Origin: Escherichia coli
Lineage (GTDB): Bacteria; Pseudomonadota; Gammaproteobacteria; Enterobacterales; Enterobacteriaceae
Reading direction: 5' to 3' (one strand)
Assembly (NCBI RefSeq): GCF_048403405.1
Contig: NZ_CP183129.1
DNA length: 64,000 nucleotides
The notes below the pieces were generated by a model. It worked only from the letters and a program-made list of their open reading frames with translations, had not been told where the DNA came from and made no database searches. Made by a program: the position numbers and the translations under genes. Every line of letters begins with the position of its first letter. Positions within the stretch are counted from its first letter, which is position 1. Below, piece by piece: positions 1 to 64,000 of this stretch.

Positions 1-328
1 GCCAAAGACCTTTATTTGACACGAAACGCAGCGCTACCGCTTTATCGGCTTTACCCTTTGGCGGCGTCAATAAACAGTGTCCTGCCGTTAATGCCAGATT
101 GGGTGCAATCAGCGTCGCCGTACATAAATTGCCGCTGGCCGTTTCCAGTTGGCCAACCGCATCCCACGGTGATTGGGTCGTGTCATTCACTGGCACACGA
201 TCATCATGACCAAAAAACAGGGTGCTGACCTCATCGTTTGCCGATTTGGCAACGTCTGGTTTATCTGCAAACACAAAAGCAGACGTCAAACTAATTGCAC
301 CCAACACTACAGCAATGGTTGTACGCAT
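1..328 (-). CDS. ydgD: 5' portion of secreted trypsin-like serine protease (gene continues beyond window start)
   Basis: Reverse-strand translation from the ATG at 326-328 gives [21 protein letters not shown]... with a signal peptide and a TAGHC histidine active-site motif typical of S1 peptidases; position next to asr matches the K-12 neighbourhood. Not in the ORF track because it runs off the edge. Confidence 0.6.
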
Positions 329-603
329 ATCACACTCTGGTGGGTAATTATGATTATTAAAAGCAAACCCTCATAAATACTATAGACGGGACGGGATGAA
401 AGTGGGAGTAAAATCAGATAACTACGATCAGGAAAGATAAAAACGGGCGGCAATCAGTGCGCATAAAATAAGGATGATAAGAATGAACTCAAAGCGATAA
501 CGGCCCACCATACTACCCTCCGCTAAAGGCGGTGCTAAACGTTATCCGCTTAGCACCGTAATTTTCAGGCGCGAGGGGGCGCGCCAGCATTACTATTGAT
601 AAC

Positions 604-912
604 TTACGCTGCGGGTTGTGCAGCAGGTTTTGCCGGTTGCTGATGGCTGTGTTTCTTGGCGTGTTTCTTCGCTGCCTGCGCTTTTTGTTCAGGAGCTTTC
701 TGTTCAGCTTTGGCATTTTTATGATGCTTTTTAGCCGCCTGCGCTTTCTGGGCAGGTGCTGCTTTATGCTGTTTTTTATGATGTGTGGTTTTCGCCGGCG
801 CTGCTTTGGTGGTCGTCGCAGTCGGAGCAGGTGTGGTCGCAGTCTCTGCAGCAAAGGCAGCAGAAGACAGACCCATAGCAGCGGCAACAACCAGAGCTAA
901 TACTTTTTTCAT
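604..912 (-). CDS. asr: acid shock protein
   Basis: Track ORF 604..939; internal start [21 protein letters not shown] followed by Lys/Ala/His-rich repeats ([14 protein letters not shown]), 102 aa from that Met. Confidence 0.85.
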
Positions 913-1335
913 TGTCATACCCTCAATTTGTTTTTTCATTTAACCCCACTGCGGGGCCGTTGAAATAACTATATCCCTGGGAATGGCAGACTTCCGTGAG
1001 TGGTTGGTTTCAGCGTGTAACGATATGTACAAACGCTGAATAAATTACAGCGTTGATAATAACGTATTGTGACTTAAGGGAAATTTAGCTACCAATAATA
1101 GTAGTCTTGATCGGGTTAACTATTTTACTACTTACAAAGCGGTAGAATAACTGCGCATCAGTAATAAATGACACACAGCAAAATGAATCCGTTTATTTGG
1201 GTACTTATAATCCTGATGACACTAGATGCGCTGCGGGAATTGGCTGGCGCTTCGTCTATTTTAGGATGGCTATTAACGTTGGTTTGAGCAGACAATAAGT
1301 CCGGATGGGTATTTACCGCAGTCCGGACTTATTTT

Positions 1336-2589
1336 TCAGGCGTGCAGACGACGATGCAAACGCGTCCCGACCAGCAGAGCAATGACCAGCATCAGAGCAA
1401 TAAATGCGCCGACGCCGTTCCAGCCATAGTTATGCCAGAAAACACCACCCAGCGTCCCGGCAATACTCGACCCCAGATAGTAACTGAACAGATACAGCGA
1501 GGAGGCCTGGCCTTTAGCGCGTTTTGCTCGGGGGCCGATCCAGCTGCTGGCTACTGAGTGGGCTGCGAAGAATCCGGCTGAGAAGAGTAACATTCCGGCA
1601 AAGATCAGCCACAGCGAGCTAAATAAGGTCATCAGTAAACCAAACAGCATAACCCCCGTCGAAAACAACATCACCGGACCGCGCCCATAGCGGGTGGTCA
1701 TGGTTCCGGCTTTGGGTGAGCTCCATGTACCGGTCAAATAGGCCAGCGATAATAAGCCAACCACAGCCTGACTGACATGCCAGGGGGAGAGCATCAACCG
1801 ATAGCCGATGTAATTAAACAGCGTGACGAACGACCCCATCAGCAAAAAGCCTTCTGCGAACAATAACGGTAATCCCCGGTCACGCCAGTGCAGACGAAAG
1901 TTGATAAACAACGTCTTAGGTCGCAGCGAAGTCGGGCGAAAATGGCGTGATTCAGGGAGGATTTTCCAGAACATTAACGCCGAGGCCAGCGCGAAACAAC
2001 CGATTGCCGCCAGCGCAATTCGCCAGTTGAAAAAGTCCGTGAAGACACCGCTAATTAAGCGTCCGCTCATGCCGCCAATTGAGTTGCCGCTGATATACAA
2101 CCCCATCGAAAAGGCCACGAAACTGGGGTGGATTTCCTCACTAAGATAAGTCATGCCAACAGCTGCTACGCCACTTAACGAAAGCCCAATCAAGGCGCGC
2201 ATAATCAAAATGCCGTGCCAGCTGGTCATCATTGTTGAAAGTAATGTGCAAATGGAGGCCAACAGTAGCGCCGTTACCATCACTGGTTTGCGACCAATGG
2301 CATCGGATAGCGGGCCAGTAAACAGCAAACCGATAGCCAACATCGCCGTGGAAATGGACAGTGAAATACTACTGTTCGCGGGTGTTAAGCCAAACTCTTG
2401 TGAAAGCACCGGAAGGATAGGTTGCACACAATAGAGAAGTGCGAAGGTTGCCAGTCCGGCAGAGAACAGCGCCAGGGTGACGCGCATAAATTGCGGCGTA
2501 CCGCGTTTAATAAATTGATTTGGCTGAGAAATGCTTTGCTTGTCAGTGTCGCTTGCCGGAGCGCCATCAACAGTTGTAGTACGGCTCAC
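1336..2589 (-). CDS. ynfM: MFS transporter
   Basis: 417-aa ORF with about 12 hydrophobic segments and MFS-like loops; position matches ynfM. Confidence 0.85.
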   Translation of the reverse strand: MSRTTTVDGAPASDTDKQSISQPNQFIKRGTPQFMRVTLALFSAGLATFALLYCVQPILPVLSQEFGLTPANSSISLSISTAMLAIGLLFTGPLSDAIGRKPVMVTALLLASICTLLSTMMTSWHGILIMRALIGLSLSGVAAVGMTYLSEEIHPSFVAFSMGLYISGNSIGGMSGRLISGVFTDFFNWRIALAAIGCFALASALMFWKILPESRHFRPTSLRPKTLFINFRLHWRDRGLPLLFAEGFLLMGSFVTLFNYIGYRLMLSPWHVSQAVVGLLSLAYLTGTWSSPKAGTMTTRYGRGPVMLFSTGVMLFGLLMTLFSSLWLIFAGMLLFSAGFFAAHSVASSWIGPRAKRAKGQASSLYLFSYYLGSSIAGTLGGVFWHNYGWNGVGAFIALMLVIALLVGTRLHRRLHA

Positions 2590-2695
2590 TTGAAATCCTT
2601 GCTAAATATGCCTGTGGATCAGGCTTATGAATAGATTAGGAAAATCGAATTGTTCTGTCTAATATATTAATAATCTCAAATAAGATGTTTTAAAT

Positions 2696-3589
2696 ATGAA
2701 TATTGAACTTCGTCATCTGCGTTACTTTGTTGCGGTTGCAGAAGAGCTGCATTTCGGGCGCGCCGCTGCCCGCCTGAATATTTCGCAACCACCGCTAAGT
2801 CAACAGATTCAGGCGCTGGAGCAACAAATTGGTGCCCGACTGCTGGCACGGACCAATCGCAGTGTATTGCTGACGGCAGCAGGAAAACAGTTTCTTGTAG
2901 ATAGTCGGCAAATCCTGTCTATGGTGGATGATGCTGCCGCTCGCGCTGAAAGACTGCATCAGGGTGAAGCGGGGGAGTTGCGCATTGGTTTTACTTCGTC
3001 CGCTCCTTTTATTCGGGCGGTGTCCGATACGTTATCGCTGTTTCGCCGTGATTATCCCGATGTCCATTTACAAACCCGCGAAATGAACACTCGCGAGCAA
3101 ATCGCTCCGCTCATTGAAGGAACGCTGGATATGGGATTGCTGCGTAACACAGCGTTACCGGAGACGCTTGAACACGCAGTCATCGTCCATGAACCGCTTA
3201 TGGCGATGATCCCGCACGATCATCCCCTGGCAAATAACCCGAGTGTAACGCTGGCTGAACTGGCGAAAGAACCCTTTGTCTTTTTTGATCCGCACGTAGG
3301 GACAGGGCTGTATGACGATATTCTCGGGCTGATGCGACGTTACAATTTGACGCCCGTCATCACTCAGGAGGTGGGTGAGGCAATGACCATCATCGGTCTG
3401 GTTTCCGCTGGTCTGGGTGTTTCAATTTTGCCTGCGTCATTTAAACGTGTTCAGCTCAACGAAATGCGCTGGGTGCCGATTGCTGAAGAGGATGCGGTTT
3501 CTGAAATGTGGTTGGTCTGGCCGAAACACCATGAACAAAGTCCGGCTGCGCGTAACTTTCGTATTCATCTGCTGAATGCTCTCAGGTGA
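2696..3589 (+). CDS. ynfL: LysR-family transcriptional regulator
   Basis: N-terminal HTH MNIELRHLRYFVAVAEELHFGRAAARLNISQPPLSQQIQALE is the canonical LysR signature; divergent from ynfM. Confidence 0.88.
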   Translation: MNIELRHLRYFVAVAEELHFGRAAARLNISQPPLSQQIQALEQQIGARLLARTNRSVLLTAAGKQFLVDSRQILSMVDDAAARAERLHQGEAGELRIGFTSSAPFIRAVSDTLSLFRRDYPDVHLQTREMNTREQIAPLIEGTLDMGLLRNTALPETLEHAVIVHEPLMAMIPHDHPLANNPSVTLAELAKEPFVFFDPHVGTGLYDDILGLMRRYNLTPVITQEVGEAMTIIGLVSAGLGVSILPASFKRVQLNEMRWVPIAEEDAVSEMWLVWPKHHEQSPAARNFRIHLLNALR

Positions 3590-3723
3590 GGGAAATTTCA
3601 GCGAAAAAGCCCGAAAAATGTGCTGTTAATCACATGCCTAAGTAAAAATTTGACGACACGTATTGAAGTGCTTCACCATAGCCTACAGATTATTTCGGAG
3701 CGCGAAAATATAGGGAGTATGCG

Positions 3724-4944
3724 GTGGTTGCTGAAAATCAGCCTGGGCACATTGATCAAATAAAGCAGACCAACGCGGGCGCGGTTTATCGCCTGATTGA
3801 TCAGCTTGGTCCAGTCTCGCGTATCGATCTTTCCCGTCTGGCGCAGCTGGCTCCTGCCAGTATCACTAAAATTGTCCGTGAGATGCTCGAAGCACACCTG
3901 GTGCAAGAGCTGGAAATCAAAGAAGCGGGGAACCGTGGCCGTCCGGCAGTGGGGCTGGTGGTTGAAACTGAAGCCTGGCACTATCTTTCTCTGCGCATTA
4001 GTCGCGGGGAGATTTTCCTTGCTTTGCGCGATCTGAGCAGCAAACTGGTAGTGGAGGAGTCGCAGGAACTGGCGTTAAAAGATGATTCGCCATTGCTGGA
4101 TCGTATCATTTCCCATATCGATCAGTTTTTTATCCGCCACCAGAAAAAACTTGAGCGTCTGACTTCGATTGCCATTACCTTGCCGGGAATTATTGATACG
4201 GAAAATGGTATTGTACATCGCATGCCGTTCTACGAGGATGTAAAAGAGATGCCGCTCGGCGAGGCGCTGGAGCAGCATACCGGCGTACCGGTTTATATTC
4301 AGCATGATATCAGCGCATGGACGATGGCTGAGGCCTTGTTTGGTGCCTCACGCGGGGCGCGCGATGTGATTCAGGTAGTTATCGATCACAACGTGGGGGC
4401 GGGCGTCATTACCGATGGTCATCTGCTACACGCAGGCAGCAGTAGCCTCGTGGAAATAGGTCACACGCAGGTCGACCCGTATGGGAAACGCTGTTATTGC
4501 GGGAATCACGGCTGCCTCGAAACCATCGCCAGTGTGGACAGTATTCTTGAGCTGGCACAGCTGCGTCTTAATCAATCCATGAGCTCGATGTTACATGGAC
4601 AGCCGTTAACCGTGGACTCATTGTGTCAGGCGGCATTGCGCGGCGATCTACTGGCAAAAGACATCATTACCGGGGTGGGCGCGCATGTCGGGCGCATTCT
4701 TGCCATCATGGTGAATTTATTTAACCCACAAAAAATACTGATTGGCTCACCGTTAAGTAAAGCGGCAGATATCCTCTTCCCGGTCATCTCGGACAGCATC
4801 CGTCAGCAGGCCCTTCCTGCGTATAGTCAGCACATTAGCGTTGAGAGTACTCAGTTTTCTAACCAGGGCACGATGGCAGGCGCTGCGCTGGTAAAAGACG
4901 CGATGTATAACGGTTCTTTGTTGATTCGTCTGTTGCAGGGTTAA
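3724..4944 (+). CDS. mlc: ROK-family global repressor Mlc (DgsA)
   Basis: 406 aa; N-terminal winged-helix domain and ROK sugar-kinase-like core with the Zn motif CYCGNHGCLE. Confidence 0.9.
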   Translation: MVAENQPGHIDQIKQTNAGAVYRLIDQLGPVSRIDLSRLAQLAPASITKIVREMLEAHLVQELEIKEAGNRGRPAVGLVVETEAWHYLSLRISRGEIFLALRDLSSKLVVEESQELALKDDSPLLDRIISHIDQFFIRHQKKLERLTSIAITLPGIIDTENGIVHRMPFYEDVKEMPLGEALEQHTGVPVYIQHDISAWTMAEALFGASRGARDVIQVVIDHNVGAGVITDGHLLHAGSSSLVEIGHTQVDPYGKRCYCGNHGCLETIASVDSILELAQLRLNQSMSSMLHGQPLTVDSLCQAALRGDLLAKDIITGVGAHVGRILAIMVNLFNPQKILIGSPLSKAADILFPVISDSIRQQALPAYSQHISVESTQFSNQGTMAGAALVKDAMYNGSLLIRLLQG

Positions 4945-5068
4945 CATTTTTTAACTGTTCTACCAAAATTTGCGCTATCTCAATTTGGGCCAGGAAAGCA
5001 TAACTTAGACTTTCAAGGTTAATTATTTTCCTGGTTTATATTTGTGAAGCATAACGGTGGAGTTAGTG

Positions 5069-5764
5069 ATGCTGAAGCGTTTCTTTATTACCGGTACAGA
5101 CACTTCTGTAGGGAAAACGGTGGTTTCCCGCGCATTGCTACAAGCGTTAGCCTCCCAGGGAAAAACGGTTGCGGGATATAAACCCGTAGCGAAGGGGAGC
5201 AAAGAGACACCCGAAGGGCTGCGTAATAAAGATGCCCTGGTGTTGCAGAGTGTTTCAACCATCGAACTGCCTTATGAAGCAGTGAATCCTATCGCGTTAA
5301 GCGAAGAAGAAAGTAGCGTGGCGCACAGTTGCCCAATCAATTACACCCTCATTTCAAACGGCCTGGCAAACCTGACCGATAAAGTCGATCATGTGGTGGT
5401 AGAAGGGACTGGCGGCTGGCGCAGTCTGATGAATGATTTGCGTCCGCTCTCTGAATGGGTGGTGCAGGAACAACTGCCGGTGTTGATGGTTGTCGGTATT
5501 CAGGAAGGTTGCATTAACCATGCACTGCTAACAGCTCAGGCGATCGCCAACGACGGGCTACCGCTCATTGGCTGGGTGGCTAACCGAATCAACCCAGGAC
5601 TTGCGCATTATGCGGAAATCATTGATGTGCTCGGTAAAAAACTTCCGGCACCGCTCATTGGTGAACTGCCTTATCTGCCGCGCGCCGAACAGCGTGAACT
5701 GGGGCAATACATCCGCTTAGCTATGCTTCGCAGTGTGCTGGCGGTAGATAGAGTCACGGTGTAA
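5069..5764 (+). CDS. ynfK: dethiobiotin synthetase paralog (BioD-like ATPase)
   Basis: P-loop [12 protein letters not shown] near the N-terminus; 231 aa from the MLKRFF start; located between mlc and clcB. Confidence 0.85.
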
Positions 5765-6973
5765 CGTCCGCGAAATTACCGACGCAATTACGCAGGCAAT
5801 CAATAAACCGGGGAGTAGCTGATACTCCCCGGTCATTTCACATATCATCAACGTCGACATAATCGGCGCGTGCGTGGTTGCCGCCAACAGTGTCGCCATC
5901 CCGGTCAATCCGAGTAAAAGCGTAATTTCTTCGCCATCAGGGAACCATAATCCCAGGCTACGACCATACAACATGCCAATGGCAAGACCGATAAATAGCG
6001 TCGGTGTAAAGACACCACCGGGCGCGCCAGAACCACTACTCGCCAGCACGGCAAACAGTTTACAGAGGAAGATCCCGGCAATGATCATTAACAGTGGCGG
6101 AGCGGTTAAAAAGGATTGTACGGTGCTATAGCCGTTGCCCCACACTGCAGGTGTGAACAGGGAAAGCAGACCCACGATCAACCCGCCCAGTGCCAGTTGC
6201 CAGGGCGGCGCAAGCTTGAGACTTACAAATTCACGATGACAGGCGTTCATCAACGTTAACAACAGTGGTCCGCACAGACCTGCCAGCACACCTGTACTGA
6301 TAATCAGCGCATAGTCACGAGCCTGAACCGTCACTGAGAGTTGTACACTGTAGAGTAACGCGTCGCTATGATTAATCAGATTGCTAACCAGCAATGCCAC
6401 GACGGCGGAAATAATCACCGGGCCGAGAGAGGCCAACATCATAGTGCCAAACAGCACTTCGGCTATAAATAAACTGCCAGCAAGCGGGGCGCGATAGGCC
6501 GCAGCCATTCCCGCCGCAGCTCCACAGGCGATCCATAATTTCCACTCCTGGCGTGGCGTAAAACGTTGGGCAAAACAGGAGGCGGCAAGGGCAGCTAAAA
6601 GAATCATCGCACCTTCGCGACCAATTGCACTGCCGCTGGTTACTACCAGCAGAGAGGCAAGGGATTTAACCAGGCTTGCTGCGTAATCAAACTGCCCATC
6701 GGTTTGCAACGCTTCCATGTAATCGGTCGGCGCATGAGGGCGTTGCTGGGTAAATTTCTGCCAGCCCATCAGCAACAAACCCGCCGCCAGTCCGCCGAGC
6801 GCCGGAGTTAGCAGCCGTCGCCAGGGGGAAAGATTTGTCGCTGCATTGACCAGACTGCCCGAGTCATTATTGAGGAACAACCACTCCAGTAGCAGCATTG
6901 CATGACGAAACCCGGCAACGGCAAAGGCCGCAAGAATACCGACGACTGTTGCGATAAGCAGACGGCGGAACAT
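5717..6973 (-). CDS. clcB: ClC-family voltage-gated chloride channel
   Basis: Polytopic membrane protein with ClC selectivity motifs (GSAIGREGA, GxFxP-type GVFTPT); 418 aa from the [12 protein letters not shown] start. Confidence 0.88.
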
Positions 6974-7166
6974 AGTGCGCAGATCCGGATAGATGTGTAG
7001 ATGATGCATGAGCAGAAATGGGCAATGAAATACGGGCGACTATTTTGCGGCAAAAGAAGCCAGACGCAAAAGCAGTGCGTGCTTTAAGAGATAAAAAACG
7101 TGACACTGTAACCTATTATTGCCGAATTGCGCCTAATCGACACCATCCGGCAATATTACGGTGATC

Positions 7167-7781
7167 CTATCGAAAGAGTGGTTTAACCGCGACAGGAATT
7201 AACAGTTGTGATTGCCATTGCGCCAGCGTTAAGCGAGCCAGTTCACCCAGTGCACGGTAGAAAGGGTGTTCTGCTTTTTCGATAAAAACGTCAAGAAAAC
7301 GTGTTGACCACGGAAAAAGGTGCCATGCCAGCAATTCTTCGCATTCTGTCTGGCGACCATTCTCCGCCAACCACGCAGCCATCAACAGCAGTGAACCAAA
7401 ATGATCTTCCGGTTCGTTTTGCTTCATTTCAAACTGAATGCCTTTCTCGCGCATCCACTGACGAAGTGCCAATGTTGAATCGCCAAACAGCACAGATTCG
7501 CGATCCAGCCAGACCGACCCCCACGGCGGTGATGGCAGAGCCCACGGACCGACAAACAAACGCTGCCAGGCCTGGGCGCGAGTCTCTTCACTCTGTGCCT
7601 GAAAAGCCGTCACCAGCGGCGCTAATGACGCTTCTGGTAGAGGCCACTGAGTTTCCCAGCCGTCACGGGTGAGTACCGCAACCAGAGGTGCGGCTTCCGC
7701 ACTCTCTGGAGCGTAATAAAACAGCGCGCCCAACACGCGCGCCGCGACAGAAAAATTATCTTGCTGTGAAAAATGGGTCAT
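7167..7781 (-). CDS. dmsD: Tat proofreading chaperone DmsD
   Basis: 204-aa TorD/DmsD-family protein directly downstream of the ynfEFGH operon. Confidence 0.88.
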   Translation of the reverse strand: MTHFSQQDNFSVAARVLGALFYYAPESAEAAPLVAVLTRDGWETQWPLPEASLAPLVTAFQAQSEETRAQAWQRLFVGPWALPSPPWGSVWLDRESVLFGDSTLALRQWMREKGIQFEMKQNEPEDHFGSLLLMAAWLAENGRQTECEELLAWHLFPWSTRFLDVFIEKAEHPFYRALGELARLTLAQWQSQLLIPVAVKPLFR

Positions 7782-7823
7782 TCCTAACATCCTGAAATGT
7801 GCGGGTTGCCCCGCACCAATTTG

Positions 7824-8678
7824 TTAACCTGCAATAGCCATTCCTACCGTCATGTGCAGGCCATAAAAGAGCACACGCCCGATCATCTCACCGCCAAGTA
7901 TGAGGATTAGCCCCAGAACAAGTCCGGCAACGTGAGGTTCACGGCGACGAATGAGCGGACAAAGCCAGCATCCTAGACCTGCGCATAACAATACCACACG
8001 CCAGACCTGTAAGGAGGCGTAATCTGGTACCAGTGCGCTGGCTTGTTGTACGGATGAGTGAATAGACGCCAGAGACAAACCTTGCAGCACAATCACCCCG
8101 GCACAAGCGATCAGCGCCAGAACGCTAATGATGGCAAAGGGTGTGGTATTAAATGTAATGCGGGCTGCCCGCAGAATTGCGGCAGCAAGTATTGGACCGC
8201 TCAACAATACTGTCAGGAAGAAAGCCAGCGTAGTGTAACCGTTATGCCAGGTTGGCACTGTGTCGATTTGATACACGCAGGTCATCATCCAGACGAAAAT
8301 GACGCCGAGCGCCATGCTGACAAGTAACCAGAGTTTCCCCAACGCTTGCGGCATTTTACCGATGACTGCCACCAGCCACCATAATCCGCCAACGGCAAAA
8401 AATATTGAACCGGCAGCAATTTCGTTACTCAGACCAGAAGCACCGATTCGATTCAGCGAGTTAAACGCTCGCAGTGGCGATCCCAGGTGCATGACAGAGG
8501 CAATAAACCCGATGCCCATCAACAGCCAGAGGAAAAACATGCCACGGACAATACGCTGACGGTCTGCGTCATTATTGGCGGCGAACCAGCCAATTCCGCT
8601 AACAATCAGCGCGCCTACTACGCATTGACCCAATACGGTAAAGATAACCAGTGGCCATTCATGCCATCCATTTCCCAT
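7824..8678 (-). CDS. ynfH: DMSO-reductase-type membrane anchor subunit
   Basis: 284-aa hydrophobic DmsC-like protein starting MGNGWHEWPLVIF; overlaps the ynfG stop. Confidence 0.88.
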   Translation of the reverse strand: MGNGWHEWPLVIFTVLGQCVVGALIVSGIGWFAANNDADRQRIVRGMFFLWLLMGIGFIASVMHLGSPLRAFNSLNRIGASGLSNEIAAGSIFFAVGGLWWLVAVIGKMPQALGKLWLLVSMALGVIFVWMMTCVYQIDTVPTWHNGYTTLAFFLTVLLSGPILAAAILRAARITFNTTPFAIISVLALIACAGVIVLQGLSLASIHSSVQQASALVPDYASLQVWRVVLLCAGLGCWLCPLIRRREPHVAGLVLGLILILGGEMIGRVLFYGLHMTVGMAIAG

Positions 8679-8679
8679 T

Positions 8680-9297
8680 TTACACTTCCTCCGGATTAGC
8701 CAGATAACCAGTGGTATCGCCGGTCGGGCGGCTATTGGCGTTAGGTTTGATAACGATATTGGGTTTTGTGAAATGCGCGCGCGGCAGTGGCGCGACGGCA
8801 GCCAGAGTGCCGTGCTTCTGGCGCAGCTCTTCAATTGGACCGAACTCAAGTGCACGCAGCGGGCAGGATTCGACACATATGGGTTGTTTCCCCTCGGCGA
8901 CGCGCGAATAACAACCATCGCACTTCGTCATGTGCCCTTTTTCAGCATTGTACTGTGGCGCGCCGTACGGACAAGCCATGTGGCAGTAGCGGCAGCCGAT
9001 ACAAACATCTTCATCAACCACCACAAAGCCATCTTCACGCTTATGCATTGCGCCGCTGGGGCAGACTTTTGTACATGCGGGGTCATCGCAATGGTTACAG
9101 GAGATGGAGAGATAATAAGCGAACACGTTCTGGTGCCAGACGCCATTATCTTCCTGCCAGTCGCCGCCAGCATATTCATAAATACGGCGGAAACTGACTT
9201 CCGGGCCAAGATCTTTAAAATCTTTGCACGCCAGTTCGCAGGTTTTACAGCCAGTACAGCGGCTGGAATCGATAAAAAATCCATATTGTGTGGTCAT
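8680..9297 (-). CDS. ynfG: 4Fe-4S ferredoxin-type electron-transfer subunit (DmsB-like)
   Basis: 205 aa with four CxxCxxCxxxCP ferredoxin clusters. Confidence 0.9.
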   Translation of the reverse strand: MTTQYGFFIDSSRCTGCKTCELACKDFKDLGPEVSFRRIYEYAGGDWQEDNGVWHQNVFAYYLSISCNHCDDPACTKVCPSGAMHKREDGFVVVDEDVCIGCRYCHMACPYGAPQYNAEKGHMTKCDGCYSRVAEGKQPICVESCPLRALEFGPIEELRQKHGTLAAVAPLPRAHFTKPNIVIKPNANSRPTGDTTGYLANPEEV

Positions 9298-9307
9298 GGG
9301 CTACTCC

Positions 9308-11731
9308 TTAAACCTTTTCGATCTGGACAAGATTGCTGTGCGACGGGTTTCCCTTTGCCAGCGGTGAAGGGCGGTGAGAGGTCAGAATATTGATACTGCC
9401 GCCGTGATCGACCCGGTCACCAAACATATCCGCTTTAAGCCACGCACCTTGCCCGATGGCGGTAACGCCAGGCAGAATACGCGGAGTCACTTTTGCGGCA
9501 ATCAGCATTTCTCCATTATTGTTAAATACCCGCACGGTATCGCCATGACGGATACCGCGTGCCTGAGCATCAATAGGGTTGATCCACACCTCTTGTGGGC
9601 AGGCCTGCTGTAACACATCAATATTGCCGTAGCTGGAGTGGGTACGCGCTTTGTAGTGGAAGCCCGTTAGCTGCAGTGGATAGGTTTTCCGCAGGGGATC
9701 GTCCCAGCCATCAAAACCTGGGGTATACGCAGGAAGGGGATGAATAATTTCATCTTTTTTCAATTCCCAGGTATCCGCAATCGTCGCCAGTCGTTCAGAA
9801 TAAATTTCGATTTTCCCCGAAGGTGTTTTCAACGGGTTTGCCTGTGGATCTTCACGGAATGCGCGGAAAGCGACGTAGTGTTCTTCCGGGCATTTTTTCT
9901 TAAAGATCCCGGTCGTTTTCATCTCCTCGTAGTCGGGCATCTCAGGGTTACGTTCCTTCGTTTTCGCATGGAGATATTTGATCCATTCATGCTGACTGCG
10001 ACCTTCAGTAAAGGTTTGATAAACGTCTGGTCCTAAGCGTTTGGCGACTTCGCTCAGCATCCAGTAGATGGGTTTGCGTTCAAATTTTGCTGAGGTTGCG
10101 GGTTGGGCGAGGATCACATAGCCCATATTCCCGGCAGATTCGTGAGAGATAAGGTCTTCTTGCTCTGTTGGCATCAGGTCGGGCAACAGGATATCGCAAT
10201 ACTTAGCCGAGGCCGTCATGAAGTGGTCAATGCCAACAATCATCTCGCACTTGCTGTCATCCTGAAGCACCTCATGGGTGTGATTGATGTCGCCATGTTG
10301 ATTGATCAATGTGTTACTGGCGTAGCACCATAAAAACTTGATGGGGACATCCAGTTTTTCTTTTCCACGAACACCATCACGGGTCGCGGTCATTTCCGTA
10401 CCATGGTCGATGGCATCTGTCCATGTAAAGACGGAAATCTGCGTTTTAACAGGATTCTCAAGCATCGGGAACCATTCTACCCCCAGATCCCAGCTACCTT
10501 CGCGTACACCTGAGTTGCCGCCGTTTATGCCGACGTTACCGGTGAGAACGGAAAGCATGGCAATAGCGCGGGACGTTTGCTCGCCGTTGGAGTGTCGTTG
10601 TGGCCCCCAACCCTGACAAATATAAGCAGGTTTTGCTGAACCGATCTCTCGTGCCAACTGGATAATTTTTTCTGCCGGGATGCTGGTGATTTTTGCTGCC
10701 CATTCCGGCGTTTTAGCTATGCCGTCAGGCCCTTCGCCCAGAATATAGGCTTTATAATGCGCGTTACGTGGTGCGTTGGCGGGCAGCGTTTTTTCATCGT
10801 AACCAACACAATATTTGTCGAGAAATGGCTGATCGACCATGTTTTCAGTAATCAGTACCCAGGCAATCGCACAGGCCAGTGCGCCATCGGTGCCTGGGCG
10901 AATGGGCAGCCATTCATCTTCACGCCCGGCAGCAGTGTCGTTATAACGTGGATCGATGACGATCATGCGTGCGTTTGAACGTTCTCGGGCTTGCTCGACG
11001 TAGTAAGTGACACCACCGCCGCTCATCCGGGTTTCTGCCGGGTTATTTCCGAACATAACGACCAGTTTCGTATTGGCTATATCATCCGGGCTGTTGCCAT
11101 CATTGGCACCGAACATATAACTCATTGCGGCACTGATTTGAGCGGTACTGTAGCTGCCATAGCGACTGAGAAAACCACCGCAAGAGTTCATCAGACGGTA
11201 CGGGACGTTCGAGTTGGTGATGTTTCCGCCATCTACGCCTGTTCCGTACAGGACATGTACAGCCTCATTGCCGTATTCTTTCAGGATCCGCCGAAGATTA
11301 TCACTGATGGTATCCAGGGCTTCATCCCAACTTATCCGTTCAAATTTACCTTCACCGCGCTTGCCGACGCGCTTCATGGGATATTTCAACCTGTCAGGAT
11401 GATTCATCCGTCGGCGGATAGAGCGCCCGCGTAAACACGCCCGAACCTGATGATTACCGTAGACGTCGTCACCTGTCGTATCAGACTCCACCCAGTACAC
11501 GGTGTCATCTTTCACATGCAAACGTAACAGACAGCGGCTCCCGCAGTTAACGGTGCAGGAACTCCAGACCGCTTTCTCTTCTACCGGTGCCTCTGCCGCT
11601 CGGACCATTTGGGAAAATGGCAGAGTGAAAGCACTGCTTGCCAGCGCAAGACTGCCAAGTGCGGAGGTTTTCATCAGACTTCTACGGCTGATTTCAGCCT
11701 TCATGAGCGCCTCTGTGATATGGATTTTCAT
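9308..11731 (-). CDS. ynfF: molybdopterin oxidoreductase catalytic subunit (DmsA paralog)
   Basis: About 807 aa; twin-arginine signal SRRSLMKTSALGSLALA; Mo-bisMGD oxidoreductase domains. Confidence 0.9.
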   Translation of the reverse strand: MKIHITEALMKAEISRRSLMKTSALGSLALASSAFTLPFSQMVRAAEAPVEEKAVWSSCTVNCGSRCLLRLHVKDDTVYWVESDTTGDDVYGNHQVRACLRGRSIRRRMNHPDRLKYPMKRVGKRGEGKFERISWDEALDTISDNLRRILKEYGNEAVHVLYGTGVDGGNITNSNVPYRLMNSCGGFLSRYGSYSTAQISAAMSYMFGANDGNSPDDIANTKLVVMFGNNPAETRMSGGGVTYYVEQARERSNARMIVIDPRYNDTAAGREDEWLPIRPGTDGALACAIAWVLITENMVDQPFLDKYCVGYDEKTLPANAPRNAHYKAYILGEGPDGIAKTPEWAAKITSIPAEKIIQLAREIGSAKPAYICQGWGPQRHSNGEQTSRAIAMLSVLTGNVGINGGNSGVREGSWDLGVEWFPMLENPVKTQISVFTWTDAIDHGTEMTATRDGVRGKEKLDVPIKFLWCYASNTLINQHGDINHTHEVLQDDSKCEMIVGIDHFMTASAKYCDILLPDLMPTEQEDLISHESAGNMGYVILAQPATSAKFERKPIYWMLSEVAKRLGPDVYQTFTEGRSQHEWIKYLHAKTKERNPEMPDYEEMKTTGIFKKKCPEEHYVAFRAFREDPQANPLKTPSGKIEIYSERLATIADTWELKKDEIIHPLPAYTPGFDGWDDPLRKTYPLQLTGFHYKARTHSSYGNIDVLQQACPQEVWINPIDAQARGIRHGDTVRVFNNNGEMLIAAKVTPRILPGVTAIGQGAWLKADMFGDRVDHGGSINILTSHRPSPLAKGNPSHSNLVQIEKV

Positions 11732-11791
11732 CATTACTCACTTATTGCTTTTCAAACAAAATGTCATGTCAGAATTTATGGTTGTAGTGGG

Positions 11792-14218
11792 TTATATTTT
11801 TTCGATCTCGACCAGATTAGTGTGCTGCGGGTTTCCCTTCGCCAGTGGTGAAGGGCGCAGAGTGGTTAGCGTATTCACACAGCCGCCGTGGTCGATTTTA
11901 TCGCCAGACATATTGGCCTCGTGCCAGGCTCCCTGGCCCATAGCGCTAACCCCAGGGAGAATGCGTGGTGTTACTTTGGCTGGTAGCCGAACTTCGCCAC
12001 GATGGTTAAACACCCGCACCATATCGCCGTTGGCAATCCCACGTTTCTGTGCATCTATAGGGTTGATCCACACCTCCTGACGGCAGGCTGCCTTCAGGAC
12101 ATCAATATTGCCGTAGGTCGAGTGGGTACGGGATTTGTAATGGAAACCAAACAGTTGCAGTGGGAAGGTTCTACGTTCAGGGGAGTCCCAGCCTTCAAAG
12201 GTTGAGGCATAAACTGGCAGTGGGCTTATCACTTCATCTTTTTCCAGTTCCCAGGTACGGGCAATTTCCGCCAGCTTGCTGGAATAAATTTCAATCTTAC
12301 CGGAAGGCGTTTTAAGTGGATTTTCCTCGGGGTCGTCACGAAATGCTTTGTAGGCGACAAAATGACCATTGGGATCTTTACGCTTATAGATACCCATTTT
12401 TTTCAGTTCGTCGTAAGACGGTAACGCCGGATCTTTGGCAAGCATTTTGGCGTACAGATGTTGTAACCATTGTTCCTGCGTGCGACCTTCTGTGAACTTT
12501 TGATAGACGTCAGGTCCAAGACGTTTCGCGACCTCACTCAGGATCCAGTAAATCGGTTTGCGTTCGAATTTTTCGCTGGTGACTGGCTGGAGGAAAATGA
12601 GATATCCCATGTTACCGGCGTAGTCGTTAGGAATTATATCTTCCTGCTCAACGGTCATCAGGTCTGGCAGCAGAATGTCGGCATATTTTGCCGATGAGGT
12701 CATAAAGTTTTCGATGACCACAATCATTTCGCATTTCGATTCGTCCTGCAGAATTTCATGCGTTTTGTTGATGTCAGAATGCTGATTAACCAGGGTATTT
12801 CCCGCGTAGTTCCAGATGAACTTAATGGGCACATCCAGTTTATCTTTGCCCCGGACGCCGTCGCGGATTGCCGTCATTTGCGGGCCATGATCGATAGCAT
12901 CTGTCCAGCTGAAGCAGGAGATTGACGTTTTGACCGGATTATCCAGCACCGGTAGGCGTTCTATGGTAATGGTATAGGTCGATTCACGCGCGCCACTATT
13001 CCCGCCGCTGATGCCGACATTGCCCGTCAAAATAGGCAACATAGCAATAGCGCGTGCGGTCAGCTCACCGTTTGCCTGGCGTTGCGGCCCCCAACCCTGG
13101 CAGATATAAGCGGGTTTTGCTGTGCCAATTTCACGCGCCAGTTTGATGATACGGTCCACCGGGATACCGGTAATTTGCGAAGCCCACTGCGGCGTTTTCG
13201 CTGTTTTATCGTCACCTTCACCAAGAATATAGGCTTTATAGTGACCATTTTTTGGTGCATCTGCGGGTAAGGTTTTTTCGTCATAGCCGACGCAGTATTT
13301 ATCGAGAAAAGGTTGATCAACGAGATTTTCGTTAATCAATACCCAGGCAATACCCGCAACCAGCGCGGCATCGGTGCCCGGGCGAATAGGTAGCCATTCG
13401 TCTTCACGACCAGCAGCTGTATCGGTATATCGCGGATCGATAACAATCATTTTTGCGTTCGATTTCTCGCGCGCTTTTTCAAGAAGATAAGTGATGCCAC
13501 CGCCGCTCATGCGGGTTTCTGCCGGGTTGTTACCAAACATCACGACCAGCTTGCTGTTTTCAATATCCGTGGTGCTGTTGCCATCATTACTGCCGTAGGT
13601 GTAGGGCATGGCACAGGAAATTTGCGCGGTGCTGTAGGAGCCATACTGGTTGAGTGAACCGCCGTAGCAGTTCATCAGGCGTTTGACCGCCGAGGCGGAT
13701 GGCGAAGAGCGGGTCATATTGCCGCCAACGATCCCTGAAGAGTACTGAATATATACAGCCTCATTGCCATATTGTTCGACGGTTTTTTTCAGGCTACTGG
13801 CGATAGTATCCAGGGCTTCATCCCAGCTAATCCGTTCGAATTTGCCTTCGCCGCGTTTGCCCACGCGTTTCATTGGGTAATTCAAGCGATCGGGATGATT
13901 AATACGCCGACGGATGGAGCGACCGCGCAAACAGGCACGTACTTGATGATTGCCATACTCGTCGTTGCCGGTGTTGTCAGTTTCCACCCAGGTCACTTCA
14001 TTATCTTTAACATGCAGACGAAGTGCACAGCGGCTACCACAGTTGACGGAACAGGCACCCCAGACCACTTTCTCGCTGGCCTGCTGTACCGCTGCCGCTG
14101 CACTGCGCAGGGTGAACGGTAAAGAAAAACCGCCTGCAGCCAGCGCCAGAGAACCTATCGCGGTAGATTTAACGAGTGTTCTGCGGCTGATGCCCACCAT
14201 TTGTTCATTTTTGGACAT
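11792..14218 (-). CDS. ynfE: molybdopterin oxidoreductase catalytic subunit (DmsA paralog)
   Basis: 808 aa; Tat signal SRRTLVKSTAIGSLALAAG; highly similar to the adjacent ynfF product (tandem paralogs). Confidence 0.9.
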   Translation of the reverse strand: MSKNEQMVGISRRTLVKSTAIGSLALAAGGFSLPFTLRSAAAAVQQASEKVVWGACSVNCGSRCALRLHVKDNEVTWVETDNTGNDEYGNHQVRACLRGRSIRRRINHPDRLNYPMKRVGKRGEGKFERISWDEALDTIASSLKKTVEQYGNEAVYIQYSSGIVGGNMTRSSPSASAVKRLMNCYGGSLNQYGSYSTAQISCAMPYTYGSNDGNSTTDIENSKLVVMFGNNPAETRMSGGGITYLLEKAREKSNAKMIVIDPRYTDTAAGREDEWLPIRPGTDAALVAGIAWVLINENLVDQPFLDKYCVGYDEKTLPADAPKNGHYKAYILGEGDDKTAKTPQWASQITGIPVDRIIKLAREIGTAKPAYICQGWGPQRQANGELTARAIAMLPILTGNVGISGGNSGARESTYTITIERLPVLDNPVKTSISCFSWTDAIDHGPQMTAIRDGVRGKDKLDVPIKFIWNYAGNTLVNQHSDINKTHEILQDESKCEMIVVIENFMTSSAKYADILLPDLMTVEQEDIIPNDYAGNMGYLIFLQPVTSEKFERKPIYWILSEVAKRLGPDVYQKFTEGRTQEQWLQHLYAKMLAKDPALPSYDELKKMGIYKRKDPNGHFVAYKAFRDDPEENPLKTPSGKIEIYSSKLAEIARTWELEKDEVISPLPVYASTFEGWDSPERRTFPLQLFGFHYKSRTHSTYGNIDVLKAACRQEVWINPIDAQKRGIANGDMVRVFNHRGEVRLPAKVTPRILPGVSAMGQGAWHEANMSGDKIDHGGCVNTLTTLRPSPLAKGNPQHTNLVEIEKI

Positions 14219-14416
14219 AACTCACTCCCTGTTCTTTATCGTTATATAAAAGTTTATATATTGAATATTTAGCGCGCTAACAATAGAGGGAGTCTACCTA
14301 TTTTGGGTTAAGAATTATTAATCCATATCAATAGAAGGGTATGAGTAATAAGGTGGGATTATGTTGTATGTTCAAATCGCCGGATGTGTCGTATCCGGCG
14401 TGCAGTCGATAATGTA

Positions 14417-14722
14417 TTACTGCGGTTCGGCAGGCGCGCCATCCTGGGTAGACTGCGCGGGAGCAGAGACGTTACCGCTGGTGGTGCGGGTGTAGAGAAT
14501 TTTATGCGTATCATTAGCGCAATGCCCGACGACCTGGGAATCAGGCTGATCAACCTGGTCATTGGGTACAATACTTAACGTGAAGCTGCTTTCGGGAACG
14601 CCATTATTGATAATGCGCTGTGATATATCGCTCTGTATGCGCTCACAGGATCCCGGCGCGGCGAGTACCGCGGGTGAGGCGAGGGCGAGCAGAAGCGCGG
14701 CACAGCAGGTTGAGAGTTTCAT
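14417..14722 (-). CDS. ynfD: small secreted protein (DUF1161)
   Basis: 101 aa from MKLSTCCAALLLALASPAVLA, which carries a signal peptide. Confidence 0.8.
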   Translation of the reverse strand: MKLSTCCAALLLALASPAVLAAPGSCERIQSDISQRIINNGVPESSFTLSIVPNDQVDQPDSQVVGHCANDTHKILYTRTTSGNVSAPAQSTQDGAPAEPQ

Positions 14723-14829
14723 CATAAGCTCCTTACGCGAAGATAACTTCTTTAAGCATAGCATTTAACGTGTAAAGTACTGTATTTGCTACTATGATTG
14801 AGAATCATCTCTACTCTCTGGTGACTGTT

Positions 14830-15540
14830 GTGAAATACAAATTACTGCCATGCTTACTCGCGATATTCCTCACAGGATGTGACCGCACAGAGGTAACACT
14901 TTCATTTACCCCTGAGATGGCCAGTTTCTCTAATGAATTCGATTTTGATCCGCTGCGTGGTCCGGTAAAAGATTTCACTCAGACATTAATGGATGAGCAA
15001 GGTGAAGTGACGAAACGTGTTTCGGGGACTTTGTCGGAAGAAGGCTGTTTTGATTCACTCGAATTACTGGATCTGGAAAATAATACCGTGGTCGCTCTGG
15101 TACTGGACGCCAATTATTACCGTGATGCCCAGACACTGGAGAAAAGAGTTCGTTTGCAGGGAAAATGCCAGCTTGCTGAATTACCTTCTGCCGGGGTGAG
15201 CTGGGAAACCGATGATAATGGCTTTGTGATTAAAGCCAGCAGCAAACAGATGCAGATGGAATATCGCTATGATGATCAGGGGTATCCGCTGGGTAAAACC
15301 ACGAAAAGTAACGACAAAACATTATCTGTCAGCGCCACGCCATCAACGGATCCGATCAAAAAATTAGATTACACAGCGGTTACTTTACTGAATAATCAAC
15401 GGGTTGGTAATGTAAAACAGAGCTGCGAATATGACAGTCACGCCAATCCCGTGGACTGTCAGCTAATCATTGTTGATGAAGGAGTAAAACCCGCCGTCGA
15501 ACGGGTTTACACCATCAAAAATACTATCGATTATTATTAA
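14830..15540 (+). CDS. ynfC: UPF0257 lipoprotein
   Basis: Likely GTG start giving VKYKLLPCLLAIFLTGCD with lipobox LTGC; 236 aa. Confidence 0.8.
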   Translation: MKYKLLPCLLAIFLTGCDRTEVTLSFTPEMASFSNEFDFDPLRGPVKDFTQTLMDEQGEVTKRVSGTLSEEGCFDSLELLDLENNTVVALVLDANYYRDAQTLEKRVRLQGKCQLAELPSAGVSWETDDNGFVIKASSKQMQMEYRYDDQGYPLGKTTKSNDKTLSVSATPSTDPIKKLDYTAVTLLNNQRVGNVKQSCEYDSHANPVDCQLIIVDEGVKPAVERVYTIKNTIDYY

Positions 15541-15542
15541 TG

Positions 15543-16103
15543 CTATTGTGCGGTCGGCTTCAGTAGAGTCTGACCCGGTGTTTTGTGCTCTGCCAGATAC
15601 TGATGCTGGAATATGCACATGCGAATGGCATTACGATATTGACCATTAATAAAGAACTCGTGCATCAATTCACCTTCAACCGTAAAGCCAAGCTTGCGGT
15701 AAATGTGAATCGCTTTTTCATTCTCTTTATCGACGATCAGATACAGCTTATAGAGATTAAGAACGGTGAAGCCATAGTCCATTGCTAATTTTGCGGCACG
15801 CGTTGCCAGACCTTTCCCCTGATATTCCGGGGAGATAATTATCTGAAATTCTGCGCGGCGATGAACATGGTTAATTTCCACCAGCTCCACCAGACCGGCT
15901 TTTTCGCCGTCACATTCCACCACAAAGCGCCGTTCGCTCTGATCGTGAATATGCTTATCGTACAGATCAGAGAGTTCAACAAAGGCTTCGTAGGGTTCCT
16001 CAAACCAGTAACGCATCACACTGGCGTTATTGTCGAGTTGATGTACATAGCGTAAATCTTCACGCTCCAGCGGGCGTAGCTTAACACTGTGGGCGCTTGG
16101 CAT
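15543..16103 (-). CDS. speG: spermidine N1-acetyltransferase
   Basis: 186-aa GNAT acetyltransferase, [26 protein letters not shown]... Confidence 0.92.
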
Positions 16104-16137
16104 AACGTGTCCTTACATTCCTTAAATCAATAACAGG

Positions 16138-16479
16138 TTAGGGGGTAATAACGCGGCCAGTTCGACGGTCCAGGCAGCGCAAAGTATTTGGCTCCCAGTA
16201 GGCATTGATGTTGGCGCTTTGCTCACATTTATCGCGGTTATCAAAAGCGGCGTCGGCTTTATCCCACTCTTTTTCAGTGCGTTTATTCACTTTCTGGCGC
16301 AGATTGCGCGTGTCATTCCATTGCTCTTTTTCCATAGCGGCGTGCTGGCGGCTTTGTGCACTGTCGCCAGACTCAATCACCAGTTTGTTAGTTTCGGCAT
16401 GAACAGTTGTGCTCAATGCCAGTGTGCAAGGCAGCAGAAAAGCGAGCAGGCCAATTCGTTTGCTGAGAGTAATTTTCAT
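16138..16479 (-). CDS. ynfB: DUF1283 secreted protein
   Basis: 113 aa with signal peptide [28 protein letters not shown]. Confidence 0.8.
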
Positions 16480-16613
16480 AATTCATTCCCTATGTGAATG
16501 ATTAAAGGTGATTCTACACCATCCACTGCGAACGCAAAACGTACCAGGAGGATGTTTATATTGATGATATTATGTCGTCCTATAACTATACATGATGTCA
16601 ATAAGTGACAAAG

Positions 16614-16940
16614 ATGATTAAAACAACGTTACTATTTTTTGCTACTGCGCTGTGTGAAATTATTGGATGCTTTCTGCCCTGGTTGTGGTTAAAACGAAAC
16701 GCCAGTATCTGGCTGTTGCTTCCGGCGGGGATTTCTCTGGCACTGTTTGTCTGGTTGTTAACGTTGCATCCTGCGGCGAGTGGGCGTGTTTACGCGGCTT
16801 ATGGTGGCGTTTATGTCTGCACGGCGTTGATTTGGCTGCGCGTTGTGGATGGCGTGAAACTGAGTCTTTATGACTGGACGGGGGCGTTGATTGCGCTTTG
16901 CGGCATGTTGATCATTGTTGCGGGCTGGGGGCGCGCGTAA
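16614..16940 (+). CDS. ynfA: UPF0060 small inner-membrane protein
   Basis: 108 aa, four hydrophobic helices. Confidence 0.8.
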
Positions 16941-17145
16941 GGACATAAATCCATTTTATCAATAAGATACGAGGAAGTGTCAGCTGACAAAAGGTATTCT
17001 ATTTCATCTTTTGTCAACCATTCACGGCGTAAATATACGCCTTTTTTTGTGATCACTCCGGCTTTTTTTGATCTTCATACTTGTATGGTAGTAGCTCAGT
17101 TGCGTAGATTTCATGCATCACGACAAGCGATGCAAGGAATCGAAC

Positions 17146-18360
17146 ATGAAGATCGTAAAGGCTGAAGTTTTTGTTACCTGTCCGGGGCGTAATTTCGTCA
17201 CATTAAAAATCACCACTGAGGACGGTATTACGGGCCTTGGGGATGCCACCCTCAATGGACGTGAGCTTTCCGTGGCCTCTTATTTGCAGGATCACCTTTG
17301 TCCGCAGCTTATTGGTCGCGATGCACACCGTATCGAAGATATCTGGCAGTTTTTCTATAAAGGAGCTTACTGGCGTCGCGGCCCGGTGACGATGTCGGCC
17401 ATTTCAGCGGTTGATATGGCGCTGTGGGATATTAAAGCCAAAGCTGCCAACATGCCGCTTTACCAGTTACTCGGCGGCGCGTCTCGTGAAGGGGTGATGG
17501 TTTATTGCCATACCACCGGTCACAGTATTGATGAAGCTCTGGATGATTATGCTCGTCATCAGGAGCTGGGATTCAAAGCCATCCGCGTGCAGTGCGGAAT
17601 CCCTGGTATGAAAACCACCTACGGCATGTCGAAAGGTAAAGGTCTGGCTTATGAACCCGCAACCAAAGGACAGTGGCCGGAAGAGCAGCTGTGGTCGACG
17701 GAGAAATACCTCGATTTCATGCCGAAATTGTTTGACGCGGTACGTAACAAGTTTGGTTTTAATGAACATTTGCTGCATGACATGCACCATCGCTTAACGC
17801 CTATTGAAGCGGCGCGCTTTGGTAAAAGCATTGAAGATTATCGCATGTTCTGGATGGAAGACCCGACGCCTGCGGAAAACCAGGAATGCTTCCGTCTCAT
17901 TCGCCAACATACCGTCACACCCATCGCGGTGGGTGAAGTCTTCAACAGCATCTGGGACTGCAAGCAACTGATTGAAGAGCAACTTATCGATTATATCCGC
18001 ACCACGCTGACCCATGCAGGCGGAATTACCGGTATGCGCCGGATTGCCGATTTTGCTTCGTTGTATCAGGTACGTACTGGCTCACACGGTCCTTCCGATT
18101 TGTCACCAGTCTGCATGGCTGCGGCGCTGCACTTTGATCTGTGGGTCCCCAATTTCGGTGTTCAGGAGTACATGGGTTATTCCGAACAAATGCTTGAAGT
18201 CTTCCCGCACAACTGGACTTTCGATAACGGCTATATGCATCCGGGAGACAAACCGGGTCTTGGCATCGAATTCGATGAAAAGCTGGCGGCGAAATATCCC
18301 TATGAACCTGCTTATCTGCCAGTCGCACGTCTGGAAGATGGCACGCTGTGGAACTGGTAA
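17146..18360 (+). CDS. rspA: starvation-sensing protein RspA (enolase superfamily, mannonate dehydratase-like)
   Basis: 404 aa from [22 protein letters not shown]; enolase-superfamily fold. Confidence 0.9.
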
Positions 18361-18371
18361 GGAGTAAGATA

Positions 18372-19391
18372 ATGAAAAGCATTTTAATTGAAAAACCGAA
18401 TCAACTGGCAATTATCGAACGCGAAATACCCACCCCGTCAGCGGATGAAGTACGAGTAAAAGTGAAACTTGCCGGAATTTGTGGTTCGGATAGCCATATT
18501 TATCGTGGGCATAATCCTTTTGCGAAATATCCGCGCGTCATTGGTCATGAATTCTTTGGCGTCATTGATGCAGTGGGTGAAGGCGTGGAAAGCGCCAGAG
18601 TCGGTGAACGCGTTGCTGTCGATCCGGTGGTCAGCTGTGGGCATTGCTATCCGTGCTCTATAGGTAAGCCGAACGTTTGTACAACACTGGCTGTATTAGG
18701 TGTGCACGCTGACGGTGGTTTCAGTGAATATGCCGTGGTTCCGGCAAAAAATGCGTGGAAAATTCCTGAAGCAGTGGCCGATCAATATGCGGTGATGATC
18801 GAACCTTTTACCATTGCGGCGAACGTAACCGGTCATGGTCAACCGACTGAAAATGATACCGTTCTGGTTTACGGTGCCGGTCCAATCGGCCTGACGATCG
18901 TTCAGGTATTAAAAGGCGTCTATAACGTTAAAAATGTGATTGTTGCCGATCGCATTGATGAACGACTGGAAAAAGCGAAAGAGAGCGGGGCTGACTGGGC
19001 GATTAATAACAGCCAGACACCGCTTGGCGAGATTTTCGCTGAAAAAGGCATAAAGCCGACATTAATTATCGATGCGGCTTGCCATCCTTCAATCCTGAAA
19101 GAAGCCGTAACGCTGGCTTCTCCGGCGGCACGTATTGTATTGATGGGCTTCTCCAGTGAACCGTCTGAAGTGATTCAGCAAGGAATTACCGGAAAAGAAC
19201 TCTCTATTTTCTCTTCACGCTTAAATGCAAATAAATTCCCGGTCGTTATCGACTGGTTAAGTAAAGGGTTAATTAAACCAGAAAAATTAATTACCCATAC
19301 GTTTGATTTCCAGCATGTTGCTGATGCCATTAGTTTATTTGAACAGGATCAAAAACATTGCTGCAAAGTCTTACTCACTTTTTCTGAATAA
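18372..19391 (+). CDS. rspB: Zn-dependent alcohol dehydrogenase-family oxidoreductase RspB
   Basis: 339 aa; GHEFFG Zn-ADH motif and GAGPIG Rossmann motif; overlaps the rspA stop. Confidence 0.9.
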   Translation: MKSILIEKPNQLAIIEREIPTPSADEVRVKVKLAGICGSDSHIYRGHNPFAKYPRVIGHEFFGVIDAVGEGVESARVGERVAVDPVVSCGHCYPCSIGKPNVCTTLAVLGVHADGGFSEYAVVPAKNAWKIPEAVADQYAVMIEPFTIAANVTGHGQPTENDTVLVYGAGPIGLTIVQVLKGVYNVKNVIVADRIDERLEKAKESGADWAINNSQTPLGEIFAEKGIKPTLIIDAACHPSILKEAVTLASPAARIVLMGFSSEPSEVIQQGITGKELSIFSSRLNANKFPVVIDWLSKGLIKPEKLITHTFDFQHVADAISLFEQDQKHCCKVLLTFSE

Positions 19392-19448
19392 TACCAATAA
19401 CGGCGAGTAAGTAGTACGCATCTTACCTCTTTTTTAGAGATAACCATT

Positions 19449-19556
19449 ATGACAATAGAAAAACACGAAAGAAGCACTAAGGATTTGGTGAAAGCAGCAG
19501 TATCGGGATGGCTGGGCACAGCGCTTGAATTTATGGATTTCAAGAGTCATGCGTGT
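19449..19556 (+). pseudogene. ydfJ: 5' fragment of an MHS-family transporter gene interrupted by prophage insertion
   Basis: ATG at 19449 encodes MTIEKHERSTKDLVKAAVSGWLGTALEFMDF (metabolite:H+ symporter N-terminal G-x-x-LE-F/W-x-DF motif), then the frame ends within a few codons next to the integrase gene. Confidence 0.55.
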
Positions 19557-19578
19557 TAACTGTTTGATAAATATTAAA

Positions 19579-20874
19579 TTAATTTTTCATTGCTTCGTTA
19601 TGGGGCATGGTTGGGGCAAACTCGCTTAACTGTGTATTTAACAAAGCTACCTGTGCATTATTGTTTTCAGACATCCATTTTCCGTATACCTGAAATACCA
19701 TTTGCGCATCTGCATGGCCCATCTGGTTTGCTATAAATGCCGGGTTAGCACCAGCTGTCAGCGACCAGCAGGCATAAGTATGTCTCGACTGATATGATTT
19801 TCGATGGCGGAGTCCGGCACGTTTTATCGCTGCGTCCCACATCTGCCTTATTGAGTCAACGGTAAAATGGTCACCATAATTTTTTACTCTCGCTGACACT
19901 TCAGGTTGAAAAACAAAGGTGCATTTTTGTTTTTCTGTTCTGCCATACTCTCTGAGGTGAACATCAATGATATGCTCTTTGCTCAGTCTCGTTAATGTCA
20001 TCTGACTCCGGAGAGCGTCGATTGCTGGCTTAATAAGATGAATGACCCGATTGGTTCCCGCCTGTGTTTTTGGTACCGTGAAACGGTCTTTTGCTAAATT
20101 TCTCCTGATCATCATTGTTCCATTTTTCAGATCTATGTCCTCCCATCCAAGTGCACACAGCTCACCAGGGCGAACGCCAGTATAAACAGAAACACACCAT
20201 AAATTTTTGGCTTGCTGATTTCTGCACGCATCGATAAGACGGATGAATTCCTCCCGCGAAAGAGGATCCGGAATGGTTCTTGATTCCTTTAATGGCGAGA
20301 TCCCCTTAAACGGATTATCTGCCAGGTAACCGTTATCAACACCAAACTGGAACACGGCGTTAAGATTTGTCATGTAATTATTTACAGTTACAGCCGATCT
20401 CCCTGGTTGTGTAACAATATAGTTACTTTTGGGGATCTGGTATCCAGTCAGTAGCTCTTTACGAACCTCCAGTAATTTTTCTTTATTAATCGATGAGGCA
20501 AGATTTTTTTCACCGATTATGCTCAGGATATTTTTGATGACGGCACGGTATGTGTTGAGTGATGTTTTGGCGACTTCAGTTTCTTTCAGTGCCAGAAATT
20601 TTTCAGCCAGTTCTTTTATGGTTAAATCTTGTCGGGCCTCACCAAATTTTTCCAGATTGCGTGAGGAGGGAAACTGTTTTGCATAGTCGAAAACACCAGT
20701 TTTTATTGCGTAACAAACAGAGGAGCGTAGTTCACCTGCAACGCGCCTGTTTTTTGCTGTGTCAGGAACCCCCAGATTTTCCCTGACTCTTACGCCTTTA
20801 TAAACAAACCAGATACGTAATTTCCCTCCATGGTTTTCCACGCCTGTCGGATATTTCATTTCAACTTCTCTCAT
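19579..20874 (-). CDS. phage integrase (tyrosine recombinase)
   Basis: 431 aa; C-terminal catalytic region with RHTYACWSLTAGANPAFIANQMGHADAQMVFQVYGKW (R..H..Y signature). Confidence 0.88.
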   Translation of the reverse strand: MREVEMKYPTGVENHGGKLRIWFVYKGVRVRENLGVPDTAKNRRVAGELRSSVCYAIKTGVFDYAKQFPSSRNLEKFGEARQDLTIKELAEKFLALKETEVAKTSLNTYRAVIKNILSIIGEKNLASSINKEKLLEVRKELLTGYQIPKSNYIVTQPGRSAVTVNNYMTNLNAVFQFGVDNGYLADNPFKGISPLKESRTIPDPLSREEFIRLIDACRNQQAKNLWCVSVYTGVRPGELCALGWEDIDLKNGTMMIRRNLAKDRFTVPKTQAGTNRVIHLIKPAIDALRSQMTLTRLSKEHIIDVHLREYGRTEKQKCTFVFQPEVSARVKNYGDHFTVDSIRQMWDAAIKRAGLRHRKSYQSRHTYACWSLTAGANPAFIANQMGHADAQMVFQVYGKWMSENNNAQVALLNTQLSEFAPTMPHNEAMKN

Positions 20875-20893
20875 TAGTTAGTGTGGCTTTTAG

Positions 20894-21145
20894 TCAAGTA
20901 AGATGACGTCTTGGTCTCGCTGATGCCTGGCGCTCAATCCAGCGATCAATTTCTTCCAGGTTGTAAAAGCATGGACTGTTATCCCATGGCATACCGTCAT
21001 GAGCGACATGCTTATATTCCCTTCCTTCCATAAACGATTTTTCCCGGGCCTTTTTTAACGTACCTTTTTTTATTCCTTTCAGCGCAATTAACTGCTCTTC
21101 GGATACCCATTTGCCGGGAGAGACAATCATGATTACTTCGCTCAT
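20894..21145 (-). CDS. excisionase-like small DNA-binding protein
   Basis: 83-aa ORF immediately upstream of the integrase on the same strand; basic HTH-like core. Confidence 0.55.
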   Translation of the reverse strand: MSEVIMIVSPGKWVSEEQLIALKGIKKGTLKKAREKSFMEGREYKHVAHDGMPWDNSPCFYNLEEIDRWIERQASARPRRHLT

Positions 21146-21217
21146 CGATTTCTTTATCTCTTACATCAGACGAGCGCCGGTTGCAGAATACCAGTCACAA
21201 CCGGCGACAGTTGAACA

Positions 21218-23689
21218 TTAAGAATCAGCCTGACTCGGGATCAGTTTTTGCCAGATAACTGAAACGTATTTTGCCTGGTAACGGGCGTCATCAAGTGCAT
21301 TATGGCGCTCACCTTCGAATGGAATAGCCGTTCTGGCATCGAAGTCTATGGCTTTCCCCAGCTCAACGATTGTGCGTACATCGCGATCGTTGTAGTAACG
21401 CCACGGGCAGGGGATCCCCTGCCGTTCGTATGAACGGCGCAAAATCGTGTTGTCGAAGTTGGCTCCATTTCCCCAAACCTGAACAAAAAATTCACCGGAG
21501 TTTTCGTCGATAAATTCCCGCAATTGTAACAGTGCATCATCTAACGGGATTTCATCGGTCATAATGGCAGATTGCGCTTCGCGTGATTGCTTAAGCCACC
21601 ATTTAATGGTGTCCCGATCAATGACTCCGCCAGCAGTTTCCAGATCGATAGTCTTACTAAATTCCGGTCCCATATCTCCGGTTTGCGGATCGAAAAATAT
21701 TGCACCTATTGAGATGATCGGGGCATCAGGATTTTTTCCCATGGTTTCAAGGTCGATCATTAGATGGTCACACGTCCTGCTGGTGGATGTGATTTCGTGA
21801 TGACCGTTCACCTTAATTGGGTGATCTGCCGTCTCGCCAGTTTCATTATCGCTATTGTGATGCTGATTGCCGCCAGTGTTCTCCTTGTGTGGATGTTCAG
21901 CGCCTTCCATTTCCTCCGGATCATCTTCCTGAACTTCAACCTGATACTCTTCATCGAATGTTTCTTGGTATGTTGCGTCGCCCATCACCGCGCCACAATC
22001 AGGGCAGTTGCCGCCGCCGGTCTGACCGCAGGCGGTGCAGGCTTTTTCCACTTCCTGTTGCGCCACTGGTTCAGGCTGTTTCGTTTCTGGCTCGTTTTGT
22101 AACGCATTTGGACTGTTTTGTTCCGCTTTTTGGTAGTTCCGTTCCGATTCATGCTGGTTCTGGTTCACAGAATCGCGGGTCTGGATCCCCTTAACCCATT
22201 TCGGATCATTCGGGTCACTAATCCCTTCAACAAATTCACCACGTGATGCAGCAAGCAACTTATCGGCGTCAGGCTGGCTGATATTGGCTGCCTGCATAAT
22301 TTTGTTTACTTCGTCAGCGGTAACTTTTATCGGCTCTGGTTGTTCTGAATCTTCAGCGGTATCTACATTTTGCGGTAAGCCCGTGTATGTGCCATTTTTT
22401 CGGGCAAAATATTCTTCTTTTGTGATTTCAGTGGCGCCAGCAGCCAGTGCCTTATCCAGACCAGAAAGTTTGTTTGCGCGACCGTATTTTTCTCCGTCCT
22501 TATCTGCGAAGAGGAAATAGAACGGCCCCTCACGCTCTACAGATGGTTCAGTTTCCGGCGCGGTTTCATTTTTTGGGATATCAGATACCTCAGTTTCCAC
22601 TGCATCAGTTTGTGTTTCTGATGACTGGAGAACAGCAACAGTGCCCAGGTCTGTTTCTTCATTCTCAAACACGCCCTTTGTCGTCAGGTATTCGCAGATA
22701 TATTTGTTCAGTGCTACGGGATCTTTGTGAATGTCGATCGGACGCTCACGGACAAGGCCAAAAATAGTTTGGCGGTCGTAGCGAAGGGCATCAGGCTGTT
22801 TGCGTATTGATGCCGAGATACGCTTCCAGTCTTCGCGGTCGTTGTCGATAACTTCTTTTTTTGCCCAGCGATGGATGCTGCCGTCAATGTTTCCGGCATC
22901 CACATCACCAGGCCAGAGAGCGTAGGCCAGTTCGTCATCCAGTGTTTTCCATGTCTGCTTGTATTCGCGATGAATGGCAGCAATGACCGAGCTGATTTTT
23001 CCTGTTGAATTTTCAGTGTACTGTTGATTGGCTCTGGCGCGGGCGAGATCAACAACAGACGTGTATTTTCCGGTTTCCTTGCGTTCACCTTCGCGACGTT
23101 TTTTCCAGATGCGCATCTCTGCCTGAATTTCGGGCCATTTAGCACCAGGAATACATTTATGCTTAACCCACCCAATGGCGTGCAACTTAAGCTCCGGATA
23201 CATGGCGTTAACTTCTGGCATTTTCATCAACGCTTCAACGATATGTCCGTCGAATGTTGCCATGTCTTCCTGCAACAATTCCTGTGCGCTAATAACCATA
23301 TCAACGGTGATGTTTTCACATGTGTCGAACTTAACCATGACAGCGTTCTGTACTTCAGGGGCCAGCTTGTCAAAAGTGACGTTCATCGGATCGGATTCAG
23401 TCTCAACCGGGACAAAAGAAGCAGACTCCTCATCCCAGCGGTTTTCCTGCATATATTCAGCATCCCATGAATCGAGGGCAGGGCGGGGTATGCCAGGTTT
23501 ATCCTCGCAGACAATAAATTTATAAGCGCAGTCCTGAGCAGCCGGATAATGTTCCAGGAATTGCCAGTGAAATTTTGCTCGAGCACGGCGTTCGTCGCCA
23601 GCTTCAATGGCTGTGGCTACAGCCACAGCGCCTTCTTCCCTTGTTGCCAGTTCGTCAGGAATAGCGGCGCAAATAAAGACTTTACTCAT
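21218..23689 (-). CDS. large early protein with C-terminal DnaQ-like DEDDh 3'-5' exonuclease domain (full-length counterpart of the truncated K-12 ydfE)
   Basis: 823 aa; C-terminal motifs MIDLETMG (Exo I), WGNGANFDNTIL (Exo II), HNALDDARYQAKYV (Exo III); central acidic low-complexity region and a CxxC...CxxC zinc ribbon (ACTACGQTGGGNCPDCG). Confidence 0.7.
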   Translation of the reverse strand: MSKVFICAAIPDELATREEGAVAVATAIEAGDERRARAKFHWQFLEHYPAAQDCAYKFIVCEDKPGIPRPALDSWDAEYMQENRWDEESASFVPVETESDPMNVTFDKLAPEVQNAVMVKFDTCENITVDMVISAQELLQEDMATFDGHIVEALMKMPEVNAMYPELKLHAIGWVKHKCIPGAKWPEIQAEMRIWKKRREGERKETGKYTSVVDLARARANQQYTENSTGKISSVIAAIHREYKQTWKTLDDELAYALWPGDVDAGNIDGSIHRWAKKEVIDNDREDWKRISASIRKQPDALRYDRQTIFGLVRERPIDIHKDPVALNKYICEYLTTKGVFENEETDLGTVAVLQSSETQTDAVETEVSDIPKNETAPETEPSVEREGPFYFLFADKDGEKYGRANKLSGLDKALAAGATEITKEEYFARKNGTYTGLPQNVDTAEDSEQPEPIKVTADEVNKIMQAANISQPDADKLLAASRGEFVEGISDPNDPKWVKGIQTRDSVNQNQHESERNYQKAEQNSPNALQNEPETKQPEPVAQQEVEKACTACGQTGGGNCPDCGAVMGDATYQETFDEEYQVEVQEDDPEEMEGAEHPHKENTGGNQHHNSDNETGETADHPIKVNGHHEITSTSRTCDHLMIDLETMGKNPDAPIISIGAIFFDPQTGDMGPEFSKTIDLETAGGVIDRDTIKWWLKQSREAQSAIMTDEIPLDDALLQLREFIDENSGEFFVQVWGNGANFDNTILRRSYERQGIPCPWRYYNDRDVRTIVELGKAIDFDARTAIPFEGERHNALDDARYQAKYVSVIWQKLIPSQADS

Positions 23690-23782
23690 TTTGTTTTAAC
23701 CTCATGACAGATTTAAGGATGAACAAATCCCTGCCATTGCTGGAATATAAGAATGAAACCGGATATTTATTACGGAACTGTT

Positions 23783-23974
23783 TTAAAGACCTGCCGGGAT
23801 TTCGATATTATCCTGGTGAATAACTTTATCGACCGGGTAACAGTTACCGGGAATTTTCTGTTCGGTTGCTGCAGTCATACACTCCTGCATTGTCCTGTGA
23901 ACACTGACTGCAATATCAACTGGCACTCCGGAAACAAGAAAAACTGTCAGAACAAGCGCAAATGCTGAATTCAT
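23783..23974 (-). CDS. ydfD: small membrane-targeted lysis/toxic protein
   Basis: 63 aa from MNSAFALVLTVFLVSGVPVDIAVSVH..., N-terminal hydrophobic segment; directly downstream of dicB. Confidence 0.7.
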   Translation of the reverse strand: MNSAFALVLTVFLVSGVPVDIAVSVHRTMQECMTAATEQKIPGNCYPVDKVIHQDNIEIPAGL

Positions 23975-24159
23975 TGTGCACATCCTTTTGGCATCAGACG
24001 TAAACGAGCCAGCATTGAAACAATGCATATTTTATTTAATAGCTCCCGTTCTTGTTTTCTCTTGTTAATGGCATCTTCAGTAAATACAGGGTTACTGATA
24101 GTGACACCAATTTCAAAACAACCTTCAGACGTATTAACGTTTGGTAATAACGTTTTCAT
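23971..24159 (-). CDS. dicB: cell-division inhibitor DicB (MinC-dependent FtsZ-ring inhibitor)
   Basis: 62 aa, MKTLLPNVNTSEGCFEIGVTISNPVFTEDAINKRKQERELLNKICIVSMLARLRLMPKGCAQ; immediately downstream of dicF. Confidence 0.8.
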   Translation of the reverse strand: MKTLLPNVNTSEGCFEIGVTISNPVFTEDAINKRKQERELLNKICIVSMLARLRLMPKGCAQ

Positions 24160-24333
24160 TATCGCGTCCTCAACAATGAATTTTGTGATGCAGTGCCTGG
24201 TGCCTCCAGGTGACGTTAACCAGTTAACAATTAACGTCGGATACAGAGAATCCACCCATAACACTGTTTTTGGTTTTAACTGTTCCGCGTGCGCTTAGCC
24301 GCATTCACCGCATCACAAAATTCACTTTAAAAA

Positions 24334-24386
24334 CGGCGGCAGAGCAGTCACGGAGTAAAACTGATACCGCCAAACGTCACCAGAAA
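24334..24386 (-). ncRNA. dicF: DicF small regulatory RNA (antisense inhibitor of ftsZ mRNA)
   Basis: Minus strand reads ...UUUCUGGUGACGUUUGGCGGUAUCAGUUUUACUCCGUGACUGCUCUGCCGCCG followed by a U tract, matching my recollection of the 53-nt DicF sequence except at the last two bases. Confidence 0.8.
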
Positions 24387-24663
24387 ATTGATAACAGAGG
24401 GCGTTGCAGCGGGGTTGTCACTTAAGCGTATGGTCAACCTGACAACTCGGTGTCCTCAACGGGGAAGGAATAACCCCGCCATACTTACCGCCGCGCCATT
24501 TTGCGGGTTGCCACAACCGGAAGCGCACGGTCGAATTAAATTTAACGACACCGTACAGTGAGACGAACTTCGCCGTGCGCTTTCGTGTTGTGTGCCTGCT
24601 TTTAACCACGTCAGGCGAGGTGGTATCCTTAAAATCACCACAGTTTTAAGGATTCATTAAGCA

Positions 24664-24984
24664 ATGTCGCAACCACCAATAAATCCGCTTAAGAACATGA
24701 AAATTGATTACTGGTATAAAGCGCTTACAGTTGTTGGCGCTGCGTTGTTTGTCTTTAATGGAACGTCTTTTTTTGACAGATATCCCGTTGTTCCATTGGG
24801 TTTTTTGTCCTCCGGCATCTTTTTTATTGGTTTGGGGGAGTGGATTAATCACCCTCTCAAAGTGAGATTTATTGGTCCTGGAGTTTGGACTCGTGGATAT
24901 AATCGTTCTTCGTGCGCACTCGGTATCATCTTCGACATACTTGGTTGTTTCCTGATTGTTACAGGAGTCGTCAAGTTCTTCTGA
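24664..24984 (+). CDS. hypothetical small membrane protein (3 predicted TM helices)
   Basis: ATG preceded by AAGGA at -8; hydrophobic segments YKALTVVGAALFVF, GFLSSGIFFIGLGEWI, ALGIIFDILGCFLIVTGVV. Overlaps a long minus-strand ORF, so the assignment is ambiguous. Confidence 0.35.
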   Translation: MSQPPINPLKNMKIDYWYKALTVVGAALFVFNGTSFFDRYPVVPLGFLSSGIFFIGLGEWINHPLKVRFIGPGVWTRGYNRSSCALGIIFDILGCFLIVTGVVKFF

Positions 24985-24989
24985 TGTAA

Positions 24990-25221
24990 AACCGCAAATG
25001 GGGCACGTAACGGGAATTTTGAAAAGCGTTTCTCCGGGTTCCAGAACAAAATTTTCTGCGGTCTGATTTTGCTTCTCATATTTGTGCTCCGCGTCATTGT
25101 GAGAGCACATTCTTATTCTGAGTGCCTGTTTAAACTCACTGAAGCTGAGAGCTTCTTCGCCTTCGGCAAGGCCTTCGAAGTATTCTTCGTAAGCCTTTTC
25201 CATGATTGTGTCGAAATCCAT
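24990..25221 (-). CDS. hypothetical acidic early protein with CxxC motif (ydfB/ydfC position); 3' boundary uncertain
   Basis: N-terminal part of minus ORF 24646..25263: MDFDTIMEKAYEEYFEGLAEGEE...TCPICGF looks protein-like; the remainder of the ORF is antisense to the plus-strand membrane ORF and looks spurious. Confidence 0.3.
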
Positions 25222-25222
25222 A

Positions 25223-25378
25223 TCACTCACCTGAGTTTCTTTCCAGCCAGCGACGGGCACCATTTTCGGTTTTAAACGTTTTGCTTTTGGTATACGTCAT
25301 CGCGGTGAACGTGCCGTCCTGGTTGGGGAACACGCCACATACCAGAGATTCGCTGTTGCCAAGATCGATAGTATCCAT
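25223..25378 (-). CDS. hypothetical small early protein (ydfA-like, 51 aa)
   Basis: Internal Met of ORF 25223..25432: MDTIDLGNSESLVCGVFPNQDGTFTAMTYTKSKTFKTENGARRWLERNSGE; first gene downstream of dicA, as ydfA is in Qin. Confidence 0.4.
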   Translation of the reverse strand: MDTIDLGNSESLVCGVFPNQDGTFTAMTYTKSKTFKTENGARRWLERNSGE

Positions 25379-25491
25379 GCTGACCTCATTTCCCCTTAAC
25401 GCCGGGGTCGCGGAACTGTTTGCTGAGAACACCGTGCGGTGTCTTGATGGAAAGTAATTTAGAATAACCTAACATGAGAGGCAAGTGTTTT

Positions 25492-25511
25492 TTGTTAGAT
25501 TGATCTAACAA
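25492..25511. promoter_or_regulatory. candidate operator (OL-like) - near-perfect palindrome TTGTTAGATTGATCTAACAA
   Basis: 8-bp inverted arms TTGTTAGA/TCTAACAA just downstream of dicA; the TTAGA...TCTAA half-site recurs in the dicA-dicC intergenic region. Confidence 0.5.
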
Positions 25512-25546
25512 AAAGAGTGGGCGCAACTAATCACTTGAAAAGAATG

Positions 25547-25954
25547 TTATTTTATTGATTTATTTTTACGCGCTTTAAGCATTTCTTCGAAGAGTTTGTT
25601 GAAGTTTTCTACTCTTGCGCGCATTTCAGACAGCAAGGCTTCCTGCTCGGAAGATGGAAGAGCATCGAATAATTCGATCAATTCTTTGTGGTTGGGAGTT
25701 AGCTCTGTTTCCACATGAAGTTCTTGTGCAGGCACTGGTGCCTTGTCTTCGTCACCAAACATTAGCCATGTAGGTGAGCACTTCAGAGCATCCGCTAAAG
25801 CAAACAATCGTTTTCCGACTGGCTGGGTTTCGTCTCTTTCCCATTGTGAAATTGTGACGTGAGCAACTCCAGCGAGGCGCGCAGCTTCTCGTTGTGTTAA
25901 GCGTAATTCTTTTCGTCGCGCCAGAACTCGCTGGCCTAGGGTTCTTGTATCCAT
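25547..25954 (-). CDS. dicA: immunity repressor, HTH_XRE family (DicA-like)
   Basis: 135 aa; HTH LTQREAARLAGVAHVTISQWERDETQP; divergent from a Cro-like gene. Confidence 0.75.
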   Translation of the reverse strand: MDTRTLGQRVLARRKELRLTQREAARLAGVAHVTISQWERDETQPVGKRLFALADALKCSPTWLMFGDEDKAPVPAQELHVETELTPNHKELIELFDALPSSEQEALLSEMRARVENFNKLFEEMLKARKNKSIK

Positions 25955-25955
25955 A

Positions 25956-26025
25956 GTTAGGTAATTCTAATTTTTCTTGACTTAGGTATCCCGCGCACAA
26001 TAATGTTAGAAAAGTCTAACAAGAG
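25956..26025. promoter_or_regulatory. divergent promoter/operator region between dicA and dicC (OR-like)
   Basis: Inverted repeats TTAGGTAATTCTAA (25956-25969) and TGTTAGAAAAGTCTAACA (26004-26021) plus a TTGACT -35-like hexamer between the divergent repressor genes. Confidence 0.5.
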
Positions 26026-26034
26026 GGGGCTTTG

Positions 26035-26262
26035 ATGCTTAAAGTTGACGCAATTACTTTTTTTGGCAGCAAAACAAAGCTTGCCAATGCCGCAGGAGTG
26101 AGACTGGCAAGTGTTGCTGCTTGGGGGATACTGGTTCCTGAAGGTCGCGCGATGCGTCTACAGGAGGCATCTGGCGGGGAGCTTCAGTATGATCCCAAAG
26201 TTTATGACGAATATCGTAAGACGAAGCGGGCGGGGCGGTTGAACAATGAAAATCACTCCTGA
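26035..26262 (+). CDS. dicC: Cro-like small HTH regulator (DicC-like)
   Basis: About 76 aa, HTH KTKLANAAGVRLASVAAWG; good RBS (AGAGGGGGC) before the ATG. Confidence 0.7.
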   Translation: MLKVDAITFFGSKTKLANAAGVRLASVAAWGILVPEGRAMRLQEASGGELQYDPKVYDEYRKTKRAGRLNNENHS

Positions 26263-26767
26263 ACAGGCTCGTGAGGCTCTGGATGCCTGGATATGTCGAC
26301 CAGGAATGACACAGGAGCAGGCGACGATATTAATCACTGAAGCATTCTGGGCTTTGAAAGAGCGCCCGAACATCGATGTTCAGCGTGTCACATATGAAGG
26401 TGGCGCGGTTGATCAGCGAGCGCTTAGCGTTAATCGAGTGAAGATATTCGAACGCTGGAAGGCTATCGACACCAGGGATAAGCGTGAAAAGTTCACAGCG
26501 CTAGTGCCTGCAATTATGGAGGCTATCCGGATTAGTGATTTCAGGTTGTATCGTGAGATCAGTGATGGAAAAAGTATTACGTACATGATCGCCGGGTTAA
26601 ATAAAGAATATGGCGATGTGGTGGAATCCGGACTGCTTTTTGCAGATCCTGCCGTTGTAGATCGTGAAACTGACGAACTTATAGAAAAAGCAATTGCTTT
26701 CAAGCTTGCGTATCGACAGCAATACCAACAAAAAGCTGGATGGAATTATGAGTCTTCTTTTTGCTGA
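26246..26767 (+). CDS. hypothetical early protein (cII/YdaT-like position)
   Basis: 173-aa ORF between the cro-like and replication genes; no recognisable catalytic motif. Confidence 0.5.
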   Translation: MKITPEQAREALDAWICRPGMTQEQATILITEAFWALKERPNIDVQRVTYEGGAVDQRALSVNRVKIFERWKAIDTRDKREKFTALVPAIMEAIRISDFRLYREISDGKSITYMIAGLNKEYGDVVESGLLFADPAVVDRETDELIEKAIAFKLAYRQQYQQKAGWNYESSFC

Positions 26768-27713
26768 ACGCCCACTGGTTATAAACACGCAGCTGGCAAT
26801 GAAAATCGGCTTAAACGAAGCCATTGTTTTGCAACAACTGCACTACTGGTTGAGAGATACCAACTCCGGTATGGAATGTGATGGTGTTCGCTGGATTTAT
26901 AACACAACGGAACAATGGCTGGAACAGTTCCCATTCTGGTCAGAGTCAACGTTAAAGCGCGCGTTTGCAAGTCTGAAAACGCTGGGGCTTTTGCGTTGTG
27001 AAAAGCTCAATAAATCAAAGCGCGATATGACCAATTTCTACACGATCAACTATGGGAGCGAGCTTTTAGATGGTGGCAAATTGAACGAATCCATCGGTTC
27101 AAAATGCGCCGCTCCATCAGGTCAAAATGACACGATGGAAGAGGTCAAAATGAAACGCTCCATTGGTTCAAAACGACCCAATGTCATCGGGTCAAAATGG
27201 CCTGATGATCTTACAGAGAATACAACAGAGATTACTACAGAGAATAAAAACACTTTTCGTCCGGAAGCTTCGCAACCGGACCCGCAGACGACTGAACAGG
27301 ATTTTTTAACCCGGAACCCCGACGCGGTTGTGTTTAGTGTGAAAAAACGCCAGTGGGGTAGCAGGGAGGATTTGGCGTGTGCGCAGTGGATTTGGGGGCG
27401 GATCGTGAACCTTTACGAACAGGCTGCCAGCGACGATGGAGAGATCATGCGACCAAAAGAGCCTAACTGGACAGCCTGGGCCAATGACGTGCGCACAATG
27501 CGGATGCTGGATGGCAGAAGCCACAGACAAATTTGCGAAATGTTTGGTCGGGTACAGCGGGATCCATTCTGGGTAAAAAACATCATGAGCCCGTCAAAAC
27601 TCCGCGAAAAATGGGACGAACTGGTCATCCGCCTGGGACGTTCACCTGTACAGCGTTGTGTTAATCATATTTCTGAACCGGATACAGAAATTCCGCCTGG
27701 TTTCAGGGGATAA
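26748..27713 (+). CDS. phage replication initiator / replisome organiser (O-like) with internal origin
   Basis: N-terminal winged-helix-like region; the mid-gene DNA carries five iterons, so the protein shows the periodic IGSK/IGSKW motif. Confidence 0.7.
   Translation: MSLLFAERPLVINTQLAMKIGLNEAIVLQQLHYWLRDTNSGMECDGVRWIYNTTEQWLEQFPFWSESTLKRAFASLKTLGLLRCEKLNKSKRDMTNFYTINYGSELLDGGKLNESIGSKCAAPSGQNDTMEEVKMKRSIGSKRPNVIGSKWPDDLTENTTEITTENKNTFRPEASQPDPQTTEQDFLTRNPDAVVFSVKKRQWGSREDLACAQWIWGRIVNLYEQAASDDGEIMRPKEPNWTAWANDVRTMRMLDGRSHRQICEMFGRVQRDPFWVKNIMSPSKLREKWDELVIRLGRSPVQRCVNHISEPDTEIPPGFRG
27090..27200 (+). repeat. origin iterons: five direct repeats of ~TCGGTTCAAAATG spaced 23-25 bp
   Basis: ATCGGTTCAAAATG (27091), ATCAGGTCAAAATG (27115), GAGGTCAAAATG (27141), ATTGGTTCAAAACG (27162), ATCGGGTCAAAATG (27186), followed by an A+T-rich repeat-containing stretch to about 27270. 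Confidence 0.75.
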
Positions 27714-27753
27714 GTGTTGATTTCAGGTCATGAGATAATTTTAAGGGGGACTT

Positions 27754-28155
27754 GTGGCAAAAGTTTTTACACAAGAAGAGCGGGAAAAAATTAAAGGGCA
27801 GGTTGTTGAACTCGTACGCCGGAGTGGGCGTGAGACGTTACGGCAACTGGAAGTCAAGACAGGTGCGACAAGATATCTGATGAGCGTTCTCGCAAGAGAG
27901 CTGGTTGCCAGCGGCGATGTATACAACTCTGGTTACGGGTTATTCCCGTCTGAACAGGCGCGTAAGGACTGGCAAAATGCCCGTAAAAAGCTCTCAAGGG
28001 CAAAGCTGAAGAAACCATCTGCGGTTGATCCGGACCTTATCTGGTCATTACCTGACGGAGAAATACGTCGCTACGACAGGCGTCAGAACATAATCTGCCG
28101 CGAGTGCCGGAAGAGTGAAGTTATGCAGCGCATACTGGCATTTTATCAGGGATAA
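27754..28155 (+). CDS. hypothetical protein
   Basis: 133-aa ORF with RBS; basic, contains CRECRK; immediately upstream of the AT-rich island. Confidence 0.45.
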   Translation: MAKVFTQEEREKIKGQVVELVRRSGRETLRQLEVKTGATRYLMSVLARELVASGDVYNSGYGLFPSEQARKDWQNARKKLSRAKLKKPSAVDPDLIWSLPDGEIRRYDRRQNIICRECRKSEVMQRILAFYQG

Positions 28156-28636
28156 TGTTAGGTATTTTAGACGTTACTAGATTAAAAAGCATTAGTTCAG
28201 GAGTGAATTGACATTCTCATTTTTCATGGCACAGGGTAGATCTGGCGTGGTTGTCCGCTTTGTGCCAACAGCGGACGTTACTAACGAAACTGTGAGTTAA
28301 AAACGGGAGCTGGTCACCTCCATCCCGCGAAATGGAATTCAAAAATGCCCTCATGTACGGTACTTCTAGTCTGATGTGAGCATTTTCGTGGATTTTTTCG
28401 AGCCACTCCAACGAATGATTACATTCAGTTTCGGGCACTAAAACGTCATAAATCCGCAAGTTGAGGAGTAGCGATCAGCCAATTGGTTAAAAAACAGCTT
28501 TAATTCCCTTTTTCAAGCAGGCTCCTTGTCGCACGTCTGGTGCATCCAATTCATTTCAGTTACCCTGATGCCATACTGGCACGGACTAGCTCTCTTAATT
28601 GGCGCTGGTTTGTTAACCTTGTCCGCTGTCGGGTCT

Positions 28637-28667
28637 TTGTAAGTTGTAATTCCTAAACTAGCATAAT
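28637..28667 (+). promoter_or_regulatory. candidate sigma70 promoter for the RelA/SpoT-domain gene
   Basis: TTGTAA (28637-28642), 19-bp spacer, CATAAT (28662-28667), about 20 bp upstream of the ATG at 28689. Confidence 0.35.
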
Positions 28668-28688
28668 TTTATTATAAGGCCTCTTACT

Positions 28689-29714
28689 ATGCACATTTTA
28701 TCTGTTTCAAAAAAGGAAGTTGGAAGAGCTGGGGATAGATTAGTTTCTCAGTTTGGTACAGGTGAAAAATATAAAGAGGAAGATGTACAAATTCTTCATG
28801 AGTGGAGGATGTTGCATTTATATCCTTTAAGTAAAATACAATTTTATATGGAAAGAGAGGCTATTTCCTTAAACAAAAATGCGTTACTATCCTCTAGAAT
28901 TAAGAGGATGCCTTCCATTGTTACTAAGCTTTCTAGATTTCCTGATATGAAGTTAAATAAGATGCAGGATCTTGGTGGGTGCCGGGCTATTTTAAATAAT
29001 CTGGATCAAGTGTATGATTTAGTTAATAAAATAAAATCATCTAAATTCTCACATGAACTAGTTAGAATGGATGATTACATGATAGACGTGAAAGATTCTG
29101 GTTATAGAAGCTTTCATATGGTCTATTCATTCCAAAATAAAAAATTTCCATCTTTAAATGGGTTGCGCATTGAAATGCAAATAAGAACAGCTATTCAACA
29201 TAGCTGGGCTACAGCAGTTGAAATGGTTGGTTTGTTTCGAAAGGAATCATTGAAATCTGGTTTTGGTGATGCAAGATGGCTTAGGTTTTTTGAATTGGTA
29301 TCAGAGCTTTTTTATAAACTTGAGTATGAAAAAGAACCATCTGGGAGTTATATAAAAATATCAGAAGAATTAAGTTATTTATCCGTCGAGTTGAATGTTT
29401 TCGATATATTAGCTGCTTACAATGCCGTAGTTAGCCATATTGAGGGTAGCAAAAAATATGATAAAGGACTTTGCATAATTGTTGTTGATACCATAAAGCG
29501 GAATATAAATATAAAGAGCTTCGAAAATCACAATCATGCGAAGGCGGCAGAAGCTTATGTCGAGTCTGAAAAATACTGCGCGGAAAATAAAGGCTGTGAA
29601 GTGGCTATGGTTTCTGTTAGTTCAATTAGTGAATTAAAAAATGCATATCCTGCTTACTTTTTAGATACGAAAACTTTTTTAAATTATCTCAGTAGGTATG
29701 TTTTTATAAAATAA
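28689..29714 (+). CDS. RelA/SpoT-domain nucleotidyltransferase (small-alarmone-synthetase / toxSAS-like) with uncharacterised C-terminal domain
   Basis: 341 aa. All synthetase-fold motifs present in order: RIKRMPSIVTK, DLGGCRAIL, YRSFHMVY, EMQIRTAIQHSWATAVE. C-terminal ~150 aa unrecognised. The gene lies in a conspicuously AT-rich island. Confidence 0.8.
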   Translation: MHILSVSKKEVGRAGDRLVSQFGTGEKYKEEDVQILHEWRMLHLYPLSKIQFYMEREAISLNKNALLSSRIKRMPSIVTKLSRFPDMKLNKMQDLGGCRAILNNLDQVYDLVNKIKSSKFSHELVRMDDYMIDVKDSGYRSFHMVYSFQNKKFPSLNGLRIEMQIRTAIQHSWATAVEMVGLFRKESLKSGFGDARWLRFFELVSELFYKLEYEKEPSGSYIKISEELSYLSVELNVFDILAAYNAVVSHIEGSKKYDKGLCIIVVDTIKRNINIKSFENHNHAKAAEAYVESEKYCAENKGCEVAMVSVSSISELKNAYPAYFLDTKTFLNYLSRYVFIK

Positions 29715-30448
29715 AAAATGTTATCTGGAGTGGTCTGAATTCTACTAACTTAGTTTTTTCAGACCGCTTCTGACCACAATGGCCTGTGAGGTTCTGCTGC
29801 TAGTCAACATAAAATAACAAAGCCGGCAGGTGGTGGTTGTTGTAAAGTTATTCAATGACATTCATGGAGGCTTAAGCGAATTATTTGTCCCTGGTCGGTA
29901 TGGTGGCAACAGCTTGTTGCGAGAATTTGGCTAATTTGGACTGACTTCCGCTCCTTGCTCAAAGCGGACTAGAAGGTTAGCTTGTGTCGGACTTTGCGTA
30001 TTAAAAGAAGTGCTGGTGGTGACTAGTGGTTGAGCCCCATTTCCACAGAAAAAATCAGAGAAACTATACCCAATAGTTGTATTGAATCACTGACGAGACA
30101 GCCTCATATTCATCAGGACTGGTGTACGTCCAATACAGGAGGTTGTGGTGCTGGTTCTCAAATGTGCGCTGGCTATTACGGCTGTAATGGCGATTTATTG
30201 TCTTGCTATTGTTCTTATGGATCGCCTTTCTGACTGATTTCATATTGGCGAGGTAAAGGTAGTTAAGTAGAATGGCTGCGGGTGCTTGAGGCTATCTGCC
30301 TCGGGCATGAACACCAAAGGCAGATAGAGAAAAGCCCCAGTTAACATTACGCGTCCTGCAAGACGCTTAACATTAATCTGAGGCCAATTTCATGCTAGAC
30401 ACATGTAGGTTAGCCTCTTACGTGCCGGAAGGCAAGGAGAAGCAGGCT

Positions 30449-30604
30449 ATGAAGCAGCAAAAGGCGATGTTAATCGCCCTGATCGTCATCTGTTTAACCG
30501 TCATAGTGACGGCACTGGTAACGAGGAAAGACCTCTGCGAGGTACGAATCCGAACCGGCCAGACGGAGGTCGCTGTCTTCACAGCTTACGAACCTGAGGA
30601 GTAA
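30449..30604 (+). CDS. hokD: Hok/Gef-family membrane toxin (type I toxin)
   Basis: 51 aa, MKQQKAMLIALIVICLTVIVTALVTRKDLCEVRIRTGQTEVAVFTAYEPEE; embedded in a longer mok-like upstream ORF (30392..). Confidence 0.85.
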   Translation: MKQQKAMLIALIVICLTVIVTALVTRKDLCEVRIRTGQTEVAVFTAYEPEE

Positions 30605-30672
30605 GAGACCCGGCGAGGGAGAAATCCCTCGCCACCTCTGATGTGGCAGGCATCCTCAACGCACCCGCACTT

Positions 30673-30699
30673 AACCCGCTTCGGCGGGTTTTTGTTTTT
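30673..30699 (+). terminator. intrinsic terminator downstream of hok
   Basis: AACCCGCTTCGGCGGGTT hairpin followed by TTTTGTTTTT. Confidence 0.7.
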
Positions 30700-30820
30700 A
30701 TTTTCAACGCGTTTGAAGTTCTGGACGGTGCCGGAATAGAATCAAAAATACTTAAGTAGCGCGCAGGGATAAGAGGGATGGTCCCTTAAAGGGGAGAGCT
30801 AATTATCCGGAAGAATTCTG

Positions 30821-31072
30821 ATGATGAACATCGAAGAACTGCGTAAAATTTTTTGTGAAGATGGCCTCTATGCTGTGTGCGTTGAAAATGGAAATCTTGT
30901 TAGTCATTACCGCATTATGTGTTTGCGAAAGAATGGGGCTGCGTTAATTAATTTTGTGGATGGTCGAGTGACAGACGGATTTATCTTGCGCGAAGGTGAG
31001 TTTGTCACTTCATTACAGGCACTGAAAGAGATCGGAATAAAAGCAGGCTTTTCAGCTTTTGCAGAAGAATAA
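30821..31072 (+). CDS. hypothetical 83-aa protein (position and length of Qin rem)
   Basis: 83-aa ORF with RBS; between hok and the DUF968 gene, as rem is in Qin. Confidence 0.5.
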   Translation: MMNIEELRKIFCEDGLYAVCVENGNLVSHYRIMCLRKNGAALINFVDGRVTDGFILREGEFVTSLQALKEIGIKAGFSAFAEE

Positions 31073-31138
31073 ACTCATCTACAATCTTGCGCGGGGCTGA
31101 ACTCCCGCTGAGTAACACCGTGCCACCGGAGAAAACCG

Positions 31139-31417
31139 ATGGCACGCAACGTAAAATATTACAATTCTGATAATTCGCCCGTTCTTGCCTGCACGCACGG
31201 GCGGTATTCTCACGCATTCAAGTCTGAATGGTTCCAGCACCCTCCATGCACTGCAGAACAGGCCGAATGGCTGATTCATTCTTACCGCAGGCGCGGGTTC
31301 GAGGTTAAGAAAGCTCTCAGTCTCGACTATCGGCACTGGATAATCTCTGTCAGGCTGCCTTATTCCGAACGCCCACCACGTGCGTCCCGCACTTTCCAGC
31401 AACGGATCTGGAGGTAA
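31139..31417 (+). CDS. hypothetical protein
   Basis: 92-aa ORF with GGAG RBS; its stop abuts the GTG start of the next gene. Confidence 0.5.
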   Translation: MARNVKYYNSDNSPVLACTHGRYSHAFKSEWFQHPPCTAEQAEWLIHSYRRRGFEVKKALSLDYRHWIISVRLPYSERPPRASRTFQQRIWR

Positions 31418-31418
31418 C

Positions 31419-32468
31419 GTGCGGGTATTACTTAGACCTGTTCTGGTGCCTGAGCTTGGGCTGGTGGTCCTTAAGCCGGGCCGTGAATCCATACAGATAT
31501 TTCATAATCCTCGAGTGCTGGTGGAACCGGAACCAAAAAGCATGCGTAATCTGCCATCCGGAGTCGTTCCTGCCGTTCGCCAGCCGCTGGCGGAAGACAA
31601 AACATTGCTGCCGTTTTTTAGTAACGAACGGGTGATTCGTGCTGCTGGCGGCGTTGGCGCATTGTCTGACTGGCTATTACGTCATGTTACATCCTGCCAG
31701 TGGCCTAATGGCGATTACCATCACACTGAAACAGTCATTCACCGTTATGGTACCGGCGCAATGGTGTTGTGCTGGCACTGCGACAACCAACTGCGTGACC
31801 AGACATCGGAATCACTGGAGCTGCTTGCTCAACAAAATCTGACAGCATGGGTGATTGACGTCATCCGTCACGCAATAAGCGGTACGCAGGAGCGGGAATT
31901 ATCTTTGGCTGAATTATCCTGGTGGGCGGTCTGCAATCAGGTGGTGGATGCACTACCTGAGGCTGTATCGCGTCGTTCGCTGGGATTACCAGCGGAAAAA
32001 ATCTGCTCGGTGTACCGCGAAAGCGACATCGTACCGGGAGAGCAGACCGCCACCAGCATATTGAAACAACGCACAAAAAATCTTGCACCGTTGCCTTACG
32101 CCCACCAGCAACAAAAACCACCACAGGAAAAGACGGTGGTAAGCATCAACGTTGATCCAGAGTCTCCGGAATCTTTCATGAAGCTGCCTAAACGTCGCCG
32201 CTGGGTTAAGGAGAAATACACTCGTTGGGTTAAGACACAGCCGTGTGCTTGCTGCGGTATGCCAGCCGACGATCCGCATCATCTGATTGGTCACGGGCAG
32301 GGCGGAATGGGAACAAAAGCACATGATCTCTTTGTGTTGCCTTTGTGCAGAAAGCATCACAACGAGCTGCATACGGATACAGTGGCATTTGAAGAGAAGT
32401 ATGGCTCCCAACTGGAGCTGATATTTCGTTTTATCGATCGCGCGCTGGCAACTGGCGTACTGGCGTAA
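31419..32468 (+). CDS. DUF968-family protein with HNH-like motif (YdfU-like)
   Basis: 349 aa from a GTG start with GGAGG RBS; C-terminal CACCGMPADDPHHLIGHG...CRKHHNELH Zn/HNH-like motif; located just upstream of Q. Confidence 0.7.
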   Translation: MRVLLRPVLVPELGLVVLKPGRESIQIFHNPRVLVEPEPKSMRNLPSGVVPAVRQPLAEDKTLLPFFSNERVIRAAGGVGALSDWLLRHVTSCQWPNGDYHHTETVIHRYGTGAMVLCWHCDNQLRDQTSESLELLAQQNLTAWVIDVIRHAISGTQERELSLAELSWWAVCNQVVDALPEAVSRRSLGLPAEKICSVYRESDIVPGEQTATSILKQRTKNLAPLPYAHQQQKPPQEKTVVSINVDPESPESFMKLPKRRRWVKEKYTRWVKTQPCACCGMPADDPHHLIGHGQGGMGTKAHDLFVLPLCRKHHNELHTDTVAFEEKYGSQLELIFRFIDRALATGVLA

Positions 32469-32481
32469 GTGGAGAACGAGC

Positions 32482-33234
32482 ATGAACCTTGAAGCCTTAC
32501 CAAAATATTACTCCCCAAAATCTCTAAAATTGAGCGATGACGCTCCAGCGACAGGCACCGGTTGTTTAACAATTACGGATGTAATGGCAGCGCAGGGGAT
32601 GGTGCAGTCGAAAGCACCACTTGGGTTGGCCTTATTTCTGGCAAAAGTTGGTGTTCAGGACCCTCAGTTTGCGATTGAAGGCCTGCTAAATTACGCGATG
32701 GCACTGGATAACCCGACATTGAACAAATTGAGTGAAGAAAGCCGGTTACAGATTATTCCTTACCTCGTGAATTTTGCCTTTGCTGATTACTCCAGGTCTG
32801 CGGCAAGTAAGGCTCGCTGTGAGCATTGTTCAGGTACGGGATTTTATAATGTATTGCGCGAAGTGGTGAAACACTACAGACGCGGGGAATCTGTAATCAA
32901 GGAAGAATGGGTAAAGGAACTATGTCAGCATTGCCATGGTAAGGGCGAAGTCAGCACAGCGTGCAGAGGGTGTAAGGGTAAAGGGATTGTTCTGGATGAA
33001 AAAAGAACCCGGTTTCATGGCGTACCGGTATATAAGATTTGTGGGCGTTGTAATGGAAACCGGTTTAGTCGTTTACCGACCACGCTGGCACGACGTCATG
33101 TCCAGAAGCTGGTACCAGACCTGACCGATTATCAGTGGTATAAGGGGTATGCGGACGTCATTGATAAACTGGTAACAAAGTGCTGGCAGGAAGAAGCATA
33201 CGCGGAAGCGCAATTGAGGAAGGTGACGAGATAA
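32482..33234 (+). CDS. late-gene antitermination protein Q
   Basis: 250 aa; zinc-binding CxxC clusters ([34 protein letters not shown]) typical of Q antiterminators. Confidence 0.8.
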
Positions 33235-33341
33235 ATGATTTTTGCTGAAGATGGCGACATGATGTTTGCATTTTTCAAAAAACATGGATAAGATTTTCTC
33301 AACGATGGGCTTTGTGTATCCGACGTTTAGAAAAAAGTAGA

Positions 33342-33367
33342 AAACCCGCTTATAAGCGGGTTTTTGT
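33342..33367 (+). terminator. intrinsic terminator (tR'-like) about 110 bp downstream of Q
   Basis: AAACCCGCT-TATA-AGCGGGTTT hairpin plus T tract. Confidence 0.6.
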
Positions 33368-33404
33368 GCTTTAAATGGGGCAATAGAGATATTGAATCTC
33401 ATCC

Positions 33405-33589
33405 CGGGATAAACATTGGCAGTTGAAGGTCCACGCGAACCATTTATCCGGCAAAATTCCACGCGTAATCCTGTGGTAATTTCTTCTGCATCTCGAAGAT
33501 TGAGAGCTGAAACGTGAAGCTGGGCATCGATACGCCATCGGATGGGAATATAAGACCTTTGCTGCTTTTGTAGTCAAAGTTTTTGACAA
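33405..33589 (-). pseudogene. degraded cold-shock protein gene (cspF-like remnant)
   Basis: Minus-strand frame encodes ...[42 protein letters not shown] (Csp C-terminal half) but the N-terminus is in another frame and no stop follows the expected end. Confidence 0.5.
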
Positions 33590-33909
33590 TTCCTGTCATT
33601 TTAGGGGACAGAAAAACTCCTTAATACTGATAACCTGGTGCACCATACACACGTTCCTGGAGAAAACTACTTTTTTGATAGGGTTGAAGGTGGCTGGATG
33701 TCTAAAATAAACATTGCTTCATATGTTCAACTATGAGTTAATGACTGCGTCGGTTTGAAGAACAGACGATATACGAAGTAGTTTACTAAAGCAGTTCTCA
33801 TTTCAGGTGTTATTCACTTATTCCTTCTTTGAGTCTCTCCAATTAAGTACGAAGTCGTTTCTGTTATGCAAACCATTTATGCCGAAAGGCTCAAGTTAAG
33901 GAATGTAGA

Positions 33910-34125
33910 ATGTCAAATAAAATGACTGGTTTAGTAAAATGGTTTAACGCTGATAAAGGTTTCGGCTTTATTTCTCCTGTTGATGGTAGTAAAGATGTGT
34001 TTGTGCATTTTTCTGCGATTCAGAATGATAATTATCGAACCTTATTTGAAGGTCAAAAGGTTACCTTCTCTATAGAGAGTGGTGCTAAAGGTCCTGCAGC
34101 AGCAAATGTCATCATTACTGATTAA
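33910..34125 (+). CDS. cspB: cold-shock protein (CspA family)
   Basis: 71 aa, [38 protein letters not shown]... with RNP1/RNP2 motifs; long 5' leader typical of csp genes. Confidence 0.8.
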
Positions 34126-34406
34126 AATTCATCGCTCGTCTGTATACGATAACGAAGAAGGCTGATGCCTGAGTAGAGATACGGACAGAGTAGTGAATAT
34201 TGGATCTCTTTAATAAAAAGTAAGGAGGTCCAATACATGAAACAATGGCCAGCATATTTGGCAAAATCTTAATCAGGAAAAGTATGCTAACCATTGTGGT
34301 GAAGTGCAGGTTTGCTGCATGAATAGTTTCACAGCAGAAGCTAACTGCTGGCATCGCAAAACAAAGTGCGTAAGTGGATGACTCCCACAAAAAGCACCAC
34401 AATCTC

Positions 34407-34430
34407 AAACCCGCTCAGGCGGGTTTTTTA
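34407..34430 (+). terminator. intrinsic terminator downstream of the csp gene
   Basis: AAACCCGC-TCAG-GCGGGTTT followed by TTTTTATT. Confidence 0.7.
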
Positions 34431-34488
34431 TTATCTGCTTTAAATATATTATTAAAATATAAAAAATACTTGTTACTAATAAAATCAA

Positions 34489-34659
34489 TCAGGCTACAGC
34501 TTTAAGATTTGTCTGGAATACTTTGTTGCAATGAGGGCAGATCAAAAGGGCACCTTTTTGTACTCTTGAAAAACTGTGTTCTGACTCTTGGGTGCAGTTT
34601 GGGCAGGAACATTTAACGAGATAATTACGGCGTGATTTTGAGTCTTTACGTTCTGACAT
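34489..34659 (-). CDS. small C4 zinc-ribbon protein
   Basis: 56 aa from MSERKDSKSRRNYLVKCSCPNCTQESEHSFSRVQKGALLICPHCNKVFQTNLKAVA; strong RBS (AGGAAAAG) before this Met. Confidence 0.5.
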   Translation of the reverse strand: MSERKDSKSRRNYLVKCSCPNCTQESEHSFSRVQKGALLICPHCNKVFQTNLKAVA

Positions 34660-34878
34660 AGGCTTTTCCTGTATAAATGGCCGTATACAGTACACTAAAT
34701 ATGAAAACATTTCTCGTATTATTATTTTATATGTGACTTTCTTTCAAAATAATTACCCACATTTTTAATGTGTATGTTTTTTTAGCGCCGTTGAGAACAA
34801 CGTGTGCTGTCAAAACTACCCCGTAGACTCCGATCTTTTCAAACATATTGCACCATCCGTGTACATCGGGGTGAGGAT

Positions 34879-35094
34879 ATGAAATCAATGGATAAGTTAA
34901 CAACAGGTGTTGCCTATGGCACATCGGCGGGTAATGCTGGTTTCTGGGCATTGCAGTTACTCGATAAAGTAACTCCGTCACAGTGGGCTGCAATCGGTGT
35001 GCTGGGTAGCCTGGTTTTTGGCCTGCTGACGTATCTGACAAATCTTTATTTCAAGATTAAAGAAGACAGGCGTAAGGCTGCGAGAGGAGAGTAA
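34879..35094 (+). CDS. essQ: class II pinholin (phage 21 S-like) with dual-start motif
   Basis: [71 protein letters not shown]; two TM helices; Met1/Met4 dual start. Confidence 0.85.
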
Positions 35095-35098
35095 TCCA

Positions 35099-35650
35099 AT
35101 GACTCAAGACTATGAACTGGTTGTGAAAGGAGTCCGTAATTTTGAGAATAAAGTTACGGTAACTGTAGCCTTACGGGACAAAAAACACTTTGACGGTGAA
35201 ATTTTTGACCTGGACATCTCGCTGGACCGTGTTGAAGGTGCCGCGCTGGAGTTTTATGAGGCAGCAGCCAGAAGGAGCATCAGACAGGTCTTCCTGGATG
35301 TTGCTGCCGGGTTATGTGAAGGGGATGAGCAGTCGCCGGAAAAGCGCCCCATAATTTTAGAGGCGCAGAATGTGTGGATAACCTACAAAGGAAAGCTACC
35401 GGGAAGAATTACTGGTTCTCTGAAGACGCCACCGACGGCATTGCGGTCAGAAAAAGATGATATTGAATCGCCCATTGAAAAACTGGAGGGCAGCGTCGCT
35501 GATCTGAATAAAAAATTGTCGGTGCTGATTCCTTCTGAAGATGAAAAAAAACGCCGCGATGAGCAGTTTGCGGCGTTTTACGATTATTGCATTGAAGTTA
35601 CTCGCAGGAATTTTGTGAAGATTTTTGAGGAGGGTAAATCTCTTCAGTAA
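35099..35650 (+). CDS. hypothetical protein inserted between holin and endolysin
   Basis: 183-aa ORF with GAGGAG RBS directly after the holin stop; no recognisable motif. Confidence 0.55.
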   Translation: MTQDYELVVKGVRNFENKVTVTVALRDKKHFDGEIFDLDISLDRVEGAALEFYEAAARRSIRQVFLDVAAGLCEGDEQSPEKRPIILEAQNVWITYKGKLPGRITGSLKTPPTALRSEKDDIESPIEKLEGSVADLNKKLSVLIPSEDEKKRRDEQFAAFYDYCIEVTRRNFVKIFEEGKSLQ

Positions 35651-35858
35651 GCTTATTGGCGGACGCTGCAATTAATTCAGGAAGGTCCGCAAGGTCATCT
35701 GTCAGTGGATATGATGAAAAATCGGCGGCAGTTCTGTTAAGAAGCGCTTTAACTAATTCCTTTTCCTTCTCCGGCAACAAGTTGATTAGAGCTACGACTG
35801 CTTGCCTGAGTGCGATTAAATCAGCAAAAGTTTGTTTAGGTAGATTTGTGTAATCCAT
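35598..35858 (-). CDS. hypothetical protein, convergent to the lysis operon
   Basis: 86-aa ORF with GAGG RBS 8 nt upstream of its ATG; helical, acidic; overlaps the previous gene's 3' end by 53 nt. Confidence 0.45.
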   Translation of the reverse strand: MDYTNLPKQTFADLIALRQAVVALINLLPEKEKELVKALLNRTAADFSSYPLTDDLADLPELIAASANKLTEEIYPPQKSSQNSCE

Positions 35859-35971
35859 AGTCGCCTCTGTGTTTATCAGATTGACATCCTCCTCCCGCCA
35901 GTGCCCATCACTGGTGAGGTAAGATTTAACATATCCGGGGATTTGAAGCCGATAAATCCTGATAAATATCC

Positions 35972-36999
<1,028 letters not shown>

Positions 37000-37362
37000 A
37001 TTAATATTAAATCGGATTATTTTTAGCGCTGAATGTGAAATTTAAATAAAAAGGACTCTTCCATGAGTCAAAATCCTTGAAATCTTAAGGGTAAGATAAA
37101 AGGTCATTAGACAGAATGACACGTTTTATTAATAAATAAAGCTATTGTTTCATTCGTGTGTTTTTCTTTACAAAAGTAATCCTTGCTATGGTTGGTTAAT
37201 CATGCGTTAATGGTGTTCTGGTTTGTTACAAAATTATCTGAAGCAGTCATTGTTATAATTTTATTATTTGTACCTCTTGAGATTTCCTTGTTGGTTTTTC
37301 TCTCTGATATTTTTTTTCGGACCATTCTGCCCAAGGGCTAACTTCTTCAAAAGGTAATAATG

Positions 37363-37575
37363 ATGTCTAACAAAATGACTGGTTTAGTGAAATGGTTTAA
37401 CCCTGAAAAAGGTTTTGGTTTCATCACGCCGAAAGATGGTAGCAAAGATGTGTTTGTCCATTTCTCAGCTATTCAGAGCAACGATTTCAAAACGTTAACT
37501 GAGAATCAGGAAGTCGAATTTGGTATTGAGAACGGACCTAAAGGCCCCGCGGCTGTTCATGTTGTGGCACTTTGA
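37363..37575 (+). CDS. cold-shock protein (CspA family; cspI-like position after the lysis cassette)
   Basis: [45 protein letters not shown]... Confidence 0.8.
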
Positions 37576-37779
37576 GGTAGATAATATTACAAACCATATT
37601 CACTTTAGATGCCCGTGTTGCCATGGTTCTCAGTATAGAACATCATCTTTTGATGTTTCTGACAGGAATCCTTTCGGGGCAAAATGTATCTTTTGTAAAT
37701 CAATGATGATTACATTTGATAATATTTCACAATACTTAAATGTTAGCCGTCTATCGTTAGATTTAAGAAAGTGAAAATG

Positions 37780-37804
37780 AAGGCTCCTTCGGGAGCTTTT
37801 TTTC
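37780..37804 (+). terminator. intrinsic terminator
   Basis: AAGGCTCC-TTCG-GGAGCTT followed by TTTTTTT. Confidence 0.65.
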
Positions 37805-37846
37805 TTAGTGTCTAGTCGATGGATACTCACATAATACGGTAACATT

Positions 37847-38077
37847 ATGAAAAAAATAATAGTTTTTTTTAACTCTGAACCAGCAATGGTAGTGCCAGTG
37901 ATGACCGGAGTTAACACCATCATGCGTGAATATCCAAATGGCGAAACAACACACCTCACTGTAATGGCTGCAGGGTTTCCATCTCTGACCGGAGATCATA
38001 AAATCATTTATGTAGCAGCGGATCGACATGTAACTTCAGAAGAAATTCTGGAAGCAGCAATGAGACTCTTGAATTGA
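37847..38077 (+). CDS. hypothetical protein (moron region)
   Basis: 76-aa ORF in an AT-rich region between csp and gnsB. Confidence 0.45.
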   Translation: MKKIIVFFNSEPAMVVPVMTGVNTIMREYPNGETTHLTVMAAGFPSLTGDHKIIYVAADRHVTSEEILEAAMRLLN

Positions 38078-38249
38078 TTTGATTCTAATGCATTGATAAT
38101 AAATGATAATCATCTTTATCTGTTTGTGTGAAATTTAGACCGTCGTATGTTGATTATTGCGATGTTTCATCTTATCTTTTATACGTTTGCTCCATATAAT
38201 TGACACTACTGTGTACCAGGAAAGTCATAACAGACTAAAAGAGGAAATG

Positions 38250-38423
38250 ATGAACATTGAAGAGTTAAAAACAAAAACAGAAGCAGATATTTCTGAATAT
38301 ATAACAAAAAAAATCATTGAGCTTAAGAAAAAGACCGGGAAAGAAGTTACCAGTATCCAGTTTACTGCACGGGAAAAAATGACTGGTCTTGAAAGCTATG
38401 ATATCAAGATTGATTTAATCTAG
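38250..38423 (+). CDS. gnsB: GnsA/GnsB-family protein
   Basis: 57 aa, MNIEELKTKTEADISEYITKKIIELKKKTGKEVTSIQFTAREKMTGLESYDIKIDLI; RBS AAAGAGGAAA. Confidence 0.7.
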   Translation: MNIEELKTKTEADISEYITKKIIELKKKTGKEVTSIQFTAREKMTGLESYDIKIDLI

Positions 38424-38716
38424 TCTGTTTAGTATTAGCATCAATTTCTCATCAGATGCTATTCAACAATACAAATTACCCATAAACCTCGTTTTTACGG
38501 GGTTTTGTTATATTTAAACATTACCGAATAGGTATAAATCTCGATTGTCGATGGTATTGGTTGTGTGACAATACCTAGTCTTTCCGGTATGCCTGATGAG
38601 AATACAAACGACAGATTATGTAAGGGAAACGCGCTGAATCTTTAACTCTTTCATGCTGAGTGATTTGACGTTATATTTTTAGCCGTAAGTGAAGAGCAAA
38701 CGCATGGAGCGACAAA

Positions 38717-38923
38717 ATGCATAAAGATCAATACACTGATGCCCCCTCCCAGGAGCAGGTTCGTGTAAAAACTATGCTTAATAGCACCATTTCGATGGGT
38801 TACCCGGATGTTGTAATTGCATGTATAGAACATCAAGTGTCTCTGGAAGCATTCAGGGCAATTGAGGCCGCGTTAGTAAAGCACGATAAGAATACGAAGG
38901 ATTATTCCCTGGTGGTTGACTGA
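38717..38923 (+). CDS. hypothetical protein
   Basis: 68-aa ORF; weak support. Confidence 0.3.
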
Positions 38924-39284
38924 TCACCATAACTGCTAACCATTCTGACCATTTCACAAGTGACAGAGTCAATATCGTATTCTGTCACTGTCAGGCTAAT
39001 ACAGCAATGCAATTCAACTACAGCAATGCCTCGTATTTAGGTGAATTTACAATATCGTCCAGTTCGGATGCCGGCTGCATTTCTGAAGATAAGGCATTTC
39101 GGTTCTCGTATTTTCCCCTCATGCTCGTCAGTCCTGCGCGTAGTAAGAAACAGGACACTCACACTAATTTGTGTGGGCATGCTGTGATGTCCTTCTGAAT
39201 TATCCCCATGCCATTATGTAAAGCTCTGTTAAAGATGCTCGTCACGGTTGTCAGGCTGTCGGGTCCTCCCAGTGGGGGGCCCTG

Positions 39285-39310
39285 CCACGGGGCGGGAGCG
39301 TCGCGGAAAA
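39285..39310. other. candidate cos site (cosN-like) upstream of the terminase genes
   Basis: ACGGGGCGGGAGCGTCGCGG closely resembles the lambda cosN region ACGGGGCGGCGACCTCGCGG as I recall it; about 180 bp upstream of the small terminase gene. Confidence 0.55.
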
Positions 39311-39485
39311 AGGCTAGTTTTTGCATTTCCATGGCGGCGGCAGCATGTTTGGTAATTTATTGATAATTAAAAGTTATTTCCCTTTTCACCTGTACAATAT
39401 TTTTTTCTTCCTGTCATTAGACCAGTTTGCAATTAATTGAAATATATAAATAAACCTGATTTTCACCTGCCAGATGGAGTTGCTT

Positions 39486-40013
39486 ATGTCAAATGTGAGC
39501 GGGATCGGTGATGCTTATTACTGGAGTGTTTTTAAAATCGCCGAGGCCTTTGGGCTTCACCGGGACACAGTAAAAAAACGGCTCCTCGCGGCCAACACTC
39601 CTGTGGCTGCGACTGTCAGGGGGAACCCCGTTTACGCCCTGCAGCATGTCGGGCCCGCCCTGTTTAGTGTGAAGCATGAGGCAGCAGACTCTGTTCATGA
39701 TCCATCCCGTATGGAGCCGAAAGAGAGAAAGGACTGGTACCAGTCTGAAAATGAAAGGATCAAGCTGGAAAAGGAGCAGCGAAAACTCATCCCAGTTGAT
39801 GAAGTAGTCATCGTCTATTCGTCCATGAGAAAGGCTGTCGTCCAGGTTCTGGAGACAATTCCGGATGTTCTTGAACGCGATTGCGCTCTGACTCCTCAGG
39901 CCGTCGGCGTTGTACAGCAGGCCATTGATGACCTGCGATACACTCTTCAGGAAAAATCCTACGAGGCTTGTGCTGCTGAATTAATTCCTGATGAGGAAGG
40001 AGAGAGTCTCTAG
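39486..40013 (+). CDS. terminase small subunit (Nu1-like)
   Basis: N-terminal winged-HTH SVFKIAEAFGLHRDTVKKRL; immediately upstream of the large terminase. Confidence 0.75.
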   Translation: MSNVSGIGDAYYWSVFKIAEAFGLHRDTVKKRLLAANTPVAATVRGNPVYALQHVGPALFSVKHEAADSVHDPSRMEPKERKDWYQSENERIKLEKEQRKLIPVDEVVIVYSSMRKAVVQVLETIPDVLERDCALTPQAVGVVQQAIDDLRYTLQEKSYEACAAELIPDEEGESL

Positions 40014-40021
40014 GAGGAATA

Positions 40022-42121
40022 ATGGGTTTTTCATCAGCCCGAAATTTGGGAAGGGACATATCGGCAGGATTTTCCCCACCACGTCGCATGCCGATTTCGG
40101 AGGCTGTTAAAAAATTCATGCGTGTTCCCAAGGGGGCTGGTAACTCGGTGCCATGGGATCCTGAACTGACACCCTACATCATTGAGCCCATGAACTGCCT
40201 GGCATCGCGTGAATACGATGCGGTGATTTTTGTTGGTCCTGCGCGAACAGGGAAGACCATTGGTCTGATCGATGGATGGATTGTCTATACCATCGTTTGC
40301 GATCCTTCGGACATGCTCGTTGTGCAGATGACCGAAGATAAGGCCCGCGAGCATTCTAAAAAGCGCCTCGACAGAACGTTCAGAAGCAGTGCGGCGGTAA
40401 AGAAAAGAATGAGTCCACGTCGTAACGACAATAATGTCCATGATAAGACGTTCAGGGATGGCTCGTTCCTTAAAATTGGTTGGCCCTCGGTCAACATTAT
40501 GTCGTCGTCGGATTACCGGTTTGTCGCCTTAACCGATTACGACCGTTTTCCGGAGAATATCGACAGCGAGGGTGATGGTTTCTCCCTGGCCTCAAAACGT
40601 ACCACCACATTTATGTCCGCCGGGATGACTCTGGTGGAGAGCTCGCCGGGACGTGACATCTGCGACAGCAAATGGCGACGTAAGTCGCCTCATGAAGCGC
40701 CACCGACGACTGGTATTCTTTCCCTTTACAATCGTGGTGACCGCCGCCGCTGGTACTGGCCATGTCCGCACTGCGGTGAATATTTTCAGCCAGCTATGGA
40801 TGCCATGACCGGCTACCGTAATGAACCGGATCCCTTTAAAGCCAGTGAGGCGGCGTATCTACTTTGCCCGCACTGCAGCGGCATTATCACTGCGGAGAAA
40901 AAGCGTGAGCTCAATAGTGCAGGAGTCTGGTTGCGTGAAGGTCAGGTCATTGATCGTAACGGCAACGTTTCCGGTGAACCGCGCCGCTCCCGTATCGCCA
41001 GTTTCTGGATGGAAGGGCCAGCTGCTGCGTATCAGACCTGGGCGCAACTGGTTTACAAATTACTGACTGCAGAACAGGAGTATGAAGCGACAGGAAGCGA
41101 AGAAACACTCAGGGCGGTTATCAACACCGACTGGGGATTGCCTTATCTTCCTCGTGCCAGCATGGAGCAACGAAAAAGTGAACTGCTTGAGCAGCGGGCA
41201 GAGCCAGTTCCTTCCTGCAGTGTGCCGGATGGCGTTAATTTCCTTGTGGCGACAGTGGATGTGCAGGCGGGACGTCATCGCCGTTTTGTGGTTCAGGTAA
41301 CTGGCTATGGCAGTCGTGGCGAACGCTGGATTATTGATCGTTACAATATCACGCAGTCATTGCGCAGTGACTGCGACGGGGAGAGCCAGCGAATTGATCC
41401 GGCCAGCTATCCGGAAGACTGGGATGTCCTGCTGACGGATGTTTTTCATAAAAGCTGGCCGCTGGCCTCCGATCCTTCTCAACAAATGCGACTGATGGCA
41501 ATGGCGGTGGACTCCGGCGGTGAAGACGGGGTCACTGATAATGCCTATAAATTCTGGCGTCGTTGCCGTCGTGATGGCCTTGGTAAACGTATTTACCTGT
41601 TTAAGGGCGACAGCATCCGGCGCGCAAAACTGATCACCCGTACATTCCCTGATAACACCGGACGAACGGGCCGACGGGCGCAGGCCGCAGGTGATGTGCC
41701 GCTCTGGCTTCTTCAGACGGATGCACTGAAAGACCGGGTGAATAACGCGTTATGGCGTGACTCGCCAGGTCCCGGCTATGTGCATTTCCCTGACTGGCTG
41801 GGGAGCTGGTTTTACGACGAACTGACGTATGAAGAGCGGAGCAGTGACGGGAAATGGAGTAAGCCGGGTCGCGGTGCCAACGAAGCTTTTGACCTGATGG
41901 TGTATGCCGAGGCTCTGGTCATTCTGCATGGATACGAAAAGATCCGCTGGCCGGATGCACCGGAGTGGGCGAGCCGGGAAACCTGGCTGGAGTGTGTCCC
42001 GGACAGTACCGAACCGTCACCCTCACCGGAACCGGTATCCACGCCTGTTAAAAAACAAAAACGGAAGAAAACAGTAACTGACGATGTTAACCCCTGGCTG
42101 ACTTCCGGAGGATGGTTATGA
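40022..42121 (+). CDS. terminase large subunit (GpA-like)
   Basis: 699 aa; Walker A VIFVGPARTGKT; AGGAGG RBS. Confidence 0.88.
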   Translation: MGFSSARNLGRDISAGFSPPRRMPISEAVKKFMRVPKGAGNSVPWDPELTPYIIEPMNCLASREYDAVIFVGPARTGKTIGLIDGWIVYTIVCDPSDMLVVQMTEDKAREHSKKRLDRTFRSSAAVKKRMSPRRNDNNVHDKTFRDGSFLKIGWPSVNIMSSSDYRFVALTDYDRFPENIDSEGDGFSLASKRTTTFMSAGMTLVESSPGRDICDSKWRRKSPHEAPPTTGILSLYNRGDRRRWYWPCPHCGEYFQPAMDAMTGYRNEPDPFKASEAAYLLCPHCSGIITAEKKRELNSAGVWLREGQVIDRNGNVSGEPRRSRIASFWMEGPAAAYQTWAQLVYKLLTAEQEYEATGSEETLRAVINTDWGLPYLPRASMEQRKSELLEQRAEPVPSCSVPDGVNFLVATVDVQAGRHRRFVVQVTGYGSRGERWIIDRYNITQSLRSDCDGESQRIDPASYPEDWDVLLTDVFHKSWPLASDPSQQMRLMAMAVDSGGEDGVTDNAYKFWRRCRRDGLGKRIYLFKGDSIRRAKLITRTFPDNTGRTGRRAQAAGDVPLWLLQTDALKDRVNNALWRDSPGPGYVHFPDWLGSWFYDELTYEERSSDGKWSKPGRGANEAFDLMVYAEALVILHGYEKIRWPDAPEWASRETWLECVPDSTEPSPSPEPVSTPVKKQKRKKTVTDDVNPWLTSGGWL

Positions 42122-42330
42122 ACCAGAATGATATCGAAGCCATGATTCAGCGTTATACGGAAGCTGAAATGGCGGTGCTGGACGGAAAATCCGTCACCTT
42201 TAATGGTCAGCAGATGACCATGGAAAACTTATCTGAGATCCGGCAGGGACGGCAGGAGTGGGAGCGCCGCCTTGCGGCTCTGATTACACGACGACGGGGG
42301 CATCCCGGGTACCGGCTGGCGAGGTTCTGA
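42118..42330 (+). CDS. head-tail joining protein (gpW-like)
   Basis: About 70 aa between terminase and portal; overlaps both neighbours. Confidence 0.7.
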   Translation: MNQNDIEAMIQRYTEAEMAVLDGKSVTFNGQQMTMENLSEIRQGRQEWERRLAALITRRRGHPGYRLARF

Positions 42331-43838
42331 TGGCAATTCTTGATGATGTGATTGGCGTTTTTTCACCAGGATGGAAAGCGGCAAGGCTGCGTTCCCGGGC
42401 GGTGATCCAGGCTTATGAGGCCGTAAAAACGACGCGGACACACAAAGCCCGGCGGGAAAACCGAACTGCCGACCAGTTAAGCCTCTACGGGGCCGTGTCG
42501 TTACGTGAGCAGGCCCGTTACCTTGATAACAACCACGATCTGGTCATTGGTGTATTTGACAAGCTGGAAGAACGGGTGGTGGGGAAAAACGGGATTATTG
42601 TCGAGCCACATCCGGTATTACGCAATGGGGCCATTGCCCGTGATCTGGCAGCGGAGATACGCACCCGATGGAGTGAATGGTCTGTCAGTCCGGAAGTTAC
42701 CGGGCAGTTTACCCGTCCGATGCTGGAACGTCTGATGCTGCGTACCTGGCTGCGCGATGGTGAGGTGTTTGCCCAGATGGTTTCCGGGCGCATAAACAGC
42801 CTGACGCCTTCTGCCGGTGTTCATTTCTGGCTGGAGGCACTCGAGCCAGACTTTATTCCCATGACCAGTGATGAGAGCAACAGGCTGAATCAGGGCGTGT
42901 TTGTTGATGACTGGGGGCGTCCCGAAAAATATCTGGTGTATAAAAGTCGTCCTGTATCCGGACGGCAGATGGAAACCAAAGAAGTGGATGCAGAGCGAAT
43001 GCTGCATCTTAAATTTGTTCGCCGTCTGCACCAGATGCGCGGGACGTCTTTATTGTCCGGTGTGCTGATCCGCCTCAGTGCCCTGAAAGAATATGAAGAT
43101 TCTGAGCTGACTGCAGCAAGGATCGCTGCTGCTCTGGGGATGTACATCCGCAAAGGCGACGGACAGAGCTATGAAACGGATGGTAATGACAGCAAGGAGA
43201 ATGAACGCGAGCTTACCATTCAGCCAGGCATTATTTACGACGATCTGAAACCCGGCGAAGAAATCGGAATGGTGAAGTCGGATCGCCCCAATCCTAACCT
43301 TGAAACTTTTCGTAATGGTCAGTTGCGTGCCGTGGCGGCGGGCAGTCGTCTGAGTTTTTCCAGTACAGCGCGCAACTATAACGGCACTTACAGCGCCCAG
43401 CGTCAGGAGCTGGTTGAATCCACTGATGGCTACCTGATCCTGCAGGACTGGTTTATTGGTGCCGTCACCCGCCCGATGTATCGTGCCTGGCTGAAACAGG
43501 CTGTGGCATCCGGTGTTATCAGGCTACCCCGCGATCTTGACCGTTCTTCACTGTATACCGCGGTGTATTCCGGACCGGTGATGCCGTGGATTGACCCTGT
43601 TAAGGAGGCTGAGGCCTGGAAAATTCAGATTCGTGGTGGAGCGGCGACAGAATCAGACTGGGTACGTGCAGGTGGTCGTAATCCGGATGATGTCAAACGT
43701 CGGCGCAAGGCAGAAATTGATGAAAACCGCAAGCTGGATCTGGTATTTGATACCGATCCGGCCAGTGATAAAGGAGGCAGCAGTGCCGCAACGAAACGAC
43801 AGGAGCCGCAGCACACCGACGACCAGTCCGAAGAATAA
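42330..43838 (+). CDS. portal protein
   Basis: About 500 aa starting MAILDDVIGVFSPGWKAARLRSRAV; lambda-B-like position and size. Confidence 0.85.
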   Translation: MAILDDVIGVFSPGWKAARLRSRAVIQAYEAVKTTRTHKARRENRTADQLSLYGAVSLREQARYLDNNHDLVIGVFDKLEERVVGKNGIIVEPHPVLRNGAIARDLAAEIRTRWSEWSVSPEVTGQFTRPMLERLMLRTWLRDGEVFAQMVSGRINSLTPSAGVHFWLEALEPDFIPMTSDESNRLNQGVFVDDWGRPEKYLVYKSRPVSGRQMETKEVDAERMLHLKFVRRLHQMRGTSLLSGVLIRLSALKEYEDSELTAARIAAALGMYIRKGDGQSYETDGNDSKENERELTIQPGIIYDDLKPGEEIGMVKSDRPNPNLETFRNGQLRAVAAGSRLSFSSTARNYNGTYSAQRQELVESTDGYLILQDWFIGAVTRPMYRAWLKQAVASGVIRLPRDLDRSSLYTAVYSGPVMPWIDPVKEAEAWKIQIRGGAATESDWVRAGGRNPDDVKRRRKAEIDENRKLDLVFDTDPASDKGGSSAATKRQEPQHTDDQSEE

Positions 43839-43851
43839 TTCCTGGTTCAGG

Positions 43852-45810
43852 ATGCAGGCTGGTCACCAGAGTGACGCGGATATTTATATTTATGACGAGA
43901 TTGGTTTCTGGGGTGTTACAGCGAAGCAGTTTATCAGTGATCTGAATGCACTGGGCGATATCACCCACATTAATCTCCATATCAATTCACCGGGTGGCGA
44001 TGTCTTTGAAGGCATCGCCATTTTTAATGCGCTGAAAACACATGGTGCGTCCATTACCGTTTATGTCGACGGTGTGGCGGCGTCAATGGCGTCGGTCATT
44101 GCGATGGTGGGAAACCCGGTCATTATGCCGGAAAACACCTTCATGATGATTCATAAACCATTTGGCTTTACGGGCGGTGATGCGGAGGACATGCGCACCT
44201 ATGCCGACCTGCTCGATAAGGTTGAGGCGGTTCTGTTACCCGCTTATGCACAGAAAACCGGGAAAACCACCGATGAAATTGCTGCCATGCTGGCGGATGA
44301 GACCTGGATGTCCGGTGCCGAATGTCTGGCACATGGATTTGCTGATCAGGTGACGCCAGCCGTTAAGGCAATGGCATGTATTCAGTCAAAACGTACAGAG
44401 GAATTTAAAAAGATGCCGGAATCCATTCGAAACATGATTACTCCGCCACGCAACAGTGCTCCACGCGTACAGGATGATGAACCTGCAGCCTCCCGGACGC
44501 CAGTGCAGGCAGCAGCACCCGTGGTGGATGAAAACAGTATCCGTGCGCAGGTACTGGCAGAGCAAAAAGCGCGTGTAAACGGTATTAATGATCTGTTTGC
44601 CATGTTTGGCGGGCGTTATCAGACGCTGCAGGCTCAGTGTCTTGCCGATCCTGAGTGTTCGCTGGAGCAGGCCCGCGAAAAGCTGTTGAACGAGATGGGG
44701 CGCGAGTCCACGCCATCCAATAAAAATACACCGGCTCATATTTATGCTGGTAACGGTAATTTTGTGGGGGACGGGATCCGCCAGGCGCTGATGGCGCGTG
44801 CCGGATTTGAAAAAACCGAACGTGATAATGTCTACAACGGGATGACCCTGCGTGAATATGCCCGTATGTCACTGACTGAACGGGGTATTGGGGTTTCCGG
44901 TTATAACCCGATGCAGATGGTCGGTGCGGCGTTCACCCACAGTACGTCTGACTTCGGTAATATTCTGCTGGATGTTGCGAACAAAGCCATTCTGCAGGGC
45001 TGGGAAGATGCTCCTGAAACCTATGAACAATGGACGCGGAAAGGTCAGTTGTCTGATTTTAAAATTGCCCATCGTGTGGGTATGGGGGGCTTCAGTGCTC
45101 TGCGTCAGGTGCGTGAAGGGGCGGAATATAAATACGTCACCACCGGAGATAAACAGGCCACTATTGCACTGGCGACCTATGGCGAGCTGTTCAGTATCAC
45201 CCGTCAGGCCATTATCAATGATGATCTGAATATGCTGACCGATGTCCCGATGAAACTGGGCCGTGCGGCGAAATCCACTATTGCCGATCTGGTTTATGCC
45301 ATTCTGACGTCTAACCCGAAAATCTCCACAGATAATGTAAGTCTGTTCGATAAAGCGAAACATGCAAACGTACTGGAGAGCGCTGCAATGGACGTGGCAT
45401 CGCTGGATAAAGCCCGCCAGTTGATGCGCGTTCAGAAAGAGGGGGAGCGTCATCTGAATATTCGTCCTGCGTTCGTACTGGTACCGACGGCGATGGAGTC
45501 TGTTGCTAACCAGGTCATTCGCTCCTCAAGTGTCAAGGGGGCTGACATTAACGCCGGTATTATTAACCCGGTGAAAGATTTTGCGACCGTTATTGCAGAG
45601 CCTCGTCTTGATGATAACAGCCAGACCACCTTCTACCTGGCTGCGTCAAAAGGCTCCGATACGATTGAAGTGGCTTATCTCAACGGTGTGGATACGCCAT
45701 ATATTGATCAGATGGAGGGCTTCAGTGTGGATGGCGTGACAACGAAAGTGCGTATTGACGCCGGTGTCGCGCCAGTTGATCACCGCGGTCTGGTGAAATG
45801 TACGGCGTAA
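43852..45810 (+). CDS. fused prohead protease (ClpP/S49-like) - scaffold - major capsid protein
   Basis: N-terminal ClpP-like domain (YIYDEIGFWGVT...INSPGGDVFEGIAIFNAL...ASMASVIAMVG), a middle Ala/Gln-rich region and a C-terminal capsid-like domain in one 652-aa frame. Confidence 0.8.
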   Translation: MQAGHQSDADIYIYDEIGFWGVTAKQFISDLNALGDITHINLHINSPGGDVFEGIAIFNALKTHGASITVYVDGVAASMASVIAMVGNPVIMPENTFMMIHKPFGFTGGDAEDMRTYADLLDKVEAVLLPAYAQKTGKTTDEIAAMLADETWMSGAECLAHGFADQVTPAVKAMACIQSKRTEEFKKMPESIRNMITPPRNSAPRVQDDEPAASRTPVQAAAPVVDENSIRAQVLAEQKARVNGINDLFAMFGGRYQTLQAQCLADPECSLEQAREKLLNEMGRESTPSNKNTPAHIYAGNGNFVGDGIRQALMARAGFEKTERDNVYNGMTLREYARMSLTERGIGVSGYNPMQMVGAAFTHSTSDFGNILLDVANKAILQGWEDAPETYEQWTRKGQLSDFKIAHRVGMGGFSALRQVREGAEYKYVTTGDKQATIALATYGELFSITRQAIINDDLNMLTDVPMKLGRAAKSTIADLVYAILTSNPKISTDNVSLFDKAKHANVLESAAMDVASLDKARQLMRVQKEGERHLNIRPAFVLVPTAMESVANQVIRSSSVKGADINAGIINPVKDFATVIAEPRLDDNSQTTFYLAASKGSDTIEVAYLNGVDTPYIDQMEGFSVDGVTTKVRIDAGVAPVDHRGLVKCTA

Positions 45811-45832
45811 ACGTCGCAGACAACAACTCTGA

Positions 45833-45853
45833 TGGCCCGTAAGGGCTTTTTTT
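45833..45853 (+). terminator. intrinsic terminator after the capsid gene
   Basis: GGCCCGTAAGGGC followed by TTTTTTT. Confidence 0.6.
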
Positions 45854-45896
45854 GTACCTGAAATCAGCCCCTGAACGGGGCTGTGCGGAGACAGTT

Positions 45897-46220
45897 ATGG
45901 CAAAGAATTTTGTAGAAGAAGGAAAAACGGTGGCGATTGTTGCCAGTGCAGCCATCAGCAGCGGAGAGCTGGTGCAGGTGGGTGATGTTTTTGCGGTGGC
46001 GCTGACCGATATTCCACAGGGTGAAACAGGCGACGGCATGACCGAAGGTGTGTTTATGCTGCCTAAGCTGAAAACGGATGACATGAAAACGGGTAAGAAG
46101 GTTTATCTGAAGTCCGGAAAAGTTCAGCTGACTAACAGCGGCTCTGATCCGCTGGTCGGGGTTGTCTGGGCAGATGCCGGAACCAGTGCAGAAGAAGTGC
46201 CGGTAAAACTCAATGTCTGA
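45897..46220 (+). CDS. head completion / decoration-like protein (DUF2190-like)
   Basis: About 107 aa from MAKNFVEEGKTVAIVASAAISSGELVQVGDVFAVAL... Confidence 0.6.
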   Translation: MAKNFVEEGKTVAIVASAAISSGELVQVGDVFAVALTDIPQGETGDGMTEGVFMLPKLKTDDMKTGKKVYLKSGKVQLTNSGSDPLVGVVWADAGTSAEEVPVKLNV

Positions 46221-46488
46221 TCCCTTTTCCCGGCTGGCAGCGCGTATGGATGCGATCACGGTCAGAAAGATGGGAAAGACAGCCTCGATTAATGATGTCG
46301 ATATGACTGTGATCCCGGGAGAAACACTGGCAGAGCTGAATGCTCTGTCCGGACCTGCGGTCTCTCTGGTGGTGTTTTCTTCGGGATACCGCCCACGGCG
46401 CGGGGATCGCGTTGTTTATGACGGACAACAATGGACGGTCACACGGCATGAACGCTTTAACGGTAAGCCAATGATCTTTATTGAGTAA
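46213..46488 (+). CDS. head-tail connector (gpFII-like)
   Basis: 91 aa; gene-order position. Confidence 0.6.
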   Translation: MSDPFSRLAARMDAITVRKMGKTASINDVDMTVIPGETLAELNALSGPAVSLVVFSSGYRPRRGDRVVYDGQQWTVTRHERFNGKPMIFIE

Positions 46489-46499
46489 AGAGGTGTGGG

Positions 46500-47090
46500 A
46501 TGAAGGGGCTTGAGAATGCCATCCGCAATCTGAACAGCCTTGATACCCGTATGGTGCCACAGGCCAGCGCATGGGCGATAAACCGTGTGGCACAGAAAGC
46601 GGTCTCGGTTGCCACCCGGCAGGTTGCCGGGAATATCGTTGCGGGAGATAACCAGGTGAAAGGGATCCCCCTGAAACTGGTACGTCAGCGTGTCCGGGTG
46701 TTTAAAGCCAGTCCGTCAGGAAAAATGACGGCCAGGATCCGCGTTAACCGGGGCAATCTGCCCGCCATCAAACTGAACACAACACGGCGGCGTGCTGGTG
46801 AAGGACTGAGAGTGGGAAAATACTTTTTCCGGGGGGCATTTGTTCAGCAACTGGCGAATGGCCGCTGGCATGTTCTGAGGCGTCTTCCTGAAGCGCGTTT
46901 TGCAACAGGGCATGACCATCAGGGCAGGCCAAGAAAAAATCGTCTTCCTGTGGAGGTAGTGAAAATCCCGCTGTCCGGACCGCTGACACAGGCATTTGAA
47001 GATGCCCGCGACCACATCATTGCTGCGGAAATGCCGAAACAGCTGGGGTATGCACTGAAACAACAACTGAGGTTATGGCTGACCCGATGA
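46500..47090 (+). CDS. tail completion protein (gpZ-like)
   Basis: 196 aa; position and size match lambda Z. Confidence 0.7.
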   Translation: MKGLENAIRNLNSLDTRMVPQASAWAINRVAQKAVSVATRQVAGNIVAGDNQVKGIPLKLVRQRVRVFKASPSGKMTARIRVNRGNLPAIKLNTTRRRAGEGLRVGKYFFRGAFVQQLANGRWHVLRRLPEARFATGHDHQGRPRKNRLPVEVVKIPLSGPLTQAFEDARDHIIAAEMPKQLGYALKQQLRLWLTR

Positions 47091-47488
47091 ACCGACATAC
47101 ACAAATCCGCCAGGTCGTACTGGCACGCCTTCGGGAACAGTGTGGAGACAGCGCCACGTTTTTTGACGGGCTTCCGGCATTTATTGATGCGCAGGAACTG
47201 CCTGCCGTGGCGGTGTGGCTGAGTGATGCTCAGTACACCGGAAAAATGACGGATGAAGATGACTGGCAGGCTGTTCTGCATATTGCCGTCTTCATCCGGG
47301 CACAGGCACCGGATTCAGAGCTGGATATGTGGATGGAGAGCACCATTTTTCCGGCCCTGAATGATGTACCGGCACTTTCCGGACTCATCGACACCCTGAA
47401 CCCACTCGGTTTTAACTATCAACGTGATAATGAGATGGCCACCTGGGCGATGGCGGAAATCACGTACCAGATCACGTACACGAATTAA
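47087..47488 (+). CDS. tail terminator protein (gpU-like)
   Basis: Lambda U-like core ATFFDG.PAF.D....PAVAVWL.......DSELDMWMES. Confidence 0.8.
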   Translation: MNRHTQIRQVVLARLREQCGDSATFFDGLPAFIDAQELPAVAVWLSDAQYTGKMTDEDDWQAVLHIAVFIRAQAPDSELDMWMESTIFPALNDVPALSGLIDTLNPLGFNYQRDNEMATWAMAEITYQITYTN

Positions 47489-47498
47489 GGAGGTGGTA

Positions 47499-48242
47499 AT
47501 GACCACACCAAATCCACTGGCAAAGACGAAAGGTGCGGGGACGACGTTCTGGATGTATACCGGCAACGGCGATGCGTTTGCGAACCCTTTGTCGGACACT
47601 GACTGGCTGCGTCTTGCGATGGTGAAGGATCTGCAACCTGGCGAAATGACCGCTGATGCAGAAGATGACACTTATCTCGATGATGAAGATGCAGACTGGA
47701 AAACGACAACCCAGGGGCAGAAATCCGTTGGTGATACTTCGGCGACGCTGGCCTGGCGTCCGGGTGACAGCGGGCAGAAAAAACTGGTTCAGTTGTTCGA
47801 CTCCGGTGAAGTCTGCGCGTTTCGTATCAAATATCCCAACGGCACTGTTGATGTTTTCCGTGGCTGGCTGAGCTCACTGGGTAAAACCATTGCCTCAAAA
47901 GACGTGATGACCCGCACTGTGAAAATCAGCGGTGTGGGGCGTCCGTATCTGGCAGAGGAAGGCACTGAAACCGTGAGCGTTACCGGGCTGACAGTATCAC
48001 CGGCGTCTGCCAGTGTAAAAGTGGGAGCAACCACCACGCTGACCTTTACAGTAAAACCTGACGGAGCCAGTGACAAAGCGATCAGTGTGCATTCGTCAGA
48101 TCCACAGACTGCCACGGTTACCCTGAACGGACTTGTGGCCACGGTAAAAGGCGTGAAGCAGGGCAGTGTCAGCATTGTGGGCATGACCGCTGACGGGAAT
48201 TTTGTGGCTGTGACTGCGGTGACTGTCAGCGCAGCAGGTTAA
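47499..48242 (+). CDS. major tail protein (gpV-like) with C-terminal Ig-like domain
   Basis: MTTPNPLAKTKGAGTTFWMYTGNGDAFANPLSDTDW...; C-terminal Big_2-like region. Confidence 0.88.
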   Translation: MTTPNPLAKTKGAGTTFWMYTGNGDAFANPLSDTDWLRLAMVKDLQPGEMTADAEDDTYLDDEDADWKTTTQGQKSVGDTSATLAWRPGDSGQKKLVQLFDSGEVCAFRIKYPNGTVDVFRGWLSSLGKTIASKDVMTRTVKISGVGRPYLAEEGTETVSVTGLTVSPASASVKVGATTTLTFTVKPDGASDKAISVHSSDPQTATVTLNGLVATVKGVKQGSVSIVGMTADGNFVAVTAVTVSAAG

Positions 48243-48262
48243 CAGGACGATACTCATCATTT

Positions 48263-48286
48263 GCCCCGGTTATGCGGGGCTTTTTT
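48263..48286 (+). terminator. hairpin with U tract between V and G (possible attenuator)
   Basis: GCCCCG-GTTAT-GCGGGGC followed by TTTTTT. Confidence 0.5.
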
Positions 48287-48299
48287 GCAGGTGGAGAAC

Positions 48300-48689
48300 A
48301 TGATGTTTCTGAAACAGGACACGTTTAATTATGAAAAACAGTCCGTGGTGCTCAGTGAGCTGTCCGGGCTGCAGAGAATTGAATATCTGACGTTTGTTCA
48401 GCAGCGAACGGCAAAGTTTGATGCCGTGGAGGGAGAACTGCCGGAGGCTGAACGACAGATTGCTTTTCTGCGGATGGGGATGGATATCAATGCCTGGCTG
48501 GTTTCCCGCTCACTGTGGAATGCGGATCAGTCTAAGGATGTAGAGACGCTTTGCGCATCCGTTATTACAACATGGTCGTATGATGCCCTGGGTGCGGGGG
48601 CGGAGATGGTTCTGTCGCTGAGCGGTATGGGGGCCATTGATAATGCCGTGGATGATGAGCATGAGGCGCTGACGCCGGAAAAGTCCTGA
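48300..48689 (+). CDS. tail assembly chaperone (gpG-like)
   Basis: About 130 aa from MMFLKQDTFNYEKQSVVLSELSGLQRIEYL. Confidence 0.85.
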   Translation: MMFLKQDTFNYEKQSVVLSELSGLQRIEYLTFVQQRTAKFDAVEGELPEAERQIAFLRMGMDINAWLVSRSLWNADQSKDVETLCASVITTWSYDALGAGAEMVLSLSGMGAIDNAVDDEHEALTPEKS

Positions 48690-49027
48690 CGCGGGAAATG
48701 CAGTTTGTCATGCGGCTTGCCCGGGAGTTCCGGCGGGCAGACTGGCGGCGGATGCTGTCGGAAATGTCGGCCACTGAGCTTGGTGAGTGGGGCGATTATT
48801 TCCGGATGCAGAGCTTCAGTGATGTGTGGATGGATGCGCAGTTTGCCTCGCTGAAGGCATTGATCGTGAGAATGGTGTCCGGCAGCAGTGATGCTGCGGT
48901 GGCTGATTTCAGCCTTTTACCGGAAGAGAACGGGATACCGGAGCGAACGGACGAAGAACTGATGCATCTTGGGGAAGGTATTTCCGGAGGTGTGCGTTAT
49001 GGACCAGATAGCCAACCTGGTCATTGA
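48677..49027 (+). CDS. gpT-like extension, expressed as a G-T fusion by programmed -1 frameshift
   Basis: Heptamer GGAAAAG (48677-48683) at the end of G; the -1 frame is open from here to the stop at 49027. Confidence 0.65.
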   Translation, partial: GKVLTREMQFVMRLAREFRRADWRRMLSEMSATELGEWGDYFRMQSFSDVWMDAQFASLKALIVRMVSGSSDAAVADFSLLPEENGIPERTDEELMHLGEGISGGVRYGPDSQPGH

Positions 49028-52000
49028 TTTGGGGATTGATGCGGCAGAGTTTAAAAATGAAATTCCCCGTATCAAAAACCTTCTGAATGGTGCAGCCAGC
49101 GATGCAGAACGGTCTTCTGCCCGTATGCAGCGTTTTATGGAGCGTCAGACTCAGGCCGCCCGGCAGACAACGCAGGCAGCTTCTTCGGCTGCAACAGCCG
49201 CATCCGTCCATGCGCAGACGGTGGAGAAGAACGCACAGGCTCATGAACGCATGGCCCGCGAGGTGGAGAAAACCCGCCAGCGCATGGAGGCACTGAGCCA
49301 GAAAATGCGCGAGGAACAGGCGCAGGCCATCGCTCTGGCGGAGGCTCAGGATAAAGCGGCTGCTGCGTTTTATCGTCAGATTGACAGTGTGAAACAGGCC
49401 AGTGCGGGGCTGCAGGAATTACAGCGTATTCAGCAGCAGATCCGACAGGCCAGAAACAGTGGCGGGATTGGTCAGCAGGATTATCTGGCGCTGATTTCTG
49501 AGGTTACGGCGAAAACCCGTGTTCTTACGCAGGCTGAGGCAGAGGCTACCCGACAGAAAGTGGCGTTTATCCGTCAGCTTAAAGAGCAGGCAACCCGCCA
49601 GAATCTTTCTTCTTCTGAGTTGCTTCGTGCCAGGGCTGCCCAGCTGGGGGTAAGCAGTGCTGCAGAAGTGTATATCCGCAAAATGGAGCGGGCAGGAAAA
49701 GCCACGCATTCGCTGGGTCTGAAAAGTGCAGCGGCCCGCCAGGAGATAGGCGTTCTGATAGGTGAACTGGCCCGCGGCAATTTAGGGGCGCTGAGGGGAT
49801 CCGGGATAACGCTGGCTAACCGTGCCGGATGGATAGACACACTGATGTCACCGAAAGGCATGATGCTGGGCGGGGTTATTGGCGGTATTACCGCGGCCGT
49901 CTATGGTCTGGGTAAAGCCTGGTATGACGGTCAGAAGGAGGGGGAAGAATTTAACCGCCAGCTGTCGCTGACGGGGCATTATGCCGGAGTCACTGCCGGG
50001 CAACTGTGGACGCTCAGTCGTGCTATTTCCGGGAATGGTATCACGCAACATGCTGCAGCCGGTGCGCTGGCTCAGGTGGTGGGGAGTGGTGCATTTCGTG
50101 GAAACGATATCGGTATGGTGGCGAGAGCTGCCGCACAGATGGAGCGATCGGTTGGCCAGTCGGTCAGCGATACCATAAATCAGTTTAAGCGGCTGAAGGA
50201 TGATCCTGTAAATGCCGCGAAGTCTCTGGACAATGAGCTGCATTTTCTTACTGCCACTCAGCTTGAGCAGATACGCGTCCTTGGAGAGCAGGGGCGGTCC
50301 AGTGATGCGGCACGGATAGCCATGTCTGCACTGGCAGAGGAAACCGGTCGGCGTACTGCGGATATTGATAATAACCTCAATGCGCTGGGCAGTACGCTGC
50401 AAACTTTGTCTGACTGGTGGAAGCAGTTCTGGGATGCGGCCATGAATATTGGTCGTGAAGATTCGCTGGATGCGCAGATTGCCACTTTGCAGGAGAAAGT
50501 GTCGCGGGCGAAAAGACTCCCCTGGACGGCATCATCTTCTCAGGTTGAATACGATCAGCAGCGTCTTAACGATCTTCAGGAGAAAAAACGCCAGAAGGAT
50601 TTGCAGGATGCAAAAGAGCAGGCAGAGCGGAATTATCAGGAGCAACAGAAACGCCGTAATGCTGAAAATGCTGCACTGAACCGGATGAATGAAACGGAAG
50701 CTGCACGACATCAGCGTGAAATTGCGCGTATTAATGCCATGCAGTACGCCGATCAGGCTGTCAGGGATGCGGCGATACAACGTGAAAATGAACGTTACGA
50801 GAAAGCCCTGGCATCCGGTAAGAAAAAAACACGCGAAACCCGTAATGATGAGGCCACCCGGTTATTGCTGCAGTACAGTCAGCAACAGGCACAGGTGGAA
50901 GGACAGATTGCTGCTGCCAGACAGTCAGCAGGCATTGCCACGGAAAGGATGACAGAAGCGCATAAACAGCTCCTGGCTCTGCAGCAGCGCATCAGCGACC
51001 TGGACGGGAAAAAACTGACGGCAGATGAAAAGAGTGTGCTGGCCCGTAAAGATGAACTGATTCAGGCACTGACGCTGCTGGATGTAAAACAGCAGGAGCT
51101 TCAGAAACAGACGGCACTCAACGAGCTGAAGAAAAAAACAATTCAGCTGACCAGTCAACTGGCTGAAGAAGAGCGCGCTCAGCGTCAGCAACATGACCTG
51201 GATATCGCCACGGTGGGTATGGGTGATCAGCAGCGACAGCGATATCAGGTACAACTGAGTCTTCGCCAGAAATACCAGCAACAGCTGGAGCAGTTGAGGC
51301 GGGATAGTGAGCAGAAAGGGACATATAACACGGATGACTACAGAAAGGCCGAGCAGGCGCTGACGGAGAGCCTGAACCGACAACTGAATGAGAATCGCCG
51401 TTACTGGCAACAGCTTGAAGTTGTGCAGGGTAACTGGAAAAACGGAGTCCTGCGTGCATTTCAGGATTTTACCGTGGATGCAGATAATACGGCAGAAACA
51501 GCAGAACAGGTGTTCTCGTCAGCCTTCAGCAACATGGGAAATGGCCTGGCAACTTTTGTCACTACCGGCAAACTCAATTTCAAATCCTTCACCTCTTCTG
51601 TGCTGTCAGATATGGCGAAAATCCTGGCGCAGGCAACCATGATGAAATCGATAAAAGGGATTGGCAGTGTACTGGGATTTGATCTCAGCAGCCTTTCCCT
51701 GAATGCCAATGGGGGGATTTATCAGTCTGCTGATTTGAGTCGTTACAGTGGCACGGTGGTTAACCGTCCGACGTTTTTTGCTTTTGCAAAAGGCGCGGGT
51801 GTGATGGGGGAAGCGGGACCTGAAGCCATTCTGCCATTGCGTCGTGGTGCTGACGGTAAGCTGGGGGTTGTGGCGGATATTGGGGGTTCAGGTATGGCGA
51901 TGTTTTCCCCGCAGTACAACATCGAGATCAATAACGATGGCACGAACGGGCAGATAGGTCCGGCTGCCCTGAAGGCGGTTTATGACCTCGGGAAAAAAGC

Positions 52001-52064
52001 GGCAGCGGACTTTATGCAACAGCAGGCCCGTGATGGTGGTCGGTTAAGTGGAGCATATCGGTAA
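48999..52064 (+). CDS. tail tape measure protein (gpH-like)
   Basis: About 1020 aa, long coiled-coil Ala/Gln-rich protein with a C-terminal Gly-rich region. Confidence 0.88.
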   Translation: MDQIANLVIDLGIDAAEFKNEIPRIKNLLNGAASDAERSSARMQRFMERQTQAARQTTQAASSAATAASVHAQTVEKNAQAHERMAREVEKTRQRMEALSQKMREEQAQAIALAEAQDKAAAAFYRQIDSVKQASAGLQELQRIQQQIRQARNSGGIGQQDYLALISEVTAKTRVLTQAEAEATRQKVAFIRQLKEQATRQNLSSSELLRARAAQLGVSSAAEVYIRKMERAGKATHSLGLKSAAARQEIGVLIGELARGNLGALRGSGITLANRAGWIDTLMSPKGMMLGGVIGGITAAVYGLGKAWYDGQKEGEEFNRQLSLTGHYAGVTAGQLWTLSRAISGNGITQHAAAGALAQVVGSGAFRGNDIGMVARAAAQMERSVGQSVSDTINQFKRLKDDPVNAAKSLDNELHFLTATQLEQIRVLGEQGRSSDAARIAMSALAEETGRRTADIDNNLNALGSTLQTLSDWWKQFWDAAMNIGREDSLDAQIATLQEKVSRAKRLPWTASSSQVEYDQQRLNDLQEKKRQKDLQDAKEQAERNYQEQQKRRNAENAALNRMNETEAARHQREIARINAMQYADQAVRDAAIQRENERYEKALASGKKKTRETRNDEATRLLLQYSQQQAQVEGQIAAARQSAGIATERMTEAHKQLLALQQRISDLDGKKLTADEKSVLARKDELIQALTLLDVKQQELQKQTALNELKKKTIQLTSQLAEEERAQRQQHDLDIATVGMGDQQRQRYQVQLSLRQKYQQQLEQLRRDSEQKGTYNTDDYRKAEQALTESLNRQLNENRRYWQQLEVVQGNWKNGVLRAFQDFTVDADNTAETAEQVFSSAFSNMGNGLATFVTTGKLNFKSFTSSVLSDMAKILAQATMMKSIKGIGSVLGFDLSSLSLNANGGIYQSADLSRYSGTVVNRPTFFAFAKGAGVMGEAGPEAILPLRRGADGKLGVVADIGGSGMAMFSPQYNIEINNDGTNGQIGPAALKAVYDLGKKAAADFMQQQARDGGRLSGAYR

Positions 52065-52393
52065 TGGAGACGTTTCACTGGAAAGTGCGCCCGGATATGA
52101 ATGTGGTATCAGAGCCGAAAGTGGTGACAGTGAAGCTGGGCGATGGTTATGAACAGCGTCGTGCGGCGGGACTGAATAACCAGTTGTCGACTTACAGCGT
52201 GACGATACGTGTTCGTAAATGTGAACACCCATCTTTAAAAGCCTTTCTGGAACGGCACGGTGGCGTCCGTGCATTTCAGTGGACGCCACCTTATGACTGG
52301 AAACCGATCAGGGTGGTTTGTCGTAAATGGTCGGCAAGCGTGGGGGCGCTGTGGGTAACCATAACGGCAGATTTTGAACAGGTCGTGGCATAG
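52064..52393 (+). CDS. minor tail protein M
   Basis: 109 aa, METFHWKVRPDMNVVSEPKVVTVKLGDGYEQRRAAGLN. Confidence 0.88.
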   Translation: METFHWKVRPDMNVVSEPKVVTVKLGDGYEQRRAAGLNNQLSTYSVTIRVRKCEHPSLKAFLERHGGVRAFQWTPPYDWKPIRVVCRKWSASVGALWVTITADFEQVVA

Positions 52394-52402
52394 GAGGCTC
52401 TG

Positions 52403-53101
52403 ATGCAGGATATTCCACAGGAAACACATCATGAGACGACACGCCTCACTCAGTCAGCCCAGGTGGTGCTCTGGGAAATCGATCTGACAGAGGTCGGTGG
52501 TGAACGTTATTTTTTCTGTAATGAGCAGAACGAAAAAGGTGAGCCGGTTACCTGGCAGGGGCGGCAGTATCAGGCATACCCCATTCAGGGGACGGGATTT
52601 GAACTGAACGGCAAGGGCAGTGCTGCCCGTCCGACACTGACGGTTTCTAACCTGCACGGAATGGTCACCGGGATGGCGGAAGACCTGCAGAGTCTGGTCG
52701 GCGGAACGGTGGTCAGGCGTAAGGTTTACGCCCGTTTTCTGGATGCGGTGAACTTCGTCAACGGAAACAGTGACGCCGATCCGGAGCAGGAGGTGATCAG
52801 CCGCTGGCGCATCGAGCAGTGCAGCGAACTGAGCGCGGTCAGTGCCTCTTTTGTACTGTCCACGCCGACGGAAACGGACGGTGCTGTTTTTCCGGGGCGC
52901 ATCATGCTGGCTAATACCTGCACCTGGACCTATCGCGGTGATGAGTGCGGTTATCACGGTCCGGCGGTCGCGGATGAATATGACCAGCCGACGTCCGATA
53001 TCACGAAGGATAAATGCAGCAAATGCCTGAGTGGTTGTAAGTTTCGCAATAACGTCGGCAACTTTGGCGGCTTCCTTTCCATTAACAAACTTTCGCAGTG
53101 A
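52403..53101 (+). CDS. minor tail protein L
   Basis: 232 aa; C-terminal cysteine cluster CSKCLSGCKFRNN. Confidence 0.88.
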   Translation: MQDIPQETHHETTRLTQSAQVVLWEIDLTEVGGERYFFCNEQNEKGEPVTWQGRQYQAYPIQGTGFELNGKGSAARPTLTVSNLHGMVTGMAEDLQSLVGGTVVRRKVYARFLDAVNFVNGNSDADPEQEVISRWRIEQCSELSAVSASFVLSTPTETDGAVFPGRIMLANTCTWTYRGDECGYHGPAVADEYDQPTSDITKDKCSKCLSGCKFRNNVGNFGGFLSINKLSQ

Positions 53102-53850
53102 ATCCCATGACAGAGACAGAATCAGCGATTCTGGCGCACGCCCGGCGATGTGCGCCAGCGGAGTCGTGCGGCTTCGTGGTGAGAACACCGGAGGGGGAAA
53201 GATATTTTCCCTGCGTGAATATCTCCGGTGAGCCGGAGGAGTATTTCCGGATGTCGCCGGAGGACTGGCTGCGGGCAGAGATGCAGGGTGAGATTGTGGC
53301 GCTGGTCCACAGCCACCCCGGTGGTATGCCCTGGCTGAGTGAGACCGACCGGCGGCTGCAGGTGCAGAGTGATTTGCCGTGGTGGCTGGTTTGCCGGGGA
53401 GCGATTCACAAGTTCCGCTGTGTGCCACATCTTTCCGGGCGGCGCTTTGAGCACGGGGTGACGGACTGTTACACGCTGTTCCGGGATGCTTACCATCTGG
53501 CGGGGATTGAGATGCCGGATTTTCATCGCGAGGATGACTGGTGGCGTAACGGTCAGAATCTCTATCTGGATAATCTGGAGGCCACAGGGCTGTATCAGGT
53601 GCCGTTGTCAGCGGCGCAGCCGGGCGATGTGCTGCTGTGCTGTTTTGGTTCATCGGTGCCGAATCATGCCGCCATTTACTGTGGTGACAGCGAGCTGCTG
53701 CACCATATTCCTGAACAACTGAGCAAACGAGAGAGGTACACCGACAAATGGCAGCGACGCACACACTCCCTCTGGCGTCACCGGGCATGGCACGCATCTG
53801 CCTTTACGGGGATTTACAACGATTTGGCCGTCGCATCGACCTTCGAGTGA
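53098..53850 (+). CDS. tail assembly protein K (MPN/JAB plus NlpC/P60 peptidase)
   Basis: JAMM motif HSHPGG; NlpC/P60-like Cys-His region. Confidence 0.85.
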   Translation: MNPMTETESAILAHARRCAPAESCGFVVRTPEGERYFPCVNISGEPEEYFRMSPEDWLRAEMQGEIVALVHSHPGGMPWLSETDRRLQVQSDLPWWLVCRGAIHKFRCVPHLSGRRFEHGVTDCYTLFRDAYHLAGIEMPDFHREDDWWRNGQNLYLDNLEATGLYQVPLSAAQPGDVLLCCFGSSVPNHAAIYCGDSELLHHIPEQLSKRERYTDKWQRRTHSLWRHRAWHASAFTGIYNDLAVASTFE

Positions 53851-54395
53851 AAACGGGGTCCGAAGCCATCCGGGCGCTGGCCATGCAGATCCCGGCGTTT
53901 CGTCAGAAACTGAGCGACGGCTGGTACCAGGTACGCATTGCCGGGCGTGATGCCGGTGAAACCGAATTGTCTGCCCGTCTTAATGAGCCGCTGGCAAATG
54001 GTGCCGTGATCCACATCGTGCCGCGTCTGGCGGGAGCTAAAAGTGGCGGTGTGTTTCAGGTGGTGCTGGGGGCGGCGCTGATTGCGGTGGCATGGTGGAA
54101 CCCTGTGGGCTGGCTGGGAGCCGCGGCTGTATCGGGTATGTATGCGGCAGGGGCCAGTATGATCCTGGGCGGAGTGGCGCAGATGCTGGCACCGAAAGCC
54201 AGGACGCCCACGGCAGCAAGTACAGATAACGGCAAACAGAACACCTATTTCTCCTCACTGGATAACATGGTTGCCCAGGGCAATGTTCTGCCCGTTCTGT
54301 ACGGTGAAATGCGCGTGGGGTCGCGGGTGGTCTCTCAGGAGATCAGCACGGCAGACGAAGGGGATGGTGGTCAGGTTGTGGTGATTGGTCGCTGA
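53748..54395 (+). CDS. tail assembly protein I
   Basis: MAATHTLPLASPGMARICLYGDLQRFGRRIDLRVKTG...; overlaps the K 3' end. Confidence 0.85.
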   Translation: MAATHTLPLASPGMARICLYGDLQRFGRRIDLRVKTGSEAIRALAMQIPAFRQKLSDGWYQVRIAGRDAGETELSARLNEPLANGAVIHIVPRLAGAKSGGVFQVVLGAALIAVAWWNPVGWLGAAAVSGMYAAGASMILGGVAQMLAPKARTPTAASTDNGKQNTYFSSLDNMVAQGNVLPVLYGEMRVGSRVVSQEISTADEGDGGQVVVIGR

Positions 54396-54398
54396 TGA

Positions 54399-57850
<3,452 letters not shown>

Positions 57851-57868
57851 ATTTTATAACCCATATAC

Positions 57869-57893
57869 GGGCGCCAGAAATGGCGCCTTTTTT
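57869..57893 (+). terminator. intrinsic terminator after J
   Basis: GGCGCC-AGAAAT-GGCGCC followed by TTTTTT. Confidence 0.75.
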
Positions 57894-57917
57894 ATTGCAG
57901 AAAAGCGAGAGGTAATT

Positions 57918-58517
57918 ATGCGTAAAGTTTGTGCAGCCATTTTGTCCGCAGCCATCTGTCTGTCCGTATCCGGTGCGCCTGCATGGGCATCTGAACATCA
58001 GTCCACGCTGAGCGCGGGGTATCTTCATGCCTCGACGAACGTTCCCGGCAGCGATGATCTTAACGGGATTAACGTGAAATACCGTTATGAGTTTACGGAC
58101 ACACTGGGGCTGGTGACGTCATTCAGCTATGCAGGAGACAAGAATCGCCAGCTTACCCGTTACAGCAATACCCGCTGGCATGAAGATTCCGTGCGTAACC
58201 GCTGGTTCAGCGTGATGGTGGGGCCGTCTGTGCGCGTGAATGAATGGTTCAGCGCGTATGCGATGGCGGGTATGGCTTACAGCCGTGTGTCGACCTTCTC
58301 CGGGGATTATCTCCGCGTAACTGACAACAAGGGGAAAACGCACGATGTGCTGACCGGAAGTGATGACGGTCGCCACAGCAACACGTCTCTGGCGTGGGGG
58401 GCTGGCGTGCAGTTTAACCCGACCGAATCCGTGGCCATTGACCTTGCTTATGAAGGTTCCGGCAGTGGTGACTGGCGCACTGACGGTTTCATCGTGGGTG
58501 TCGGTTATAAATTCTGA
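57918..58517 (+). CDS. lom: Ail/Lom-family outer-membrane protein
   Basis: Signal peptide [24 protein letters not shown]; beta-barrel repeats ending [10 protein letters not shown]. Confidence 0.88.
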
Positions 58518-58543
58518 TTAGCCAGGTAACACAGTGTTATGAC

Positions 58544-58571
58544 AGCCCGCCGGTTCAGGCGGGCTTTTTTG
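58544..58571 (+). terminator. intrinsic terminator after lom
   Basis: AGCCCGCC-GGTTC-AGGCGGGCT followed by TTTTTT. Confidence 0.75.
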
Positions 58572-58581
58572 TGGAGTGGAT

Positions 58582-60987
58582 ATGGCAGCAGTAAAAATCT
58601 CAGGTGTGCTGAAAGATGGTGCGGGAAAACCAATACAGAACTGCACTATTCAACTGAAGGCAAAGCGTAACAGCACCACGGTACTGGTGAACACGGTGGC
58701 CTCTGAAAATCCGGATGAAGCCGGGCGTTACAGCATGGATGTTGAGTATGGCCAGTACAGCGTTATCCTGCTTGTTGAAGGTTTTCCGCCTTCACATGCC
58801 GGAACCATTACCGTCTATGAAGGTTCCAGACCAGGTACGCTGAATGATTTTCTCGGTGCCATGACGGAAGATGATGTCATGCCGGAGGCATTGCGTCGTT
58901 TTGAGGAAATGGTGGAAGAAGCGGCACGCAACGCCGAAGCCGCCTCTCAGAGCGCAGCGGCGGCAAAGAAATCCGAAACTGCAGCGGCATCATCAAAGAA
59001 CGCGGCGAAAACCTCAGAAACGAATGCAGCTAATAGTGCACAGGCGGCAGCGACCTCAAAGACTGCATCGGCAAACTCCGCGACAGCAGCCAAAAAATCA
59101 GAAACCAACGCGAAAAATAGCGAGACAGCCGCAAAGACGAGCGAAACCAACGCAAAGTCCAGCCAGACGGCAGCGAAAACCAGCGAAACGAATGCCAAAG
59201 CCAGTGAAACTGCGGCAAAAAACAGCCAGGTTGCAGCAGCCCAAAGCGAGAGCGCGGCAGCCGGTTCTGCGACTTCAGCAGCTGGATCAGCAACTGCTGC
59301 GGCTAACAGCCAGAAAGCTGCGAAGACGAGTGAAACTAACGCAAAGTCCAGCCAGACGGCAGCGAAGACCAGCGAAACGAATGCCAAAGCCAGTGAAACT
59401 GCGGCGAAAAGCAGTCAGGATGCAGCGGCCCAAAGCGAGAGTGCCGCAGCCAGTTCTGCAAGCGCGGCGGCTGCTTCTGCCACTGCATCAGCTAACAGTC
59501 AAAAAGCAGCAAAAACCAGTGAAACCAACGCAAAGGCGAGCGAGACTGCGGCGGCGAACTCGGCGCAAGCATCGGCAGCAAGCCAGACAGCAGCTAAAGC
59601 AAGTGAAGACGCAGCCAGAGAGTATGCAAGCCAGGCAGCGGAGCCGTATAAACAAGTTTTGCAGCCGTTGCCCGATGTGTGGATACCGTTTAATGATTCA
59701 CTGGATATGATTACGGGCTTTTCGCCATCATATAAAAAAATTGTTATTGGCGACGATGAAATAACAATGCCTGGCGACAAGATTGTAAAGTTTAAACGCG
59801 CATCGAAAGCAACTTACATTAATAAATCTGGTGTGCTGACAGAGGCTGCCATTGACGAGCCACGATTTGAACGTGATGGCCTGCTTATTGAGGGGCAAAG
59901 AACTAACCTGCTAATCAATTCAACAAATCCGACTAAATGGAACAAGTCGTCAAATATGATCTTAAGTGCATCAGGTGTAGATGATTTCGGATTCCAGTAC
60001 GCAAAATTTACATTAAAACCAGAAATGGTAGGGCAAATTTCAGCGATTAACATAGTAACCGTTTCCGGCAGTAAAGGTTTTGATGTAACAGGCGGAGAAA
60101 AGTATGTAACCATATCATGCAGGGTGCAAAGTGGCACTCCAAATTTAAGATGCCGATTACGATTTGAAAACTATGATGGTTCTACCTACACATTCTTAGG
60201 TGACGCTTACTTAAATACGACAGATTTATCTATTGATAAGACGGGTGGTGCCGCTAATCGCATTACTGCAAGGGCTGTTAAAGATGAAGCAAGCAAATGG
60301 ATCTTTTTTGAGGCGACAATTAAGGCACTTGATACAGAAAATATGATAGGTGGAATGGTTCAGTATGCCCCGGCAAAAGGAGTGGGCACTGGCGCGGATG
60401 ATTATATTTATATTGCGACCCCTCAAGTTGAAGGTGGGGCGTGCGCTTCATCGTTTATTATAACAGGCGCATCCCCTGTAACACGCGCCAGCGATATTGT
60501 AACGGTCCCCATTTCTCTAAATTGGTGCAATCCCGCTATTAGTTCATTAGCAGAAGTTAATACCAATTGGGATGAATCGCCAAACAAAGAAGGTAGCGCA
60601 CGTATTCTTAATATTTCCACTACGGGAGATACAACTGAAATTGCAGATGAAAGTTATATGTATTTGGGGTATACATCTTTGGGAGCACGCGCAATCATTA
60701 CAAATGGTAAAGGCACTAAAATAGAATATAAAAGCGTTATAGAACGACCAGAGAGAAAAAGCATTATCGGCTTTAGATTCACAGAAAGTCGAGAATTGTG
60801 TGTTGTGGTTAACGGTAATATTGGTGCTAAGGTAGTTTCTCCTTATAAAAAACACAAATATACAGGAGGCTTCATTAATATTGGTGGTCAATCATCATCC
60901 GGCAACCGTCACCTATTTGGACACGTTCGAAATCTGCGTATTTGGCACAAGGCATTGACTGATGCTCAGATGGGGGAGTCAATCTAA
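58582..60987 (+). CDS. side tail fibre protein (lambda Stf-like N-terminus, Ala/Ser/Thr-rich repeat shaft, divergent AT-rich C-terminal receptor-binding region)
   Basis: N-terminus MAAVKISGVLKDGAGKPIQNCTIQLKAKRNSTT...; repeat shaft; C-terminal ~430 aa from an AT-rich segment ending ...GHVRNLRIWHKALTDAQMGESI (lectin/LamG-like ending). Confidence 0.85.
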   Translation: MAAVKISGVLKDGAGKPIQNCTIQLKAKRNSTTVLVNTVASENPDEAGRYSMDVEYGQYSVILLVEGFPPSHAGTITVYEGSRPGTLNDFLGAMTEDDVMPEALRRFEEMVEEAARNAEAASQSAAAAKKSETAAASSKNAAKTSETNAANSAQAAATSKTASANSATAAKKSETNAKNSETAAKTSETNAKSSQTAAKTSETNAKASETAAKNSQVAAAQSESAAAGSATSAAGSATAAANSQKAAKTSETNAKSSQTAAKTSETNAKASETAAKSSQDAAAQSESAAASSASAAAASATASANSQKAAKTSETNAKASETAAANSAQASAASQTAAKASEDAAREYASQAAEPYKQVLQPLPDVWIPFNDSLDMITGFSPSYKKIVIGDDEITMPGDKIVKFKRASKATYINKSGVLTEAAIDEPRFERDGLLIEGQRTNLLINSTNPTKWNKSSNMILSASGVDDFGFQYAKFTLKPEMVGQISAINIVTVSGSKGFDVTGGEKYVTISCRVQSGTPNLRCRLRFENYDGSTYTFLGDAYLNTTDLSIDKTGGAANRITARAVKDEASKWIFFEATIKALDTENMIGGMVQYAPAKGVGTGADDYIYIATPQVEGGACASSFIITGASPVTRASDIVTVPISLNWCNPAISSLAEVNTNWDESPNKEGSARILNISTTGDTTEIADESYMYLGYTSLGARAIITNGKGTKIEYKSVIERPERKSIIGFRFTESRELCVVVNGNIGAKVVSPYKKHKYTGGFINIGGQSSSGNRHLFGHVRNLRIWHKALTDAQMGESI
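59141..59518 (+). repeat. tandem direct repeat, 2 x 189 bp (63-aa unit), within the tail-fibre shaft region
   Basis: 59141-59329 and 59330-59518 are nearly identical (GAAAC-AACGCAAAGTCCAGCCAGACGGCAGCGAA-ACCAGCGAAACGAATGCCAAAGCCAGTGAAACTGCGGC...); a partial third copy follows. Confidence 0.8.
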
Positions 60988-61268
60988 TGAAAGATTTAAC
61001 ACTCAAATTTGCCGACAGGGCCGACTTTTCGGCCTTTATGGGAAGTATTGGCTATTATAATGACGAGTCGATGCAGGATGATATTCTGATTGATGTGATA
61101 GGTAACGTGTACAAAGAAACCGGAGAGCTGACTGAAGATGGCGAACCGGTATGTGTTAAGGAAGATGGATATTTTGTAAACGTGCGCATCATTAAGGATA
61201 CGCAAATATCGTCATTATTCGATGAATACGTGGTTGCTGTTGAGCATCAACTTCGTGGCTGGATGTGA
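60987..61268 (+). CDS. hypothetical protein (tail-fibre assembly chaperone position)
   Basis: 93-aa ORF overlapping the stf stop by 1 nt (TAATG); AT-rich. Confidence 0.45.
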   Translation: MKDLTLKFADRADFSAFMGSIGYYNDESMQDDILIDVIGNVYKETGELTEDGEPVCVKEDGYFVNVRIIKDTQISSLFDEYVVAVEHQLRGWM

Positions 61269-61277
61269 GGAAGAAAA

Positions 61278-62318
61278 ATGGCTACATCGACAGTAATTCC
61301 TGATGACATCAAAACGCTAAAATCCGACGTTAGCAAATTAAAAAACGATCAAGGAAGCTACGCAACAAAATTATATGTAGACAGCAAAGATGAAATCGTT
61401 GGTGACTGGTCTGCTTCATGGTATCAGCAGGTATTGCCAACTAGCGGAGCTATATTTGGGAGAAAACTCCGCTCAACTCACAGGACGGCAGGTGTTGAGG
61501 ATGCGTATTGCGAACTATACCTCAAAAAATGGATAGACAGTCCAGGTAACGCAATGGCGCGCCTTAACCTGAACGATAACGGGACAAACATTTGCTGGGA
61601 CTTTACCAACCTTTATGGCGGTACGATGATTTTTCCCGGTGACAGCGGATACCTCAAAATGGGTAACTGCCTTATGTCATACAGCAAGCGTGGAAGTAAC
61701 GCGCTTATTAAATTTGATTACACCGACACATTACAGATCAAATATGCCAATCATGGGTCAACCATGACATTAAACACACAGGGAACCGCTTATGCTGGTG
61801 TTACTGCTCAATTGTGGGGCAACTCCAGCCGTCCTGTTGTTTATGAAGTCGGTGTTGATGGTGGCGCTTATATGTTCTATGCGCAAAAAAATACCGATAA
61901 CACCTATATGTTAAGCGTTAATGGTGCATGTCATGCCACCGCATTTAACCAGCATTCCGACCGGGATCTGAAAGACAACATTCAGGTGATCGATAATGCA
62001 ACCGACCGCATCCGTAAAATGAACGGCTATACATACACGCTTAAAGAAAACGGTATGCCCTATGCTGGTGTCATTGCACAGGAAGCTCTGGAAGCAATCC
62101 CAGAAGTTGTAGGTTCCGCAATGAAATATCAGGACGGCGCAAGCGGATCGGAAGGTGAAGAAGGTGAACGTTATTACACAGTAGATTATTCTGGTGTTAC
62201 TGGCTTGCTTGTTCAGGTAGCCAGAGAGTCAGACGACAGAATAACAGCACTGGAAGAAGAAAACGCAGAATTAAGACAAAGATTATCTGCAATTGAGGCG
62301 GCGCTTGCGTCTAAATAA
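61278..62318 (+). CDS. second tail fibre / tail spike protein with C-terminal intramolecular chaperone (peptidase S74-like) domain
   Basis: 346 aa; C-terminus ...SDRDLKDNIQVIDNATDRIRKMNGYTYTLKEN...GVIAQEALEAIPEVV... plus a terminal coiled coil, typical of the auto-cleaving chaperone domain of phage fibres. Confidence 0.7.
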   Translation: MATSTVIPDDIKTLKSDVSKLKNDQGSYATKLYVDSKDEIVGDWSASWYQQVLPTSGAIFGRKLRSTHRTAGVEDAYCELYLKKWIDSPGNAMARLNLNDNGTNICWDFTNLYGGTMIFPGDSGYLKMGNCLMSYSKRGSNALIKFDYTDTLQIKYANHGSTMTLNTQGTAYAGVTAQLWGNSSRPVVYEVGVDGGAYMFYAQKNTDNTYMLSVNGACHATAFNQHSDRDLKDNIQVIDNATDRIRKMNGYTYTLKENGMPYAGVIAQEALEAIPEVVGSAMKYQDGASGSEGEEGERYYTVDYSGVTGLLVQVARESDDRITALEEENAELRQRLSAIEAALASK

Positions 62319-62324
62319 TATCAA

Positions 62325-62345
62325 GGGGCCGAGCGCCCCGTTTTA
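62325..62345 (+). terminator. intrinsic terminator after the second fibre gene
   Basis: GGGGCCGAGCGCCCCG followed by TTTTATT. Confidence 0.6.
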
Positions 62346-62354
62346 TTGGGTAGG

Positions 62355-62654
62355 ATGAAAATGGATATAACACCTTTCCTTCATGCGCTTTGTGCTGTGG
62401 CTGCGCAGCTACTGGTTGGTCTTTTTACCGGGAACTGGGCTTACGGGGCGATAGCCGGTTGTACGTTCTTCATTGCGCGTGAACACACCCAGGCGGAATA
62501 TCGCTGGATTGAAATGTTTGGGCATGGCAAGAGGATTAACATGCCGTGGTGGGGCGGTTTTGATCCGCGCGTGTGGGATGTGGCAAGCCTGATGGATTTT
62601 GCTGTGCCGGTGGTGGCGTGTCTGCTGGTCTGGCTGTTGGTTAATCGTGGGTGA
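62355..62654 (+). CDS. hypothetical small membrane protein
   Basis: About 100 aa with two hydrophobic helices (LHALCAVAAQLLVGLF, FAVPVVACLLVWLLV). Confidence 0.5.
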   Translation: MKMDITPFLHALCAVAAQLLVGLFTGNWAYGAIAGCTFFIAREHTQAEYRWIEMFGHGKRINMPWWGGFDPRVWDVASLMDFAVPVVACLLVWLLVNRG

Positions 62655-62881
62655 AAAAAGGTGAGCTGTATATGCAACGGAGGAAGAAACCCCGTTGCTG
62701 GAAGCCTGGAAAAAGTATCGGGTGTTGCTGAACCGTGTTGATACGTCAACTGCACAGGATATTGAATGGCCAGCACTGCCGTAGGGTAAAACATATAAAT
62801 TCTATAATTAGATGTATCTTTCCATTTACGGCAAGGAAGGGGGCTTGGAAGACGTAAAGCATCTCACACCGAGATTATTTT

Positions 62882-63472
62882 TTATATGTCAGGTGTCTGA
62901 AGTTTTGCTTTGGCTCTTAAAATGGTTTGCCGCGAGGTTTTGAATTCCCGGGCAATGGCACTTATACTTACACCTGACTTAATTCGTTCGAATACCACCT
63001 GTTTCTGTTCTTCATTTAACACAGGTGGTCGACCAAAACGTTTCCCTGCGCCCCGGGCTCTTACTATCCCGGAATGAGTGCGTTCAAGTAAAAGGTCTCG
63101 TTCAAATTCAGCGACTGCTGAAATTACTTGCATCATCATTTTTCCTGTTGGACTGGTCAGGTCAATGCCCCCCAATGCTAAGCAATGCACTCTGATACCT
63201 GTTTCGGTCAGTTGTTCCACTGTTTTCCTGATATCCATTGCATTACAACCAAGGCGATCCAGTTTTGTCACAATCAATTGATCACCACATTTCAGGCGAG
63301 CAAGCAACCGGTTAAAACCAGGACGCTCACTGGTTGCTGCTGAGCCGCTAATGTGTTCTTCGATTATTTGCTGAGGTTTGATTTTAAAACCTGCACTTTC
63401 GATTTCCCGGCGTTGATTTTCGGTGGTCTGATCCAGCGTTGATATCCGACAGTAAGCAAAAATTCGAGACAT
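62882..63472 (-). CDS. serine recombinase (DNA invertase/resolvase family)
   Basis: 196 aa; N-terminal catalytic motif YCRISTLDQ; C-terminal HTH; adjacent to the tail-fibre genes. Confidence 0.85.
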
Positions 63473-64000
63473 AGTGAGACTCTATACGAAATTGGTGTTC
63501 ATATCATAATGCATCTCAGAAAATAATTTTGATTATTTTTGTGCATGTTTGTATGTACACGTTCGAAAATAAACGAATGCGTATGCAACCCCGTAATTTT
63601 GGTGAGACCCAAAATCGATTTTGTGAAAAATGGCTTTAACTCGGTTTGTTTTTCGAGTTCCGGGCGGACTCAAGGAAGAAGAATAGTGTTGCGTGTTATT
63701 TTAACCAGATTTCAAGTTGTTTGGTCGTGGAAAAGTGGAGCAAAATGTTGTTAAAGTGGAAAAATGATAAAAAAGTAAGTTTATTATATTACATTTTACC
63801 ATTTAAATTTTGGTTGTCTTTAAGAACTGATATCGCTGTTTGTAATAATTCTTTGTTATCCAGCCATGACTTTTTCTTTATGTTTCCTTCAATGTAATCA
63901 AGCAATGTTCTGGTATTGATAGGTCTTCCCTGTTTTGCCACTTCCACGACAGCATCTCCCAGGATAATTCTGACTTCAGGAAGCTGCGCAGGGAACCACT

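Follow-up and report, generated by a model that had tools for sequence, protein, structure and literature searches.

In the lambda layout, host DNA is followed by the core, the P' arm, and int-xis. The 5' end of ydfJ is the site-specific insertion target of Qin, whose integration removes the promoter and 28 codons of the gene (PMC6379469). A related phage, mEp460_ev081, is described as a functional temperate phage carrying dicB, dicF, and rem (bioRxiv 10.1101/2023.04.14.536235). Prophages at ydfJ in STEC (PPydfJ) were described by Nakamura et al. (2021, PMC8112680), and an 18/19-bp att of ydfJ prophages has already been defined there from attP, attL, attR, and attB (S7 Fig legend).

We analyzed a 64-kb stretch of Escherichia coli DNA, called here the window, and we conclude that positions 19526-19544 are almost certainly the attL (B-O-P') left by lambda-style integration of a Qin/mEp460-type phage into ydfJ codons 27 to 32. 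The junction shares its host target, core, and phage-side flank with Qin of K-12 (98.9% identity over 187 bp); its attL is identical to that of Qin but for SNPs, and the int family is the same. The two elements also have in common dicB/DicF, hokD/sok, cspB/cspI, and pinQ. Thus, the original prediction of a Qin-type element held, both from the K-12 identity, which includes the phage side, and from the DicF, sok, csp leader, and pinQ content. In contrast, Qin of K-12 is a ∼20.5-kb remnant with an int truncated by IS2, whereas the window element is ∼45 kb long, with int and xis intact and a complete structural gene set. The integration locus is shared with the PPydfJ prophages of STEC as well, but those are often clustered and carry loci for T3SS effectors or sites of the attB-in-prophage kind; nothing of this sort was seen beside the window junction. 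With lambda attL (BOP') the window shares the order of host DNA, core, P' arm, and int plus xis reading toward the core, a short common core for the exchange, an integrase whose arm-binding domain is separate, and an excisionase. Lambda, however, uses an intergenic gal-bio target with another core, whereas the window target is intragenic, in ydfJ; unlike lambda, the window has an arm-binding domain of the Arm-DNA-bind_2 family, a P' arm that overlaps the int coding sequence, and arm sites that are predicted. The features of the locus are collected in Table 1.

Table 1. Features at and around the ydfJ junction (window coordinates)
Feature	Coordinates	Strand	Remark
rspB, Zn-dependent oxidoreductase	18348..19391	+	Host gene directly upstream of ydfJ, same orientation
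ydfJ 5' fragment, codons 1-31 (MHS-family MFS transporter YdfJ)	19449..19541	+	
Chimeric 36-codon ORF: 31 ydfJ codons, phage-derived KSHAC, stop	19449..19559	+	
attL common core TGAATTTATGGATTTCAAG	19526..19544	.	Four-way attB/attP/attL/attR comparison
TTATGGATTTC, 11-bp perfect block	19531..19541	.	Longest stretch with no attB/attP difference
Qin/mEp460-type lambdoid prophage body	19542..64000	.	Extends past the right end of the window
P' arm, phage DNA	19542..19670	.	Contiguous with attP in HannyBb, mEp460_ev081, and PhiR42_1
Tyrosine integrase, intQ-type, full length	19579..20874	-	Pfam
Two TGGGGCA repeats (19601-19607, 19612-19618)	19601..19618	+	11 bp start to start
Core-like sequence no. 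2, ACCTGTGCATTATTGTTTTCA, inside int	19649..19669	+	18/21 match
Excisionase, DUF1233 family	20894..21145	-	Pfam PF06806, 1.6e-31
DicF sRNA gene, Qin hallmark	24334..24385	-	Rfam RF00039, 72.5 bits, E 4.8e-14
pinQ-type serine invertase, near the prophage right end	62882..63472	-	Pfam Resolvase and HTH_7

The host side of the junction was resolved by comparison with Ec42, a strain free of the prophage, in which ydfJ is uninterrupted and 455 codons long. Window positions 19292-19544 are 99.2% identical in nucleotide sequence to rspB-ydfJ of Ec42, and the homology ends at 19541/19544. The short ORF that follows rspB translates as MTIEKHERSTKDLVKAAVSGWLGTALEFMDFKSHAC followed by a stop codon, and YdfJ of Ec42 begins with MTIEKHERSTKDLVKAAVSGWLGTALEFMDFQLYSLGAALVF; since the two products agree at their start, exactly 31 ydfJ codons are left, the last base being 19541. 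The original prediction of about 31 N-terminal codons of an MHS transporter before the integrase was therefore confirmed. The protein sequence of these codons is identical to the first residues of the transporter annotated in RefSeq as "MHS family MFS transporter YdfJ", and the full-length YdfJ matches Pfam MFS_1 (2.7e-37) and Sugar_tr (5.7e-25). In genomes with an identical junction, RefSeq carries no annotated feature over the 36-codon ORF, and rspB is annotated at the matching relative position in Ec42, AR_0128, K-12, 19KM2415N, and 4621. No tRNA or tmRNA was found by scanning, and the att site is thus not of the tRNA type. A promoter and terminator scan of 19000-21400 gave counts that were not above those of shuffled sequences, and no plus-strand terminator was found from rspB to int in the same scan. 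The rspAB-ydfJ-ydfI cluster may be an L-gulonate pathway; a search of the available literature on this point returned nothing usable on the physiological substrate.

We then compared attB from Ec42, attP from HannyBb, mEp460_ev081, and PhiR42_1, attL from the window, and attR from relatives and K-12. In the relatives, attR was located by blastn and a regular expression, with SNPs and a 1-bp indel present. The consensus core of the four sites is TGAATT(T)ATGGATTTC(A/C)AG, which is 18 bp long in attP (within the site acctgTGAATT-ATGGATTTCaag) and 19 bp long in attB (within the site gcgctTGAATTTATGGATTTCcag), in agreement with the published 18/19-bp att (PMC8112680). The original prediction had guessed a core at 19540-19560; its actual position lies 10 to 15 bp further left. 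At the edges of the core, attB reads TTT...C-CAG, attP TT...C-AAG, attL TTT...AAG, and attR TT...CAG, a pattern that agrees across the window, Ec42, AR_0128, K-12, 19KM2415N, 4621, and the three phage genomes. The window attL is accordingly a hybrid, host-type at its left (TTT) and phage-type at its right (A, 19542). Because attL combines the host TTT with the phage A and attR the phage TT with the host C, strand exchange probably took place inside TTATGGATTTC (19531-19541). This block contains ydfJ codons 29 to 31 (ATG GAT TTC), which are therefore found at both attL and attR. On the phage side, the phage genomes begin matching the window at 19526, and the free-phage attP, acctgTGAATTATGGATTTCaagagtcatg, is the source of exactly the phage half of the window attL; the attP junction sequence is acctgTGAATTATGGATTTCaag. 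In HannyBb, mEp460_ev081, and PhiR42_1, the DNA found right of 19541 is joined directly to what, in a lysogen, is the left flank of attR. The left side of the junction thus continues into empty-site ydfJ and the right side into free-phage attP, as expected for the prophage boundary inside ydfJ that had been proposed. Inspection by eye for dyad symmetry near the overlap region revealed only a weak TGAA...TTCA, in attP.

These comparisons point to a mechanism in which the phage tyrosine integrase, encoded on the minus strand 38 bp past the junction, synapsed attP with the host attB and exchanged strands within the shared block. Codons 1 to 31 of ydfJ and the rspAB-side promoter region stayed at attL, and the part of ydfJ that starts at codon 29 would have moved with ydfI to attR, ∼45 kb away and just past the window. 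The split ydfJ is probably non-functional, because the promoter and half of the first transmembrane helix were lost. Since the core falls within coding DNA, excision by Int and Xis would rebuild ydfJ without error and rejoin rspAB-ydfJ-ydfI. The prophage can probably still excise in this way, which would give back the wild-type gene exactly.

The longest int ORF encodes 431 amino acids, and its RefSeq relatives begin at a Met five codons in, giving 426 amino acids. Int contains Arm-DNA-bind_2 (1.6e-23) and Phage_integrase (4e-18) domains and differs by 0 to 3 residues from Int of 19KM2415N, HannyBb, PhiR42_1, and mEp460_ev081 (one residue for HannyBb). Among solved structures, Tn1549 Int is the nearest to it; an alignment of the two shows the RHT and GH...Y motifs, and a Tyr stands in box II at the position of the conserved His of Tn1549 Int. 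Xis is identical to HannyBb Xis, and int-xis is 99.3 to 99.6% identical in four phage records (HannyBb, PhiR42_1, Tritos, and mEp460_ev081). From 19579 onward, the P' arm and the 3' end of int occupy the same DNA. The two TGGGGCA repeats in this arm are candidate arm-type integrase binding sites: TGGG[GA]CA occurs in 8 copies in the 45.3-kb HannyBb genome, 4 of the 8 are no more than 135 bp away from the attP core, and these four form one same-orientation pair per arm. The proposal draws on motif clustering; the available att arms are nearly identical, and their conservation is therefore uninformative. Further into int, ACCTGTGCATTATTGTTTTCA resembles the attP core extended by the phage flank on its left; it has one match in the window, and none of 100 shuffles gave any. 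We considered whether the junction might be a reversible switch (active lysogeny) toggling a sugar-acid uptake/catabolism cluster, with 19649-19669 as a secondary Int site modulating the switch, and we regard this as very improbable. The idea of a switch and a secondary site comes from site geometry and the 18/21 sequence match.

Blastn of the ydfJ 3' part and ydfI across the whole 64-kb window matched the 5' fragment alone, in line with the prediction that the rest of ydfJ lies beyond the right end. The prophage is collinear with HannyBb, a viable isolated phage, over 38.9 of 44.5 kb, continuing to base 64000, which corresponds to HannyBb position 23276; the HannyBb attP core is at 24078. In strain 4621, where the chromosomal flank is 100% identical to that of the window and a single 44-kb prophage is followed by ydfJ'-ydfI, base 64000 corresponds to position 43770 of the locus (L010), with the core of attR following at 44572. 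Extrapolation from both alignments puts the predicted attR near 64,802, ∼0.8 kb (∼802 bp) past the window end. It should read acctgTGAATTATGGATTTCcag, followed by ydfJ codons 29 to 455 and then ydfI, within the predicted sequence ...aaaaaacacctgTGAATTATGGATTTCcagttatattcgctcgg... In 19KM2415N, 4621, and K-12, attR and the rest of ydfJ are indeed present at the other end of the prophage, and in relatives the annotated pinQ is followed by ydfK, ynfT, attR, and ydfJ'. The ∼45-kb element contains terminase, portal, capsid, tail, and lysis modules. Rfam also detected sok and two cspA-type leaders, and the annotation of close relatives lists ydfD, dicB, hokD, rem, ydfU, ydfT, essD, rrrQ, rzpQ, cspI, gnsB, and pinQ. 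Relative to HannyBb, the window prophage has a number of exchanged segments, among them 28.2-30.1 kb, which carries a RelA/SpoT-domain gene, and portions of the tail-fibre region; over the late genes the identity is only 93 to 98%. No prophage in the collection is identical to that of the window (94 to 99.6% by segment), and therefore inactivating mutations elsewhere in it are possible.

Among 5,426 complete E. coli genomes, the junction was found in 2,715, and 2,012 had an uninterrupted attB. The 187-bp stretch matched at at least 95% identity in 4,888 of the 5,426, far above chance. Genomes with an annotated intact ydfJ matched only to query base 150-153, that is, window 19541-19544.

The truncation of ydfJ might instead stem from an event without site specificity that by chance adjoins the prophage, whether deletion, rearrangement by an IS, or illegitimate recombination, in a region where rearrangements do occur, as illustrated by the IS2 insertion and the deletions near int in K-12 Qin. 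However, the breakpoint falls exactly inside the core common to attB and attP, the complementary hybrid attR exists in relatives, the recurrence of an identical junction in 2,715 genomes argues against chance truncation, and the ORF list holds no IS or transposase ORF in 19391-19579. The four-way att comparison effectively refutes such an origin, to which we assign a negligible probability. An attL that is genuine but forms part of a tandem cluster of prophages, or of a chromosome inverted through recombination between prophages, with the 3' part of ydfJ far off or beside another prophage, is unlikely. STEC strains do have ydfJ clusters of 2 to 4 phages and inversions between the ydfJ prophage and those at ompW, ttcA, or dusA (PMC8112680, PMC8767318), and certain O157:H7 genomes contain attB only as the attR-side piece. 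Yet the window remains collinear with a single phage genome to its last base, where only ∼0.8 kb of phage DNA is left, and 4621, with its identical flank, has one prophage directly before ydfJ'-ydfI.

There is a somewhat greater, still minor, chance that the prophage is defective or grounded like K-12 Qin, its attL being a fossil unable to recombine. Most Qin-like prophages carried intQ mutations in a published survey (PMC6379469), the truncated int of K-12 is a precedent, and the box II Tyr replaces the usual His. Against this stand the full-length int and xis, encoding an Int and an Xis that match those of HannyBb but for the one Int residue, and the overall collinearity of the ∼45-kb element with HannyBb, all morphogenesis and lysis modules mentioned above included. 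We therefore favor the attL of a full-length, site-specifically integrated Qin/mEp460-type prophage.

The junction is ordinary: the att sequence and the insertion of Qin in ydfJ are already published, and the result has little importance beyond correct annotation and advances no open question. It locates the left edge of a full-length Qin-type prophage with single-base precision, phage DNA starting at 19542, explains the orphan 36-codon ORF after rspB, and predicts the location of the right boundary. Prophages use the ydfJ site heavily, with about half of the complete E. coli genomes or more having it occupied, and in STEC this locus harbors effector-carrying prophage clusters and is a chromosomal inversion end-point (PMC8112680, PMC8767318). 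Recognizing the junction therefore aids prophage delimitation and strain comparison.

The stretch between rspB and the integrase gene (19391-19580) holds a textbook-type attL, and both the prophage family and the locus are well known. Qin has been described to insert site-specifically at the 5' end of ydfJ (PMC6379469), the att sequence of ydfJ prophages has been worked out from attP, attL, attR, and attB (PMC8112680), and "ydfJ" is a routine prophage locus name in STEC genomics (PMC8767318, PMC10132054). The ORF at 19449-19559 (+) translates to MTIEKHERSTKDLVKAAVSGWLGTALEFMDFKSHAC*, and comparison with the annotated intact YdfJ of E. coli Ec42, which starts with MTIEKHERSTKDLVKAAVSGWLGTALEFMDFQLYSLGAALVF..., showed that exactly 31 ydfJ codons are left, where the original prediction had given about 31 N-terminal ones. 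At codon 32, AAG replaces CAG, and the four codons after it, as well as the stop, come from foreign DNA. On the host side, 19292-19544 aligned with the rspB-ydfJ region of Ec42 at 99.2% DNA identity, and DNA comparison across the whole window found no further ydfJ or ydfI sequence.

Features at the left junction and in the prophage (window coordinates)
Feature	Position	Strand	Details
rspB	18348-19391	+	ORF left of 19391-19580
Int, 431-codon ORF	19579-20874	-	ORF right of 19391-19580
TGGGGCA tandem pair, P' arm	19601-19607 and 19612-19618	+	inside int 3' end
Xis	20894-21145	-	DUF1233 excisionase, 1.6e-31
DicF sRNA	24334-24385	-	Rfam
RelA/SpoT-domain protein, 341 aa	28689-29714	+	Pfam 4e-18; PADLOC PDC-S33 5e-119
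sok antitoxin RNA and two cspA-type thermoregulator leaders	30280-30454, 33749-34141, 37205-37621	+	Rfam

The att sites were compared between the empty site of Ec42, the two-ended lysogens 19KM2415N, 4621, and K-12, and phage genomes. Phages HannyBb, PhiR42_1, Tritos, and mEp460_ev081 carry the same int-xis (99.3-99.6% identity), and the homology of all four to the window starts exactly at 19526. Phage-specific DNA starts at 19542, and the four-site alignment moves the core, previously guessed at 19540-19560, 10 to 15 bp to the left. With the AG after a single mismatch counted, the core measures 19 bp in attB and 18 bp in attP, the same length as the "18- or 19-bp att sequence" of the ydfJ prophages of Nakamura et al. 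(PMC8112680, S7 Fig legend).

Core and flanks of the four att sites
Site	Left	Core	Right
attB	gcgct	TGAATTTATGGATTTC	cagttatattc
attP	acctg	TGAATT-ATGGATTTC	aagagtcatgcg
attL, window 19526-19541	gcgct	TGAATTTATGGATTTC	aagagtcatgcg
attR	acctg	TGAATT-ATGGATTTC	cagttatattc

Because attL combines the host-type T-run with the phage-type A and attR shows the opposite combination, strand exchange would be confined to the block identical in attB and attP, TTATGGATTTC (19531-19541). This reciprocal structure rules out a truncation of ydfJ that was not site specific. Codons 29 to 31 of ydfJ (ATG GAT TTC) lie within the core and are repeated at attR, where the RefSeq ydfJ pseudogene starts at the ATG of codon 29, in agreement with the published K-12 ydfJ "lacking 28 codons" (PMC6379469). 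Together, these results confirm the observation of a prophage left junction inside ydfJ and, apart from the small coordinate correction, support its interpretation. Separately, 15 "Stx2a-converting phage" records (LC727844-LC727872) terminate in a copy of the int 3' end with 90-93% identity, which begins 3 bases into the core (query base 10, window 19529). Stx2a prophages with a related integrase thus appear to have been delimited at an att core of this type.

The junction is common. A 187-bp stretch across it had matches in 4,888 of 5,426 complete E. coli genomes; where intact ydfJ is annotated, the match ends at window 19541-19544, and in K-12 derivatives it extends over the full length (98.9%). 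A 100-bp query centered on the junction was covered to at least 80% in 2,715 of the 5,426 genomes and a 110-bp query for intact attB in 2,012, the latter being found in split pieces in most of the remaining genomes. Some E. coli O157:H7 genomes showed the attR-side piece of the attB query alone, at one place per genome, a pattern consistent with the ydfJ prophage clusters and inversions published for this serotype (PMC8112680).

Apart from a circular permutation at attP, the window runs collinear with HannyBb between 19526 and 64000, and 38.9 of 44.5 kb could be aligned at 93-99.6% identity. Window position 64000 corresponds to HannyBb 23276, with the attP core at 24078, and to position 43770 of the E. 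coli 4621 sequence used for comparison, with the attR core at 44572. In strain 4621, a related prophage of 44 kb occupies this site, and then come pinQ, ydfK, ynfT, attR, ydfJ', and ydfI. Both comparisons place the predicted attR at ∼64,802, ∼0.8 kb beyond the window end. The remainder of ydfJ, expected beyond the right end, is not directly visible, but this collinearity supports its presence there well. Tandem clusters or an inversion, both documented at ydfJ in STEC (PMC8767318, PMC10132054), could have placed ydfJ' elsewhere; this is unlikely, since the window prophage is collinear with a single phage genome and a strain with an identical chromosomal flank carries a single prophage.

The assignment to the Qin type is supported by Rfam matches to DicF, sok, and two cspA-type leaders (cspB- and cspI-like genes), a set of accessory RNAs typical of Qin, by a pinQ-type invertase, and by annotated relatives that carry Qin gene names throughout. 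K-12 Qin spans ∼20.5 kb and has an int truncated by IS2, whereas the window element is full length. The RelA/SpoT-domain gene lies in an island of low GC content (0.36-0.41), which the 4621 prophage shares and HannyBb lacks; its product, matching a PADLOC candidate defense family (PDC-S33), is probably an anti-phage moron. The tail fiber genes and pinQ invertase (60987-63472) vary among relatives (83% coverage, with replaced segments), which would be expected of a host-range cassette that can be inverted or exchanged.

In the lambda attL, the order is host, core, P' arm, int, and xis, and the window junction has the same layout. Int contains an Arm DNA-binding domain (PF12167, 1.6e-23) and a catalytic Phage_integrase domain (PF00589, 4e-18). 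It matches the Int of 19KM2415N at every residue, whereas one residue is different in HannyBb, one in PhiR42_1, and three in mEp460_ev081, which has been described as a functional Qin-like temperate phage (bioRxiv 10.1101/2023.04.14.536235). The window and HannyBb have the same Xis. Among solved structures, Tn1549 Int is the closest by sequence, and the RHT and GH...Y motifs of the two integrases align. Tn1549 Int has the conserved first His of box II (H-x-x-R), whereas the window Int has Tyr there, near KSYQSRHTY, a residue presumably tolerated since it also occurs in the Int of the phages. By sequence, int and xis appear intact, and the prophage may still be inducible.

Of the 8 copies of TGGG[GA]CA in the 45.3-kb HannyBb genome, 4 are found no more than 135 bp from the attP core; each arm holds one same-orientation pair with 11-bp spacing, and that of the P arm is TGGGGCAtataTGGGACA. 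We infer that the Arm-DNA-bind_2 integrase may use these pairs as arm-type sites, making them candidates only, since the att arms of all sequences compared are nearly identical and their conservation is therefore uninformative. Also inside the int 3' end, ACCTGTGCATTATTGTTTTCA (19649-19669, +) agrees at 18 of 21 positions with ACCTGTGAATTATGGATTTCA, which comprises the attP core and the left flank on its phage side; in HannyBb, the starts of this sequence and of the attP core are 127 bp apart. The window holds no second match of this kind, and 100 shuffles yielded none. The sequence may represent a secondary Int site or a relic, or have arisen by coincidence.

Over the chromosomal flank (1-19400), E. 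coli 4621, MS 69-1, TUM14771, and others are 100% identical to the window, and the window and 4621 have in common a synonymous A at 19520. Their prophages are only 94-99.6% identical to the window prophage, depending on the segment, and no genome in the collection carried the whole prophage at >99.4% identity. An identical flank next to divergent prophages suggests that Qin-like prophages within a lineage have undergone mosaic exchange with one another.

Follow-up and report, generated by a model that had tools for sequence, protein, structure and literature searches.

The dicF-dicB-ydfD module in the early-left operon of a near-intact Qin-family prophage of Escherichia coli

The small RNA DicF, the cell-division inhibitor DicB and the lysis protein YdfD are encoded on the minus strand of an E. 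coli prophage, as a module of the pL-like early-left operon of a Qin-family lambdoid element. The element was analysed in a 64,000-nt stretch of contig NZ_CP183129.1, hereafter the window, as to what its parts are, whether they are intact, how they are ordered and oriented, and which operators and RNA folds they carry (Table 1). A reading made from the sequence only had placed the three elements at 23783..24390, which is accurate, and had proposed that in a working phage context their derepression could couple arrest of host division to induction. This idea is correct but is already in the literature. The best explanation, in which we have high confidence, is that the derepressed dicBF early-left operon, with its phage context kept, would give host filamentation in the early lytic programme; a coupling of division arrest to derepression is plausible in that it matches the published K-12 results.

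Table 1. Features of the prophage discussed in the text (window coordinates).
Feature	Coordinates	Strand	Basis
Tyrosine integrase	19579..20874	-	phrog_1
Excisionase	20894..21145	-	phrog_539; 100% identical to HannyBb
Exonuclease, full-length 823 aa	21218..23689	-	phrog_2082, 1822 bits; 99.4% identical to HannyBb
ydfD, 63-aa lysis protein (DUF1482)	23783..23974	-	Pfam PF07358, phrog_1092
dicB, 62-aa cell-division inhibitor	23971..24159	-	NCBIfam NF049927
Structured dicF-dicB spacer	24127..24336	-	MFE fold; about 99% identical to K-12
DicF small RNA	24329..24386 including terminator U-run; Rfam match 24334..24385	-	RF00039
86-nt hairpin, DicF precursor	24510..24595	-	MFE fold
Conserved 106-aa, 3-TM membrane-protein gene	24664..24984	+	Homologs of 34-58% identity and the same length; substitution pattern
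ydfB remnant, first ~34 codons	25120..25221	-	K-12 alignment
ydfA (DUF1391), first gene of the operon	25223..25378	-	phrog_751; ~98% nucleotide identity to K-12 ydfA
dicBp-like putative promoter and two operator palindromes	25456..25511	-	Sequence reading; positional homology with K-12 dicBp
Immunity repressor, DicA type, 135 aa	25547..25954	-	NCBIfam NF007257
Two further operator palindromes (repressor/cro divergent promoter region)	25957..26019		TTAG-N6-CTAA search
DicC (Cro-like) gene	26035..26262	+	NF007282, 165.7 bits; 86% identical to K-12 DicC
rem, homolog of the DicA antirepressor	30821..31072	+	96% identical to K-12 Rem
Tail-tip gene J, frameshifted	54456..57850	+	tblastn frame change; alignment with intact allele

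All three elements of the module are present, on which the Rfam, NCBIfam and Pfam scores and the alignment to K-12 agree. The comparison with K-12 dicF and dicB that the sequence-only reading had proposed was run and identifies them as homologs; judged from this alignment, with its nucleotide identity of about 99%, the similarity is homology and not chance. In an Rfam scan of the whole window, DicF is matched over the entire model (RF00039, positions 1-52 of 52; 72.5 bits, gathering score 48; E = 4.8e-14), and 52 of its 53 bases equal those of K-12 DicF, the sole change being C to G at the unpaired last base ahead of the U-run. The terminator hairpin has the same fold as in K-12 (-16.6 against -15.9 kcal/mol) and is followed by UUUUU. 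By position, alignment and fold, DicF lies within the dicB operon, ahead of dicB, with its precursor hairpins conserved, and the bases that pair with ftsZ in K-12 are identical here. The energy of the duplex between DicF and the K-12 ftsZ leader (the window does not include the host ftsZ) was dropped as evidence: 53 of 500 shuffled DicF sequences were as good, so that the real RNA is not separable from them, and the case is thus carried by the identity of DicF in sequence to the RNA tested in K-12. The dicB product, MKTLLPNVNTSEGCFEIGVTISNPVFTEDAINKRKQERELLNKICIVSMLARLRLMPKGCAQ (62 aa, from the list of open reading frames), is matched by NF049927 over residues 1-62 of 62 (132.8 bits; cut-off 100). 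Its gene carries one synonymous difference from K-12, leaving the protein identical, and a Shine-Dalgarno sequence, GAGGA, 7 nt upstream. By this identity with the tested K-12 protein, DicB is predicted to inhibit the Z ring in a manner dependent on MinC and ZipA (PMC6832061). The ydfD product, MNSAFALVLTVFLVSGVPVDIAVSVHRTMQECMTAATEQKIPGNCYPVDKVIHQDNIEIPAGL (63 aa, from the same list), is matched by Pfam PF07358 (DUF1482) over model positions 1-57 of 57 (E = 2.5e-25) and by phrog_1092; its start overlaps the dicB stop as ATGA, as in K-12. It is 100% identical to the copy of the isolated phage HannyBb and agrees with K-12 YdfD at 61 of 63 residues. The two substitutions, V6A and E17V, fall in the N-terminal domain, which is reported to bind IspG (PMC8835842). 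Lysis through inhibition of IspG would be expected here by analogy with the K-12 data (PMC8835842).

The prophage that carries the module had been read as apparently complete, and most of this description holds. The host genes at its left, from mlc to rspA and rspB, also border Qin in K-12, thus it is a Qin-family element at the Qin site beside rspB. Its left junction, adjoining rspB, lies at about 19526, where collinearity with phage HannyBb (PP925841; 45,272 bp) begins. This collinearity extends to the end of the window, aside from mosaic swaps at 25462..26131 (immunity), 28151..30105, 33307..33410, 35298..35962, 57401..58565 and 59907..60907. When 46 HannyBb proteins were compared with the window by tblastn, the small and large terminase, portal, protease-capsid, tail genes, tape measure, holin, lysozyme, Rz, Q, integrase, excisionase and exonuclease were found at full length with 92-100% amino acid identity, the integrase and excisionase being intact and 99.8-100% identical. 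Two points qualify the claim of completeness. First, the right end with attR is beyond the window; by collinearity with HannyBb, it would lie about 800 bp past position 64000. Second, the virion and lysis gene set is not all intact: the tail-tip gene J is frameshifted, although none of the remaining genes in the comparison is broken. In tblastn the alignment of J changes frame at about 57465, and comparison with an intact allele shows a single-nucleotide deletion in a C5 run near 57470, which puts the last ~130 codons of J out of frame. The identical sequence in another genome is flagged 'frameshifted' by PGAP. The deletion lies in a homopolymer and could be a sequencing error. If it is real, particles would be without the receptor-binding end of J, so that induction may not give infectious particles. 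The prophage is therefore described as near-intact, and it is likely the ancestral form of the cryptic Qin of K-12.

In a survey of 5426 complete E. coli genomes, 3778 have the 608-bp module at a coverage of 80% or more, and 4651 have a match to any part of it, at a median of two and a maximum of nine places per genome; the left arm from rspB through int, xis and exonuclease reaches the same coverage in 2128. The module also occurs in isolated phages, including HannyBb (99.6% identity), mEp460_ev081 (LR597641) and Tritos (OV696610; both 97%) and PhiR42_1, among others, and DicF is annotated in the Tritos record. According to a 2023 J. Bacteriol. paper, mEp460_ev081 is a functional phage with dicB, dicF, dicAC and rem (PMC10448788). 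The wide spread and frequent multiple copies in the host genomes suggest retention of the module, and with the shared chromosomal site and the frameshift in J they bring up another reading. The prophage may be decaying and domesticated by the host like Qin in K-12, keeping the module mainly for host benefit, with DicB excluding phages that use ManYZ and DicF controlling metabolism and stationary-phase physiology. Expression would then be at a low level or in a subpopulation, and not part of a productive lytic cycle. In K-12, DicF in stationary phase and spontaneous switching in about 1% of cells, the latter dependent on DicC (PMC10448788), and phage exclusion (PMC6832061) are in line with such a role. 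However, apart from J and mosaic replacements, the phage genes compared with HannyBb are all intact, with the identities given above; near-identical modules are found in isolated phages, and the lone frameshift lies in a homopolymer and could be a sequencing error. Domestication is conceivable, and on balance somewhat improbable as the main explanation; it and a role in the phage programme are not mutually exclusive.

On the minus strand, the elements follow one another as DicA-type repressor, operator-flanked promoter, ydfA, ydfB remnant, structured leader, DicF, dicB, ydfD, exonuclease, xis and int. Nucleotide identity to K-12 is about 98-99% from the transcript start through ydfA and again from the DicF precursor through ydfD. 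Between these parts, the K-12 homology ends in ydfB at about 25120 (PGAP labels the identical ydfB stretch 'ydfB, incomplete') and picks up again at about 24550-24590, just upstream of the 86-nt hairpin. A 190-nt DicF species, a product of RNase III, has been described for K-12 (PMC10448788). The 86-nt hairpin is a candidate RNase III site for this species, whose 5′ end, counted from the DicF terminator, would map at about 24520 in the 3′ arm of the hairpin. The 511-nt leader is far more structured than shuffled sequence (z = -6.4). In the dicF-dicB spacer, the MFE fold contains a long-range hairpin in which the region of the DicF U-tail pairs with the ribosome-binding site of dicB; a low-threshold Rfam search gives this hairpin a sub-threshold match to STnc100 (RF02076; 33.5 bits, E = 6e-5).

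In this layout dicB, ydfD, xis and int are all located beyond the intrinsic terminator of DicF. No N-like antiterminator was recognised in the NCBIfam and PHROGs searches, and the low-threshold Rfam search of 23600..26300 gave no put- or nut-like element, returning only DicF and the sub-threshold STnc100. In K-12, the main transcript stops at DicF and a minor one after ydfD, and none longer was detected (PMC10448788). Induction could accordingly be imagined to give mostly DicF and little DicB or YdfD, with the lysis part effectively silenced by the joint action of the DicF terminator, the hairpin sequestering the ribosome-binding site and the inserted convergent gene. The stability of the terminator hairpin (-16.6 kcal/mol, with its U-run), the pairing with the dicB Shine-Dalgarno sequence, the K-12 transcript ends and the failure to recognise an N-like factor all fit such attenuation. 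Against it, the K-12 study describes that induction of the dicBF operon by Rem is followed by filamentation dependent on both DicF and DicB, so that read-through happens (PMC10448788). Moreover, xis and int are downstream on the same strand, and this layout is common to isolated phages. Attenuation to that degree is thus considered unlikely. The view that the likeness to K-12 is superficial, with the open reading frames and the RNA being chance matches or pseudogenes, is hardly credible and was rejected on the family scores, far over their thresholds in Rfam, NCBIfam and Pfam, and on the K-12 identity over DicF, dicB and ydfD.

The module is situated downstream of the immunity repressor and in the same orientation, as had been noticed from the sequence. 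The repressor is assigned to the DicA subfamily by NF007257 (224.7 bits; cut-off 101). Its amino acid identity is no more than 56% with K-12 DicA and 50-53% with the HannyBb repressor, thus it represents a different immunity allele. The three alleles share a central CSPTW-FGDEDK block and a C-terminal helix, which, speculatively, may be the contact with Rem. The putative operon promoter (TTGCCT, 17 nt, TAAATT; 25484..25456) is downstream of the repressor. It was missed by a scan for consensus promoters, with 8 of 12 positions matching, and was assigned by eye from the sequence and from the homologous position in K-12. Its -35 and -10 elements are bracketed by two palindromes, at 25459..25472 and 25492..25511, with the sequences TTGTTAGATCAATCTAACAA and TTAGGTTATTCTAA. 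The motif TTAG-N6-CTAA has 4 copies in the 64-kb window where 0.5 would be expected by chance; all 4 fall in the immunity region, and this number was not reached in any of 100 shuffles. A promoter-like site on the plus strand is found at 25977..26004, in the repressor/cro region. Beyond the repressor there are DicC and a cII-like gene, and after these a replication gene resembling O and a gene resembling Ren.

In K-12, DicA represses dicBp, and the repression is relieved 165-fold by Rem, which is encoded on Qin (PMC10448788). The repressor of the present prophage has a helix-turn-helix only; no S24 peptidase (autocleavage) domain was matched in it by the NCBIfam and PHROGs searches. Since a RecA-cleavable domain is lacking, derepression is probably via Rem and not by direct SOS cleavage. 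Control of a repressor 56% identical to DicA by this Rem is extrapolated from K-12 and would have to hold across the two alleles. SOS control of rem itself was considered and rejected: with the pattern CTGT-N8-ACAG and up to 1 mismatch, no LexA box was found near rem, and the count over the window was not above chance. The immunity system of Gifsy-type Salmonella prophages (GfoR/GfoA) likewise combines a short repressor of helix-turn-helix type, without a RecA cleavage site, with a small antirepressor whose gene lies elsewhere in the prophage. However, the Gifsy antirepressors are controlled by LexA.

The only mildly new item is the gene for a 106-aa membrane protein, and local novelty is limited to this ydfC position. 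The gene, 24664..24984 on the plus strand, occupies the place of the K-12 ydfB 3′ end and ydfC within a cassette of ~570 nt, so that it is inside the dicBF operon and convergent to it; its product has three hydrophobic segments. The cassette is present in 804 of the 5426 genomes, mostly at 99% identity or above, and is usually unannotated. A protein search gave 60 relatives of ~100-110 aa, with identity down to 34%, from Yersinia, Herminiimonas, Reinekea and metagenomes, among which the motifs DYWYKA and GLGEWxNHP are invariant. In comparison with homologs of 51-58% identity, nucleotide differences concentrate at codon position 3 of the plus strand. Synonymous and non-synonymous differences number 25-35 and 35-52 in the plus frame, against 6-8 and 64-69 in the in-phase antisense frame. 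This pattern fits the plus frame and thus indicates a plus-strand gene under selection. A 205-aa open reading frame on the minus strand (24646..25263; phrog_35040), which is called by phage annotators, was rejected for the part that overlaps the gene, where the same counts are 28/45 on the plus strand and 8/65 antisense; it is probably spurious there. Even so, the three distant homologs that were examined also keep the antisense frame open.

In each of six enterobacterial contigs, the homolog adjoins a prophage repressor, of the cI/S24 or the short DicA type, in opposite orientation and turned towards the early-left operon. The distant homologs in Herminiimonas, Reinekea and metagenomes have a context that is not obviously prophage and give no functional clue. 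The protein has no match in PADLOC, PHROGs or NCBIfam, and neither it nor its homologs have a recorded Pfam domain. We read it as a putative, unrecognised moron of the immunity region; that it is expressed in the lysogen and acts in superinfection exclusion or abortive infection is a suggestion that we regard as doubtful. If transcribed, the gene would produce RNA antisense to ydfB and ydfA, which could damp leaky expression of dicBF.

The closest known system is the dicBF operon of K-12 Qin (dicA/dicC, ydfABC, dicF, dicB, ydfD, ydfE), at the same rspB site and with the same order and orientation. Its ydfA, leader and spacer are about 98-99% identical to those described here, and its Rem 96%. 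The differences are as follows. The repressor and operators of K-12 Qin belong to another immunity allele (56% amino acid identity). Qin has the ydfB 3′ end and ydfC, whereas here ydfB is truncated and ydfC is replaced by the cassette. The exonuclease and integrase of Qin are IS2-disrupted pseudogenes, ydfE being a truncated remnant of the exonuclease, whereas both are full length here. The late and virion genes are also present, unlike in K-12 Qin. Phage HannyBb is 99.6% identical from int through ydfA, including the 106-aa cassette; it differs in its immunity allele, in an intact J with a different C-terminus, in the lack of lom, and in the cargo between ren and hok. Among more distant systems, Kil of lambda causes filamentation upon induction (PMC3961180). 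Kil (from pL) and KilR of Rac are likewise small inhibitors of the FtsZ ring, whose genes precede the recombination and xis/int genes in an early-left operon under repressor control. No relationship in sequence to the present module is expected. They are single peptides, whereas in the present operon there are a small RNA, a MinC-dependent protein and a lysis protein that targets IspG. The dicF-dicB-ydfD module is thus common and known, as are its control by DicA, DicC and Rem and its carriage by working phages.

DicF and DicB are essentially identical to the molecules tested in K-12, and the leader, the regulators and the operator layout are present, therefore the series of events seen in K-12 is the best-supported reading of this operon. 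Processing, targets, control by Rem, phenotype and expression are carried over from the K-12 experiments, and the following scheme would hold to the extent that they apply. In the lysogen, the DicA-type repressor would bind the paired palindromic operators bracketing the promoter and so shut off the leftward transcript that runs from ydfA through the ydfB remnant, leader, DicF, dicB, ydfD, exonuclease and xis to int. Derepression would most likely be brought about by the antirepressor Rem or by a DicA/DicC switch that occurs spontaneously. DicF would then be released by processing, which in K-12 involves RNases III and E (PMC10448788), and read-through past its terminator would give DicB and YdfD. 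K-12 DicB has been shown to work together with MinC, the targets being the Z ring and ManYZ, and its action on ManYZ excludes phages (PMC6832061). In the same way, DicB here would dismantle the Z ring with MinC and ZipA and would block ManYZ. YdfD of K-12 binds IspG and lyses dividing cells only, and co-expression of DicB prevents this lysis (PMC8835842). YdfD would accordingly be expected to inhibit IspG and to lyse only dividing cells, so that DicB would restrain it. The net outcome would be host filamentation in the early lytic programme, a role like that of Kil for lambda.

As a discovery this matters little: the dicBF operon, its control and its occurrence in working phages are in the literature, and most E. 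coli genomes carry the module. It is useful for annotation, where it marks the region as a near-intact prophage of the Qin family. Such a prophage would also be a convenient natural system for studying the contributions of DicF, DicB and YdfD to a productive phage cycle, the way in which dicB, ydfD, xis and int are expressed beyond the DicF terminator without a recognisable N protein, and the role of the unannotated membrane-protein gene in the operon.

The immunity repressors of the DicA type are strongly diverged among the prophage of the window, K-12 Qin (the cryptic prophage at the same chromosomal site) and HannyBb (an isolated temperate phage collinear with the window prophage apart from mosaic swaps), with an identity of just 50-56%. 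By the same comparison, Rem, the homolog of the K-12 antirepressor of DicA, is conserved at 96-100%. All the compared repressors have in common the block CSPTW-FGDEDK at their centre and a helix at the C-terminus, and these two elements may form a shared antirepressor contact. The hok/sok-type type I toxin-antitoxin locus lies directly upstream of rem, and its mok/hok ORF is 97% identical to the 'MokW-like' gene of HannyBb.

Features of the prophage (window coordinates)
Feature	Coordinates	Strand	Details
dicF-dicB spacer	24127..24336	-	sub-threshold STnc100 match; long hairpin
Unannotated gene, conserved 106-aa 3-TM membrane protein	24664..24984	+	motifs DYWYKA, GLGEWxNHP
Immunity repressor	25547..25954	-	
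341-aa ORF	28689..29711	+	PADLOC PDC-S33, 395.7 bits; phrog_4773
hok/sok-type locus	30280..30601	+	Rfam sok, 117 bits
rem	30821..31069	+	
cspA-type thermoregulator 5' leader	33749..34141	+	158.8 bits
ydfR-like gene, 183 aa, between holin and lysozyme	35298..35962	+	phrog_2091
cspA-type thermoregulator 5' leader	37205..37621	+	112.8 bits
J, frameshifted	54456..57850 (deletion at about 57470)	+	one C missing from C5 run
DNA invertase, Pin-like	62882..63472	-	100% identity with HannyBb copy

The dicBF operon (which includes ydfA, DicF, dicB and ydfD) carries within it, on the antisense strand, the gene of the 106-aa protein, which replaces ydfC at its K-12 position. Relatives in other enterobacterial prophages, found on six contigs, adjoin the immunity repressor in every case, and no known family was matched among Pfam records, PHROGs, NCBIfam and PADLOC. 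The antisense frame in phase with this gene is also open in all three distant homologs examined. The spacer between dicF and dicB gives a full-length but sub-threshold match (33.5 bits; gathering score 47) to STnc100, a Salmonella sRNA family, and in its predicted fold the dicB ribosome-binding site is sequestered within the long hairpin.

HannyBb has no counterpart of the mosaic segment containing the 341-aa ORF. The ORF matches PDC-S33, a candidate defence system in PADLOC, and is probably anti-phage cargo carried by the prophage. Each cspA-type leader precedes a prophage cold-shock-protein gene, and these pairs stand on either side of the lysis cassette, as do cspB/cspF/cspI in K-12 Qin. 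The segment of the ydfR-like gene is a mosaic replacement, and the HannyBb allele is shorter (103 aa).

In the tail-tip gene J, the deletion shifts the frame of the final ~130 codons, which encode the receptor-binding end. PGAP labels an identical allele elsewhere 'frameshifted', and the frameshift could be either a true defect or a homopolymer sequencing error. Further downstream, the Pin-like invertase adjoins tail-fibre and tail-fibre-assembly genes (58576..62654), which suggests that an invertible segment for host range is present there.

Follow-up and report, generated by a model that had tools for sequence, protein, structure and literature searches.

Comparative Evidence for an Open Antisense Reading Frame Opposite a Membrane-Protein Gene in the dicB Operon of an Escherichia coli Prophage

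Introduction

In the 64,000-nucleotide stretch of Escherichia coli DNA analyzed here (contig NZ_CP183129.1, referred to as the window), two open reading frames (ORFs) with ATG starts occupy the same DNA on opposite strands, a 106-aa ORF on the plus strand lying entirely within a 205-aa ORF on the minus strand. The pair is flanked, as had been predicted, by the gene of a DicA-like repressor, of which the K-12 dicA alignment covers only the 3' part, and by the small RNA DicF (Table 1). The locus raises the question of which strand encodes a protein. The original prediction offered two answers: either the plus-strand gene is real and the tail of the minus ORF is a read-through artefact, or a frameshift has fused small early genes. 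The NCBI pipeline (PGAP) annotates neither the 106-aa plus ORF nor the minus ORF. Since both frames begin at position 1 mod 3 and thus share their codon boundaries, a stop in the minus frame requires a TTA, CTA or TCA codon in the plus frame. The comparisons reported below suggest that both strands are probably coding: the plus strand carries a gene for a predicted membrane protein, and the minus strand would carry an early-operon gene, here called X, whose frame would be kept open by selection.

Table 1. Features of the dicA-dicF region, in coordinates of the window.
Feature	Position	Strand	Remarks
DicF small RNA	24334-24385	minus	Rfam RF00039, 72.5 bits, E = 7.5e-15; same operon, downstream
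Candidate promoter/operator of the membrane gene	24594-24635	plus	Putative; conserved in six clade-1 lineages
Inverted repeat GCCTG(N13)CAGGC	24594-24616	plus side	Upstream of the membrane gene
Mosaic cassette, 517 bp, 42% GC	24604-25120		Supplants 396 bp of K-12 (ydfB 3' end and ydfC)
Extended -10-like TGgTATCCT	24621-24629	plus	
TAAAAT element	24630-24635	plus	
Minus ORF as listed, 205 aa	24646-25263	minus	ATG 25263 without visible ribosome-binding site; overlaps ydfA
Overlapping part of the minus ORF	24649-24987	minus	Stop-free hydrophilic linker, about 90 codons, then C-terminal helix
C-terminal helix of X, FIPVINFHVLKRIYWWLRH	24649-24720	minus	
Gene of 106-aa three-helix membrane protein, unnamed family	24664-24984	plus	Motifs IDYWYKA and GLGEWINHPL; opposes the dicB operon
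Conserved N-terminal motif of X, EPGETLFKIPVTCPICGF	24988-25041	minus	One CPxCG knuckle; just beyond the overlap
First 34 codons of ydfB, MDFDTIMEKAYEEYFEGLAEGEEALSFSEFKQAL	25120-25221	minus	In frame with the cassette ORF; K-12 BLAST match ends at 25121
ydfA (DUF1391), first gene of the dicB operon	25223-25378	minus	PGAP; Pfam PF07151 at 2.2e-27
DicA-like helix-turn-helix repressor of the operon	25547-25954	minus	PGAP: helix-turn-helix protein

Results

Cassette and ydfB fusion in the window

The suggested comparison with ydfB and ydfC of K-12 was informative, as the ORF pair occupies the same operon and position and the minus ORF starts with residues 1-34 of YdfB. The flanks align by BLAST to the Qin prophage of K-12 over 25121-25665 (at 85%) and 23700-24603 (at 97%), while the cassette interior remains unaligned. 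K-12 Qin contains neither the membrane gene nor X, and the cassette of the window stands in their place for the 3' end of ydfB and ydfC. The likeness to YdfB (K-12 b1572, 42 aa) does not extend over the full length, residues 1-34 being common and the C-terminus SSSAKSNG absent; the match to phrog_2061 comprises residues 1-48 of the minus ORF, and in a 99.9% identical genome PGAP treats the ydfB piece as a pseudogene with a 'missing C-terminus'. On these alignments, a cassette swap joined ydfB codons 1-34 to X and thereby produced the ORF of 191 or 205 aa. The fusion that had been proposed thus exists, but its cause is recombination and not a frameshift, because both flanks match K-12 gap-free around an interior that was replaced. 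Loci of the L061 type show a sister arrangement, in which the X frame continues directly into YdfC.

The likeliest minus-strand product would begin at the ydfB ATG (25221) and have 191 aa; this ATG is located 1 nt past the ydfA stop and has an AGGTGA ribosome-binding site. The cassette ORF also possesses its own in-frame ATG at 25110, which would yield 154 aa. Of 5426 complete E. coli genomes, 787 (about 15%) carry the intact cassette-bearing arrangement at 80% coverage or more, mostly with both frames intact.

The plus strand encodes a predicted small membrane protein

The prediction that the plus-strand membrane-protein gene is real was borne out. The protein has 60 full-length homologues at 34-58% identity, including sequences from Yersinia, Herminiimonas, and Reinekea, in which the motifs YWYKA and G.GEW.NHP are invariant. 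An alignment of 26 members of this unnamed family with three transmembrane segments defined the invariant residues Y16, W17, Y18, K19, A20, G56, G58, E59, W60, N62, H63, P64, G87, and G94, all of which are present in the window protein. Differences between loci accumulate at third codon positions, with counts of 11/7/35 over the three positions against L010 and of 14/8/56 for L070 against L090. Accordingly, synonymous/nonsynonymous codon changes amount to 49/17, 41/18, and 30/17 in the plus frame as against 5/61, 6/53, and 5/42 in the minus frame. The AlphaFold model displays three helices and a hairpin in a confident membrane fold (pLDDT 85.9, pTM 0.72). No match to the protein was obtained in Pfam, PHROG, NCBIfam, PADLOC, or PDB sequences, and its fold had no match in BFVD or PDB at E <= 0.001. 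Taken together, the comparisons show a self-contained gene under purifying selection, which encodes a predicted small three-helix inner-membrane protein.

The ribosome-binding site of this gene had been called good; it proved no better than moderate, with AAGGA at 24648-24652, 11 nt ahead of the ATG. At this distance, however, related loci share a conserved GGAT element. Further upstream, an inverted repeat, an extended -10-like sequence, and a TAAAAT element are conserved (Table 1), with one compensatory change from U-A to G-C in locus L068. Because a generic promoter/terminator scan called nothing for the plus gene, these sequences are presented as candidate promoter/operator elements. The gene, a possible moron, is present in some and absent from others of otherwise syntenic phages.

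Among the 45 near-identical copies in E. coli, single-nucleotide polymorphisms (SNPs) in the plus gene were few and distributed 7/7/9 across codon positions, and nonsense or frameshift alleles were seen in both frames. Both genes may now be drifting in cryptic E. coli prophages; since SNPs are few, the power to see selection in these copies is low.

In the non-phage neighborhoods of the membrane gene, small-gene arrays, a ParD-like gene, DUF5677, and integrase or Fic-like genes were observed, and no functional clue was found among those examined. A relationship to SieB was considered and rejected, as no homology to SieB in sequence or fold was detected (Pfam, PHROG, NCBIfam, PADLOC, BFVD, PDB) and only position and orientation are in common. 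A type I toxin-antitoxin system was likewise considered because of the antisense layout and of 33-aa single-helix remnants at other loci; the 106-aa protein exceeds the typical size of such toxins (under about 60 aa).

The minus-strand ORF belongs to a family of early-operon genes

In most lineages, the X ORF starts with an ATG preceded by a ribosome-binding site and encodes 149-164 aa. It is found in early operons, either adjoining the repressor or between cro and cII. All nine prophage and phage neighborhoods examined with an open partner ORF agree in placing the pair next to the repressor, with the membrane gene opposed to the early operon. The isolated phage HannyBb carries an identical module, and in phage mEp390 X is annotated as gp39, between cro and cII. 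A profile search with X yielded 127 clusters (50% identity), and 22 of these reached E <= 1e-30; phrog_35040 matches X in both clade 1 and clade 2. The window ORF displays the complete set of family features, namely a PGE/PGS ... CPxCG[FC] or TLIGW motif, a stop-free linker, and an FVPV...R[IV]xH helix. Family and structure searches with the minus-strand protein (Pfam, PHROGs, NCBIfam, PADLOC, PDB, BFVD) gave nothing informative.

Packing can be very tight, as in locus L089, where the cro stop (3455) and the X ATG (3453) as well as the X stop (2974) and the next ATG (2969) nearly coincide. In other loci, X still occupies the slot between cro and cII but is reduced to 80 aa, with nothing left except the N-terminal domain and the C-terminal helix, and there the membrane gene is cut down to a remnant of 33 codons.

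It had been noticed that only the first ~90 codons of the minus ORF look protein-like, and indeed residues 1-93 lie beyond the overlap, residues 94-205 being antisense to the membrane gene. The motif EPGETLFKIPVTCPICGF was found in all clade-1 lineages, and its DNA differences are synonymous in the minus frame (ATT/ATC/ATA, CCC/CCA/CCT, TGC/TGT, GGT/GGA, TTT/TTC); clade 2 has an alignable counterpart, PGSV..D....VTLIGW. Summed by minus codon position, the differences number 139/110/204. By this measure, the N-terminal domain of X outside the overlap is under amino-acid selection. A zinc ribbon, which takes two CxxC (or C/H) knuckles with four ligands in all, was considered for this domain and rejected, with only one CPxCG knuckle in clade 1, no cysteine at this place in clade 2, and an AlphaFold confidence of 57-66.

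The overlapping part behaves differently. Residues 94-205 are hydrophilic (GRAVY -1.11), rich in N, K, R, and S, and predicted to be disordered; in the AlphaFold model of the 154-aa form (pLDDT 53, pTM 0.16), the overlap remains below 50 except for a helix at residues 137-152 with about 82. When synonymous codon choice under the plus gene was simulated as the null expectation, the identity of the minus proteins in deep pairs (0.244) was equal to the simulated value (0.242 +/- 0.005; z = 0.36-0.68). Purifying selection on amino acids within the overlap is thus seen in the plus frame, while the minus frame matches the null expectation. We therefore reject two sequence-constrained proteins across the whole overlap, as the minus frame is conserved no more than the plus gene forces. 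Since two-thirds of X, the overlapping part, are disordered and free of amino-acid constraint, any protein function would rest on the short termini. The conservation of the C-terminal helix is inseparable from that of the N-terminal motif of the membrane protein: a test on the short forms, comparing selection on the helix with that on the membrane-protein N-terminus, gave 6/5/6 from two loci and too few sites.

A full-length conserved minus-strand protein of 205 aa was not recovered as such. The exact protein occurs only in Escherichia; what is conserved is an embedded ORF of ~150 aa, as an open frame and, in its overlapping part, not as a sequence.

The membrane gene avoids antisense stops

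The plus gene of the window contains no TTA, CTA or TCA among its 10 leucine and 6 serine codons. For this gene alone, the chance of such an absence is 0.07 with the codon usage of K-12 and 0.009 with local usage. However, 16 lineages have no antisense stop where 1.4-5.2 per gene are expected from local codon usage. These lineages form 12 clusters with a third-position identity between clusters of only 25-54%, and the joint probability of zero stops in 12 independent lineages is, conservatively, about 1e-21. Both frames of the antisense pair are thus intact across 12 diverged lineages beyond chance, and the earlier suggestion that the minus tail is a read-through artefact does not hold.

Internal controls point in the same direction. 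Local control ORFs use TTA, CTA, and TCA for 5-59% of leucines and 14-28% of serines. The distribution is largely bimodal: of the relatives without the N-terminal motif of X, twelve carry 2-17 such codons and four carry none, three of the latter being GC-rich; the association of zero stops with the motif is significant (Fisher p = 4.5e-5). One lineage (L067) is an exception, as it retains the CPICGF motif but has 8 antisense stops. The leucine codons of the plus gene are CTT, TTG, and CTC and not the optimal CTG, which argues against an expression-driven codon bias. Together with the simulation, these comparisons show that selection holds the minus frame open and leaves the amino-acid sequence of the linker free.

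Discussion

Our finding that the frame opposite the membrane gene is kept open in a dozen lineages has to be weighed against simpler readings of the locus. One is that function is confined to the plus gene; the minus frame would be open by chance, as avoidance of just three codons suffices for this, and the ydfB fragment would happen to read through into it. The absence of stops in the window alone could still be due to chance, the overlapping part is disordered and without sequence constraint, and PGAP handles the region as a ydfB pseudogene; yet zero stops recur in every one of the independent clusters, their absence is linked to a conserved and synonymously varying N-terminal motif, homologues without this motif mostly do carry stops, and in most lineages X begins at a start codon of its own that is served by a ribosome-binding site. 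The low third-position identity also speaks against recent copies that would not be independent, and the local control ORFs do use the avoided codons. We consider a chance opening very improbable. The converse, a real minus gene with the 106-aa plus ORF as its shadow, is scarcely conceivable: although the HannyBb and mEp390 annotations and phrog_35040 list just the minus ORF, the codon-position pattern already refutes it, with substitutions falling on the third positions of plus codons and a large excess of synonymous over nonsynonymous changes in the plus frame. Moreover, the plus homologues in Herminiimonas, Reinekea, Pseudomonas, and Desulfobacterota have 5-17 stops in the antisense frame, and the confident membrane fold of the plus protein is opposed to a disordered minus model.

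Two other readings accept more of the data. The open frame might merely keep ribosomes on the early transcript, preventing Rho-dependent polarity and preserving coupling to the next gene, with the product as a by-product. Selection is indeed seen on the openness of the frame and not on its sequence, clade-2 loci have tight start/stop junctions to cro and the next gene, the cro-cII slot of lambda contains the Rho-dependent terminator tR1 with rutA and rutB, the N-antiterminated pL operon of lambda tolerates its antisense stops opposite sieB, and the base composition of the minus RNA in the window includes two C>G-rich stretches. On the other hand, amino-acid selection on the N-terminal domain beyond the overlap and the persistence of 80-aa forms after deletion of the membrane gene both argue for a function of the X protein, the Qin-type ORF ends about 260 nt before dicF in a stretch that lacks translation anyway, and C is at most weakly enriched over G in the minus RNA (C/G 0.7-1.3). 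On balance, this reading is unlikely. Alternatively, both ORFs may be decaying relics in this particular prophage, and the ydfB-X fusion a non-functional recombination scar. The even SNP distribution, the disrupted alleles in both frames, the chimeric N-terminus, and the silence of the dicBF operon under laboratory conditions (PMC5069750) are consistent with decay, whereas the number of E. coli genomes with an intact arrangement, the identical module in an isolated phage, and the low power of so few SNPs are not in its favor; we regard it as rather unlikely.

The reading that we prefer, two coding strands with the minus frame held open by selection, can be extended to a mechanism. In X, a conserved N-terminal domain of small size is followed by a long hydrophilic linker antisense to the membrane gene and by a predicted C-terminal helix, and the frame stays open only while the membrane gene avoids TTA, CTA, and TCA. 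Stops would be purged as any of them would remove the C-terminal helix and, in the cro-X-cII context, would in addition break the translational link to the next gene. The membrane gene would be a moron with its own promoter, expressed while the repressor silences the early operon, and its product would probably shield the lysogen, much as superinfection-exclusion proteins do. Upon derepression, convergent transcription and translation of X would shut the membrane gene off, and by analogy the two products would belong to opposite states of the life cycle. We tentatively envisage a compact bidirectional life-cycle module recurring in temperate phages of Enterobacteria and other hosts, in which a lysogeny membrane protein faces a lytic early protein, convergent transcription makes the two states mutually exclusive, and selection restricts the synonymous codons of the membrane gene for no other reason than the openness of the opposite frame; this wider proposal is possible, though we would not call it probable.

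Only a small number of long antisense overlapping genes have been proposed in bacteria and their phages, and they are disputed; in most cases, the evidence comes from ribosome profiling in one strain. The purely comparative evidence for the window pair, codon avoidance in a dozen independent lineages with internal controls, is unusually strong, and its mode of constraint, an open frame preserved with a free sequence, is unusual too. If the bidirectional module is real, it would be a case of selection on reading-frame integrity without selection on the encoded sequence. If, in addition, the membrane protein is an exclusion or defense factor and X its lytic counterpart, the pair would offer a simple model of how antisense packing couples opposite life-cycle functions. 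Many temperate phages have the module in their immunity region, and it bears on the expression of the dicF/dicB operon in cassette-carrying strains. The major annotation pipelines differ in calling the plus ORF, the minus ORF, or none at all, which leaves the two protein families effectively undescribed; our literature search, apart from the ORF lists that supplement the EDL933 studies on overlapping genes, returned no description of the pair.

Among known systems, sieB is a superinfection-exclusion gene expressed from the prophage. In lambda and P22 it is, like the plus gene, a membrane-protein gene that adjoins the immunity region and is opposed to the early-left operon (the lambda plus strand carries sieB at 34482-35036, and the minus strand N and ral). 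The two are not homologous, with 184 aa as against 106 aa and no family match. In addition, the strand opposite lambda sieB is non-coding, with 9 stops in the codon-aligned frame, whereas its counterpart in the window is open and contains a conserved gene.

A gene running against its own operon is also the hallmark of noncontiguous operons or excludons, in which an operon is interrupted by an oppositely transcribed gene, as in the S. aureus atlas (PMC11034616). Mutually exclusive expression is expected in both cases; in those systems, however, the operon strand does not code across from the inserted gene, whereas the window has an open, translated-looking ORF there.

A close parallel in layout is the pair olg1 (sie1)/gene 10 of Pseudomonas phage Fc02, a fully overlapping antisense pair in the lysis-lysogeny control region; exclusion of superinfecting phages was demonstrated for both of its products (Ramirez-Sanchez et al., 2023, PMC9936078). 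One member of the Fc02 pair comes second in the early operon and directly follows the cro/ner analogue, just as X follows cro in clade 2. The product of the early operon is insoluble and that of the lysogen soluble in Fc02, the reverse of what we propose for the window pair. A tblastn search with the plus protein gave no Pseudomonas phage match, and no sequence relationship to the Fc02 pair was detected. The Fc02 pair has expression and phenotype data without a comparative test, while the evidence for the window pair is comparative.

Antisense embedded genes of E. coli such as nog1, laoB, asa, and others (Scherer/Neuhaus laboratory; PMC9927249, PMC5810103, bioRxiv 10.1101/2020.11.18.388249) are also long antiparallel ORFs that annotation pipelines ignore and that have been argued to be real from expression data. 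They are mostly short, young, strain-restricted, and backed by ribosome profiling, whereas the window pair is old, spread over many diverged phage lineages, and backed by stop avoidance, with both partners of about 100-160 aa. On this comparative footing, it would add a further case to the rare known class of antisense overlapping genes.

Locus and operon

The neighbourhood is the early-left (dicB) operon of a Qin/Rac-type prophage, carried on the minus strand. It is widespread: 787 of 5426 complete E. coli genomes cover 80% or more of the 1261-bp query. The ORF list confirmed the conflict between overlapping ORFs noted originally, the plus-strand ORF being nested entirely within the minus-strand ORF. 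In a 99.9% identical genome, the NCBI pipeline annotates neither ORF and treats the ydfB fragment as a pseudogene.

Features of the locus (window coordinates)
Feature	Position	Strand	Source or remark
Minus ORF, 205 aa	24646-25263	-	ORF list
Plus ORF, 106 aa	24664-24984	+	ORF list
DicA-like repressor	25547-25954	-	
ydfA	25223-25378	-	
ydfB fragment	25120-25221	-	PGAP: ydfB pseudogene 'missing C-terminus'
Cassette, 517 bp	24604-25120		42% GC
X motif	24988-25041	-	directly upstream of the overlap
DicF	24334-24385	-	Rfam, 72.5 bits
dicB, ydfD, exonuclease gene		-	same operon
Cro/CI-like and YdaT-family genes	26032-26767	+	facing the DicA-like repressor

BLAST aligned K-12 Qin to 25121-25665 (dicA 3' end, ydfA and ydfB codons 1-34) and to 23700-24603 (from upstream of dicF through ydfD), and gave no alignment of the cassette to K-12 Qin. 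Since the cassette has replaced 396 bp of K-12, namely the ydfB 3' end and ydfC, the long minus ORF is a chimera of YdfB residues 1-34 fused in frame to the cassette's ORF (X), which has its own ATG at 25110. The suspicion that a frameshift had fused small early genes was therefore half right: the in-frame fusion stands, while its origin is recombination by a cassette swap. The most plausible start is the ydfB ATG at 25221, giving a product of 191 aa, because it lies one base after the ydfA stop and is preceded by a ribosome-binding site, AGGTGA; a start at the ATG at 25263 is less likely.

Only the 3' part of the DicA-like repressor is common to K-12 dicA; since the HTH half differs, its immunity specificity is probably different. 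It faces the Cro/CI-like and YdaT-family genes in place of dicC. A start at a GTG would lengthen the ydfA ORF (51 aa in the PGAP call) to 69 aa (25223-25432), and phrog_751 matches residues 4-68 of this form. Because a peptide-like 'ATPALRGNEV' stretch and a GAGG ribosome-binding site precede the start of X, not ydfA, in L061- and L010-type prophages, the stretch upstream of ydfA may represent a conserved 5' leader and not coding sequence. In L061:1020-1856 (also P0067, P0069 and P0071), a sister arrangement, X lacks a stop and runs on for about 40 codons, in frame, into YdfC, so that gene callers give proteins of 245-271 aa. Chimeric ORF calls are thus generated repeatedly by mosaic joints in this operon.

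The plus-strand membrane gene

The 106-aa three-helix membrane protein has 60 relatives in databases. Full-length relatives (100-111 aa, 34-58% identity) occur in Yersinia, Herminiimonas, Reinekea and many metagenomes, and the motifs YWYKA and G-GEW-NHP are invariant in the family. By plus codon position, differences number 11/7/35 between the window and L010 and 14/8/56 between the related loci L070 and L090. Synonymous and nonsynonymous codon changes between phage copies are 49/17, 41/18 and 30/17 in the plus frame, and identical changes read in the minus frame give 5/61, 6/53 and 5/42. AlphaFold predicts three long helices and a hairpin (pLDDT 85.9, pTM 0.72). Relatives, third-position differences, the excess of synonymous changes and the confident model together bear out the original suggestion that this gene is real, and comparison indicates purifying selection on it. 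The family is so far undescribed; no relative was found in Pfam, PHROG, NCBIfam, PADLOC, PDB or BFVD.

The homologue in Burkholderia phage Bcep176, gp33 (L098:2884-3348), is annotated with a 39-residue N-terminal extension and a non-ATG start. It is the sole plus-strand gene amid more than 20 minus-strand neighbours, has stops in all antisense frames and looks like another moron directed against its operon. Non-phage homologues in Reinekea (L012:106-2729) and Pseudomonas guineae (L104:541-3877) lie in arrays of small unannotated ORFs that share one strand and are ~70-190 bp apart, one array close to a ParD-like gene; in layout these arrays are reminiscent of integron cassette arrays or immunity-gene islands.

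X as an operon gene

The conserved minus-frame motif upstream of the overlap reads EPGETLFKIPVTCPICGF in the window and PGEI.CRIPVVCPVCGF, GEDICFIPTECPICGF and NEEIFSIPIECPICGF in other lineages of clade 1 (CPxCG-type motif). DNA differences within it are synonymous in the minus frame (ATT/ATC/ATA, CCC/CCA/CCT, TGC/TGT, GGT/GGA, TTT/TTC), and summed differences come to 139/110/204 by minus codon position. X of clade 2 (TLIGW-type) has the alignable motif L..LE...PGSV..D....VTLIGW. An ATG with a ribosome-binding site gives 149-164 aa in most X lineages. The clade 1 module occupies the early-left operon adjoining the repressor, and that of clade 2 the early-right operon between cro and cII with abutting starts and stops, the position in which phage mEp390 X is annotated as gp39; in every case of either clade, the membrane gene is directed against the operon. 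A profile search with 15 minus ORFs against 1.84 billion representative proteins yielded 127 clusters at E <= 1e-3 (22 at E <= 1e-30), many of them full-length (145-165 aa).

Two diverged members of 80-81 aa in the same cro-X-cII slot (L114:2592-2837 and L115:3001-3243) consist of the N-terminal domain and the C-terminal helix only. Opposite them, all that is left of the membrane gene is an intact mini-ORF of 33 codons (MENPLSKLALDYWYKVLIVAGTALIIFGIIKLF), in which a clean in-frame internal deletion has brought the two ends of the protein together; it might be either a derived relic or a single-helix peptide with a function. Since these short forms keep only their termini and face a membrane gene reduced to 33 codons, X can persist when its antisense partner is lost, and the middle of X is dispensable.

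Conservation of the open antisense frame

The two frames are codon-aligned, and a minus-strand stop requires TTA, CTA or TCA on the plus strand. None occurs among the 10 Leu and 6 Ser codons of the window's plus gene (chance probability 0.07 with K-12 and 0.009 with local codon usage), which by itself is only mildly unlikely. Related loci came from look-ups of exact proteins and from scans of viral contigs and of genomes, and control ORFs for local codon usage were chosen mechanically. No antisense stop was found in 16 diverged phage lineages, against 1.4-5.2 expected per gene from neighbouring-ORF codon usage. Independence was assessed by third-position identity rather than a tree: the lineages form 12 clusters that share no more than 25-54% of third positions with one another, which makes their synonymous choices in essence independent. 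When each cluster is represented by its least significant member, a joint probability of ~1e-21 results. The minus-strand tail is accordingly not the read-through artefact considered originally; on this comparison, the frame is protected from stops and is no chance shadow. Expression-driven codon optimisation was ruled out as the cause of stop avoidance because the Leu codons are CTT, TTG and CTC instead of CTG.

The distribution of antisense stops is largely bimodal. The 12 homologues without a minus partner (Herminiimonas, Reinekea, Pseudomonas, Salinimonas, Burkholderia, Desulfobacterota, two metagenome contigs, one of them viral, and Bcep176, whose stops are not tallied in the range) carry 2-17 such codons; four further ones, three of them GC-rich, carry none. 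In lambda sieB, used as a further control, 9 stops interrupt the codon-aligned antisense frame. One lineage, L067, has the X motif yet 8 antisense stops. This AT-rich lineage (35% GC; L067:2992-3675) encodes IPVICPICGFT on the operon strand with a much longer N-terminal extension, and its X seems truncated to the N-terminal part.

For the overlap, synonymous codons of 80 deep pairs were redrawn from the family's own usage with TTA, CTA and TCA disallowed. Minus-protein identity was 0.244, against 0.242 +/- 0.005 in the simulation, and BLOSUM and same-codon measures also equalled the null (z = 0.36-0.68), revealing no extra amino-acid constraint. AlphaFold predicts the 154-aa minus protein to be disordered (pLDDT 53, pTM 0.16); the exceptions are a weak hairpin where the motif lies and a helix at the C-terminus (137-152, pLDDT ~82). 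Its tail is hydrophilic (GRAVY -1.11). Selection on the minus frame is therefore directed at keeping it open and at the N-terminal domain, possibly also at the C-terminal helix, and leaves the linker sequence free. SNPs in 45 near-identical E. coli copies show an even spread over codon positions (7/7/9), and a few nonsense or frameshift alleles affect one frame or the other; drift of the module is possible in cryptic prophages of E. coli.

Possible function of the arrangement

On the comparative evidence, both strands are coding, their placement against early operons beside immunity genes is constant, and X has been fused to ydfB in the window. The purging of stops would be explained if a stop costs X its C-terminal helix and, in the cro-X-cII packing, also uncouples translation of the downstream gene. 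It is possible instead that the minus frame is kept open purely against polarity, for ribosome coverage and not for a protein. This is weakened by protein-level conservation of the X N-terminus, the existence of the short X forms, a ~260-nt untranslated stretch between X and dicF, and an unremarkable C/G composition.

The membrane gene would be a moron expressed during operon repression and silenced by convergent transcription upon derepression. Upstream of it lie a conserved inverted repeat, GCCTG(N13)CAGGC, and an extended -10-like TGgTATCCT (together 24594-24629); the repeat is followed by the conserved GGTGGTATCCT. The whole element (24594-24635; equivalent sites in L061, L010, L003, L008 and L068, the last with one compensatory U-A to G-C change in the repeat) is situated immediately beyond the stop of the minus ORF, across the left cassette junction (24603/24604). 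It could be a promoter/operator of the plus gene, or it could serve in RNA processing of the dicF precursor; a generic promoter scan made no call there.

Comparison with known systems

The locus appears to be a conserved antisense overlapping gene pair, a rare kind; a literature search found no paper on this pair or on either protein family. The closest precedent is Pseudomonas phage Fc02, in which the lysogen-expressed olg1/sie1 overlaps antisense with gene 10, itself the next early-operon gene after ner; each of the two excludes superinfecting phages (PMC9936078). No homology is detectable between the Fc02 pair and this one. The sieB gene of lambda and P22 shares position and orientation with the membrane gene, and lambda sieB likewise encodes a membrane protein and is directed against the early operon, but its antisense strand is not coding. 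Noncontiguous operons share the layout, whereas their opposite strand is non-coding. The embedded antisense genes of E. coli from the Scherer/Neuhaus laboratory are of the same general kind, but are young and backed by expression data, whereas the pair described here is supported by comparison across lineages, combining strong comparative evidence with an unusual mode of constraint.

Follow-up and report, generated by a model that had tools for sequence, protein, structure and literature searches.

In the cryptic Qin (Kim) prophage of Escherichia coli K-12, binding of the repressor DicA to the operator Oc was demonstrated genetically, and it is lost when an A of the CTAAC arm is changed to C. 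When bound at Oc, DicA acts as a repressor of dicC and as an activator of dicA, and binding of DicA to Oa and Om was absent when each was tested alone (Yun et al. 2012, PMC3441716). The start of the dicC promoter was mapped by 5′ RACE (PMC3441716), and no promoter of dicA has been recognised (PMC3441716, PMC7567609). Furthermore, a dicBp fusion that had been moved away from OR was repressed 22-fold by DicA in trans, bistable behaviour was shown, DicA is reported to lack an Ala-Gly cleavage site, and it is inactivated by the antirepressor Rem (Ragunathan et al. 2023, PMC10448788). Operators resembling those of PR and PL were described at dicCp and dicBp (Bejar 1988, as cited in PMC10448788), and in regulatory compilations DicA binding at dicBp is still entered as 'location unknown' (PMC7567609). 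For Qin, the OL/OR-like organisation of dicA has been published before and, going by the paper that cites the early work, has been in the literature since 1988; the locus described here is an allelic form of this known layout and opens no new question.

With phage lambda, the present locus shares the PL-like and PR-like operator clusters that flank the repressor gene, the divergent Cro-like gene, and a weak, probably near-leaderless candidate maintenance promoter that overlaps the third operator position. It differs from lambda in carrying two full sites and one half-site per cluster instead of three full sites, in the distance between neighbouring full sites (36 bp in OL and 49 bp in OR, as compared with 23–24 bp), and in the separation of the clusters, which is ~0.5 kb here and 2.4 kb in lambda, where CI octamers mediate looping. 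With P22 immC it has in common the 5+4+5 inverted-repeat geometry of the operators, although the half-site sequence is different. The P22 operator is TTAAG-N4-CTTAA, and its central 4 bp are read indirectly. The P22 repressor C2 is a protein of 216 aa with a RecA-cleavable LexA-like domain (PMC10448788), and its C-terminal half is unrelated to that of the present repressor, which consists of 50 aa forming two helices. Short XRE-type repressors, in contrast, are inactivated by small proteins, as K-12 DicA is by Rem, and are not cleaved (PMC10448788).

The DicA-like and DicC-like proteins and their prophage

The 64-kb window (the whole stretch of E. coli DNA that was analysed) contains a repressor gene and a divergent gene for which the sequence-only reading had used the labels dicA and dicC. 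These labels hold, as the two proteins score above the NCBIfam cut-offs for DicA (224.7 bits, cut-off 101) and DicC (165.8 bits, cut-off 130), respectively. Their ATGs diverge across an 80-bp intergenic region (25955–26034). The repressor is merely 57% identical to K-12 DicA. In an AF2 model it is composed of a P22 C2-like helix-turn-helix (HTH) N-terminal domain, a flexible linker of 20 aa, and a C-terminal domain of two helices (residues 87–134). The ~68 N-terminal residues match the N-terminal domain of P22 C2 (phmmer against 1adr and 2r1j, E=1.3e-18; 45–50% identity), and the modelled domain superposes on the C2-operator complexes 3jxb and 2r1j with a TM score of 0.97 and an rmsd of 0.6 Å (49% identity to 3jxb_C in Foldseek).

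A LexA/S24-type C-terminal domain as in lambda CI was not found in the 135 residues, either by Pfam, which returned HTH_3 alone, or in the AF2 model, and in this the repressor differs from CI, as it does in not being subject to RecA cleavage. By sequence, the C-terminal domain had no meaningful match among solved structures (PDB sequence search), and sequence similarity to the C-terminal domains of short XRE-type repressors was not detectable. The order HTH, linker and two helices is, however, shared with Bacillus subtilis SinR (antagonist SinI), with Gifsy GfoR/GfhR, which have antirepressors, and with the repressor of the SPbeta-like phi106, whose antagonist is AimX. Full-length Foldseek matches include 1b0n (SinR/SinI), 9sf2 and 9iaq; the matches to SinR, DdrO and the phi106 repressor were set aside since their rmsd exceeds 10 Å and they reflect domain order only. 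A similarity of the DicA C-terminus to RovA/SlyA has been asserted (PMC3441716), but this was not reproduced by Pfam, by the PDB sequence search or in the Foldseek list.

The rightward operon starts with the DicC-like gene, which is followed by YdaT/CII-like, O-like replication and Ren-like genes (PHROG). The leftward operon continues from ydfA through ydfB, dicF, dicB, ydfD, a RecE-like exonuclease gene and xis to int. As the repressor lacks a RecA-cleavable domain, induction most likely proceeds via Rem, which is encoded 5 kb rightward. No LexA boxes were found near rem when the interval 19–40 kb was searched with a strict pattern.

The prophage resembles K-12 Qin in its integration neighbourhood (rspB), in the gene order int-xis-exo-ydfD-dicB-dicF-ydfB-ydfA, dicA, dicC-ydaT-like, in the DicA and DicC subfamilies, and in Rem. 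It seems, however, to be much more complete than Qin, having int, xis, a full RecE-like exonuclease gene and the genes from terminase to tail. Places that cover 80% or more of the 1.1-kb query region were found in 564 of 5,426 complete genomes. The operator and promoter coordinates given in Table 1 are precise positions for a common E. coli prophage type; their practical value is limited.

Table 1. Positions in the window of the operators, promoters and genes discussed in the text
Feature	Position	Strand	Basis
DicF small RNA gene	24334..24385	-	Rfam RF00039, 72.5 bits against a gathering score of 48; in leftward operon
ydfA, first gene of leftward operon	25223..25378	-	RefSeq annotation of the 100%-identical strain PK8566; phrog_751
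Predicted leftward early promoter	25456..25484	-	-35 TTGCCT (25484-25479), 17-nt spacer, -10 TAAATT (25461-25456)
Putative operator A (OL1-like), TTAGAATAACCTAA	25459..25472	.	motif match; in spacer of leftward promoter, overlaps its -10
Putative operator B (OL2-like), TTGTTAGATTGATCTAACAA	25492..25511	.	motif match; ~8 bp upstream of leftward -35
Half-site ACTAA (minus strand TTAGT)	25526..25530	.	read from sequence; 22 bp beyond site B
DicA-like repressor gene, 135 aa	25547..25954	-	NCBIfam DicA NF007257, full length
Putative operator C (Oa-like, OR3 analogue), TTAGGTAATTCTAA	25957..25970	.	motif match; 3 bp from repressor ATG
Candidate weak repressor-gene promoter (PRM analogue)	25964..25992	-	inferred from GGGATA, 17-nt spacer, TAGAAT
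Predicted rightward early promoter	25977..26004	+	TTGACT, 16-nt spacer, AATAAT; start predicted ~26011
Half-site TTAGG (Om position)	25982..25986	.	overlaps rightward -35; 25 bp from C, 24 bp from D
Putative operator D (Oc-like, OR1 analogue), TGTTAGAAAAGTCTAACA	26004..26021	.	motif match; 20-mer 26003-26022
DicC-like gene (Cro analogue)	26035..26262	+	NCBIfam DicC NF007282
rem homologue	30821..31069	+	tblastn, 96% identity across all 83 aa of K-12 Rem

Palindromes on both sides of the repressor gene

The sequence-only reading had listed three palindromes with common half-sites, one downstream of the repressor gene and two between dicA and dicC. All three were found where they had been placed, and they share one core, TTAGR-N4-YCTAA, with a fourth full site that was absent from this list (site A). 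The core matches the window exactly four times (starts 25459, 25495, 25957 and 26006), and all copies are confined to 561 bp round the repressor gene. From 100 dinucleotide-preserving shuffles 0.14 matches would be expected, and none of the shuffles reached four. A scan for GTTAG-N6-CTAAC with at most one mismatch returned the identical four sites and one unrelated match at 16137; it did not detect any additional operators in the rest of the prophage, such as at rem or the late genes. Site A is 36 bp away from the site at 25495 and nearly repeats site C in inverted orientation (18 nt, 89%). The window thus contains two classes of sites, A and C being near-identical inverted copies of each other, and B and D being alike.

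In the left cluster, sites A and B bracket the −35 region of the putative leftward promoter TTGCCT-17-TAAATT. This promoter matches 8 of 12 consensus positions, which is below the scanner threshold of 9/12, and it was not called by the scanner. The −35/17/−10 frame is, however, present in every immunity type, with TTGACC..TAATCT in K-12, TTGACC..TAAATT in PPompW and TTGACG..TAAATT in mEp460. As judged from its sequence and position, the promoter would be the homologue of K-12 dicBp and the analogue of lambda PL, with a start predicted near 25448. Site A has one full GTTAG arm and one weaker TTTAG arm, and it occupies the position that TGTTAGTCATGGCTAA has in the K-12 dicBp spacer. Site B forms the centre of a perfect 12+2+12 palindrome that spans 25489–25514.

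In the right cluster, the rightward promoter was the sole promoter-like match of the scan (10/12). It is predicted to be the homologue of K-12 dicCp, which was mapped in the same place (PMC3441716), and the analogue of lambda PR. The 20-mer of site D covers about −8 to +12 of this promoter (TTGACT-16-AATAAT), and the DicA site of K-12 Oc is annotated at −8 to +12 as well, in identical geometry (bioRxiv 10.1101/2025.05.13.653802). Site C contains the −10-like hexamer TAGAAT on the minus strand. Its offset of +2/+3 from the ATG is found also in K-12, PPompW and the Klebsiella phage, and its arms are invariant among the related OR sequences. The candidate PRM-like promoter ends 9 nt ahead of the repressor ATG, and a Shine-Dalgarno sequence is absent; all five immunity types have a −10-like hexamer 6–9 nt before the repressor ATG and lack a Shine-Dalgarno sequence.

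Two isolated half-sites accompany the full sites. At the Om position, the second arm is degenerate in the immunity type of the window, CTAAG is invariant in 15 distinct relatives, and PPompW-type loci have a nearly full site, TTAGGTTTCTCTAC. At 25526–25530 a second arm is absent, and TTAG is kept in most W-type relatives; this half-site is possibly a faint relic of a third OL operator.

Conservation was assessed in 15 distinct OR and 27 distinct OL related sequences. The GTTAG arm is invariant in all of them and CTAAC is kept in 15/15 OR and 26/27 OL sequences, while all six central positions between the arms vary. The arms of site A are invariant in the 27 OL sequences; the single deviation in CTAAC concerns site B, and at site D the invariant part extends to TTGTTAG. 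Moreover, repressors with an altered recognition helix are accompanied by different palindromes at the same positions. Specifically, the mEp460 type combines the recognition helix VSGSSISLWES with the palindrome TTGAG-N4-CTCAA, and vB_EcoS-666R9 has GTAC-type sites. PPompW, the Klebsiella phage and two further loci (L054 and L055) keep HVTISQWERDETQP together with TTAG/CTAA arms. The HTH of DicC likewise changes together with the operators from one immunity type to another, and the local spacing is constant in all types (OL1-OL2 35–36 bp, Oa-Oc 49–51 bp). Immunity types with such matched changes in helix and operator could be used in specificity studies of P22 C2-like HTH domains.

The sites also correspond one by one to those of K-12 Qin, where two sites have offsets of +3 and +53 relative to the repressor ATG, one lies within the spacer of dicBp and one just upstream of its −35 region. 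The outer arms TTGTTAG/CTAACAA are common to both, and in K-12 Oa and OL1 each have one weak arm. The window and K-12 operators, which may belong to separate immunities, differ consistently only at position 5 of the half-site, where the window has a purine (TTAGA/TTAGG) and K-12 a pyrimidine (TTAGT/TTAGC). In addition, OL2 is a perfect palindrome in the window but degenerate in K-12 (GTTAGCTATAGCATAC). By homology, DicA is predicted to bind K-12 dicBp at TGTTAGTCATGGCTAA, within the spacer, and at GTTAGCTATAGCATAC, which lies upstream of the −35 region. As to exact operator sequences, the searchable literature yielded that of K-12 Oc alone, and no operator of the window type.

The promoter positions, the conservation, the covariation with the recognition helix and the site-for-site homology with K-12 Qin lend good support to the reading of the palindromes as OL/OR-like operators. 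The palindromes thus very probably serve as operators in the bistable DicA/DicC immunity switch of a lambdoid E. coli prophage of the Qin type; actual binding, the site preference of each protein and the promoter starts are what we infer from these data. In this switch, dimers of the DicA-like repressor would bind the inverted repeats of 14–20 bp through their P22 C2-like HTH, contacting the arms (T)GTTAG and CTAAC(A) and leaving the centre non-contacted. Repressor at site D would shut off dicC and the replication genes, and would simultaneously let the weak divergent repressor promoter fire. Site C, in the position of OR3, would serve negative autoregulation or shut-off by the Cro-like DicC. 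Sites A and B together would silence ydfA-dicF-dicB-recE-xis-int, and induction would occur through the Rem antirepressor. By analogy with Oa, whose weak arm they share, sites A and C may be non-autonomous DicA sites.

Division of the sites, looping and other readings

A refinement of the immunity switch, which we consider possible but doubtful, is a division of labour between the two site classes. Sites B and D, which are symmetric with GTTAG in both arms, would then be DicA sites. Sites A and C, which are asymmetric with one TTTAG arm, would be preferred by DicC, and from there DicC would switch off expression of the repressor and lower the activity of the leftward promoter. The two classes are evident in the window, and K-12 Oa and OL1 likewise have one weak arm; in K-12, Oa alone is not bound by DicA (PMC3441716). 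The covariation of the DicC HTH with the immunity type fits such a division, as do a repression of dicA upon DicC overexpression in O157:H7 (as cited in PMC10448788) and the recovery of dicC as a multicopy suppressor of dicA1 (according to the title of Bejar 1986, cited in PMC10448788). However, K-12 dicBp was repressed 22-fold by DicA and deletion of dicC was without effect (PMC10448788). DicA must therefore act at OL, where the site overlapping the promoter core is asymmetric.

The sequence-only reading had further suggested long-range looping control by the repressor, and this part of it, in contrast to the OL/OR-like operators, did not find support. Repressor bound at A and B would interact over ~0.5 kb with repressor bound at C and D, and the loop would tighten repression, autoregulate the repressor promoter, or both. 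The two clusters, with two full sites each, are about 460–550 bp apart and form matched pairs, A and C as inverted near-copies and B and D as similar sites. The weak-armed site A overlaps the PL core and may need the help of another bound dimer. The modelled architecture of HTH, flexible linker and two-helix C-terminus, with SinR among the full-length Foldseek matches, is compatible with bridging, and SinR forms tetramers. DicA is scarce, with about 20–25 copies per cell (PMC7567609), a regime in which looping helps. Derepression of K-12 dicBp amounted to 22-fold for the out-of-locus and 165-fold for the in-locus fusion, values from different experiments that are not directly comparable (PMC10448788). 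Against this, a CI-type S24 domain is absent, with HTH_3 as the only Pfam domain in 135 aa. The OL-OR distances differ between immunity types (511, 511, 549 and 536 bp), which corresponds to fractional turns of 0.67, 0.67, 0.29 and 0.05; the phase is thus not conserved, although this is a weak test at ~500 bp. In K-12, OL alone, away from OR, suffices for repression (PMC10448788). Our literature search found no paper linking DicA to looping. Looping is neither required nor suggested by the data, and we regard it as unlikely. More unlikely still is a particular form of it, in which a short, non-cleavable, antirepressor-controlled repressor present at ~20 copies per cell bridges OL and OR by a SinR-like two-helix hook and fills the weak-armed sites A and C only via the loop. 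If this were true, bridging over ~0.5 kb would represent a minimal lambda-like loop with an unrelated oligomerisation domain.

Site B, which lies 35 nt past the repressor stop codon, could instead act in the repressor transcript, as a terminating or stabilising RNA hairpin. In the repressor-sense RNA the 12+2+12 palindrome folds into 11 bp (−9.6 kcal/mol, z = −6), and in the window type it is the only terminator-like hairpin from the stop codon to the leftward promoter, while the PPompW and mEp460 types have a further one. This reading is nevertheless very improbable. A U-tract is absent after the stem on both strands, and a terminator scan was blank at the sites. The outer stem is broken without compensation in relatives, where CTTCTTG (L038) and TTTCCG (L039) stand opposite CAAAAAA, and these two relatives retain exactly the GTTAG/CTAAC arms that are common to the other three sites. 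Furthermore, the motif is present at three more places at which termination is not to be expected. In agreement with this, a search of 25150–26100 against Rfam with a permissive E-value returned no RNA family.

That the palindromes arose by chance in AT-rich intergenic DNA, or that they are sites for the nucleoid proteins Fis, IHF or H-NS, is hardly credible: the region is indeed AT-rich, and Fis and H-NS/Cnu were reported to influence K-12 dicA/dicB expression (PMC10448788, PMC3441716), but a chance origin is ruled out by the shuffles, the arms are invariant while the centres drift, and the palindrome changes with the repressor recognition helix at fixed positions, which a host factor would not require.

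The prophage and its immunity region

The window is E. coli chromosome, and the 1.1-kb region analysed here is 100% identical in strain PK8566; in 564 of 5,426 complete genomes, at least 80% of it is covered at a single place. The region lies within a lambdoid prophage whose insertion adjoins rspB. The gene order is int, xis, a gene for an 823-aa RecE-like exonuclease, ydfD, dicB, the DicF RNA, ydfB, ydfA and, on the minus strand, the repressor gene; the plus strand then carries Cro-like, YdaT/CII-like, O-like replication and Ren-like genes, in that order. The Qin prophage of K-12 shares this organisation, but the prophage in the window is much more complete.

With K-12 DicA the repressor shares 57% identity. 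Its first 70 residues match the N-terminal domain of P22 C2 (E = 1e-18), and in an AlphaFold model (mean pLDDT 83) this domain superimposes on the C2-operator crystal structure with TM 0.97 and 0.6 A. Beyond it, the model shows a disordered linker (67-86) and C-terminal helices (87-98 and 101-134); Pfam finds HTH_3 only.

Features of the immunity region and other elements of the prophage
Feature	Coordinates	Strand	Sequence or remark
Site A (OL1)	25459-25472		TTAGAATAACCTAA
Site B (OL2)	25492-25511		TTGTTAGATTGATCTAACAA
Site C (Oa)	25957-25970		TTAGGTAATTCTAA
Site D (Oc)	26004-26021		TGTTAGAAAAGTCTAACA
Isolated half-site	25982-25986		TTAGG
Isolated half-site	25526-25530		ACTAA
DicA-like repressor	25547-25954	-	NCBIfam DicA subfamily, 224.7 bits (cut-off 101)
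DicC-like divergent gene	26035-26262	+	NCBIfam DicC, 165.8 bits (cut-off 130)
Rightward promoter	25977-26004	+	TTGACT-16-AATAAT
Leftward promoter-like element	-35 25484-25479; -10 25461-25456	-	TTGCCT, 17-nt spacer, TAAATT; read from sequence
Repressor start	25952-25992	-	ATG without Shine-Dalgarno
Leftward leader	25400-25450	-	hairpin 25429-25442
rem homologue	30821-31069	+	
205-aa ORF	24646-25263	-	
341-aa ORF	28689-29714	+	
sok RNA and two cspA-type leaders	30280-30454, 33749-34141, 37205-37621	+	

Operator sites and promoters

The sequence-only reading had proposed palindromes B, C and D as lambda OL/OR-like operators on both sides of dicA. Each of the three lies exactly where that reading had placed it, but the set was incomplete: with site A, which had been missed, the total is four. 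In the 64-kb window the core they share, TTAGR-N4-YCTAA, is present at four places (25459, 25495, 25957 and 26006) against a chance expectation of 0.14, and none of the dinucleotide-preserving shuffles contained four. A search for GTTAG-N6-CTAAC with one mismatch allowed returned the same sites plus an unrelated match at 16137. Repeat finding showed A and C to be inverted near-copies (18 nt, 89%) and B and D to be alike (19 nt, 84%). Both arms are full in B and D, (T)GTTAG and CTAAC(A), while A and C have a single full arm and a weaker one (TTTAG or ATTAG). A perfect 12+2+12 palindrome has site B as its core.

The rightward promoter was the sole consensus promoter of the region in a promoter scan. 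If transcription starts near 26011, the 20-mer that includes site D covers positions -8 to +12, exactly the geometry of Oc at the mapped dicC promoter of K-12 (PMC3441716; bioRxiv 10.1101/2025.05.13.653802). The TTAGG half-site overlaps the -35 of this promoter, and the start of site C is 3 bp away from the repressor ATG. On the opposite side, the leftward element scores 8/12, under the scanner threshold, and its -35/-10 frame recurs with better hexamers in every related immunity type (in K-12, TTGACC..TAATCT). We infer that this predicted promoter is the homologue of dicBp, the leftward promoter of K-12. Site A takes up the spacer of this element and reaches 3 nt into the -10; 8 bp separate the end of site B from the -35 downstream of it.

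Operator C includes a -10-like TAGAAT that ends 9 nt before the repressor ATG. Starts without a Shine-Dalgarno sequence and with a -10-like hexamer (TAGCAT, TAAGAT or TAGAAT) 6-9 nt before the ATG were found in 5/5 immunity types. On this evidence the repressor mRNA may be near-leaderless, made from a weak promoter of the PRM kind, and this could be the reason that a dicA promoter has gone unrecognised in K-12.

The comparison drew on the K-12 region, 80 IMG/VR loci, eight further loci from E. coli or phages, a Klebsiella phage and a more distant phage of E. coli. For the footprint, 15 different OR and 27 different OL sequences were compared, each from a locus whose repressor carries the recognition-helix segment AHVTISQWERDETQP. 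Throughout this set the GTTAG arm was invariant in all four sites, CTAAC was kept in all OR and 26 of the 27 OL sequences, and every one of the six positions at the centre of B and D varied. This is the pattern left by a dimeric HTH protein in contact with the arms and not with the centre.

Palindromes of different repressor types occupy the same positions, and their sequence varies with the recognition helix. Helix AHVTISQWERDETQP (window, PPompW, L054 and L055) goes with TTAG/CTAA arms and a purine at position 5, helix ISHVSVSQWERGDSEP (K-12 Qin) with the same outer arms and a pyrimidine at position 5 in all sites, helix SHVTISQWERDETQP (Klebsiella phage, L011) with TTAG/TTAA-type arms (Oc, CCTTAGGAAAACCTAAGG), and helix VSGSSISLWESDHTAP (mEp460) with TTGAG-N4-CTCAA; vB_EcoS-666R9, with a repressor 27-30% identical and an unrelated helix, has GTAC-type repeats. 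The DicC helix-turn-helix varies in parallel with the repressor type. Local spacing is conserved in 4/4 types measured (OL1-OL2, 35-36 bp; Oa-Oc, 49-51 bp).

A probable four-site repressor switch

In K-12, Yun et al. demonstrated genetically that DicA binds Oc (TTGTTAGTCATAACTAACAA), repressing dicC and activating dicA; binding is lost when an A in the CTAAC arm is changed to C, and the sequence-predicted Om and Oa were unbound by DicA when tested alone (PMC3441716). Ragunathan et al., citing Bejar 1988, described three lambda PR/PL-like operators in each of the dicA-dicC and dicA-dicBp intergenic regions; deletion of dicA derepressed an out-of-locus dicBp fusion 22-fold, the antirepressor Rem induced an in-locus fusion 165-fold, bistability depended on DicC, and DicA is without a RecA-cleavage site (PMC10448788). 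In Reg-Seq, DicA is listed at ~20-25 copies per cell and its site at dicB carries the entry 'location unknown' (PMC7567609). None of the window's operator sequences was found in the searchable literature.

Promoter placement, arm conservation, covariation and the K-12 Qin match bore out the operator and OL/OR-like reading: the layout is the known DicA/DicC switch architecture, here in an allelic immunity variant. The best explanation, and a very probable one, is a four-site repressor switch, for which we infer the actual binding, the preferences of the sites and the start points. Repressor dimers would occupy all four inverted repeats. Occupation of D would block the rightward promoter and allow the weak divergent repressor promoter to fire, directly or via less polymerase competition, with C at the repressor start as the OR3 analogue. 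A and B would silence the leftward ydfA-dicF-dicB-exo-xis-int operon, and induction would probably proceed via Rem, encoded in the same prophage. As a refinement, the weak-armed A and C might be preferentially DicC sites, a possibility we consider rather doubtful.

Looping between OL and OR by the repressor, also proposed from sequence, appears unlikely. The matched pairs (A with C, B with D), the position of a weak-armed site in the PL core, the scarcity of the repressor in the cell and a domain architecture resembling that of the tetrameric SinR argue weakly for it, but the repressor has no lambda CI-type oligomerisation domain. Moreover, helical phase is not conserved among four immunity types, whose OL-OR distances are 511, 511, 549 and 536 bp, and K-12 OL away from OR is enough for repression (PMC10448788). 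Our literature search found no paper linking DicA to looping, and the evidence is mostly against it. Chance is rejected on the shuffles, and host-factor sites on the invariant arms and the variation of the palindrome with the recognition helix. A terminator or RNA element is rejected because L038 and L039 disrupt, with no compensatory changes, the T5/A5 extension on the outside of site B.

PPompW-type and mEp460-type loci (L004, L003) carry an extra ~25-40 bp terminator-like hairpin-plus-T-run between the repressor stop codon and OL2, which accounts for the differing OL-OR distances. The window type (compare 25512-25546) and the K-12 type are without it, so that in the window repressor transcripts may enter the leftward promoter region unless bound repressor stops them.

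Rem and other prophage elements

Rem shares 96% identity with its K-12 counterpart, against only 57% between the repressors. When immunity types are compared, the repressor is best conserved in CSPTWLxFGDEDK and in its C-terminal helices (ALPxSEQ..RARVENFNxLFEELLKARK). Conservation of Rem and of these helices despite diverged repressors fits an action of Rem on the C-terminal part of the repressor, rather than on its DNA-binding helix. A search around rem gave no LexA box.

The leader of the leftward transcript contains a hairpin (ACACCG-CA-CGGTGT, -7.2 kcal/mol), followed by a block, GTTCTCAGCAAACAGTTCCGC, that is near-identical in all E. coli immunity types although the adjacent upstream operators differ; the Klebsiella phage has a variant, TCACCGCACAGTGA. 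The element, which has no Rfam match, is possibly a processing, antitermination or protein-binding site.

The first 48 aa of the 205-aa ORF are YdfB-like (phrog_2061), while the long ORF matches phrog_35040 end to end; for its counterpart in the identical strain, RefSeq has only a truncated ydfB pseudogene. Just past the replication and Ren-like genes, the 341-aa ORF has a RelA/SpoT-like nucleotidyltransferase region, and its match in PADLOC is the candidate defence family PDC-S33 (E = 5e-119). Since PK8566 has an AIPR-family protein and IS2 in the same slot, this position looks like a variable defence-gene hotspot. As in K-12 Qin, the prophage also has the antitoxin RNA sok of a hok/sok module and two thermoregulator leaders of the cspA type.
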